Shown here piece by piece: positions 1 through 36,588 of a stretch of 36,588 bases of DNA. Made by a program: the position numbers and the translations under genes. Source of the DNA: a bacterium (GTDB taxonomy: Bacteria > Margulisbacteria > Marinamargulisbacteria > SXXA01 > JAHFDB01). The stretch is taken from assembly GCA_023249285.1 (NCBI GenBank), contig JAHFCZ010000003.1, positions 1 through 36,588 of the forward strand. The letters are read 5' to 3'. Within the stretch, counting starts at the first letter, position 1. The number at the start of each line of letters is the position of its first letter. Below the pieces are notes generated by a model, which did not search any database, was not told where the DNA came from, and saw only the letters and a program-made list of their open reading frames with translations.

Positions 1-192
1 AGATTTGTTGCTCTTTTCGCCCGAATTGTCCTCTCGAATTTCGGATCCACATGCAGTGATTCCCAAAAATACGGATATTCAGTCGTTAATCCATAATTTG
101 CATTAAGCTGTGTTACGATGGGGGCATGAAAAAGCGCCTTTTTATCCAAGGCAAGCGTTATGACGCCCAGCGGGCCAGACTAAGGCTGCTAT

Positions 193-2400
193 ATGGCGAT
201 TAAGCCCTTCCAATTAAAAATTATCGGGATGGATAATCCCCACTGCATGGGAACCGTTCGTCGCGCCATTGCTTCACTACCCGGAATCTTGGATTTGAAG
301 TTAGCCGTTAATCAGAGAGCGGTGATCTTATTTGATCCGACTAAAACGTCAGACTCTGTTATTCTCAACACCATTCGTGATGCTGGATATGAGCCAATTT
401 TAGAATCCGAAGCGACGGTAGACCGAGAAAAACAAGCTCGTCAAAAAGAAATCCAAATTTTATCCATCAAAACTGGGATATCGATGGGTTTGGCCATCCC
501 GTTGATGATTTTGACGATGGGGCCAGGATTTGGGCTTCAACTACCCCAATGGATTTTGGCGCACATGGCCATGATTCAGTTTAGTTTGGCCACCCCGGTG
601 ATGGTTGTGGGATACCAATTTTTTACACAGGGTTTTTATTCGGTGGTCCGCGCCAAGTCGGCGAACATGGATACCTTGGTCAGCTTGGGTGTGGGTGCTG
701 CATATCTTTATAGCTTGTTCGCATTTAATTCTCACCATCTCTATTTTGAAATAGCTGCATTTTTAATTGCTTTTATCTTGTTGGGTCGGCTCTTGGAAGC
801 CTTCGCAAAGGGGAAAACCTCTGCGGCTATTAAAGCTTTGATCGGGCTGCAAGCTAAAACCGCGATTGTCTTACGAAATGGTAAGGAAGAAGAGATCCTG
901 ATTGAAGCGGTCCAAATTGGAGATGTGGTGCTCGTGAAGCCGGGCCAGAAAATCCCTGTGGATGGCGAAGTGACGCAAGGCAATAGCTCTGTGGACGAGT
1001 CGATGATTACGGGCGAGCCGATCCCTGTTGAAAAAATAAAAGGAAGTATCGTTATTGGTGGGACAGTCAATAAAACGGGCAGTTTCACAGTGCAGGCGAC
1101 CCATGTTGGGTCGGAAACAGCGTTGGCGCAAATTATCAAATTGGTTGAAGAAGCCCAAGGGTCTAAAGCTCCCATTGAAGCCATTGCGGATAATGTTTCG
1201 GCTGTTTTTGTGCCTCTGGTTTTGGTTGTGGCGGTTCTTTCATTTGGGATTTGGTTGTGGGCTGGGCAATCGTTTTTGTTTGCGCTGACGGTCTTCATTG
1301 CAGTCCTGATCATTGCCTGTCCCTGTGCTTTGGGGCTTGCAACGCCGACGGCTATTATGGTGGGTACCGGATTAGCTGCTCAAAAAGGGATTTTGATTAA
1401 AAGTGCGGCGGCCTTGCAAACTGCTCATACTATCCAAGCGATTGTGTTTGATAAAACGGGAACCCTGACTGAGGGAAGGCCAATGGTTACCGATATTGTC
1501 CCTCTTTCATCCGATGAAAAAGCCCTCCTTTCGGTTGCGGCTAGTTTGGAAAAAAGGAGCGAACATCCTTTGGGAGAAGCTATATTGGCTGAAGCAAAGG
1601 CAAAAAATAGTCCGATGAACGACGTCTCTGAATTTGATTCTATCACTGGTCATGGTATTAGAGGGGTGATAGAAGGGATCCTCTATTATTTTGGTAATTC
1701 AAGACTGATGAATGACCTCCAGATTGATCTTTCTTCAACAGGGTCAGCCGTAAACGTGTTACAATCCCAAGGGAAAACGGTGATGTTTTTAGCGACCAAA
1801 ACATGTTTATGCGGATATATTGCCGTTGCGGATCCCATAAAACCCTACTCAAAAGCAGCGGTTCAAACGCTTCAGGTCCTGGGAATCCAAACCATCATGA
1901 TCACGGGTGATAATGCCCAAACGGCCAATGCCATTGGGCAGGCTTGTGGGATATCTACCGTCCTAGCGGATGTGCTCCCCAAGGACAAAGCGGATGCGAT
2001 TAAAAAGCTGCAAGACCAGGGACTTAGAGTTGCGATGGTGGGGGATGGTATCAATGATGCCCCAGCGTTGGCTCAGGCGGATTTGGGTATCGCAATGGGA
2101 GCTGGGACGGATGTTGCGATTGAATCGGGGGATATGGTGTTGATTAAAGATGATTTGAGAGACGTGGTGATCGCAATGGATTTGTCGCGCTACACCATGC
2201 GTAAGATTAAGCAAAATTTATTTTGGGCTTTTTTGTATAACATCCTGGGTATTCCGATTGCAGCAGGTGTGTTGTATCCAGTTTTTGGATTTTTACTCAA
2301 TCCTATGATCGCGGGCACTGCTATGGCATTTAGTTCTGTTTCGGTGCTGGGCAATACTCTTTTAATGAATACGTATCGGCCTATTGGTAGTGTAAAATAA
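193..2400 (+). CDS. copA: Heavy-metal (Cu+-type, P1B) translocating P-type ATPase
   Basis: 735-aa ORF. N-terminal HMA-like domain has GMDNPHC where GMTCxxC is expected. Actuator motif TGEP, TM6 CPC ([12 protein letters not shown]), phosphorylation site FDKTGTLT, hinge [13 protein letters not shown]7/TM8 YN and MAFSS motifs are typical of Cu+ pumps. AAGG lies 7 nt upstream of the ATG. Confidence 0.9.
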
Positions 2401-2455
2401 GTCCTGCTGATGCAGGAACGATATCCTGAGCGCCGTATCTCATTATTGGAACACC

Positions 2456-4981
2456 ATGAGCCCTGAATTATTTTCTCTGCCGTATCCTTTCTCTGGACTC
2501 ACTGATCAAGCGGCTGCAGCTCAACTCAAAAAAGATGGCTTTAATGAAATTCGCCATGCCGGACAGCTGGCGTTGCTAGGTACGATTTTTGAAATTCTAA
2601 AAGAGCCTATGTTTGGGTTGCTGTTGGGTACCGTTTGCATTTATTTCCTTTTGGGCGATCCGCAAGAAGCAGCGATGTTGCTGGCCATGGTGAGTTTGGT
2701 GGTGGGTATTACCATCTATCAGAAACGGCGCACAGAAAAAGCGGTGTTTTTGCTCAAAGAGCTTTCCAGTCCGCGTGCTTTTGTGATTCGGGACGGCAAG
2801 CAGGATCGGATTCCCGGGCGGGAAGTGGTACGTAACGACCTCATTTTTATAAGTGAAGGGGACCGCATCCCAGCAGATGCTCAAATTGTATCCAGCCTTA
2901 ATCTATCTGTAGATGAGTCGATGCTGACCGGTGAATCACTGCCTGTCTATAAACCAGCAAAAGAGAGTGTTTATGCCGGTACATTGGTGGTAAAAGGATC
3001 CGGCTTTGCCCTCGTTACCGTCACTGGGGCATGGACACAAATGGGTAAAATCGGAAGCTCGCTCACGACTATCGCCCGAAGCAAAACCTTACTCCAAACC
3101 GAAGTCAACCGAATAATGGTAGGGCTCCTGGGTATCGGCTTAGCAACTTGCGCTGCGGTAGCACTCCTATACGGATTTGTGTACAACGAATGGTTAACCG
3201 GTAGTTTGTTTGGCTTGACGTTGGCAATCGCCATGATCCCAGAAGAATTCACGGTTGTGATCTCCGTATTTACGGCACTGGGTGCCTGGCGCATGTCGAA
3301 AGTGGGCATCTTAGTCCGGCAAACCTCGATCGTGGAAACATTGGGCGCAACGACCGTTTTATGCACCGATAAAACTGGGACGCTGACTCAAAATCAACTG
3401 AGCATCCATACACTGTGGTGCGAGGGGAGTCGCTGGGAGACAGGCCTGATCAATCCGGTACCTGAATCCTTTCATGCCATTATTGAATTTGGGGTGTTGG
3501 CCAGTCAACAAAACCCATTAGATCCGATGGAGCAAGCCATATTTCAATTTTTAAAAACGAATATGGCCAATGCCGCTAACCATTGGCATCCGAAATGGGA
3601 GTTGGTCCGAGATTATCCGTTATCCGAACAACTATTGGCCACTTCCTTGGTATGGCGGGCAGCGGAGGTCTCACAACTCATCATCGCCACCAAAGGGTCT
3701 CCCGAAGCGATCATAGATCTGTGCCATTTGGACGCATTCACTACCGTACAGATCGAAGCTGCAGCAAAAGAAATGGCCCAAATTGGACTGCGTGTTATTG
3801 GCGTGGCTACTGCTCGATTTCAATCGGATACCAACCCGGTATTGCCCGCCAATCCACACGACTTCGCATTCGAATTTTTAGGCCTAATCGGATTTACGGA
3901 TCCCCTACGTCCCAATGCAGCAGCTGCTGTGGCCGAATGCCAAAATGCGGGGATACGAGTCGTGCTGATGACCGGAGATTACCCCGCTACCGCACTAAAC
4001 GTCGCCCAAACAATAGGGCTAAGTAACCAGACGCAGGTACTGACGGGTGCTGAGCTTCAAACCTTATCCGACCCCGATCTGGAAGAGAAGCTCAAAACCG
4101 TTTCTATCTTTGCGCGGATGCAACCCGCCCAAAAACTACGACTCGTACAAATTCTTAAAAAAAATGATGAGGTTGTTGCGATGACAGGGGATGGCATAAA
4201 TGATGCGCCGGCCTTAAAAGCCGCTCATGTGGGAATCGCAATGGGAAAACGTGGTACGGATGTCGCCCGCGAGACCGCCGACCTAGTGCTTACGGATGAT
4301 AATTTTGCCTCCGTTGTAGCAGCTATACGAAAAGGGCGACATATCTACCAAAACATCAAACGCTCGTTTGCTTATATATGGGCCTTGCATATCCCTATTG
4401 CGGGTCTGGCCATCATTCCGTTAGTGGTGGGTTGGGAGCCCATTTTCATGCCGATACACATTGTCTTTTTGGAATTAATTACGGATCCGGCCTGTTCCCT
4501 GCTTTTTGAAGCGGAGCCGGAAGCGCCAGACTTGATGCGGGCCCCTCCCCGCGGACTAAAACAGCCCATCTTCGACTGGCCGATGATCGTGGACTCCAGT
4601 AGTCGTGGTGCGCTCATTACCATGGGGTGTGTCGCGGTGTATTTTGTCGTTACCGTGTTCCTCAATCAAAGCCCAGCTGCAGCCCGTACAACAACATACG
4701 CTACGCTAATTGTTTCCAATTTAACATTGATTTTTAGTTACCAACTCCAAACGAAATCACCGCTAACGATTCTGTTGCAATCGAAAAATAAGTTTCTTTG
4801 GCCAATGGTGCTGGTAAATTTTACAATTTTGATGCTGATTTTGTTTGTCCCGGCGTTAAGAGACTTGTTTCATTTTGTAACGCTTTCCCTGGCCAATTGG
4901 ATACTAATCCTAGTGCTTGGGATCGGATCTGTATTAGTACTGCCTCAAAAACGTGCCCTAAAGGGTATTAATTTTCTATAA
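2456..4981 (+). CDS. Cation-transporting P-type ATPase, P2-like (Ca2+/Mg2+-type; ion not assignable)
   Basis: 841-aa ORF with LTGES actuator motif, CTDKTGTLTQN phosphorylation site, [13 protein letters not shown] hinge and TM4 IPEEF. The long hydrophobic C-terminus is consistent with a 10-TM pump. Confidence 0.87.
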   Translation: MSPELFSLPYPFSGLTDQAAAAQLKKDGFNEIRHAGQLALLGTIFEILKEPMFGLLLGTVCIYFLLGDPQEAAMLLAMVSLVVGITIYQKRRTEKAVFLLKELSSPRAFVIRDGKQDRIPGREVVRNDLIFISEGDRIPADAQIVSSLNLSVDESMLTGESLPVYKPAKESVYAGTLVVKGSGFALVTVTGAWTQMGKIGSSLTTIARSKTLLQTEVNRIMVGLLGIGLATCAAVALLYGFVYNEWLTGSLFGLTLAIAMIPEEFTVVISVFTALGAWRMSKVGILVRQTSIVETLGATTVLCTDKTGTLTQNQLSIHTLWCEGSRWETGLINPVPESFHAIIEFGVLASQQNPLDPMEQAIFQFLKTNMANAANHWHPKWELVRDYPLSEQLLATSLVWRAAEVSQLIIATKGSPEAIIDLCHLDAFTTVQIEAAAKEMAQIGLRVIGVATARFQSDTNPVLPANPHDFAFEFLGLIGFTDPLRPNAAAAVAECQNAGIRVVLMTGDYPATALNVAQTIGLSNQTQVLTGAELQTLSDPDLEEKLKTVSIFARMQPAQKLRLVQILKKNDEVVAMTGDGINDAPALKAAHVGIAMGKRGTDVARETADLVLTDDNFASVVAAIRKGRHIYQNIKRSFAYIWALHIPIAGLAIIPLVVGWEPIFMPIHIVFLELITDPACSLLFEAEPEAPDLMRAPPRGLKQPIFDWPMIVDSSSRGALITMGCVAVYFVVTVFLNQSPAAARTTTYATLIVSNLTLIFSYQLQTKSPLTILLQSKNKFLWPMVLVNFTILMLILFVPALRDLFHFVTLSLANWILILVLGIGSVLVLPQKRALKGINFL

Positions 4982-6331
4982 TATTACGTAATCCAAATAA
5001 TTTGGAACCGTTGCATCCCAGCCAAATTTAACCTTGAGTTTAGACTGTAAAAACGTTGCGGACTGGGCTTCGCCATGGGTGATAAACAGTCCTTTTGGGG
5101 GGTGGGTTAAGGGGCTTAGCCATGCCATTAATTCTTCGTAGTCGGCATGGGCTGACAAGCTGCTGATCATTTCAACCTTGGCTTTAACAGGAACTATTTC
5201 GCCAAATATTTTAACTTCGGGCTCTCCTTTCATCAGGAGATCACCGCGGCTACCACCGGCCTGAAAGCCGGCAAAAAGTATCGTATTTTTTGAAGAAGGA
5301 AGCATTCTTTTAAGATGATGCAATACGCGGCCGCCTGTTGCCATGCCGCTTGCTGAAATAATAATTTTGGGCTGGTCTAAAAAATTAATGTTTTTTGATT
5401 CTTCGACACTACGGGCGTATGTGGCCACATGGCAGGTGTGTTGACAATCACTCTGACTCAGCCGAAGTTCACTTTGATATTTATACATCAACTGACTGGC
5501 ATCAATGGCCATAGGACTGTCCAAAAAGATAGGAAGTTGATCTGGAATCCGTTTGCCGACCTTTAATTGATAGAGAAAATATAACAAACTTTGCGCACGC
5601 CCTACGGCAAAGGAGGGGATTAACACAGACCCCCCACGATCGATTGTTTGCTTAATGACGCGCTCCAAACAATCCAACGGGTCTTCTTTTTCGTGCAGTC
5701 GGTCACCGTACGTGGATTCCATCACAATGTAATCCGTTTTGGGGATAGTATCGGGTGCTTTTAATACCGGATCGTGGGGTCGTCCCACATCTCCTGAAAA
5801 TAAAATAGAGGTTCGATCATCTCGTATCTCAAGACTGGCTGCGCCCAATATATGTCCGGCATGATGGAATGTCACCTGAAGACCTGCAATTGAAAGCGGC
5901 GTTTGAAAATTGCAAGGAATAAAGTGATCAAAGGTTGCTCGTGCATCTTGTTCCGTAAAGAGCGGAAGTGCTTTTTTATGTTTTGAATACTTATATTTAT
6001 TAGCACGTAAGGCGTCTTTTTCCTGGAGGTGACCAGAATCAGGAAGTAGTAGGGTACAAAGGTCTCTTGTCGCGTGGGTACAATAAATGGGCCCATTAAA
6101 CCCATTTTTTACAAGAAGCGGTAAATACCCGCTATGGTCGATGTGAGCATGCGTCAAAATAACCGCATCGATCGATTTGGGATCGATAGGAAGTGGGCTC
6201 CAGTTTCGGAGTCGAAGCTCTTTGTATCCTTGGAACAATCCACAGTCAATTAGAATTTTTTTGCCGTGCACGTCCAACAAATATTTAGAACCGGTTACGG
6301 TTTTAGTTGCGCCCCAAAATGTAAGTTTCAT
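4976..6331 (-). CDS. MBL-fold metallo-hydrolase of the beta-CASP (RNA-metabolising) type
   Basis: 451-aa ORF with the HAHIDHSG metallo-beta-lactamase motif near the N-terminus. Length and later His/Asp motifs fit beta-CASP proteins. AAAGG lies 8 nt upstream of the ATG. The 3' end overlaps the convergent ATPase gene by 6 nt. Confidence 0.85.
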   Translation of the reverse strand: MKLTFWGATKTVTGSKYLLDVHGKKILIDCGLFQGYKELRLRNWSPLPIDPKSIDAVILTHAHIDHSGYLPLLVKNGFNGPIYCTHATRDLCTLLLPDSGHLQEKDALRANKYKYSKHKKALPLFTEQDARATFDHFIPCNFQTPLSIAGLQVTFHHAGHILGAASLEIRDDRTSILFSGDVGRPHDPVLKAPDTIPKTDYIVMESTYGDRLHEKEDPLDCLERVIKQTIDRGGSVLIPSFAVGRAQSLLYFLYQLKVGKRIPDQLPIFLDSPMAIDASQLMYKYQSELRLSQSDCQHTCHVATYARSVEESKNINFLDQPKIIISASGMATGGRVLHHLKRMLPSSKNTILFAGFQAGGSRGDLLMKGEPEVKIFGEIVPVKAKVEMISSLSAHADYEELMAWLSPLTHPPKGLFITHGEAQSATFLQSKLKVKFGWDATVPNYLDYVIL

Positions 6332-6384
6332 TATTCAAGCCTTTTGGGGTGTCACTAACACTTTTTGGTTGTATGAATAGGCCC

Positions 6385-6419
6385 GGCTATTTCTCATCCC
6401 TCTTGTTTCTGCTTTTTGT
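6385..6419. repeat. Copy 1 of a ~34-nt direct repeat (ggct-a-tttctcatccctcttgtttctgcttttt-gt)
   Basis: The 28-nt core at 6390-6417 is identical to 6634-6661, and the flanks ggct and gt are shared. It lies 54-88 nt upstream of the MBL hydrolase start. Confidence 0.8.
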
Positions 6420-6536
6420 GTCGAACCAAGAGGTTCTGAGATTCGCAATTTCTCGAGACGCGCGGACTACCGAAGAGCGGCGCCTTCAGGCATAGCGGAG
6501 TAGTTAAGCGGATTGAAAATTGTAAAGATCAGGTTC

Positions 6537-6555
6537 TCTGGCGGAGAGCGAGGGA
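6537..6555 (-). repeat. Exact 19-nt copy of the tRNA-Ser 3' end and flank (tctggcggagagcgaggga; also at 6672-6690)
   Basis: Direct comparison of the two stretches shows 19/19 identity. The copy covers the T-stem 3' strand, the acceptor 3' strand, CCA and 2 flanking nt. No cloverleaf can be folded around the second copy. Confidence 0.8.
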
Positions 6556-6628
6556 GCTATTATACGGGGCTAGCGTCGCCCCCTCCATCGAAATGAATTC
6601 GCTGGAGCCTCCCCCTCACGCCCTAACG

Positions 6629-6664
6629 GGCTGTTTCTCATCCCTCTTGTTTCTGCTTTTTTGT
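6629..6664. repeat. Copy 2 of the ~34-nt direct repeat, immediately 3' of tRNA-Ser
   Basis: Same sequence as 6385-6419, except for one a/g difference and one extra t in the T-run. It sits about 10 nt beyond the tRNA CCA end. Confidence 0.8.
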
Positions 6665-6673
6665 AACTGAATC

Positions 6674-6761
6674 TGGCGGAGAGCGAGGGATTCGAACCCC
6701 CGGAGCCTTGCGGCTCAACGGTTTTCAAGACCGCCGCGATCGACCACTCTGCCAGCTCTCC
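6674..6761 (-). tRNA. tRNA-Ser (anticodon UGA), class II with long variable arm and encoded CCA
   Basis: The reverse complement reads GGAGAGC-TG-GCAGAGTGGTCGATCGC-GGCGGT-CTTGAAA-ACCGT-TGAGCCGCAAGGCTCCG-GGGGG-TTCGAAT-CCCTC-GCTCTCC-G-CCA. It has a 7-bp acceptor stem, a 5-bp anticodon stem (one G-U), loop CT-TGA-AA, a canonical TTCGAAT T-loop and a long variable arm. Confidence 0.93.
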
Positions 6762-6878
6762 GTCGAGGATTTTATCATTGCTCTTGGACTTGAACAACAG
6801 GGAACTGTTTGGGATTAGACTGGGCACGTTTCAGCTGTAACGCAAAGCGCTTCTCTATTTTTTCAGAATAAAATCTGG

Positions 6879-6907
6879 TTGCAAACGCAAAAATTACCTT
6901 GTAAAAT
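6879..6907 (+). promoter_or_regulatory. Candidate sigma70-type promoter of the carA operon (TTGCAA-17 nt-TAAAAT)
   Basis: -35 TTGCAA at 6879-6884, a 17-nt spacer, and -10 TAAAAT at 6902-6907. This is about 55 nt upstream of the carA ATG at 6963 and is the only good hexamer pair in the 200-nt gap. Confidence 0.5.
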
Positions 6908-6962
6908 GCCGGCCATATTTCTCCCGTTTATAATTCGTTATGAAAAGGATTTTTCAGAAGTT

Positions 6963-8162
6963 ATGAGCTCATTGTTTACCTTTCGCGAAAATTTAAATGC
7001 GGTGTTGGTCCTTTCTACTGGGGAGTATTTTTTTGGTGTTGGAGTGGGTCAGTGTGGTTCTGTTGAGGGTGAGATCTGTTTTAATACAGGAATGACCGGA
7101 TATCAAGAAACGTTGACAGATCCCTCGTATGCGAATCAGATCATCACCTTTACGTTTCCCCATATTGGTAATGTTGGGGTTAATCTTGAGGATAATGAGT
7201 GTGAACGTCCGTTTTGCAAAGGATTGGTTATTCGTGAAGATATTACGAATGCCTCTAATTTTCGTGCTACGCAGCATTTGAATGCTTGGTTAGTTCAAAA
7301 TGGTCTAACTGGTATTGCTGGTGTAGATACCCGTGCTTTGACACAGATTGTTCGAGATAAGGGAGCGTGTCACGTTCTTATTTATTTTGGAACAGCAGGA
7401 GAGACAATTGATGTTCAAAAATTGGCGGCATCCATTGTGGATCGGCCAAGTTTGTTAGGGTGCGAGCTGACTCATGTGGTTACGACAGCTTCTCGATATG
7501 TTTGGACTGAGAAGTCTTTTAAGTTGGGTCAAGCTTTTTTTGAGAATATGCGCACGCATTCACATACTGTTGTTGCCTTGGATTATGGGATTAAGCGTAA
7601 TATTTTGAGATTGTTGGCTGACGAAGGTTTTCGTGTGGTGGTGATGCCAGCGACATCGACTTTTGAGGAAATTATGTCGGAGTCCCCAGATGGGGTCTTT
7701 TTGTCTAATGGTCCTGGAGATCCGTTTGAGACTTCTCGATTTACGGCTCCGGTTTTGCGTCAGTTGTTGGCTAAGAAAGTGCCTATTTTTGGAATTTGTA
7801 TGGGCCATCAGTTATTGGCTTTGGCGCAGGGTATGGAAACCGTTAAGATGCATAAGGGCCATCGCGGAACCAATCAACCTGTTCAACATTTAGCCTCTAA
7901 ACGTGTTTATATCACAAGTCAAAACCATGGTTTTTGTGTTTCAACTCAGCATATTTCGGATGATGTTGAGATTACCTATCTCTCTCTTTTTGATCAATCT
8001 GTCGAGGGATTGAAGTCCAAGAATGCACCGGCTTTTTCGGTTCAATTTCACCCAGAAAGTTCTCCTGGCCCTCATGATACCCGGTTTCTGTTTCAAGAAT
8101 TTAAAGCCATGATTTTGGCACATATTAGTATGAAAGAAGGGCTTTATGCCAAAACGAACTGA
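6963..8162 (+). CDS. carA: Carbamoyl-phosphate synthase small (glutaminase) subunit
   Basis: Motifs [16 protein letters not shown], glutamine amidotransferase nucleophile GICMGHQLL, and [10 protein letters not shown] chose the start at ATG 6963 ([21 protein letters not shown]) because homologs begin here and the predicted promoter lies inside the longer TTG-6879 ORF. Confidence 0.9.
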
Positions 8163-11100
8163 TATCAGTAGTATTTTGATTATTGGTGCGGGGCCTATTG
8201 TGATAGGGCAGGCATGTGAGTTTGATTATTCGGGTACACAGGCGTGTAAAATCCTTAAAAATGAAGGCTACCGAGTTATTTTAGTGAATTCAAACCCAGC
8301 GACGATTATGACTGACCCCGAAACAGCGGATGCCATTTATATTGAGCCGATTACGCCGGAATTTGTAGAGAAAATTATTGCAAAAGAACGTCCCGATGCA
8401 CTGCTCCCTACTGTCGGGGGGCAAACCGCACTGAATTGTGCGATGTCATTGCATCAAAGTGGGGTGCTTGATCGATATAAAGTAATCATGATTGGGGCTA
8501 GTCCCCACGCCATTGAAAAGGCTGAAAATCGCAAGCTTTTTAATAAAGCGATGTCTAAAATTGGGCTAGATGTACCTAAGCATGCGGTTGTTAATTCCCT
8601 TGAAGACGCATTAAAAGCCTTGCCTGAGATTGGTCTTCCTGCGGTCATCCGCCCCTCGTTTACGCTTGGTGGAAGTGGTGGTGGAATCGCATACTCAGAA
8701 GAGGAGTTTCGTGGGATTGTATTAAATGGGCTTTCTCTTTCTCCGACCACTGAGGTGGTTATTGATGAATCCATCGTTGGGTGGAAAGAATATGAAATGG
8801 AAGTCATTCGGGATAAAAATGATAATGCAATCATTATTTGTTCCATTGAAAACATTGACCCTATGGGCATCCATACGGGGGATAGTATGACGGTGGCTCC
8901 TGCACTCACTTTGACAGATAAAGAGTACCAAATTATGCGGGATGCTTCGATTGCAGTGCTTCGTGAGATTGGGGTTGAAACGGGTGGCTCTAATGTTCAA
9001 TTTGCAGTGCATCCGCTTACGGGACGTTTGATTGTTATCGAAATGAATCCGCGAGTTTCTCGCTCTTCTGCTTTAGCCTCAAAGGCGACAGGTTATCCCA
9101 TTGCAAAAGTAGCCGCAAAGCTTGCGGTTGGGTACACTTTAGACGAAATTGAGAATGATATTACAAAGGTAACCCCTGCTTCGTTTGAGCCTTCTATAGA
9201 TTATGTTGTCACTAAAATCCCTCGATTTACTTTTGAGAAATTTCCAAAAGCAAGTTCGTTGCTATCTACCCAAATGAAATCAGTGGGTGAGGCGATGTCG
9301 ATTGGGCGATCTTTTTCTGAAAGTTTCCAAAAGGGACTCCGGTCTATTGAGCAAGGTTATTGTGGGCTTAATGAAGTCGAAATGGAAGGGGTGGATCCTG
9401 GGAAATCTTATCTAGAAAATAAAGAGACTATTAAAAAGATATTGTCGCAATTTTCACATCTTCGTTTTTTGCATATTGCGCAGTCTATGCGATTGGGTTG
9501 TCCCCAGGATGATATCCAAGAATTTACTCATTTTGACCCTTGGTTTATTGCGCAAATTCAAGCTATTTTAGTCTTTGAAGAGCGATTGAGAGCTGACGGT
9601 TTTCCCAACTCTAAGGATGGGCTTCTGGCCTACAAAAAAATGGGCTTTTCTGATTTAAGAATTGCTCAGTTGTGTGGAAAATCTGAGAAAGAGGTCAGGC
9701 AAAAAAGGGCGGATTGGAACTTACATCCGGTTTATAAAAAAGTGGATACTTGTGCGGCTGAATTTTCTTGTAATACGGCCTATCTTTACTCTACTTATGA
9801 AGGAAATGCGCTCCAGGATGCGGTGTGTGAAGCTGCGCCGAGTTCTCGTAAGAAAGTGATCATTTTGGGCGGGGGGCCAAATCGCATTGGTCAGGGTATC
9901 GAGTTCGATTATGCCTGCGTGCATGCCGCCTATGCGTTAAAAGAGTTAGGTATTGAGAGTATTATGGTGAATTGTAACCCTGAAACGGTTTCAACTGATT
10001 ACGATACTTCTGATAAACTTTATTTTGAGCCCTTAACTTCTGAAGATGTCTTAGAAATAGTTGCAACCGAACAAAAAAATGGTGAGGTTTTGGGTGTTAT
10101 TGTCCAGTTTGGTGGTCAAACACCTTTAAAGTTAGCCAAAACTCTTCAGGAGGCCGGAGTGCCCATTATTGGTACGCAACCTGATATGTTGGATTTGGCT
10201 GAAGATCGCGAAAGATTCAAAGCGTTACTCGATCAATTAGGGCTTGTTCAACCTAAAAATGATATTTGTTTCACGCTTGAAGATATTCAAGGTGCTGCTC
10301 AACGTGTTGGGTATCCTGTGGTTGTAAGGCCGTCTAATGTTTTGGGTGGGCGTGCGATGGAAGTGCTTCTTTCTGAGCGGGATTTGACAAGTTATATTGA
10401 CCAGCATGGGGCGCATATTTTAGATGGTCCAATTTTGATTGACAAATTTTTAGAAAATGCCGTCGAAATTGATGTCGATGTTCTTTCGGATGGTAATCAA
10501 GTATTTGTTGCCGGGATTATGGAGCAGCTTGAGGAGGCGGGTGTTCATTCAGGGGATTCTGCCTGTTCTATTCCTACTGTTTCATTAAGCCAGGATCAAC
10601 TTCAAGAAATTACTGCAGTGAGTGTAAAGTTAGCTAGGGCCTTACATGTTGTAGGATTGATGAATCTGCAGTGTGCTTATCAGAATGGCCAGCTTTTTAT
10701 CTTGGAAGTCAATCCTAGGGCGTCTAGAACTGTTCCATTTGTGGCCAAAGCGACCGGTAATAGTTTGGCTAAAATTGCGGTCAATCTGATGGTTGGGAGG
10801 TCGTTATCTGAATTTAATTTAAAGAGTGCTACGCCGGAGCATTATTCGGTAAAGGAGGTTGTGTTTCCGTTCGGTAGGTTTGAAAATACAGACAGTGTTT
10901 TGGGTCCTGAGATGAAGTCAACGGGTGAAGTGATGGGTGTCGATACTTCCTTTGGGATGGCCTTTTTGAGAGCTCAGGAAGCTGCTGGTAATAAAATACC
11001 TATGGAAGGCAATGTATTTATAAGTGTCAGGGATCGAGATAAACCATTGATACTTGAAGCTGCTAAACTATTTTCGAAGCGATCCTTTTCTCTTTTTGCA

Positions 11101-11433
11101 ACCAAGGGGACTGCTCAGTATTTGTCCGAGAATGGTCTTCCTGTAACGGTCGTGAATAAAGAAAAAGAAGGAGGTGATCATGCGATTTTACAAATTCTGA
11201 GTGGAAAATTTCAGCTCGTTGTTAATACCACGGCTGGAGATGATATTCCCGAGAGTTTTATGTTGCGACGATCTGCACTAGTCAAACGCATTCCTTATGT
11301 GACGACTGCAGCTGGGTTTAAGGCTTTTGCGACTGCGCTTGATGCGTTTCACGTTTTATCTGAGGTGTCTGTGACGCCTATTCAGGATTGGACTCAATCT
11401 TTCGGAACGTGTGTATTAAATGGTGTTCAATAA
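8146..11433 (+). CDS. carB: Carbamoyl-phosphate synthase large subunit
   Basis: 1095-aa ORF with duplicated ATP-grasp halves ([24 protein letters not shown] and [24 protein letters not shown]) and a C-terminal MGS-like domain. It overlaps carA by 17 nt, and GAAGG lies upstream. Confidence 0.95.
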
Positions 11434-11451
11434 CTTTAAAAGGAGTATTTC

Positions 11452-12564
11452 ATGATTGCTATCGCTGAGTATATTTGGTTTGATGGTGCAACCCCTACAC
11501 GTCGTCCTCGTTGTAAGGCTCGTGTGGTTGATCTTGATCCTGCTAATGTTTCTGTTTCCGATTTTCCTGAATGGGGGTTTGATGGATCTTCCACGAATCA
11601 GGCGCCTGGGAATAGTTCGGACTTGGTCTTGAAACCAGCTTCCTTTTTTAAGGATCCTATTCGAGGTGGAGATAACTTTTTGGTTATCTGTGAAGTGTTT
11701 AATGCCGACGAGACCCCGCATCGAACCAATGCACGGGCGCTTCTTCGGAATGTGTTAGAGGCTGGTGCAAATCAACTTGAAGCTTGTGGTGGATTTGAAC
11801 AAGAATATACGTTGTTTAAAGATGGGCTTCCCTTGGGCTTTACAAAGACAAGTGAGCCTGAGCCTCAGGGCCCTTATTACTGTGGTGTTGGTGGGACCCG
11901 TGCTTTTGGACGAGAAATTGTTGAAGACCATTTGAATGCTTGTTTGGATGCTGAACTTAATATCTATGGCATTAATGCTGAGGTTATGCCTGGACAGTGG
12001 GAATACCAGGTCGGTTATCGTGGGTTTGAGGGTGATCAAAACGATATTTTGAACTTGTGTGATCAACGCGTGGTTGCCAATTGGTTATTAGAGCGTATTG
12101 CAGAAGATCATGGTGTTGAAGTTCGTTTTGATAACAAGCCTAAACAAGGGGATTGGAATGGTGCTGGCTGCCATACTAATTTTTCAACACGAGATATGCG
12201 TAACAAAGAGACTGGACGTGCGACGATTGAAGCAGCAGTTAAAGCGCTTGAGGCAAAGCATCGTGAGCATATTCAGGTCTATGGTGCGGATAATGATCAA
12301 AGACTTACCGGTAAGCATGAAACCTGTTCTTATCGACAGTTCCGTTCTGGGGCTTCTGATCGTGGTGCTTCTATTCGTATTCCTTTAGGCGTTGCTCAGA
12401 AGGGGTATGGTTATATTGAAGATCGTCGTCCAGGGGCTAATTCGGATTCCTACGTGGTTGTGGCAAGATTGTTAGCTACAATTGCAGGTATTTCTCAATT
12501 TGAGGCAGAATTTGAACCTTTTGTGTGTTTGAAATTAGACTTAGAAGCTGTTACAGCTCGGTAG
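11452..12564 (+). CDS. glnII: Glutamine synthetase, type II (eukaryote-like GSII)
   Basis: 370 aa, which is GSII size (GSI is about 470 aa). Motifs AEYIWFDG, PEWGFDGSSTNQA, PQGPYYCGVG, NAEVMPGQWEYQVG, GDWNGAGCHTNFST, RLTGKHET and YIEDRRPGANSD. AAGGAG lies 6 nt upstream of the ATG. Confidence 0.9.
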   Translation: MIAIAEYIWFDGATPTRRPRCKARVVDLDPANVSVSDFPEWGFDGSSTNQAPGNSSDLVLKPASFFKDPIRGGDNFLVICEVFNADETPHRTNARALLRNVLEAGANQLEACGGFEQEYTLFKDGLPLGFTKTSEPEPQGPYYCGVGGTRAFGREIVEDHLNACLDAELNIYGINAEVMPGQWEYQVGYRGFEGDQNDILNLCDQRVVANWLLERIAEDHGVEVRFDNKPKQGDWNGAGCHTNFSTRDMRNKETGRATIEAAVKALEAKHREHIQVYGADNDQRLTGKHETCSYRQFRSGASDRGASIRIPLGVAQKGYGYIEDRRPGANSDSYVVVARLLATIAGISQFEAEFEPFVCLKLDLEAVTAR

Positions 12565-12579
12565 AAGAGGAGAAAATTA

Positions 12580-14121
12580 ATGTCTCAAGCTAAACAAAAT
12601 GTGGGGGATCAGCAGCTTTGGGCTAGTCGATTTAAAAAATCAACAGATCCAGTTGCAAAGGCCTACAGTGATTCGATTGATGTAGATCGTCCGATGTTGT
12701 TTCAAAATATTTGGGGTAATGAAGCACATGTTATTATGCTCGCCAAACAAGGGATTATTAAGGATTCACATTGTCGTGAAATACTGAAGGGGCTACAGCA
12801 GCTCAAGGATGATTTTGTACAGAAGAAATGGGATTTGGCTGCACAAGAAGAAGATGTGCAGATGAATGTTGAACGGTATGTGATTAATACGGTTGGAATA
12901 GAGAACGGAGGTCGAATGCACACCTGTCGTTCTCGGAATGACCAGGTTGTTCTCGATACGAAACTCTATGTGAGGGATCAATTACTTCCGATTATTCAAA
13001 ATGTCATTCGTTTTGTTGAGGAGTTATTGACTCAAGCGGATCAACATACTGAAACTTTAATGCCTGGGTATACGCATACTCAGCATGCACAGCCTATGAC
13101 TTATGCGTATTGGCTGACGCATTATGCGGCGGTATTTTTACGTGATGTTAAGCGGCTTGTTGCCGCCTATCAGGTGACGAATACAAACCCATTGGGTGCA
13201 GGCGCTCTTACCGGCACTTCTTTCCCGATTGACCGTGAATTTACGACTCGTCTTTTAGGGTTTGATTCTGTACAAGAACATAGTTTAGATGCTGTTGGTG
13301 CCAAAGATTTTAATCTTGAAATTTTGAGTGCCTGCTCGATTTTCTTTTCGAGTCTTTCTCGCCTAGCGGATGAAATTATTTATGGGATTACCTATGAATA
13401 TGGAACGATGGTTCTAGATGATGGTTTTTCAATGGGAAGCTCCATGATGCCTCAGAAAAAGAATCCTGGCGTACTTGAATTAGTTCGTGGTCGTACAGGT
13501 AAAATGTATGGCTTGTTAATGCAAATGCTGACCACAATGAAAGGGCTGCCATCGGGGTATAATCGTGATTATCATGAAGATAAAACGACTTTATCAGAAG
13601 GTCTTAAGTTGGTTTACGATACTGTTGAAGTAATGCGTGGGGTGATGAAAACCTTGGTGATTAAACCTGAGCGTATGAAATACTTGGTGGATCAGAATTT
13701 TGCAACAGCGACTGAATTGGCGAACTATTTAGTGAGTAAGCATGATATTCCTTTTCGACTATGTCATCGTATTGTCGGGTTTGTTGTAGGCCAATTGGTT
13801 GAAGAAGGTAAGAACTTTACAGATCGTGAACGGACTAAGGCGTTATTGGCTGAACGAGAAATTTCAATTAGTGATGCTGATTATGATCGTGTCTTGACCC
13901 CAGCTCATGTTATTTTGGAGTATACCTCGCAAGGTGGTGTTGCACCTAAGGAAGTGTCTAGAATGATTGCTAGCATGCGGCAAGAATGTGTTAATTTCCA
14001 GGCGGAGATTGATTTTATTCATGCTCAGCTTAACAAAGCTCGGACTGAGACGAACACTTTAGTTGAGAAAATTTTGAAGCAAAATCTCTCAGTTAATAAT
14101 GCTATCGAAACTATCCTTTAA
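12580..14121 (+). CDS. argH: Argininosuccinate lyase (fumarase/aspartase superfamily)
   Basis: Motifs LWASRF, RSRNDQV, MPGYTHTQHAQP and the signature loop GSSMMPQKKNP. GAGGAG SD. At 513 aa it is somewhat longer than typical ArgH because of a C-terminal helical tail. Confidence 0.88.
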   Translation: MSQAKQNVGDQQLWASRFKKSTDPVAKAYSDSIDVDRPMLFQNIWGNEAHVIMLAKQGIIKDSHCREILKGLQQLKDDFVQKKWDLAAQEEDVQMNVERYVINTVGIENGGRMHTCRSRNDQVVLDTKLYVRDQLLPIIQNVIRFVEELLTQADQHTETLMPGYTHTQHAQPMTYAYWLTHYAAVFLRDVKRLVAAYQVTNTNPLGAGALTGTSFPIDREFTTRLLGFDSVQEHSLDAVGAKDFNLEILSACSIFFSSLSRLADEIIYGITYEYGTMVLDDGFSMGSSMMPQKKNPGVLELVRGRTGKMYGLLMQMLTTMKGLPSGYNRDYHEDKTTLSEGLKLVYDTVEVMRGVMKTLVIKPERMKYLVDQNFATATELANYLVSKHDIPFRLCHRIVGFVVGQLVEEGKNFTDRERTKALLAEREISISDADYDRVLTPAHVILEYTSQGGVAPKEVSRMIASMRQECVNFQAEIDFIHAQLNKARTETNTLVEKILKQNLSVNNAIETIL

Positions 14122-15043
14122 TCATTTGCTTTCGGCTAAAGATGTCCAAAAGCAGGATATTCTCCTGCTTTTGGATGCTGCCGCATCTTTTCATGAGGGG
14201 ATGGCGTCTGATGTTTGTCAATTCTGTGATCTTGCTAAAGGAAAAATATTAGCTTCTTTGTTTTTTGAAGCTAGCACGCGTACTCGATTTTCTTTTGAAT
14301 CCGCGATGTGTCGATTAGGGGGTGCCGTGCTTACCCTTGAAAACGGGGCGTCTTCCTCTGTTAAAAAGGGTGAGACTTTGTCAGATATGGGACGGATTGT
14401 GAGTGGGTATGCAGATATTATTGTGATGAGACACCCTGCTTCTAATAGTGTGAAGGAATTTTCAGAATATTCTCAAGTGCCTGTGATCAATGCTGGAGAT
14501 GGTCCAATGGAGCATCCCTCTCAGTCCTTAGTGGATTTGTATTCTATTTCTTACTTTCAGAAAAAATTGGATGGACTTTCTATCGGATTTGTTGGAGATC
14601 TTAAATTTGGTCGGACAGTTAATTCTCTTGTACAACTTTTGGCTTTTTTCCCTCATCAACAGTTTTATTTTATTTCTCATCCAAGCTTAAAAATTCATCC
14701 TGATAAAGTAAAGCTTCTAAGGGATTTGGGGCATCGCGTGGTTGAGCTTTCTGAATTTGGGGATGTTGTTCCTGAATTGGATGTGTTGTATATGACGCGG
14801 GTTCAGGCTGAGCGTTTTGAGTCTAAAGCACTTTTTGATCAAGTGAAAGATCATTTTGTGCTGACAGAAAAATCTTTGTTGGGTTGTAAGCCAACGCTCA
14901 GTATTTTTCATCCTCTACCCCGGATTAATGAAATCTCGATTGAGGTTGATCAACATCCTGCGGCTAGATATTTTGATCAAGCAAAGTTTGGTGTTTATGT
15001 GCGAATGGCTGTGCTGTGGCATATGCTTGGAAGGGCTATATGA
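14099..15043 (+). CDS. pyrB: Aspartate carbamoyltransferase catalytic chain
   Basis: Carbamoyl-P site FFEASTRTRFSFE, plus HPSQ, and the ATCase-type HPLPR and RVQAERF rather than the OTCase HCLP. The start overlaps the argH end by 23 nt. Confidence 0.87.
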   Translation: MLSKLSFNHLLSAKDVQKQDILLLLDAAASFHEGMASDVCQFCDLAKGKILASLFFEASTRTRFSFESAMCRLGGAVLTLENGASSSVKKGETLSDMGRIVSGYADIIVMRHPASNSVKEFSEYSQVPVINAGDGPMEHPSQSLVDLYSISYFQKKLDGLSIGFVGDLKFGRTVNSLVQLLAFFPHQQFYFISHPSLKIHPDKVKLLRDLGHRVVELSEFGDVVPELDVLYMTRVQAERFESKALFDQVKDHFVLTEKSLLGCKPTLSIFHPLPRINEISIEVDQHPAARYFDQAKFGVYVRMAVLWHMLGRAI

Positions 15044-16266
15044 ATACTGGAGACTCTGTTTTTGTTTGGATTTCAACTTTGTTGGTTTTCTTAATGATTC
15101 CGGGGCTCGCTTTTTTTTATGCGGGTTTGGTGCGTAAGAAGAATATTTTGAGTGTTTTGATGGCATGTTTTGCGACACTTGCTATTGTCAGTCTCCAGTG
15201 GGTTTTGTTTGGCTATTCTCTTGCTTTTGATCCTGCAGAATTTATTCATGGATTTTTGGGAGGGTTTCATTGGGTAGGGCTTTCGGGTGTTCTTCATACG
15301 CCATTCCCAGGGTATTCTGCGACGATTCCCCATTCGTCTTATATGATGTTTCAAATGATGTTTGCGGTGATTACACCCGCTTTGATTATTGGGGCTGTGG
15401 TTGAACGTATGAAGTTTTCAGCATTGTGTGTGTTTATTCTTGCTTGGAGTTTTTTGGTTTATGATCCGATTGCACATTGGGTTTGGGGAATGGGTGGTTG
15501 GTTGCGCCAGTTGGGGGCTTTGGATTTTGCAGGTGGGACAGTTGTTCATATCAGTGCCGGGATTTCTGCGCTTGCTGTGGTTCTGATTTTAGGTAAGCGT
15601 AAAGAATTGGCTACGGCACACCCTTGCAATTTGCCGATGGTGGTTTTAGGTGCTGGTTTGTTATGGCTAGGGTGGTTTGGTTTTAATGCGGGGAGCGCAC
15701 TTGCAATGTCTGATATTGCGATGCAGGCCTTTTTGACGACCCATTCTGCGGCAGCTGCGGCGACACTTTCATATTTGTTATTAGAGTGGGGATTTCAGAA
15801 ACGTCCCACTATATTGGGTGCTGTGACAGGTGCTATTGCAGGCTTGGTAGCGGTTACGCCTGCTGCTGGATTTGTCTCTATCTTTGCAGCAATTTTTGTG
15901 GGTGCGGTGGCGAGTTTGGTTGCCTATTTTATGATTACTGTGGTCAAGAAAAAACTGGGGTATGATGATGCACTAGATGTTTTTGGTGTTCATGGAATGT
16001 GTGGTATTTGGGGGGCATTAGCTACAGGGATCTTTGCTTCGACCCAAATTAATCCGGGTGGTGCTGAGGGGTTATTGTATGGGAACCTGGGATTGTTTAA
16101 GGCGCAAGTCATTGCGGTGATTGTTTCAGTGGGGTATTCATTTTGTGTCACCTTTGTCTTGATAAAGGTGATCGATGCTATAATGGGAATCCGTGTCACA
16201 GAACAAGAAGAGTATCAAGGATTGGATTTGTCTCTTCATCATGAAATTGCTTACAAATTAGATTAG
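15040..16266 (+). CDS. amtB: Ammonium transporter (Amt/MEP family)
   Basis: About 11 hydrophobic segments, with LDFAGGTVVHISAG, WFGFNAGS and VHGMCGIWGAL (twin-His region). I prefer the start at ATG 15040, which forms an ATGA overlap with the pyrB stop, over the upstream ATG at 15016. Confidence 0.92.
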   Translation: MNTGDSVFVWISTLLVFLMIPGLAFFYAGLVRKKNILSVLMACFATLAIVSLQWVLFGYSLAFDPAEFIHGFLGGFHWVGLSGVLHTPFPGYSATIPHSSYMMFQMMFAVITPALIIGAVVERMKFSALCVFILAWSFLVYDPIAHWVWGMGGWLRQLGALDFAGGTVVHISAGISALAVVLILGKRKELATAHPCNLPMVVLGAGLLWLGWFGFNAGSALAMSDIAMQAFLTTHSAAAAATLSYLLLEWGFQKRPTILGAVTGAIAGLVAVTPAAGFVSIFAAIFVGAVASLVAYFMITVVKKKLGYDDALDVFGVHGMCGIWGALATGIFASTQINPGGAEGLLYGNLGLFKAQVIAVIVSVGYSFCVTFVLIKVIDAIMGIRVTEQEEYQGLDLSLHHEIAYKLD

Positions 16267-16276
16267 GAGCTTTTCA

Positions 16277-16615
16277 ATGAAATACATCGTAGCGATTTTA
16301 AGGCCACATCGATTAGATGGGATTCTTGAGAAAATTCAAGAGTTTGGCCTCGTTCACTTTACACTCTCAAACGTGATGGGGCATGGGTTACAGAAAGCAA
16401 CTGAAGAAGTGTACCGCAATGTGCTTGATTCAAAAGATATGCATGAATATGTAAAATTAGAACTTGCTGTTAATGATGTTTCTTTGGAACCGCTTGTTGA
16501 GATCCTCAAGACAGGGTTTGAGGGAGAGCTCGATGATGGAAAGATTTTTGTTTTAGAGCTTGTAAGTGCGATTAGTGTTCGTACTGGGGAGCGTGATGCT
16601 CTTGTTTTAGGCTAA
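16277..16615 (+). CDS. glnK: Nitrogen regulatory protein P-II (GlnK/GlnB family, divergent)
   Basis: 112 aa. It aligns gaplessly with GlnB: T-loop region GHGLQKATEEVYRN, DDGKIFV, VRTGE. It lies directly downstream of amtB, and an AGGAG SD is present. Confidence 0.85.
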   Translation: MKYIVAILRPHRLDGILEKIQEFGLVHFTLSNVMGHGLQKATEEVYRNVLDSKDMHEYVKLELAVNDVSLEPLVEILKTGFEGELDDGKIFVLELVSAISVRTGERDALVLG

Positions 16616-16618
16616 GTC

Positions 16619-17209
16619 ATGGACGAGCTGGGTTCACTCAAGATTGGTGTTTTTGGGTCTTCCGCTAAAGATGAGGTGACAGCTCTTTATACCGCGGCAC
16701 ATCGTGTAGGTGAGTTGATTGCGCAAGGGGGGCATCGCATCATCACGGGCGCATGCAATGGGGTTCCTTTGGTGGCTGTTTTGGGTGCAAAATCAAAGCA
16801 GGGTTTTTCGATAGGGTTTACAGCGGCGACGACGTGCCAGGCTCATGAAACTTTGATGGATACTTCCCCGACTTACTATGATGAGTTGGTTTGTATTCCT
16901 GAGGATTATCTGTATAAAGAAAGCCCTGTGATTTGTAAGAAGTATCGTAATGTTTCTTCAGTAGCCGCTTGCGATGCTGCCATTTTTATTAGTGGGCGAT
17001 GGGGTACTTTGAATGAATTTTCCATTGCTTTTGATACGGGGAAAGTGATAGGAGTGTTGACCGGGATTGGCAAATTTGCAAGTCAAGCTGAACAATTGGT
17101 GACTTTTTTTAATAAAACGAGCTCTGCTCATATTATTTATCAATCGGATCCTGATGTGTTACTTGAAGAAGTTGTGAGGATTGCCGATGAGCGACGCCAA
17201 CGTAGCTGA
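16619..17209 (+). CDS. LOG/TIGR00725-like Rossmann-fold protein (predicted nucleotide-type N-glycosidase)
   Basis: 196 aa. It matches the LOG pattern: N-terminal KIGVFGSS, TGACNGVPL (GGxxGxM-like), an Arg in KKYRNV and ISGRWGTLNEF (PGGxGTxxE-like). The alignment to B. subtilis YvdD is from memory. Confidence 0.7.
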   Translation: MDELGSLKIGVFGSSAKDEVTALYTAAHRVGELIAQGGHRIITGACNGVPLVAVLGAKSKQGFSIGFTAATTCQAHETLMDTSPTYYDELVCIPEDYLYKESPVICKKYRNVSSVAACDAAIFISGRWGTLNEFSIAFDTGKVIGVLTGIGKFASQAEQLVTFFNKTSSAHIIYQSDPDVLLEEVVRIADERRQRS

Positions 17210-17822
17210 ATACAGTATTCTAGATCGGGTCTTTAATATTCCGTTGAATGGAACGGTGAATTCATTGCGGATGGGATCTTATAAAACCAGTCATCATGGA
17301 AATGAGGCTGAGCATGCACTTATCTATTCAGGCGTGATTCATGCTCCTGAATTTCCTATTTTGCTTCGGATTAATTCAGCGTGTTATACCAGTGATATTT
17401 TTCACTCCCAAAGTTGTGATTGTAATTGGCAATTGAAGCAAGCGATGGATCGGATTTCGATTGAGGGTGGGCTGCTTATTTATCATTTTCACCATGAGGG
17501 TAAAGCGCTTGGTTTTACGCATAAACTTAGAATGATGCAGCTTTTAGAGGAGGGTTCTTCTGGGTGGGAAACCTGGCTGAGGCAGCATTACGATACGGAT
17601 ACTCGTCGGTTTTATTCAACGATTAAAATTTTACAGGATTTGGGCATTCAAAAAGTGAGGCTGATGACGAATAATCCCCGTAAACGCGAGGCCCTTGTTA
17701 GAAATGGTATCGATGTTGTTGAAACGATTCCTATTGTAACTCAAGCGCCAGAGCTACGTTTCTATCTGACCTCTAAGCGTCATATACTTGGCCACGAAAT
17801 TCAATTTGATCATGAAATCTAA
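17187..17822 (+). CDS. GTP cyclohydrolase II-fold protein, non-canonical
   Basis: It aligns without gaps to the E. coli RibA core. The Zn cysteines are kept (SACYTSDIFHSQSCDC), as are LMTNNPRK and the Arg of DTDTRRF. However it has NSAC for HSEC, EGKALG for EGRNIG, and Met at the RibA Tyr105 position. ATG 17187 has AGGA 6 nt upstream; the ORF-track start at 17181 is a TTG. Confidence 0.75.
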   Translation: MSDANVAEYSILDRVFNIPLNGTVNSLRMGSYKTSHHGNEAEHALIYSGVIHAPEFPILLRINSACYTSDIFHSQSCDCNWQLKQAMDRISIEGGLLIYHFHHEGKALGFTHKLRMMQLLEEGSSGWETWLRQHYDTDTRRFYSTIKILQDLGIQKVRLMTNNPRKREALVRNGIDVVETIPIVTQAPELRFYLTSKRHILGHEIQFDHEI

Positions 17823-18519
17823 CCCCCCAGATATTCTTTTGTTAGGGTCTGAAGGATCTCTAGGTTCTGAATTGGTTCAGTTGTGGTTAGGGCGTGATTT
17901 AGGTGTTTTTGGTATTGATAAACACCCTGTTTCTCAGCATGATATTGGGTATTATCAAGTAGACTGTGCTTTTCCAGCGAAAGTTCAAGAGGCTATTCAG
18001 GTTGTTACGTTACAGTATCCTAGTATTAAAGCAGTCGTTTCTACTTTGGGTGTTTTTGGTCAAAATGACTTGGAGGTCTACGATTTATCTGCTTTTCAAC
18101 ATTCTGTTCAAGTCAATTTAATGGCTGTTTGTGCTTTTTTTATAGGGTTGGCACAATTTTATGTAAAACAGATGAAACCTTTGAGGTTAGTTGCTGTGGG
18201 TTCTGCCGCAGGAAATGCTGGCAGTCAAGATTTCGGATATGCCGTTTCCAAGGCTGGGTTAAATGGGTTGATCGTCAGTTTATCAAAAGCGTATGCCTCA
18301 AAAGGGATTACCGTGATGGGCGTCAATCCAGGTATTTTTGATTCTTCGATGTCACGGGCTGTTCCGATTGAGCGTCAGGAAAAAACCATTGAAAAAACAC
18401 ACCTTAAACGGATAGGGACTCTTTCTGAAGTGTCAAGTGTGGTTTCGTATGTCGCACTAGAGGCCCCTGATTATCTATCTGGTGCGATTATTCCGGTGAA
18501 TGGTGGGCAGTACACTTAG
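17812..18519 (+). CDS. Short-chain dehydrogenase/reductase (SDR) family oxidoreductase
   Basis: N-terminal glycine motif LLLGSEGSLGSEL, catalytic YAVSKAGLNGL (YxxxK), NPGIFDS and C-terminal PVNGGQ. I prefer the start at ATG 17812, which overlaps the upstream gene by 11 nt. Confidence 0.8.
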   Translation: MKSNPPDILLLGSEGSLGSELVQLWLGRDLGVFGIDKHPVSQHDIGYYQVDCAFPAKVQEAIQVVTLQYPSIKAVVSTLGVFGQNDLEVYDLSAFQHSVQVNLMAVCAFFIGLAQFYVKQMKPLRLVAVGSAAGNAGSQDFGYAVSKAGLNGLIVSLSKAYASKGITVMGVNPGIFDSSMSRAVPIERQEKTIEKTHLKRIGTLSEVSSVVSYVALEAPDYLSGAIIPVNGGQYT

Positions 18520-19561
18520 GCTCTTCTAGGGTGGCTAAGATCTCAGGAATGCAGTACGGGTTTTGGACGACGGCAGTGGCCATTCCAATGAGTGTGGCTC
18601 CTGCTGTTTGGAGTTCCTGAACTTGCTTGGCACTTGAAACTCCGCCAGTGGCAATAATGGGGATTTTAAGGGGGGCGATCAGTGTGGTCATTTCAAGTGT
18701 CCGATTGAAGAGGGATGGGCCCGTGAGGCCCCCTCCACCGATACTGAGTGCATTTTGGGGGAGTCCAATTTCCTGGCATTTTTGGAATTTGGCATTCCCA
18801 AGTGTAATGAACGTGAGCGGGAAGGTGGCGACGATTTCTGCAAGGATGAGCAGGGAGTCGTTAGATAGATCGGGAGAGACTTTAGGGCCCATGATGATGT
18901 CGGGGTACTGTAGCTTGAGATTGCGAAGGAGGTGAGTGAGTAATTCAGGGTGGGCTTGCATGTCTTGTCCATCGGGGGTGTTGGGGCAGCTGATATTGAT
19001 TTCGATAAAATAGGGGCGTATTGCCCACTGAGGATGGGCTTTAAGTGTTTTGATGAGTTGGAGAATGTTGTATTCGTATTCATCCATGCTTTGTCCACCG
19101 ATGCTGAAGCCGATGGGTTTGCTTGCAGGGAATTGAAGTAATTCATTGAGATGTGAAAGGGTATGGCTGAGCCCTTTTCCTGGGAGACCCATGGCATTGA
19201 TCAACCCTTCTCCTTCGCTGGTCCAAATTCGTTTGATCCGGGGACGAGGGTTTCCTGGACGGGGGTCTCGCAGGATGGTTTTGAGGGTGGCTCCGCCTAG
19301 CCCAAATTGTGTCCAAAGACGCACAATTTCGTTGTCGCCTTCAAAGGCTGCCAAAATAAGCGGGGATGGGAATTTGAGGTGATGTAGACTGGTTTCAAGG
19401 TGACCTGGGATTTTGAAGGAGGTAATAAGATGTTCTAGGGGGCCTAGATTTTTAAGGAGTGTATGTCCCAGCAAAATGACCGATTCATAATCTTTGTAAA
19501 AGCGAGAGAGAATTGTACGAGATAATTTGTAGCAAGGGGAGAATATCGTAGCTCTCTTCAT
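18488..19561 (-). CDS. pyrD: Dihydroorotate dehydrogenase-like flavoenzyme (class-2-like scaffold with an active-site Cys)
   Basis: Motifs FPSPLILAAFEGD, DPRPGNPRPRI, GLINAMGLPGKG, EINISCPNTP, GGGLTG and IIATGGV. An N-terminal extension of about 60 aa is present. Its start overlaps the uvrD stop by 4 nt. Confidence 0.78.
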   Translation of the reverse strand: MKRATIFSPCYKLSRTILSRFYKDYESVILLGHTLLKNLGPLEHLITSFKIPGHLETSLHHLKFPSPLILAAFEGDNEIVRLWTQFGLGGATLKTILRDPRPGNPRPRIKRIWTSEGEGLINAMGLPGKGLSHTLSHLNELLQFPASKPIGFSIGGQSMDEYEYNILQLIKTLKAHPQWAIRPYFIEINISCPNTPDGQDMQAHPELLTHLLRNLKLQYPDIIMGPKVSPDLSNDSLLILAEIVATFPLTFITLGNAKFQKCQEIGLPQNALSIGGGGLTGPSLFNRTLEMTTLIAPLKIPIIATGGVSSAKQVQELQTAGATLIGMATAVVQNPYCIPEILATLEEPKCTAHHSPE

Positions 19562-21672
19562 GCTTGTATTTTTTGAAGGGGAGCGTATTTGGCTAACAGT
19601 TTTTTTGTGCCGTTGCTAAAACCCACCACGAGAAGCATCTTCTCTCCTTCTCCATCCACTTTTTGAATCAATCCCTGCCCCCATTGGGCATGGTGGACTT
19701 TTTCTCCTGGACGGTAGTCGAATAGTATTGCATTTGTGCTGCTTTTGGTAAAGGTTGATGAGGTTTGTGGTTGGAATAGGGAAGGTGATTTGTTTGTTTT
19801 TTCTAGGTGTTCTGGCGGGAGCTCTTCAAGAAATCGCGAGGGTTCGTTTCGCCAGAGCTCCCCAAAAATGAGGCGTTGTTGGGCACTGGAGAGGTAGGCT
19901 TTTTTCTTGGCTCGGGTTAGGGCAACATAGCAGAGACGTCGCTCCTCCTCGAGCTCATTGGGGTCGAGCTTGGATTTGTAATGGGGGAGAATGCCTTCTT
20001 CAAAACCGGGAATGAACACGACTTCGAACTCCAAGCCTTTCGCCGTATGCATGGTCATGAGCGTGACGACATTGGGGTTAGGTTGGTTATCGTCTAGATC
20101 CGAGACCAGTGCGACTTTGGCTAAATACTCGCCGAGCTCGACTTCCTCTTCGCGGGCCATGGTGACGAGCTCAGACAAGATTTCCAGTCGATCGGTGCCC
20201 TTGATGCGGTCGTTTTGGATCATCTGGGCGTACCCGGATTCAGAGAGGATTTCTTGGATTAAGGCTGCGATTCGGTCTTGGGTGGCTTGGGCGTGGAAGG
20301 TTTGGAGTCGGGTAATGAGCTCAAAAAATTGGGTGATGTTTTCTTTGGCCTTGGTGGGGAGGGGAAGATCGGGGTGTGCAAGCCCTTCTCGGAGGCTCAG
20401 CCCTTGGGCGTCACAGAAGCTGGTGAATTTGCTCACACTGGTGTCACCTATGCCACGGGTGGGCACGTTAACGACTCGTTTGAAGGCGATCAAATCTTGG
20501 GGGTTATGAATCAGACGGAGGTAGGAGAGGATGTCTTTTACATCGGCCCGGGCAAAAAACTTCAGGCCGCCCAAGACCCGGTAAGGGATGTTTTGATGGA
20601 CCATGGCCTCTTCTAAGATTCGGCTTTGGGCATTGGTGCGCAGCAAAATAACGATCTCACTAAGGGGATGCTTTTCGCCTAAGGTGATGATTTCTTTTGC
20701 GATATTTTGGGCTTCGGCCCGCTCGTCGTGGGTTTGGGTGTACTTAATCAGATCCCCGATTTCATTTTCGGTCCAGAGGTTTTTTTCCTTGCGTTGGACG
20801 TTATGAGTGATGAGGTGATTGGCGGTTTCGAGGATGCGTTTGGTGGACCGATAATTTTGTTCCAGATAAATGGTTTTGCAGGTGGGGTAGTTTTTTTCAA
20901 AGTTGAGGATATTCCGGCTATTGGCCCCGCGCCAAGAGTAAATGTTTTGGTCGAAATCGCCGACAACGGTGATGTTTTGGTAGGCCTTGGCAAGCAAATT
21001 AACCAGCGTGTATTGGCTGTGGTTGGTGTCTTGGTATTCATCAACCAGAATGAAATTGTACCAATCTTGATAGGTTTTCAGGACCATGGGGTGGTGTTGG
21101 AAAAGGAGGACGACATTGTTAATCAGGTCATTAAAATCAACCAGGCCGTTGTCTTTCAGTTGTTTTTCGTAAGCGTGGTAAAGGCTGACAATGTGGCGAT
21201 CTTCACTGGATCCGGGGATGATCATCCGGTTTTTAAAGTCTTGGATTTTATAGAGTACGCCAGTGGCGGAGTACGTGTTTTCAGAGAGATTGTGCGCTTT
21301 GATGAGGCCTTTGATGATTTGGGTTTGGTCTTGTTGATCGGCAATATTAAAGGAGGAGTTTCGCCCAAGGTGATGAAAATCTCGGCGTAAGACGTAGACA
21401 CAAAATGAGTGAAAAGTCCCTAAAAATGGGGTGTCTGTGGAATCGTGAAGTTTGGCGACCCGTTCTTTCATTTCCCGTGCGGCTTTGTTGGTAAAGGTAA
21501 TCCCGAGAATGTGTTGGGGGGTGACTCCAAATTCTTGGATTAGAAAGGCGATTTTGCGGGTGAGAACCGTGGTTTTCCCTGAGCCGGCACCTGCCACAAT
21601 CAGTAAGGGGCTGCCAAAATGCGAGACGGCTTCTTGTTGTTGGGGGTTGAGATGATCGAGAAGGTGGCTCAT
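19558..21672 (-). CDS. uvrD: ATP-dependent DNA helicase, UvrD/PcrA (SF1A) family
   Basis: 704 aa. Walker A AGAGSGKTT, motif II LVDEYQDTN, then VGDFDQNIYSWRGA, QNYRST, TMHTAKGLEF and LCYVALTRAKK. Confidence 0.93.
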   Translation of the reverse strand: MSHLLDHLNPQQQEAVSHFGSPLLIVAGAGSGKTTVLTRKIAFLIQEFGVTPQHILGITFTNKAAREMKERVAKLHDSTDTPFLGTFHSFCVYVLRRDFHHLGRNSSFNIADQQDQTQIIKGLIKAHNLSENTYSATGVLYKIQDFKNRMIIPGSSEDRHIVSLYHAYEKQLKDNGLVDFNDLINNVVLLFQHHPMVLKTYQDWYNFILVDEYQDTNHSQYTLVNLLAKAYQNITVVGDFDQNIYSWRGANSRNILNFEKNYPTCKTIYLEQNYRSTKRILETANHLITHNVQRKEKNLWTENEIGDLIKYTQTHDERAEAQNIAKEIITLGEKHPLSEIVILLRTNAQSRILEEAMVHQNIPYRVLGGLKFFARADVKDILSYLRLIHNPQDLIAFKRVVNVPTRGIGDTSVSKFTSFCDAQGLSLREGLAHPDLPLPTKAKENITQFFELITRLQTFHAQATQDRIAALIQEILSESGYAQMIQNDRIKGTDRLEILSELVTMAREEEVELGEYLAKVALVSDLDDNQPNPNVVTLMTMHTAKGLEFEVVFIPGFEEGILPHYKSKLDPNELEEERRLCYVALTRAKKKAYLSSAQQRLIFGELWRNEPSRFLEELPPEHLEKTNKSPSLFQPQTSSTFTKSSTNAILFDYRPGEKVHHAQWGQGLIQKVDGEGEKMLLVVGFSNGTKKLLAKYAPLQKIQA

Positions 21673-21677
21673 GCCCT

Positions 21678-23153
21678 TTAGTATAGGGCTTTTTCTAGGA
21701 TCGAGACACTTAGAATTTCGGGCAGAATGACGGGTGGTTTTCCTTTGGGATAATACACATAAAGTGGCACACTATTGCGTTTAAATTCAGCCAGAGCCTT
21801 TGTAATTTCAGGGTCTTGGTGGGTCCAATCGGCTTTAAACGCTTGGACATTGTGTTGTTTAAAAAGGGCGACAATTTTGGGTGATTGAAGGGTGGTTTTT
21901 TCGTTGTATTGGCAGGTGAGGCACCAGTCGGCACCGAAATCAATAAACACGGGTCCTTTTTGACGGGCCTCGGCAACAGCTTTGGCAGAATAGGGCTGGA
22001 AATTCTTGAGTTGAGGGCTGCTGTGTAAAAATAGCAGAGAAAGCAGCCAGATTGTCGTTAAGAACATCGGGATAGCTAAAATGCGTTTAAAGGTTTTGAA
22101 CCAAGGGCCTGGCTTCGGGAGCAATTTCTGACTGCCAGGGATCAAGGAGAGCACGAAGTAGGGCGAGGCGAGCCCTAAGGCAAGGGCTGTAAAAATCCCG
22201 AAGCTGGTGGCCGAGGGCTGAAGTAAGGCGATGCCAATGGCTGAGCCCACAAATGGGGCTGCACAAGGCGTTGCGACGAGGGTGGTAAGTACGCCAGTGG
22301 CAAAGGCACCCCAGTTGCCACGGTGGTGCTTGGACAAATCAATGCGTGTAAACATGAGGCCAAATTCGAATAGATCCAAAAGATTGAGCGTGATACCGAA
22401 AAATAATAGGGCTAGGGCAATGAGCATGACTGGTGACTGGAGCTGAAATCCCCATCCGACTTGATGTCCGAATGCTTTGAGAATAATCAACGCCCCCCCT
22501 AAAATCCAAAAGCTGCTCAAAATACCTCCGGTGTAGCAGAGGCTTTCGGTGAACTTGGCCTTCTGGAGGAGCTTGAGGGATAAGACGGGTAAGACGCAGG
22601 GCATGAGATTGAGAATGAGGCCACCCAAAAAGGCGGACCCCAGAATAATGAGCAGATTCAGAAAGGGATGTGTTGCGTTCTCCTTAAAATAGCCTTGGGT
22701 TTGCGGGTTCGTGAGTGGTGTGTTATCGGAGACCGGGATTCTGAGGGAGAGGGTGGCGTTTTCGGGTTTGCATAGGTCTTTGCAGATCAGATATTTGATT
22801 TCGACCTGAATGCTGAGGCAGGGTTCGGCGCTAGTCGTCGTGAGCTTGAATTTGAAATTGGCCTCGTGTTCGTAGCCTTTTTGGGTCATGCCTAGGGCTT
22901 GGAAGGTGGTGGTCGGCTCAAAAAATGGGCCTTCGATCCTGGTGTTGTTCGGGAGGTGCCATTTAAATTCGGGGGGCATTCCGGCTTCACCTGGGTCAGC
23001 CCCATACGTATGCCAGCCTGGTGCGAGTGGGATATGCACGACAATCCAGGTGGGTTTTCTAGGTTGGATGGAGAGTGTTTTGCTTAAAAGCTCGGCAGCA
23101 CAAATGGGGAAGGCGAGGGTGAGAAGTGCGAGGATCCCGAGTACGCGTTTCAC
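21678..23153 (-). CDS. dsbD: Thiol:disulfide interchange protein DsbD/ScsB-like (N-terminal periplasmic domain, TM core, C-terminal thioredoxin)
   Basis: Signal peptide, N-domain CKDLCKP, TM cysteines (LMPCVLPVLSL and ATPCAAPFVG), and a C-terminal thioredoxin CxxC (DWCLTCQ). Confidence 0.87.
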   Translation of the reverse strand: MKRVLGILALLTLAFPICAAELLSKTLSIQPRKPTWIVVHIPLAPGWHTYGADPGEAGMPPEFKWHLPNNTRIEGPFFEPTTTFQALGMTQKGYEHEANFKFKLTTTSAEPCLSIQVEIKYLICKDLCKPENATLSLRIPVSDNTPLTNPQTQGYFKENATHPFLNLLIILGSAFLGGLILNLMPCVLPVLSLKLLQKAKFTESLCYTGGILSSFWILGGALIILKAFGHQVGWGFQLQSPVMLIALALLFFGITLNLLDLFEFGLMFTRIDLSKHHRGNWGAFATGVLTTLVATPCAAPFVGSAIGIALLQPSATSFGIFTALALGLASPYFVLSLIPGSQKLLPKPGPWFKTFKRILAIPMFLTTIWLLSLLFLHSSPQLKNFQPYSAKAVAEARQKGPVFIDFGADWCLTCQYNEKTTLQSPKIVALFKQHNVQAFKADWTHQDPEITKALAEFKRNSVPLYVYYPKGKPPVILPEILSVSILEKALY

Positions 23154-23884
23154 AGCAAGACCTGGTCGAATACCCCTTTGGTATAGGCTACAACGGGGGC
23201 TTTAATGGGCATCAAATAGGTGTGTTTCCCGTATTTTTTAGCGACATTCACAATCTGTGCCCCAATTTGGATATTTCCTTCGAGGCTGAGTTCAAAGTTT
23301 TTGGGAAAAATGGCGTGGTTGCGGGTTTTCCAATAGGCCAAGGATTTGTCACTGAGGACGGGCGATATCCCGATAAAGAGCTCTTCATTTTCAAGCTGTT
23401 CGATATAAATCCGGGCCAGTTCGGGATCAAAAAAAGGTTGGGTAAAAAATCCATCTGCACCCGCCTCTTTTTTGGCTTGGCAGTAGGCTAATTCTTTTTG
23501 GAAGGATTGTCGATACGGGTCAAGCCCCCCGTAAATTTTGAGTCTTGGGTAGCGCAGTCGCGTGGCTTCGATCAGGGAAATGGCTTTTAAGGCATCCGGT
23601 TCGCTGTCGTCGCCGCTGATGATCAATACGTGATTCAAGCCTAGATTCATCAATGCACCGATTTTCGAGAGGATATCCGCGATAGGCCGATCCGAGCTAC
23701 GAATATGGGGAATGGCCACAAAATCCTCTTCCAGTAGCCATTGTACGGCCGTGGTGCTGCGATTATCCAGACGCATGACGTCAGGGACGTTAATGCCGCT
23801 GATAGCAGGCACGGATTGGCGGATATCGCGTGCTTCTTGAAGAAAAGCTTCACGCTCGCGGGGGACAAGTTCAATGAGATTCAT
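23150..23884 (-). CDS. Methylenetetrahydrofolate reductase-family protein (short form)
   Basis: 244 aa. It follows the MetF landmarks from memory: IELVP (FEFFPP), PHIR (PHLTC), IISGD (ALRGD), AGADGFFTQPFFD (AGANRAITQFFFD) and GISPV (GILPV). Confidence 0.65.
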   Translation of the reverse strand: MNLIELVPREREAFLQEARDIRQSVPAISGINVPDVMRLDNRSTTAVQWLLEEDFVAIPHIRSSDRPIADILSKIGALMNLGLNHVLIISGDDSEPDALKAISLIEATRLRYPRLKIYGGLDPYRQSFQKELAYCQAKKEAGADGFFTQPFFDPELARIYIEQLENEELFIGISPVLSDKSLAYWKTRNHAIFPKNFELSLEGNIQIGAQIVNVAKKYGKHTYLMPIKAPVVAYTKGVFDQVLL

Positions 23885-23932
23885 GGGACTTCAATCTATC
23901 ATAATCTGTGGTGATTACGGAAGGCTTGGACC

Positions 23933-23941
23933 TGTTACAAT
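23933..23941 (+). promoter_or_regulatory. Extended -10 box TGtTACAAT, 6 nt upstream of the ROK-like gene ATG
   Basis: The sequence ctgttacaat-accggt-ATG was read directly. No SD motif fits in the 6-nt gap. Confidence 0.4.
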
Positions 23942-23947
23942 ACCGGT

Positions 23948-24811
23948 ATGAAAATTCAACTCGGTATTGATATTGGTGGAACAACGGTTTCGATTGGCGG
24001 GGTTTTAGAGACCCAGCTGGTTTTTGCGCATAGTGTTTGGTTGGCTAAAGGGTGTAAACCTTTGGTGGAGCAGATTGTGAAGCTCTGGAAATGGGCGATG
24101 GAGCAAGCAGGTGAGCGCGAAGTTGAATTGAGCCTCGGGATCGGATGTCCTGGGACCTGGGTAGATGGCAAGATTTTGCCTGGAACGGCCTTAAATTTGG
24201 AGACATATTCTGGAGAAATGGATGGCTTTAATTTAGGGGAGTCTGTGTGGCGTCATTTACCGAAGAATTGGGTTGTTCGTGTTCAAAATGATGCGTGGAC
24301 CCAGGCGAAAGGGGGCATTATGTTGCTCTCTCATTCCAAAATGCCCTGTAAATGGGGGTACGTTGGGCCTGGAACTGGACTGGGTGGGGCCATTGTAGAG
24401 GTTACGCCGTCGGGGATGATTGTCTCGGGAGTAGGGGATCTTTGTGCAAAGGCTGAGCCGGATTTATGTGGGAAGTTGATTGAACGACTGACCGGGTATA
24501 CGGCCTATTCTATTGCCAGAACCTCGGCTTTGGCGGATCAATTTATGCCGATTTTTGATCGCATGGGGATTCGATTGGGGCAGGTTATTTTGGATATGGT
24601 GGATCGCTATCAGGTCGATGGCATTATCATTGGCGCGAGTTTGGGAACACAGCCGCCTGTCTCGGGATGGTTGTTGTCGGCTGCGCATGATTTTATTGCA
24701 AAAAAAGAGCGTAAAGCACCCCCTATTGAAGTGATTCATGACCCTAGACGCGCTGCAATATTGGGGGCCTGTAACTTGGAGAATGAGGCGAGTCGGGGTA
24801 GTATGGCGTGA
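23948..24811 (+). CDS. ASKHA-superfamily sugar kinase-like protein (ROK/glucokinase-like, no Zn CxCGxxGC motif)
   Basis: Phosphate-1 motif LGIDIGGTTVS, VQNDAWTQAKGG and GPGTGLGGAIV. Length 287 aa. Confidence 0.7.
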   Translation: MKIQLGIDIGGTTVSIGGVLETQLVFAHSVWLAKGCKPLVEQIVKLWKWAMEQAGEREVELSLGIGCPGTWVDGKILPGTALNLETYSGEMDGFNLGESVWRHLPKNWVVRVQNDAWTQAKGGIMLLSHSKMPCKWGYVGPGTGLGGAIVEVTPSGMIVSGVGDLCAKAEPDLCGKLIERLTGYTAYSIARTSALADQFMPIFDRMGIRLGQVILDMVDRYQVDGIIIGASLGTQPPVSGWLLSAAHDFIAKKERKAPPIEVIHDPRRAAILGACNLENEASRGSMA

Positions 24812-25563
24812 TGCGACGTCTCTATTTTCTGGTGACTGTGTTTTTGGTGCTCATGATAAGTATGACAGCTTTTGCTTCAGGGAAGGTCTATATTCTGTGC
24901 TACCACACCTTTTTGGGTAAGTCCAAGATCTGTACTGATTTTTCGATTCCGGAATTTCGAGCTCAAATGATAACGCTTCAGCAAGAGGGCTTTCGCTTTG
25001 TTCAATGGAAAGAGGTTCTCCAAAATCGCGTTCAAGGCTCCAAAAATATTTTGCTCATGATTGATGATGGGAATATCAGTACTGATGCGGCCTATCATCA
25101 GGTCCTCAAGCCCCTTGGAATTAAGCCGATGTTGGCCTTATATCCTGGGATTTTGAATACTCGTAAATTTGCCCTGACTTGGTCCCAAATTAAGGTCATG
25201 CAACAGGATGGCTGTGAGGTTGCTTCTCATGGCTATTTTCATGAGTACTTTACTCAAAAATTTCACGATGAGCATCCTAAAGATTTTGACAATGAATTTT
25301 ATCTTTCCAAATCCATTTTGGAGTCTAGATTGGGCTTAAAAATTAACGAAATTGTGTATCCATTTGGGATTTCAAGTGACATTGCCACACAAACCTTAAA
25401 ATCAGCGGGCTACAGATATGGGTTTTCATTGCGCCAGTCTCCTTTGAGTGTGCCCATTCCTCCGGCAGAGGCCTTAGATCTGCCCCGGTATATGGTGACC
25501 AGAGGGCAGGGGGCTACGGCCATTTTTGGGATGCTTTCTCGCGTGGCAAAGGGCAGTCAATGA
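24811..25563 (+). CDS. Secreted polysaccharide deacetylase (CE4/NodB-like) family protein
   Basis: Signal peptide MRRLYFLVTVFLVLMISMTAFA, then ILCYHTF, LLMIDDGN and SHGYFHE. TGATG junction with the upstream gene; the ORF-track start at 24808 is a GTG. Confidence 0.78.
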   Translation: MRRLYFLVTVFLVLMISMTAFASGKVYILCYHTFLGKSKICTDFSIPEFRAQMITLQQEGFRFVQWKEVLQNRVQGSKNILLMIDDGNISTDAAYHQVLKPLGIKPMLALYPGILNTRKFALTWSQIKVMQQDGCEVASHGYFHEYFTQKFHDEHPKDFDNEFYLSKSILESRLGLKINEIVYPFGISSDIATQTLKSAGYRYGFSLRQSPLSVPIPPAEALDLPRYMVTRGQGATAIFGMLSRVAKGSQ

Positions 25564-26309
25564 CCCCAATTTTGTCGATCCAGGATTTGTCGTATGCCTA
25601 CGCGCAAAAACCGGTTCTGACGAACGTTCAGTTTGAGATGGGACAAGGTGATTTTGTGGCAGTGATTGGCCCAAATGGGGGTGGGAAATCGACCTTTATT
25701 AAACTCATTATGGGGCTGATCCAGCCCGATTCTGGGACGATTCGGTTGTTTGGGGAGCCTGTTGAATCCGGACGTCGTTTGGTGGGCTATTTACCTCAGT
25801 TTCAAAATGTAGATTTGGATTATCCCATTTTGGTGGAAGAAGTGGTTTTGATGAGCTTGCTTCAGGGGAATTGGTTGCGATCTATCCGTCGTAAAGACCG
25901 GCAATTGGCTTGGGATGTGTTGGAGAAAGTGGGGATTTTGCATCTTAAAGATCGTCCTTTGTCTGCGCTCTCTGGTGGCGAAAAACAGCGGGTGTTTTTG
26001 GCAAGGGCCTTGGTCAATCAGCCGAAACTTTTGATTTTAGATGAGCCCACGACGAGTGTGGATATTCAGGCTGAACAAAGCTTGTATCGCTTGCTCCAAG
26101 ACTTGCATCAATCTCTGGCGATTTTGATGGTCTCCCATGACTTGTCTGCGGTATCGCAGTTGGTCAATAAAATTGCGTGTTTGAATCAAAAAATGGTTTT
26201 TCATCAGACTAAAGAATTAACCGCTCAAGATTTGGAGGAGGTGTACGGCTGTCCTGTCGCACTGATTGCGCATGGGGTTCCGCATCACCATTTGGAGTCC
26301 CATGGCTGA
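25560..26309 (+). CDS. Metal (Zn/Mn-type, ABC-3 system) ABC transporter ATP-binding protein
   Basis: Walker A GPNGGGKST, signature LSGGEKQR, Walker B LLILDEPT, His-rich C-terminus HGVPHHHLESHG. ATGA overlap with the upstream gene. Confidence 0.87.
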   Translation: MTPILSIQDLSYAYAQKPVLTNVQFEMGQGDFVAVIGPNGGGKSTFIKLIMGLIQPDSGTIRLFGEPVESGRRLVGYLPQFQNVDLDYPILVEEVVLMSLLQGNWLRSIRRKDRQLAWDVLEKVGILHLKDRPLSALSGGEKQRVFLARALVNQPKLLILDEPTTSVDIQAEQSLYRLLQDLHQSLAILMVSHDLSAVSQLVNKIACLNQKMVFHQTKELTAQDLEEVYGCPVALIAHGVPHHHLESHG

Positions 26310-27102
26310 GCTACTCTCTTACCCTTTTTTTCAAAATGCGTTGTTGATCGGGCTTTTATGTAGCTTGGTTTGTGGAGTGATTGGTAGCTTTGTGGTGGTG
26401 AAGCGGATGTCCTTTATTTCCGGGAGCATTGCGCATGCTGCTTTTGGCGGCTTGGGGTTAAGTTACTGGTTAGGTTTTAATCCGCTTTTGGGGGCGATGG
26501 GATTTGGATTTTTGTCGGCACTCTTAATGGGGATGATTCGCTTCCGTTTTCGCCAACAAGAGGATGCATTGATCGGGGCCTTATGGGCGGTCGGGATGTC
26601 TATCGGGGTGATTTGTATTTCTTTGGGGAGCGGCTATGCCGGTGATTTATTCGGATATTTATTTGGCAGTATTTTACTGACCTCCGATTCGGATCTGCTC
26701 TTGATGGTGCTGTTGAATATCTTGGTGCTGGGTGCTGTGGGCTATTTTTATTATCCTTTGGTGGCCATTACGTTTGATGAAGATTACGCTTCGGTCTTAA
26801 ACCTGCCTGTGATGGCCTTGTATTTAGGGCTTTTGGAGTTGGTGACTTTGACGGTAATTATGCTTTTGAAAGTGGTGGGGACCATTTTGGTGATCGCGCT
26901 TTTGACCTTGCCTGCATCTGCTGCTGCGAACTGGACTGCCCGACTCAGAGTGATGATGATGGTTTCTGTCGGGATTGGGGCTGTTTCTACGGTGGGCGGT
27001 ATTTTTCTTGCGACGTTTTTGAACTTTCCACCTGGCCCGGTGATTATCTTTGTGTGTAGCTTGTTTTATGTGGCAAGCTTACTCATTCACTCCAAAGATT
27101 GA
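26302..27102 (+). CDS. Metal ABC transporter permease (ABC-3 / ZnuB-MntB-like)
   Basis: About 8 hydrophobic segments. I prefer the start at MAELLSYPFFQNAL (ATG 26302, an 8-nt overlap with the ATPase gene). The composition is typical of the ABC-3 family. Confidence 0.85.
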   Translation: MAELLSYPFFQNALLIGLLCSLVCGVIGSFVVVKRMSFISGSIAHAAFGGLGLSYWLGFNPLLGAMGFGFLSALLMGMIRFRFRQQEDALIGALWAVGMSIGVICISLGSGYAGDLFGYLFGSILLTSDSDLLLMVLLNILVLGAVGYFYYPLVAITFDEDYASVLNLPVMALYLGLLELVTLTVIMLLKVVGTILVIALLTLPASAAANWTARLRVMMMVSVGIGAVSTVGGIFLATFLNFPPGPVIIFVCSLFYVASLLIHSKD

Positions 27103-27566
27103 ATTTTTTCAATAATCTGGGTGGTGGAATAGCCGGGTAAAAAGGGGAGTATCTTGACCGCGCCGCCATAGGATCGGACGACCGGGGTTTCAGGAAGGTT
27201 TTCGATGCTGTAATCGCCACCTTTGATGTGGATATCGGGCCTTAGTGCTTTAATGAGTGCAATGGGTGTGTTTTCCTCAAAAATGACCACTAGGTCGACG
27301 CAGGCAAGGGCTGCGAGCATGTAGGCCCGCTGGTCTTGATCTAGGATAGGACGATGGGGTCCTTTATTGCCACGAACTGAGGCATCCGAGTTGACCCCAA
27401 TGATGAGTTTGTCGCCGAGCTTTTTGGCGGCGGTCAGGTAATCGATATGCCCGGGATGCAGGATGTCAAAACAACCATTGGTAAAAATTACCCGTTCATT
27501 GGCCCAGGATTGGCGAATGGTAATGGCTTCTTCTAGTGTGTGTAGCTTAGGAGACTGGAGGCTCAT
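27087..27566 (-). CDS. rfaE2: D-glycero-beta-D-manno-heptose 1-phosphate adenylyltransferase (HldE domain II as a separate protein)
   Basis: 159 aa with the cytidylyltransferase-fold motif FTNGCFDILHPGHIDYL, and IIGVNSD. It overlaps the upstream kinase gene by 20 nt. Confidence 0.87.
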   Translation of the reverse strand: MSLQSPKLHTLEEAITIRQSWANERVIFTNGCFDILHPGHIDYLTAAKKLGDKLIIGVNSDASVRGNKGPHRPILDQDQRAYMLAALACVDLVVIFEENTPIALIKALRPDIHIKGGDYSIENLPETPVVRSYGGAVKILPFLPGYSTTQIIEKIQSLE

Positions 27567-28572
27567 GCTTAAGGAGTTGCTCGTTGTGGAGGGTCTCTTT
27601 GAGTTCGTCCAATGTCAGGGTTGCGGTTCCTAGCTTGCCGACGACAATCCCTGCGGCCTCGTTGGCTAAGTGGGTGGCGGTAGGGAGATCTAGGCCTGCA
27701 GCCATGCCCATGGCCAGGACTGAAATGACGGTGTCTCCGGCGCCGGTGATGTCATACACTTCTTTGGCCTTGGTCGGGACATCGCAGCGGCTTCCGTTTT
27801 TATTAAGAATGGTTGCCCCTTTTTCGGAGCGGGTAATGACCAGCCCGTCCAGTTGCAGTTTTTCGATTAATTTTAAGCCTTCCGTGGTGAGCTGTTCTTC
27901 GGAGGTGATTTTTTGGTGTATGGCCAGCTCAAATTCACTGAAATTGGGGGTCAGCACAGTGGCGTGATGGTATTTTTTATAGTCATCCCCCTTTGGGTCA
28001 ATGACGATCGGAATGTGGTGTGACCGTCCAAATTTAATTAGGGTTTGTAGCAATTTTGGGGTAATCGTGCCCTTCAGATAATCCGAAATCACAATGCCAT
28101 GGAGGTTGCTGGGGAAGAGCTTGAGCTTGTAGAGAAACTGGGATTCGAGGGCTTCGGATAAGGTGCTTACATCCTCACGGTCCACGCGGGCGACTTGTTG
28201 ATGGTGGGCAATGATTCTGGATTTTAGGGTGGTGGGTCGTTCGGGGTCTTTGAGAATGTTGTCGGCTGAGATTTTGGCTTTGTGAAGTTCTTGAATGAGT
28301 TTGTTGCCGGTGCTATCTGCGCCGATGACGCCTAAAAGTTGGGGGTTGCCACCCAGGGTTTTGATATTGTGGGCAACGTTTGCGGCACCGCCTGGGACGA
28401 GCTCAGTACGATTGACCTTACAGATAGGGACGGGTGCTTCAGGCGAAATCCGGGTGACGGTGCACCAGTGAAATTCGTCGAGCATTACATCACCTGCAAC
28501 GAGTAAGTTGAGGCCAGGAAATTTGTCTAAACAGGCGAGATTGTGTGCCGTTGGGGTCGTGGAATCGGTCAT
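27547..28572 (-). CDS. rfaE1: D-glycero-beta-D-manno-heptose 7-phosphate kinase (HldE domain I, PfkB family)
   Basis: Motifs LVAGDVMLDEF, RISPEAPVP, GGAANVAHN and the PfkB C-terminal motif DITGAGDT. The start is taken at ATG 28572 (MTDSTT); the ORF-track start at 28590 is a TTG. Confidence 0.85.
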   Translation of the reverse strand: MTDSTTPTAHNLACLDKFPGLNLLVAGDVMLDEFHWCTVTRISPEAPVPICKVNRTELVPGGAANVAHNIKTLGGNPQLLGVIGADSTGNKLIQELHKAKISADNILKDPERPTTLKSRIIAHHQQVARVDREDVSTLSEALESQFLYKLKLFPSNLHGIVISDYLKGTITPKLLQTLIKFGRSHHIPIVIDPKGDDYKKYHHATVLTPNFSEFELAIHQKITSEEQLTTEGLKLIEKLQLDGLVITRSEKGATILNKNGSRCDVPTKAKEVYDITGAGDTVISVLAMGMAAGLDLPTATHLANEAAGIVVGKLGTATLTLDELKETLHNEQLLKHEPPVS

Positions 28573-28576
28573 GGTG

Positions 28577-28585
28577 TGGTAGTAT
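28577..28585 (+). promoter_or_regulatory. Extended -10 box TGgTAGTAT (plus strand), 8 nt upstream of ATG 28594
   Basis: The sequence tggtagtat-accaactt-ATG was read directly. Its hexamer overlaps the opposite-strand -10 box by 5 nt. Confidence 0.35.
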
Positions 28586-28589
28586 ACCA
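28581..28589 (-). promoter_or_regulatory. Extended -10 box TGgTATACT (minus strand), 8 nt upstream of the rfaE1 ATG
   Basis: The reverse complement of 28581-28589 reads TGGTATACT. It is followed by accacacc and then ATG at 28572. Confidence 0.4.
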
Positions 28590-28593
28590 ACTT

Positions 28594-30969
28594 ATGCGCA
28601 CTTTTATTAGTCGGGTTTTAACGCGGGTTTTCCAGAATTCTTACGGGGCTTCTTTGTATCTGCGATATGCCAGTGCATTGGATAGGCTTCCCGCTAAAAT
28701 TGAACACCAGTCTGGGACCGTTTCAGCCCGTCGGGATATCATGCAAGGGGTTTTGAATAGTGCTGTTATCCCCTTCCACTTAAATCGTATTTGGCCGCAT
28801 TGGGTGTATCGTCAACTGAACCCCCAAAGCCTTCATTACAGCTCCAATGGCCTTCCGTTTTTAGCGGTGAATGCCACCCATCGCAACTGGACTACGCTGA
28901 GTTTTCCTGGGGTTAATGAGCAAGCGATTGTGGATCCGACTGGTCTTTTGACGCCGATTCCTGGGAGTTGGTCGATGGATTTTTGGGTGACACAAGACGA
29001 TCGATTGGTTGCGCCCTCGAAGCTGGCGGATGTTCGGCAGGAATTGATCCAGAATTTGCCAATGGTTCAGACCTCTTTCTCTCTTAAAGAGAGTCTGGAT
29101 GTTTCTTCGGTGGCGTGGTTTACCCCGGATTTGCATTTGCAAGGTTATGTATTTAATCGTGTTACGCTCAAGAATACGAGTTCAGAACCGCTTCAAACTT
29201 CTCTCTTTTTTGCAGTGCGCCCCTATAATCCCGAAGGGATATCACCCGTTTCTGAGATCACTTATTTGAGTGAACAAGGCCTGGTGGTAGATGATCGACT
29301 GGGCATCGTCTTTGATCAACGTCCAGATAATGTCGTGTGTTTGACCTTTGCTGATGGTGATGTGAGCGAGCATTATTCTGAATGGGAGATGATTTTGCAT
29401 GCCCATTGCGGTTCCAAAATGGCCAGTGCCTTTGTCCAATACAAACTATCCTTGGCGCCCGGGGAAGAGAAATCTTTTACGGCCAAGCTACCGACAACCC
29501 CGATTGCCCCTTTGCGAAAATTCTTCCAAAAGACGCTTAAAATTGGACAGCGTGAGGCCTTGCTCCACCGTATTCGTGGGCTACGTTCTATGAATGTTGA
29601 GGAATATCGGGGGCTTTTCGAGGCGACTTGGCAAGATTGCTTTAAATCTTTGGGGCAATTGAGTTTGCCAGATAAAAAATTAGAATCATTACTTACTCAA
29701 AATTTGGCGCATTTGCATTCGTTTGTTGGGGAAGACAAGGTCTATTCTCAAGGTTTTTCGATCCACGAAGCCCCTATTTATGAAAAGATTTATTTGATTC
29801 TGTCGCTGAATCGTTGTGGAGCGAGTGCTGTTGCGCAGAATCTGCTCTCAAAATTGCCCTACTTTAAAAATCATGCGCCGATTCGGTTTTTGAAGGGGGA
29901 GCAAGCGGGCCAGCTCTTGTATGTGCTCAATGATACCTTCCAGTACACCCGTGATTTGGCGTTTTTGGAAACCCATTTTTCACATGTTGAACGCATGGTC
30001 AAGAAATTAAAATCTTATGCGAGTAAATGGTCCCTTCATAAAGGGTTTAGTGACCGTATTTCCCGTTTGTTTCGCGGATTTACTGCACAAGAAGAGTACA
30101 TGTATGGCTATTTTTGGGCGATGGCGGGTTTGAAATCAGCCACCCAAATTGCCGATGCCTTGCATCGTACGGACCGTGCTGCATATTTCCATGGTTTATA
30201 CACCGAAATGGTCAACGCACTTCAGATGCTTTTCTTGTTTTCGATGGGGTCAGTGTCTCGTTCAACCTTTATTCCCGTTTCGACTAAGCGTTTGGTAGAT
30301 TCTGGGCTTGTGATGTCTTTGGTTTCGGTGTACCCGTTGGGGATGATGAGTCCTCATGACGAGCGAGTGGAACGTACGCTAGATTTGCTTGAACAATTCT
30401 TGGTGAATCAAGTGCTATTTACATCGATTGGGCATTCTGGGTTTAATGTGTTTCAAAATTGTCAGTTGGCTCAGGTGTATGCCTTGCGTCAGGACCCGAC
30501 TGCCCACCATATTCTTTCTTGGATTGTGACGCACGTCAGTACAACTGGGACTTGGCCCGAGACCTTGCATCCGATTAGTTTTGGGGGAAGTGGTGGGGAT
30601 GGCCATTCTGGGTTGGCCTGTGCGGAATTTATTCACCTGGTCCGTAATCTTTTAGTTCGCCGAGATGGTGATGTGTTGCATTTTTGCCCCTTTATTCCAC
30701 CGGCTTGGATTGAAGGGGAGGGCGTTGTGGCGCAGCAGTGGCCCACGTCGTTCGGAGTCTGTTCTTTCGGAATGAGACGTGAGGGTAATCAGGTGATTTT
30801 CCGCGTGGAGCCTGAGTTTTCTTTCTCGCCAGTTGAACTTCGGGTATCGTTACCGATCCCATTTAAAGAAGTGAGCGTCGGGGGGCAGACCATGTCAGCG
30901 TCGGCAATGTCGGAGCAAGGCTATATTCGACTCGAGCCCCGTGCCCAAGACGTTATTTTTGTTCTGTAG
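28594..30969 (+). CDS. Large uncharacterised protein: beta-sandwich N-domain plus (alpha/alpha)6 six-hairpin glycosidase-like domain (distant GH15-like)
   Basis: This is the single long open frame. The C-terminal half shows a GH15-like helix-repeat pattern (VDSGLVMSLVSVYPLGMMSPHDERVERTLDLLE, and TGTWPETLHP...GDGHSGLACAEFIHL), followed by a terminal beta-rich tail. The start is uncertain: ATG 28594 or ATG 28741. The ORF-track start at 28543 runs into rfaE1. Confidence 0.6.
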   Translation: MRTFISRVLTRVFQNSYGASLYLRYASALDRLPAKIEHQSGTVSARRDIMQGVLNSAVIPFHLNRIWPHWVYRQLNPQSLHYSSNGLPFLAVNATHRNWTTLSFPGVNEQAIVDPTGLLTPIPGSWSMDFWVTQDDRLVAPSKLADVRQELIQNLPMVQTSFSLKESLDVSSVAWFTPDLHLQGYVFNRVTLKNTSSEPLQTSLFFAVRPYNPEGISPVSEITYLSEQGLVVDDRLGIVFDQRPDNVVCLTFADGDVSEHYSEWEMILHAHCGSKMASAFVQYKLSLAPGEEKSFTAKLPTTPIAPLRKFFQKTLKIGQREALLHRIRGLRSMNVEEYRGLFEATWQDCFKSLGQLSLPDKKLESLLTQNLAHLHSFVGEDKVYSQGFSIHEAPIYEKIYLILSLNRCGASAVAQNLLSKLPYFKNHAPIRFLKGEQAGQLLYVLNDTFQYTRDLAFLETHFSHVERMVKKLKSYASKWSLHKGFSDRISRLFRGFTAQEEYMYGYFWAMAGLKSATQIADALHRTDRAAYFHGLYTEMVNALQMLFLFSMGSVSRSTFIPVSTKRLVDSGLVMSLVSVYPLGMMSPHDERVERTLDLLEQFLVNQVLFTSIGHSGFNVFQNCQLAQVYALRQDPTAHHILSWIVTHVSTTGTWPETLHPISFGGSGGDGHSGLACAEFIHLVRNLLVRRDGDVLHFCPFIPPAWIEGEGVVAQQWPTSFGVCSFGMRREGNQVIFRVEPEFSFSPVELRVSLPIPFKEVSVGGQTMSASAMSEQGYIRLEPRAQDVIFVL

Positions 30970-30971
30970 CA

Positions 30972-32126
30972 ATGTTTTGTGTGCATTCCGGTGAGTGTGG
31001 TGGCTGTCAGAGTATCGAACAGCCGTATTCCGATCAGCTGGTGGCAAAGCAGGCGTATGTGGTCTCGGCGTTGCAGGTTTTAGGATTGCCCCCTGAAAAT
31101 ATCTTTCCTGTTTTGCCTTCGGAATCTTCAGTGTACTACCGTAATAAAATGGAGTTTGCCTTTGCCCGAAAGCCAACCGGGGAGTTGTATTTGGGGTTGA
31201 AACGACGGGGTGTGTTTTGGGATGTGATCCCACTGTCACATTGTTATTTGCAGGATCCTGTGACCCCTTATTTGCTGCAATTTACGTCGGACTATCTTTG
31301 CCCTTCAGGATTGCCTGCTTGGGATTATCGGAAACGTGAAGGTGTCTTCCGGTATTTGATGGTGCGTCAGTCTAAAACCACGGGTCACTTTTTAATATCC
31401 TTGGTGGTGTCAGAGGCTCAGAATATGTCCTTTTTTGAGGGATATGCCGCCGCATTGGTTGCAAAGTTTCCCCAAGTAAAATCTATTGTTCTGACTCTCC
31501 AGCCGACTTCTTCGGATACTGCATTTAGTACAGATATGCGTGTCCTGGTGGGGGAGCCGATTTTGGAGGAACAATTAGGGGCCCTCAAATTTTCTATTTC
31601 GCCGACGGCTTTTTTTCAAACGAATACACGCCAAGCTGCGGTTTTGTACAATGAGATTGTGAAATCCTTAAATCCTGAGCCCGAGGACGTGGTCATGGAT
31701 TTGTATTGTGGGACGGGGACTATCGGGCTTTATGTTGCACCCTATGTCTCTGCGGTGATTGGAGTGGAAGAAAATCCGGCTTCGATTGAAAATGCGATTC
31801 AAAATGCACGGGCTAATGGGATTGCGAATATTACATTTGAGGTTGAAAATGTACGACGGTTTTTGAAGTTTTCAAAACTGCAGGCCACTAAAATGATCGT
31901 GGATCCGCCTCGAGATGGTTTAATCCCGAAAGTGGTTCGACGTGTTATTGAGCGAAAACCAAAGACTTTAGTGTATGTCTCGTGTAACCTCAGTACCTTT
32001 ATCCGTGATGCCAAAATTTTGACTGAAAGTGGGTTTGAAATCTGTGGAGTACAGCCAGTGGATATGTTCCCGAATACGGGGCATATTGAGGTGGTCGCAC
32101 AATTGCGATACAGTGGAGTGCTATGA
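30972..32126 (+). CDS. RNA (uracil-5-)-methyltransferase of the RumA/TrmA family (no TRAM domain)
   Basis: N-terminal Fe-S-type cysteines CVHSGECGGC, FFQTN, SAM motif DLYCGTGTIG, IVDPPRDG and a catalytic Cys in YVSCN. It starts 2 nt after the upstream stop. Confidence 0.85.
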   Translation: MFCVHSGECGGCQSIEQPYSDQLVAKQAYVVSALQVLGLPPENIFPVLPSESSVYYRNKMEFAFARKPTGELYLGLKRRGVFWDVIPLSHCYLQDPVTPYLLQFTSDYLCPSGLPAWDYRKREGVFRYLMVRQSKTTGHFLISLVVSEAQNMSFFEGYAAALVAKFPQVKSIVLTLQPTSSDTAFSTDMRVLVGEPILEEQLGALKFSISPTAFFQTNTRQAAVLYNEIVKSLNPEPEDVVMDLYCGTGTIGLYVAPYVSAVIGVEENPASIENAIQNARANGIANITFEVENVRRFLKFSKLQATKMIVDPPRDGLIPKVVRRVIERKPKTLVYVSCNLSTFIRDAKILTESGFEICGVQPVDMFPNTGHIEVVAQLRYSGVL

Positions 32127-32542
32127 CAATGCATCATTGGTCGAATGACCTTTCTACTGGATTTGGCGCTATTGACCATCAACATCAAGAGCTCTTTGCG
32201 CTTGTGACAATGTTGGATTCGGCTTTGCATTCACCAGATGCACAGACGAAGCGCCATGGGATTGAGAACATGATTCGCTTTTTGGAGCAGTATGTCGAAG
32301 ACCATTTTGCGGACGAGGAAGAAATCATGCTTTCTCATGATTATGTGGGGTACAACGTCCACAAAGATGACCACGAGATTTTTAAGGCTAGGGTTCACAG
32401 TTTGCGCCATGATTTTGACTCGGGCTTGCCTATTTTTAGAGTCATGTTTGCCTTGAGAATGTTTATTGATAAGTTGGTACATCACATTAAGACCATTGAC
32501 ATTGGAATTGCTAAGCTTCACGCAAAAAAGGATGGGAAATGA
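32123..32542 (+). CDS. Bacteriohemerythrin-like protein
   Basis: 139 aa with IDHQHQELF, HFADEE, HKDDH and HHIKTID, which matches the hemerythrin H..H..E..H...H..H...D diiron ligand pattern. ATGA overlap with the upstream gene. Confidence 0.85.
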   Translation: MTMHHWSNDLSTGFGAIDHQHQELFALVTMLDSALHSPDAQTKRHGIENMIRFLEQYVEDHFADEEEIMLSHDYVGYNVHKDDHEIFKARVHSLRHDFDSGLPIFRVMFALRMFIDKLVHHIKTIDIGIAKLHAKKDGK

Positions 32543-32994
32543 GACAGAATCCTCATAAAGTATTTGAGACCTATTTGGCACAGCATGAAGGTCGCTACAC
32601 CAGTCAAAAACGTGTGATTGTGGATACGATTTTTAAAATTAAACATCACTTTGAGGTAGAAGACTTTATTGATACGTTGCGCGCCGATCCGCTTCATAAG
32701 CTGTCTCGAGCGACGGTTTATCGAACGGTGAAGCAGCTTTTGGATGCGGGATTGCTCCAAAAAATCGCGACTCGTGACGGACGTGTTTTTTATGAACGAA
32801 GTGTTCCGGAAAAGCATCATGATCATTTGATTTGTAACTCTTGTGGAAAAATCTTAGAAATTAAGGAAGATGTGATTGAGACTTATCTAGAGCAGGTGTG
32901 CGCCAAGATGGATTTTGCACCTGAATATCGATCACTGCACGTGTATGGACAATGTGGGAAATGTCAGAAAAAAGCCGGTCATTCGACGTCTTAG
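32539..32994 (+). CDS. Fur-family metalloregulator (Fur/Zur/PerR; subtype not assignable)
   Basis: Winged-helix segment SRATVYRTVKQLLDAGLL, HHDHLICNSCG and GQCGKC (two CxxC pairs). ATGA overlap with the hemerythrin stop, and AAGGA lies 7 nt upstream. Confidence 0.88.
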   Translation: MRQNPHKVFETYLAQHEGRYTSQKRVIVDTIFKIKHHFEVEDFIDTLRADPLHKLSRATVYRTVKQLLDAGLLQKIATRDGRVFYERSVPEKHHDHLICNSCGKILEIKEDVIETYLEQVCAKMDFAPEYRSLHVYGQCGKCQKKAGHSTS

Positions 32995-33736
32995 TGACTA
33001 TAAATTAGCCTCGACGCTTCAAAATCAGGTCTGGCAAACACTTAAATCTCGAATCTCATCTCAGAGCCTTGAAATTTCGTCTGTAGTCGATTTGGGCTGT
33101 GGCTCCGGTGTTAACACCTTCGGGCTCCTGGATATGTTCCCAGACGCTCAAATTTTGGGGGTTGACTCTGATGCCCCTATGATGTGTTATTTAAATGATC
33201 AACATGAGGGCTGTCGGTTTGTGGTGGGTGATTTTGGGGAATGGATCGCCCCGGGTCCTGTGGATATGGTGGTGTCGAGCTCAGCCTTGCATTGGGCTTC
33301 AGATCCCGAGGTGGCACTTAAGTGTATTTCAGGGTATTTAGCCGAGGAGGGGAGGGTGTTTTTGGCCATTTTTGGGCCAAAGACGTATTGGGAATTTCAG
33401 GAAATTTGTGATGCGCTCGTGAAGGGTAGGGTAGAGATTCCTGCAAAGCACTTTTTACCGCTTACGGATTGGGAAAGGTTGTTTGAGTTGGATTTTGAGA
33501 TCGTTTGGCGGGATACGTGGGAGGATCTAGCCATATTTGATTCAACCTTAGATATTTTGCGGATGATGCATAAAACCCAAACTCAAGGTCGTGGCCTGGT
33601 GCATTGGGCTCCTGGGCTTCTTCGGGCTTTTGATGCTGCGTATCACGCCCGATTTGGAGGGGTGCGTATCAGCCATGAAATTGGATTTTATGAGTTGAGG
33701 CTTAGGCCCGGCCGTAGTCGTCGGATAAGCGAGTAA
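32945..33736 (+). CDS. Class I SAM-dependent methyltransferase, BioC-like
   Basis: SAM motif I VVDLGCGSGVNT, then ILGVDSDAPMM and SSSALHW. The overall layout resembles malonyl-ACP O-methyltransferase. The start is uncertain (ATG 32915, ATG 32945 or GTG 32954), and every option overlaps the Fur-family gene. Confidence 0.72.
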   Translation: MDNVGNVRKKPVIRRLSDYKLASTLQNQVWQTLKSRISSQSLEISSVVDLGCGSGVNTFGLLDMFPDAQILGVDSDAPMMCYLNDQHEGCRFVVGDFGEWIAPGPVDMVVSSSALHWASDPEVALKCISGYLAEEGRVFLAIFGPKTYWEFQEICDALVKGRVEIPAKHFLPLTDWERLFELDFEIVWRDTWEDLAIFDSTLDILRMMHKTQTQGRGLVHWAPGLLRAFDAAYHARFGGVRISHEIGFYELRLRPGRSRRISE

Positions 33737-34034
33737 TATCGTCTTCGCCGAAATAGGTTCCGCGTTGAATTTCGATAAAAATGAGCGGTTGGCCTTGGGT
33801 ATTGGTGACGCGATGTGCGGCTTGTAGGGGAATGTGTACAATTTCGCCTTCGTGATAGTCTTTGATCTCCCCATCGAGTGTGACCGTGGCAACCCCTTGC
33901 ACAATTGTCCAGAGTTCTTCCCTGTGCTGATGTTTCTGGTAGCTCAATCGTCCCCCAGGGTTTACGATGATGCGCTTGACTTTGCAGTAGGTTTCATCAA
34001 GAAGAACTTCCCATTTTCCCCAAGGTGTGTCCAA
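33702..34034 (-). CDS. Cupin-domain protein of the mannose-6-phosphate isomerase type II C-terminal family
   Basis: Motifs TPWGKWEVL, KVKRIIVNPGGRLSYQKHQHREELW, HRVTN and IEIQRGTYFGEDDITRLSDDYGR. TTG start with AAGGAG 8 nt upstream. Confidence 0.8.
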   Translation of the reverse strand: MDTPWGKWEVLLDETYCKVKRIIVNPGGRLSYQKHQHREELWTIVQGVATVTLDGEIKDYHEGEIVHIPLQAAHRVTNTQGQPLIFIEIQRGTYFGEDDITRLSDDYGRA

Positions 34035-34081
34035 GGTCTAAACTCCTTCAGTGTTAGTTTGATGGTTATCAGCAGGCCTGT

Positions 34082-34110
34082 AGTATACGGTAGCCGCTCT
34101 TCTCTCTCAA
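34082..34110 (-). promoter_or_regulatory. Candidate promoter of the cupin gene (TTGAGA-17 nt-TATACT on the minus strand)
   Basis: The reverse complement reads TTGAGA (34110-34105), a 17-nt spacer and TATACT (34087-34082). This is about 47 nt upstream of the TTG start. Confidence 0.4.
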
Positions 34111-34115
34111 GGTAA

Positions 34116-34131
34116 CATAATATATATTATG
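34116..34131. promoter_or_regulatory. Perfect 16-bp AT-rich palindrome CATAATATATATTATG
   Basis: Read directly and self-complementary over all 16 nt. It lies 5 nt upstream of the predicted cupin -35 and about 40 nt upstream of the predicted -35 of the divergent tat-block promoter. Confidence 0.5.
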
Positions 34132-34171
34132 CGACACTTTTGGTTTTGAGTTATTAGTTATAGCTGGATTG

Positions 34172-34201
34172 TTGTACCGAATTGAAGCCACTTGCTATAC
34201 T
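34172..34201 (+). promoter_or_regulatory. Candidate promoter TTGTAC-18 nt-TATACT with a TGc extended -10, 10 nt upstream of ATG 34212
   Basis: Hexamers at 34172-34177 and 34196-34201, with TG at 34193-34194. This is only valid if the downstream gene starts at ATG 34212 rather than TTG 34182. Confidence 0.35.
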
Positions 34202-34616
34202 GAGCACTAAGATGATTAGACGTATTTTTCTCGTAATTTTAGTGCGATTGCTCGGTTGGTTGGCGCCAAAGCCTCAAGCTCAAGCGAATCCTATTGATCA
34301 GACTTCTGCGCCAATGTCTGATGCAAAGCCAGCTTTAACTGAAAAAATGCTGTTTGACTTGAACCAGATGCCTCTGGATTGTTGTTTGGTTTTGGATTTA
34401 GATGGTCCTGCTGATAAACGGACGTATTTGATACCCTATGATCCGTATTCACCCTTAAGTACTGCTCATTTTTTGCGGCAACGCGGGGTTGGTTATAAGA
34501 TTTTGGGTCTGGAAACCCCTGCGGGTAGCCCAGTGAAGTTTCGCCCCTACGAGCAGCCTGAAACTGCTACGGCTGTTCCGTTTCAATTTCCCTTTCATTT
34601 TATCAGTGTGAACTAA
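34182..34616 (+). CDS. Small exported protein of unknown function with a twin-arginine-like signal peptide
   Basis: The N-terminus reads (MKPLAILSTK)MIRRIFLVILVRLLGWLAPKPQAQA-NP. It has an RRxFL motif, a hydrophobic core and an AQA cleavage-type site. I recognise no family. The start is either TTG 34182 or ATG 34212. Confidence 0.55.
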   Translation: MKPLAILSTKMIRRIFLVILVRLLGWLAPKPQAQANPIDQTSAPMSDAKPALTEKMLFDLNQMPLDCCLVLDLDGPADKRTYLIPYDPYSPLSTAHFLRQRGVGYKILGLETPAGSPVKFRPYEQPETATAVPFQFPFHFISVN

Positions 34617-34617
34617 A

Positions 34618-35370
34618 TTGTCAGCCACCGCCTCCATTATTGATCATATTCGCGAGCTGCGGACCCGGGTGATCCGGTCTTGTTTGGTGGTTTTTGTAGC
34701 CTCCTGCGGCGTGTATTTCTTCTATGATTCTTTAATTGCTGTGCTTTCAGCCCCGCTTTCAGATGTCACCAAACTCACGGGTACAAACAAGCTTTTTTAT
34801 GTCACTACCCTTTTTGAAGGCTTTTGGGTGAAGTTTAAGTTCTCCACCATTGGGGGTGTGATTGTGTCTTTGCCGTTTCATGTGTACCAGTTTTTACGCT
34901 TTGTCTTGCCTGGCCTGAAATCTCGTGAGCAAAAATTGGTTCGCTATTCCTTGATTGCGAGCACGGCGTTGTCGTTTGTGAGCCTCTACCTGTGTTATTA
35001 CATTGTCCTCCCCTCTTCCACCCAGTTCTTGATGAGTGCTGATTTCATCCCGAAAAATGTAGGGGTGATGCTTAAATTTAGCCAAAATCTGGAGTATGTT
35101 TTCCACTTTTTGCTCTACACGATGATTGTGTTTCAGTTTCCGATTGTGCTGGAGATCTTGCTTTATCTTAACGTGATTACACGAAAGATGTTGTTGACCT
35201 ATGCCCGATTTGTGATTGTTTTGATCTTTATTATCGCGGCCTTTATTACAGCTGGGGCGGATGTGATTTCTCAGATTGGGATTGCGGTGCCCCTCACTAT
35301 TTTGTTTTATTTAACGATTTTGGTGGCTAAAATTTTTGGCTGGGGAGAGGCGATCGATGTTCGGTATTAA
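34618..35370 (+). CDS. tatC: Twin-arginine translocase subunit TatC
   Basis: 250 aa with six hydrophobic segments. The N-terminal IDHIRELRTRVIRS matches the TatC HLxELRxRL motif. TTG start 1 nt after the upstream stop. Confidence 0.87.
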   Translation: MSATASIIDHIRELRTRVIRSCLVVFVASCGVYFFYDSLIAVLSAPLSDVTKLTGTNKLFYVTTLFEGFWVKFKFSTIGGVIVSLPFHVYQFLRFVLPGLKSREQKLVRYSLIASTALSFVSLYLCYYIVLPSSTQFLMSADFIPKNVGVMLKFSQNLEYVFHFLLYTMIVFQFPIVLEILLYLNVITRKMLLTYARFVIVLIFIIAAFITAGADVISQIGIAVPLTILFYLTILVAKIFGWGEAIDVRY

Positions 35371-35551
35371 TGGAAGTGAGTTTTTTCTCATTGTGCTTTT
35401 GGCCATTATTTTTATTAAGCCGGAGGATTTGCCCAGTATCATTCGTCAGGCGGGGCATTGGTATGGGCGAGTGGTCCGGGTCTATTATGCGGTTTTAGAT
35501 GAAATCAGAGACATGTCTGACTTGGCTGGCCCAGGGTCGTTTCGCCGATGA
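35357..35551 (+). CDS. TatA/TatB-family protein (TatB-like N-terminus)
   Basis: MFGINGSEFFLIVLLAIIFIKPEDLP is followed by an amphipathic helix and resembles TatB (MFDIGFSELLLV...GPQRLP). GGAGAGG lies 6 nt upstream. It overlaps tatC by 14 nt. Confidence 0.75.
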   Translation: MFGINGSEFFLIVLLAIIFIKPEDLPSIIRQAGHWYGRVVRVYYAVLDEIRDMSDLAGPGSFRR

Positions 35552-35916
35552 ATCCTGGGAGCTATCTGGAGATTGCGGGGCTAGAGGTTTCGGCCTCAAT
35601 TGGGATTTTGCCTGAGGAACGTCTTTCGCCACAGCCTTTGGTCTTGGATTTAAAGCTATTTTTGGACTTCAGTGAGGTCAGTGGGGTTGAAGTCATCCAG
35701 GTGGACTATGCGCAAGTTGCGACTGAAGTGACCGAATTTGTTGTCGGGCATCATGTGGATCTCGTTGAAGATTTGGCCTATCGATTGGCGAGATATGTGC
35801 TCTTTCGATTTAAAGCGCTGGAAATGATTGAAGTGAAAATTGCAAAGCCACTTGCGATTCCAAATGCAAGATATGCGGCAGTGGTGTTACGGGTTACCCG
35901 GAAGGAGATGGAATAA
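35548..35916 (+). CDS. folB: Dihydroneopterin aldolase
   Basis: 122 aa with GLEVSASIGILPEER, LVLDLKL, DYAQV and a KIAKP tail, typical of FolB. ATGA overlap with the upstream gene. Confidence 0.83.
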   Translation: MNPGSYLEIAGLEVSASIGILPEERLSPQPLVLDLKLFLDFSEVSGVEVIQVDYAQVATEVTEFVVGHHVDLVEDLAYRLARYVLFRFKALEMIEVKIAKPLAIPNARYAAVVLRVTRKEME

Positions 35917-36588
35917 TGTCGTTTTTTAGGTCTTTTTTGAATTTCCCAAAAATACTGGTTGTGCTCGGTGTTTTGAGTTCCCTACTTTGGACCTCCCCGC
36001 TTTTGGCTTTTGAATCTCCGCAGACCCATGGGTTTGTGACAGATTACGCGGGGGTTTTGTCGGTGGAGCAGCAAAGGGATATGACAGCACTTTCAACTGA
36101 GTTGGCCCAAAAAACCGGGATCGAAGTTGCGACTTTAATCGTGCCCTCAATCGGGGATACTCCCGTTGAAGATGCGGCTCAGACGGTTTTTAACGCTTGG
36201 AAAATAGGTCAAAAAGGCAAGGATAATGGGATCCTGTTTTTTGTCTCTTTAAAGCCACGGAAAATGCGTATTGCGGTGGGCTATGGTTTGGAAGGTGAAT
36301 TGCCGGATAGTAAAGCGGGGCGACTGTTGGATGATGTGGTGCTGCCCTATGCGCGCAACAATCAATTGGCCCAAGGTGTGTATGCGGGTCATGTGTTGCT
36401 TCTGGATCAATTGGCAAAGGCCCATCATGTGGGTTTGACAGGGGCGGCCAAGGTTAAGCCTCAAGAACGACGCGGTATCAAGTCGTCGTCATTGTTGCGT
36501 ATTGTGGTTTTCCTTGGGATTCTTTGGCTGATCTTTGGACGTGGTAGACGTGGCGGTGGGGGTGGCGGTTGGTGGTTGCCTTTGATGT
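35916..36588 (+). CDS. TPM-domain (YgcG-like) membrane protein, 3' end outside the window
   Basis: This ORF is not in the ORF track because it has no stop in the window. I translated it by hand. MSFFRSFLNFPKILVVLGVLS (signal), FVTDYAGVLS, IEVATLIV, NAWKIGQKGKDNGILFFVSL, RIAVGYGLEG, then a TM segment and a Gly-rich tail RGGGGGGWW. TAATG junction with folB. Confidence 0.8.
   Translation, partial: MSFFRSFLNFPKILVVLGVLSSLLWTSPLLAFESPQTHGFVTDYAGVLSVEQQRDMTALSTELAQKTGIEVATLIVPSIGDTPVEDAAQTVFNAWKIGQKGKDNGILFFVSLKPRKMRIAVGYGLEGELPDSKAGRLLDDVVLPYARNNQLAQGVYAGHVLLLDQLAKAHHVGLTGAAKVKPQERRGIKSSSLLRIVVFLGILWLIFGRGRRGGGGGGWWLPLM

Follow-up and report, generated by a model that had tools for sequence, protein, structure and literature searches.

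What might three tightly coupled genes, encoding a LOG-like protein, a protein with the fold of GTP cyclohydrolase II (GCHII) and an NAD-type short-chain dehydrogenase (SDR), be doing together at the end of a bacterial operon? The question is raised by a stretch of 36,588 nucleotides, which we call the window, and for which an initial annotation had proposed a URC-like module salvaging nitrogen from nucleotides next to genes for ammonium uptake. Our short answer is that the trio is a conserved, undescribed cassette which, in many uncultivated bacteria and archaea, accompanies pyrimidine-nucleotide genes. Because it keeps this company, its substrate is probably a pyrimidine nucleotide, and it probably belongs neither to riboflavin synthesis nor to ammonium uptake. 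The pyrimidine link and the co-conservation of the genes survive from the original proposal; the likeness to Urc1p and the link to ammonium do not.

What does the locus encode?

All three genes are real open reading frames, and they come last in a ten-gene operon with the order carA-carB-glnII-argH-pyrB-amtB-glnK-SLOG4-GCHII-SDR. The features, with the gene that meets the operon from the other strand, are as follows.

6879 to 14121, forward strand: carA, carB, a GlnII-type glutamine synthetase gene and argH, the front of the operon (Pfam)
14099 to 15043, forward strand: pyrB, aspartate carbamoyltransferase (TIGR00670, 308 bits against a cut-off of 237)
15016 to 16615, forward strand: amtB and glnK, between pyrB and the SLOG4 gene (Pfam and NCBIfam matches)
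16619 to 17209, forward strand: SLOG4 gene, ATG at 16619, 196 amino acids
17187 to 17822, forward strand: GCHII-like gene, ATG at 17187, 211 amino acids
17812 to 18519, forward strand: SDR gene, ATG at 17812, 235 amino acids
18488 to 19561, reverse strand: divergent dihydroorotate dehydrogenase (DHODH)-like gene (PF01180, 150 bits)

The junctions are just as first described, with a gap of 3 nt between the glnK stop (16615) and the SLOG4 start (16619), an overlap of 23 nt between the SLOG4 stop (17209) and the GCHII-like start (17187), and one of 11 nt between the GCHII-like stop (17822) and the SDR start (17812). Further upstream, and again by NCBIfam, argH scores 497 bits against a cut-off of 279 and GlnII 426 bits against a cut-off of 500. 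The DHODH-like gene is convergent with the SDR gene and shares 32 nt with its 3' end; its product carries the active-site motif NISCPNTP, with the Cys, in an alignment with PDB sequences, falls below every NCBIfam DHODH cut-off, and is encoded in the same arrangement in a UBP8 MAG (L001). Control of the cassette by a riboswitch or leader can be set aside, since an Rfam scan of the window returned a tRNA at 6677-6761 as its sole match, with no riboswitch, and promoter and terminator scans gave results near shuffle expectation.

Is the GCHII-fold protein a RibA?

The second protein of the trio shares its fold and Pfam family (PF00925, GTP_cyclohydro2, 131 bits) with RibA and RibBA (E. coli 2bz0, M. 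tuberculosis 4i14), and scores 98-139 bits against solved RibA structures. On the RibA models it reaches 138 bits for NF001591 (cut-off 148) and 130 bits for TIGR00505 (cut-off 206), and it lies far below cut-off on all the RibBA models of NCBIfam. It belongs to a discrete GCHII-fold family defined by the signatures RINSAC[YF]T and IYHFHHEG, the first of which reads RINSACYT in the window copy. Public records label its relatives 'GTP cyclohydrolase II (RibA)' or 'RibBA', and in cyanobacteria the protein is recorded as an additional copy marked 'putative'. Among the cassette neighbourhoods whose genes were listed or scanned, none showed a recognisable riboflavin gene.

Aligned with E. coli RibA (2bz0), the window protein keeps the zinc ligands Cys54, Cys65 and Cys67 together with Arg128, has Met at Tyr105 (KLRMM against KIRAY), and reads NSAC for HSEC and EGKALG for EGRNIG, all as originally noted; the alignment is not gapless, as had been claimed, but its gaps are of single residues only. 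The remaining phosphate-handling residues of RibA (Arg49, Lys101, Asp126, Thr149-Asn151 and Lys154) are retained too, and across the family no variation is seen in the zinc Cys triad, in Arg128 and Lys154 or in the TNN motif. In a column comparison with about 126 canonical-like sequences, all family members share H51N, L55Y/F and L89H and most have E53A, while R94 is variable and Q108, D113, T114, N118 and G122 are lost or variable; the window copy has K94, M105, L108, S113, G114 and W118 at the canonical positions. Loss of Tyr105, to which much importance had been attached, is ruled out as a defining trait, since 29 of 51 family members, the cyanobacterial subgroup included, retain the Tyr, and Met or Leu occurs in only part of the pyrB-linked members. 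A Streptomyces coelicolor GCHII paralogue, SCO6655, reportedly described by Spoonamore et al. in 2006, is said to carry the same change from Tyr to Met and to yield FAPy; the window protein resembles it at this one position, but in our family Met is not a general trait and many further substitutions are present.

In an NJ tree the 51 members fall inside a clade of 73 sequences, away from most of the canonical-like sequences sampled, but since the clade boundary has a bootstrap of 3/20 and seven motif-bearing sequences lie outside it, the tree is only indicative. As far as sequence can take us, the view that this protein is not a canonical RibA is supported, and the early suspicion that it is non-canonical was sound: it is below all NCBIfam RibA cut-offs and several conserved RibA residues are missing.

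How widespread is the cassette?

The arrangement of the trio is far from chance. Indeed, we find the trio or its core again in 38 or more non-redundant loci with a GCHII-like gene, in Margulisbacteria, UBP8, CPR, DPANN and filamentous cyanobacteria, so that the co-conservation demanded at the outset is real. An SDR gene is present in 30 of these 38 loci, a type-2 OMP decarboxylase gene in 16, SLOG4 in 15, pyrB (a conserved neighbour upstream of the cassette) in nine and argH in five; the conserved core is thus GCHII-like plus SDR, with SLOG4 as a frequent, optional third member. Other recurrent partners are carAB, dTMP kinase, uridine kinase and nucleotidases of the HD or HAD type; the dTMP kinase gene of a nanoarchaeote falls within the cassette, the uridine kinase gene of a Moranbacterium is close to it, and in a Margulisbacteria homologue SLOG4 directly abuts pyrB. 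Unlike RibA, the GCHII-like protein is not only partnered but also fused with such enzymes: with the SDR in P0172, with OMP decarboxylase in P0191, and with an HD_3 nucleotidase in P0173 and four others. The cassette OMP decarboxylases score 248-252 bits on TIGR02127 (cut-off 110.6) and retain the Lys and Asp-x-Lys-Arg-x-Asp motifs, and in 15 of them almost all positions conserved to 90% or more in the PyrF of pyr operons are unchanged. With pyrB, type-2 pyrF, tmk and udk as neighbours, and a GCHII-OMP decarboxylase fusion, the suggested tie to pyrimidines stands.

The tie to ammonium uptake fares differently. The junction of amtB-glnK with the cassette occurs in the window's own lineage only, and in five other loci (L003, L001, L015, L016 and L092) the interval between pyrB and SLOG4 is without amtB-glnK, so we reject a conserved linkage; nitrogen salvage next to ammonium uptake is therefore not a conserved theme, and the neighbours that are conserved (carAB, pyrB, pyrF) are biosynthetic. 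Three further loci, L003, L092 and L098, likewise join a carAB-argH-pyrB group to the cassette. In the window and its relatives the cassette has pyrB on one side and either a convergent pyrD-like gene or carAB on the other, with no pyrC, pyrE or pyrF within 10 kb of it. In L004 it stands alone amid RHS/IS genes. On one related contig there is a urea-carboxylase-like gene about 5 kb from the cassette, on the opposite strand.

Some cassettes carry N-methyltransferases (matching families such as HemK/PrmA/MTS), exporters (MFS, bestrophin), FAD mono-oxygenases and radical-SAM genes, and the cyanobacterial clusters include exporters and tailoring enzymes. In addition, GCHII-OMP decarboxylase-SDR-methyltransferase cassettes in L104, L108, L113 and L124 adjoin a TCAD9-domain protein and a HATPase_c protein of about 1,650 amino acids. 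To us, neighbours of these kinds look like the production of a secondary metabolite or signal, not catabolism. Our literature search returned no paper linking SLOG, PF18306 or TIGR00725 with GCHII and none linking GCHII with OMP decarboxylase, and the cassette is not mentioned by Kaur et al. 2020.

What do the partner proteins look like?

The SDR scores 63 bits on adh_short and 77 bits on adh_short_C2 (Pfam), and all its NCBIfam matches are below the equivalog cut-offs, the best FabG equivalog reaching 94 bits against 298. Among PDB sequences those of FabG type come closest, at about 80 bits, and it has a weak match, of 62 bits, to the dihydropteridine/dihydrofolate reductase model TmpR. The glycine motif GSEGSLGS, rightly singled out as unusual, is a GxxGxLG variant found throughout the family, which has LGxxGxLG without the classical TGxxxGxG, and Pfam alignments begin only at about residue 50. 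The catalytic Asn/Ser/YxxxK set is intact, with VNL, GSAAG and YAVSK matching the N/S/Y/K of FabG and kept in 30 family members. In the family alignment an Asp ends beta-2, as in NAD-type enzymes; a malonic-semialdehyde reductase is expected to be NADPH-type, which counts against a URC-like role for this SDR.

The LOG-like protein was partly misnamed. Its motifs KKYRNV and GRWGTLNE, read earlier as the catalytic Arg and Glu of LOG, are invariant in 42 aligned homologues (Arg110 in KYRN, Glu133 in GRWGTLNE), but its family is SLOG cluster 4 (PF18306, 93 bits against a gathering score of 26.3) and not LOG: it has no PF03641 match at E <= 0.01 and only 17 bits on TIGR00730 (cut-off 96). We found 185 homologues at E <= 1e-5, and all 120 listed carry PF18306. 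The AF2 model (pLDDT 95.6) has a LOG-like Rossmannoid fold, with TM1055, Moco-binding or carrier proteins, LOGs and DprA as top Foldseek matches. With LOG and PpnN it shares the Rossmannoid SLOG fold (TM about 0.7) and a G-x-x-G-T-x-x-E motif; a weak hhalign match to E. coli PpnN (E 0.03) sets GRWGTLNE opposite PGGVGTAEE, with Glu133 as the motif Glu, and Arg110 lies 16 residues before the motif, a spacing as in LOG. It differs from LOG in having SGR-W (the motif reads SGRWGTLNE) instead of PGG and a TGACxG loop instead of GGGxxG, and it is equally close in fold to TM1055 and to non-enzymatic Moco carrier or binding proteins (6y01, 2iz5), the carriers keeping a similar RN...GTLSE.

Unlike LOG and PpnN, the relatives of SLOG4 are a pyr-operon, pyrF-adjacent family. 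They share operons with pyrE, pyrC, pyrD and pyrF (for example in L011, L044 and L088), and in CPR and DPANN genomes they adjoin pyrF within complete pyr operons, with the same invariant residues as the cassette protein and with no GCHII-like gene detected there; in SLOG4 loci without pyr genes we found no other conserved partner. Since SLOG4 is optional in the cassette and has relatives beside pyrF where no GCHII-like gene is seen, it is unlikely to be dedicated to the GCHII-like product, as had been supposed, and it may act on UMP or OMP itself or simply bind a ligand.

What might the cassette do?

The reading we favour, at a probability of about 40%, is that the cassette is a pyrimidine-nucleotide ring-opening and redox module, with a URC-like logic but no kinship to Urc1p. 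Because the zinc and phosphate residues are kept while several conserved RibA residues beside the zinc ligands and in the 105-122 region are missing, the GCHII-fold enzyme would bind not GTP but another nucleotide, the most plausible being one of uridine type from the neighbouring de novo genes, and would open its ring hydrolytically. The SDR would perform a coupled redox step on a carbonyl or enoyl product, SLOG4 with its LOG-like Arg/Glu pair might remove ribose 5-phosphate, and the phosphate would, in other lineages, be taken off by a phosphatase of the HD or HAD type. We infer the substrate only from the neighbourhood and from the loss of residues conserved in canonical enzymes. There is a precedent for stripping ribose phosphate from a ring-opened nucleotide in COG3236 (YbiA), an N-glycosidase of riboflavin intermediates that belongs to a damage-control side branch of riboflavin synthesis; it too is genetically associated with a GCHII enzyme, and its fold is unrelated to that of SLOG4. 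More tentatively, the RINSAC/YHFHHEG proteins could be a third functional class of the GCHII fold, opening a pyrimidine nucleotide ring in a pathway that they would share with a dedicated NAD-dependent SDR and with SLOG4 or HD/HAD enzymes, and that would be wired into de novo pyrimidine operons. As for purpose, turnover or overflow of de novo pyrimidines, or the making of a UMP-derived metabolite, is more likely than ammonium-linked nitrogen scavenging.

How far does the likeness to URC go? Against PRK07198 and PDB 7ej3/7eev, which we take to be bacterial representatives of the Urc1p type, the GCHII-like protein reaches just 33 bits (PRK07198, cut-off 403) and 38 bits (7ej3), compared with about 130-139 bits for RibA/RibBA; Urc1p-type proteins are about 420 amino acids long with an N-terminal extension, against 211 here, and have RVHDECNG in the zinc loop where ours has RINSACYT. 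The proposed likeness to Urc1p itself does not hold, and the enzyme appears to be a separate offshoot of RibA, not of Urc1p. Its far closer affinity in sequence to RibA also counts against the pyrimidine reading. The neighbours differ as well, being biosynthetic pyr genes, and in the cassettes inspected for neighbours we came across no URC4 (DUF1688), upp or urea amidolyase gene. What appears to be shared is that the GCHII fold serves a purpose other than riboflavin, one connected with pyrimidines, and has beside it an SDR (Urc8p) and a ribosyl-urea-cleaving step, so that the enzyme types match overall (PMC7530994). The partner set of SDR, candidate N-ribosyl-cleaving protein and phosphatases parallels that of the fungal URC pathway, as predicted; that route features a GCHII-like protein, ribosylurea and 3-hydroxypropionate, with steps that are still uncharacterised (PMC7530994).

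Which other explanations should be weighed?

Since all the residues that hold the GTP phosphates and the zinc are retained, GTP is a possible substrate, and the main rival, conceivable if doubtful, is that RibA-type chemistry on GTP feeds a non-riboflavin aminopyrimidine or pterin-type metabolite, with Met/Leu-105 members stopping at FAPy, the SDR reducing the ribosylamino side chain or a pterin-like ring, and SLOG4 serving as an N-glycosidase in the manner of COG3236 or as a Moco-carrier-like binding protein. The invariant zinc triad, Arg128, Lys154 and TNN of a family nearest to RibA/RibBA fit this, as do the HD or HAD phosphatases that repeatedly adjoin the enzyme or form one protein with it (a phosphatase is required for making riboflavin too), the N-methyltransferases and exporters of some cassettes, the weak TmpR match of the SDR and the pterin (Moco) carriers among the fold matches of SLOG4. 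However, it leaves unexplained the coupled or fused type-2 OMP decarboxylase and the pyrB, tmk and udk neighbours, the canonical-conserved residues of 105-122 and R94 are not kept, and the cassettes showed no partner of the deaminase, RibD, RibH or FolB type. That we are simply looking at a divergent housekeeping RibA for riboflavin, with SLOG4 and the SDR as unrelated neighbours, is scarcely credible despite the strong PF00925 match and the names in public records: scores are below the NCBIfam cut-offs, Tyr105 is absent from the window copy and R94, Q108, D113, T114 and N118 are not conserved, no rib genes were seen alongside in the neighbourhoods inspected, the gene is tightly coupled or fused to SDR, OMP decarboxylase or HD partners, and in cyanobacteria, which are expected to carry a housekeeping ribBA, the protein is recorded as an extra copy.

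GCHII chemistry is a zinc-dependent hydrolytic ring opening, and one could imagine the cassette replacing missing steps of de novo UMP synthesis in this lineage. The GCHII-like protein would then stand in for dihydroorotase and SLOG4 for the phosphoribosyl-transfer enzyme, and the SDR would assist with redox or decarboxylation. An operon with carAB, pyrB and pyrD but without pyrC, pyrE and pyrF, and a cassette placed between pyrB and a pyrD-like gene or carAB, would suit this idea, which we nevertheless consider very improbable and largely reject, because cassette members co-occur elsewhere with those very genes: SLOG4 relatives with pyrE, pyrC, pyrD and pyrF, and the GCHII-like protein and SDR with, or fused to, a PyrF that appears catalytically intact. 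Moreover, the cassette occurs alone in L004 and in cyanobacteria, which are expected to have the canonical pyrimidine pathway, and a dihydroorotase analogue would not need the retained nucleotide-phosphate residues. Improbable too is a nucleotide-derived signal or antimetabolite made for conflict, in which SLOG4 would be a sensor or base-releasing enzyme and the in-cluster PyrF and PyrB would be copies for precursor supply or self-resistance. In conflict systems SLOG domains are predicted to generate or sense signals (PMC6459960, PMC7159879), and both the TCAD9-domain and giant HATPase_c neighbours and the exporters and tailoring enzymes of cyanobacterial clusters point that way, but the cassette of the window forms part of a housekeeping operon for nitrogen, arginine and pyrimidine metabolism that contains no conflict-system gene, and the GCHII-OMP decarboxylase fusion favours a pathway enzyme over a resistance copy. 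For the window itself we reject membership of a defence system, PADLOC having yielded only a 22-bit match to PsyrA (SLOG).

What would this mean?

If the GCHII-like protein makes no riboflavin precursor, then riboflavin prototrophy is over-predicted in many MAGs, including those of CPR and DPANN. In minimal genomes SLOG4 proteins almost always accompany type-2 pyrF, which suggests that pyrimidine biosynthesis or homeostasis has a component not yet recognised. Should the GCHII-like protein indeed act on pyrimidine nucleotides, it would represent a new enzymatic route and a bacterial and archaeal counterpart to fungal URC, and the cassette as a whole would be a previously unrecognised pyrimidine-processing pathway that is widespread in uncultivated bacteria and archaea.

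The operon and its closing gene trio

Ten genes make up this compact operon, in the order carA, carB, GlnII-type glutamine synthetase, argH, pyrB, amtB, glnK, SLOG4, GCHII-like (GTP-cyclohydrolase-II-fold) and SDR, and the trio at its end is coupled just as the initial annotation claimed, with a 3-nt gap between glnK and SLOG4, a 23-nt overlap between SLOG4 and the GCHII-like gene and an 11-nt overlap between the latter and the SDR gene.

Genes at the end of the operon (window coordinates)
16619-17209, + strand: SLOG4 (PF18306, SLOG cluster 4, 93 bits)
17187-17822, + strand: GCHII-fold gene, ATG start (PF00925, 131 bits)
17812-18519, + strand: SDR, ATG start (Pfam adh_short / adh_short_C2)
18488-19561, - strand: pyrD-like gene, divergent in sequence, convergent with the SDR gene and overlapping its 3' end

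The product of the pyrD-like gene resembles class-2 DHODHs more than those of class 1 and falls under every NCBIfam DHODH cut-off; it carries an NISCPNTP motif whose Cys occupies the position of the class-1 catalytic base, and a UBP8 MAG has a pyrD-like gene in the same convergent arrangement. The operon's glutamine synthetase (11452-12564, + strand) is short, at 370 aa, and of GlnII type (426 bits, the cut-off being 500), and in the Margulisbacteria locus, too, a short GlnII-type enzyme adjoins the cassette. An Rfam scan found no riboswitch or other element within the operon, the sole match in the window being a tRNA gene (6677-6761, - strand) within the 548-nt gap that precedes carA. Elsewhere, an 808-aa ORF (28543-30969, + strand) has no Pfam match at E <= 0.001.

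A non-canonical relative of RibA and its SDR partner

Alignment with E. coli RibA (2bz0, whose numbering we follow) bears out every residue originally reported for the GCHII-like protein, namely the Cys triad and Arg128, Met in place of Tyr105, NSAC for HSEC and EGKALG for EGRNIG. The claim that the enzyme is non-canonical also holds, since it reaches none of the NCBIfam RibA/RibBA cut-offs (138 against 148; 130 against 206) and residues conserved in canonical enzymes are lost. A word-indexed search returned 51 relatives and a family-profile search 383 at E <= 1e-20, while searching the 50%-identity cluster representatives exhaustively gave only 21 matches better than 1e-30 before merging into the RibA/RibBA continuum.

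The family bears the signatures RINSAC[YF]T[SG]D...CDCxWQL and IYH[FL]HHEG. Set position by position against some 126 canonical-like sequences, the 51 members keep Arg49, Ser52, Cys54/65/67, Thr56, Asp58, Gln70, Tyr88, Glu92-Gly93, Lys101, Asp126, Arg128, Thr/Ser149-Asn150-Asn151 and Lys154, and have the fixed substitutions H51N, L55Y/F and L89H, with E53A in all but one (50/51); Trp69 and His91 are further family-specific residues. Arg94, Gln108, Asp113, Thr114, Asn118 and Gly122, which are 85-97% conserved in the canonical-like set, are lost or variable. We infer that the zinc and phosphate machinery has been retained and that a segment conserved in canonical RibA has not. Loss of Tyr105, by contrast, is not the defining change that was proposed: 29 of the 51 members, the cyanobacterial subgroup among them, have Tyr at position 105, and Met, Leu, Ile or Phe stands there in members from the window, Margulisbacteria, UBP8 and alphaproteobacterial MAGs. 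In a neighbour-joining tree the family occupies a clade separate from most canonical-like sequences, its exact boundary being weakly supported. Judged by sequence, it is a discrete, non-canonical family. Kinship with Urc1p did not survive, there being only marginal similarity (33 bits on PRK07198, where the cut-off is 403, and 38 bits to 7ej3) to proteins that we take to be bacterial Urc1p relatives.

The SDR family has an LGxxGxLG glycine motif, an intact Asn/Ser/Tyr-x-x-x-Lys set and a conserved Asp ending beta-2. Because an Asp at that position denotes NAD(H) preference in SDRs, such a preference is indicated here. The closest solved structures are FabG-type ketoreductases (~80 bits), and the protein reaches the cut-off of none of the curated models.

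SLOG4 within and beyond the trio

The KYRN and GRWGT-NE motifs of SLOG4 are invariant in its family. A confident AlphaFold model (pLDDT 95.6) finds its best PDB fold matches in TM1055, of unknown function, and in cyanobacterial and algal molybdenum-cofactor (Moco) binding/carrier proteins, followed by LOG enzymes and DprA. In E. coli PpnN, PGGVGTAEE aligns with GRWGTLNE, and the spacing to an Arg is likewise 16 residues. The Arg/Glu pair makes SLOG4 a candidate glycosidase and is not proof of one, because the PpnN profile match is weak (E = 0.03) and a comparable motif (RN...GTLSE) is present in 6y01, a Moco-binding protein.

Proteins 33-47% identical to SLOG4 that share its invariant residues occur mainly in MAGs of CPR, DPANN and Gammaproteobacteria. 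The SLOG4 gene lies <=1.5 kb from a type-2 pyrF in 42 of 79 genomes (loci L011-L091; for example, L011 7962-12020 and L044 9345-19219), often translationally coupled within complete pyr operons (pyrE, pyrC, pyrD, pyrB, carAB) that yielded no GCHII-like gene. SLOG4 thus belongs to pyrimidine operons independently of that gene, and a ligand or substrate specific to the GCHII-like product is unlikely.

Genomic company of the GCHII-like gene

Contexts came from exact-protein look-ups and from two scans, one of metagenomes for the GCHII family motifs (26 loci) and one of a genome collection using the SLOG4 alignment (79 genomes); neighbours were classified by phmmer against reference proteins. Among 38 non-redundant loci with a GCHII-like gene, an orthologous SDR gene is adjacent in 30, with type-2 OMP decarboxylase (pyrF2) in 16, SLOG4 in 15, pyrB in nine and argH in five. 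Co-conservation of the trio is thus upheld, and SLOG4 loses the part of obligatory downstream glycosidase. Fusions join GCHII to SDR (P0172), to OMP decarboxylase (P0191) and to HD_3, a YfbR-like nucleotidase (P0173 and four others).

Typical architectures around the GCHII-like gene
(carAB)-argH-pyrB-[SLOG4]-GCHII-SDR: window, Margulisbacteria (GCA_009691415.1), UBP8 (GCA_945888435.1), alphaproteobacterial MAGs
SLOG4-[FAD mono-oxygenase]-GCHII-pyrF2-SDR-[bestrophin or MFS]: filamentous cyanobacteria
HD_3-GCHII-SDR-MFS: one Gammaproteobacteria MAG, two unassigned metagenome contigs
GCHII-pyrF2-SDR-methyltransferase
GCHII-SDR-tmk-pyrF2: a Nanoarchaeote (tmk passes TIGR00041)
Trio alone among RHS/IS genes

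Further metagenome contigs of the argH-pyrB-GCHII-SDR type have a convergent HD_3 gene and no SLOG4. The OMP decarboxylases encoded in cassettes score above the cut-off of the pyrF_sub2 equivalog model, and nearly every position >=90% conserved among PyrF proteins of pyr operons is unchanged in them, the Lys and Asp-x-Lys-Arg-x-Asp motifs included. The supposed conserved coupling to ammonium uptake fails, since amtB-glnK separates pyrB from SLOG4 in the window's lineage alone; in the Margulisbacteria locus SLOG4 follows pyrB by 3 nt.

Comparison of window 14099-16619 with that locus (L003 3670-4609) shows amtB-glnK apparently inserted, and carAB, downstream of SDR in L003, relocated to the operon front. 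In a Nanoarchaeota MAG (GCA_023144115.1; L118 1130-7557), radical-SAM, methyltransferase and B12-binding radical-SAM genes immediately upstream of GCHII-SDR-tmk-pyrF2 suggest that this DPANN archaeon has a modified-nucleotide pathway. As a single case, the JGI contig of P0069 encodes (9750-16199, - strand) a ~1,290-aa urea-carboxylase-like protein with biotin-carboxylase, CT_A_B/CT_C_D and biotinyl domains, which with AllF/AllG/AllH-like genes lies ~5 kb from an argH-pyrB-SLOG4-GCHII-SDR block.

What might the cassette do?

Four independent partners from pyrimidine-nucleotide metabolism (PyrB, PyrF2, Tmk and Udk), together with nucleotidases of two types and the Rosetta-stone fusions, make action of the GCHII-like/SDR pair on a pyrimidine nucleotide the most economical reading. 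The GCHII fold would bind the nucleotide phosphate and carry out zinc-dependent hydrolytic ring opening, the SDR a coupled redox step, and SLOG4, or an HD or HAD enzyme, would remove ribose phosphate or phosphate. The set of enzyme types matches that of the URC route of fungi, in which the individual steps still await characterisation (PMC7530994); the cassette differs in its RibA-derived enzyme and in surroundings that are biosynthetic, not nitrogen-scavenging. We tentatively give a pyrimidine-nucleotide ring-opening/redox module of URC-like logic a probability of about 0.4, and its chemistry, proposed here, remains to be demonstrated. The initial annotation is confirmed as observation and supported in part as interpretation: its pyrimidine theme and URC-like logic were right.

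The main rival, possible if doubtful, keeps GTP as substrate and yields a non-riboflavin aminopyrimidine or pterin-like product, in keeping with the closeness to RibA, the phosphatases, N-methyltransferase-type partners and exporters in cassettes and the Moco-carrier-like fold of SLOG4, but the link to OMP decarboxylase finds no explanation in it. A function in signalling or as an antimetabolite source, to which cassettes beside TCAD9/giant-ATPase genes lend some colour, is suggested by nothing in the window itself and seems unlikely. A bypass of PyrC/E/F, however attractive for the window's operon, is contradicted by co-occurrence elsewhere and is more improbable still, and we give the least credence to a housekeeping RibA.

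In four GCHII-OMPdecase-SDR-methyltransferase cassettes (L104 4257-9251, L108 8092-14594, L113 4698-9637, L124 10196-14660), convergent flanking genes encode ~580-aa and ~1,650-aa proteins, annotated in L124 as TCAD9-domain (weak) and HATPase_c (faint), which recall NTP-dependent conflict systems.

We found no published description of the GCHII-like family or its associations, which, as far as the literature searched shows, are undescribed. The pyrF-linked SLOG cluster-4 genes, for their part, look like an accessory part of pyrimidine biosynthesis or homeostasis that has so far gone unrecognised.
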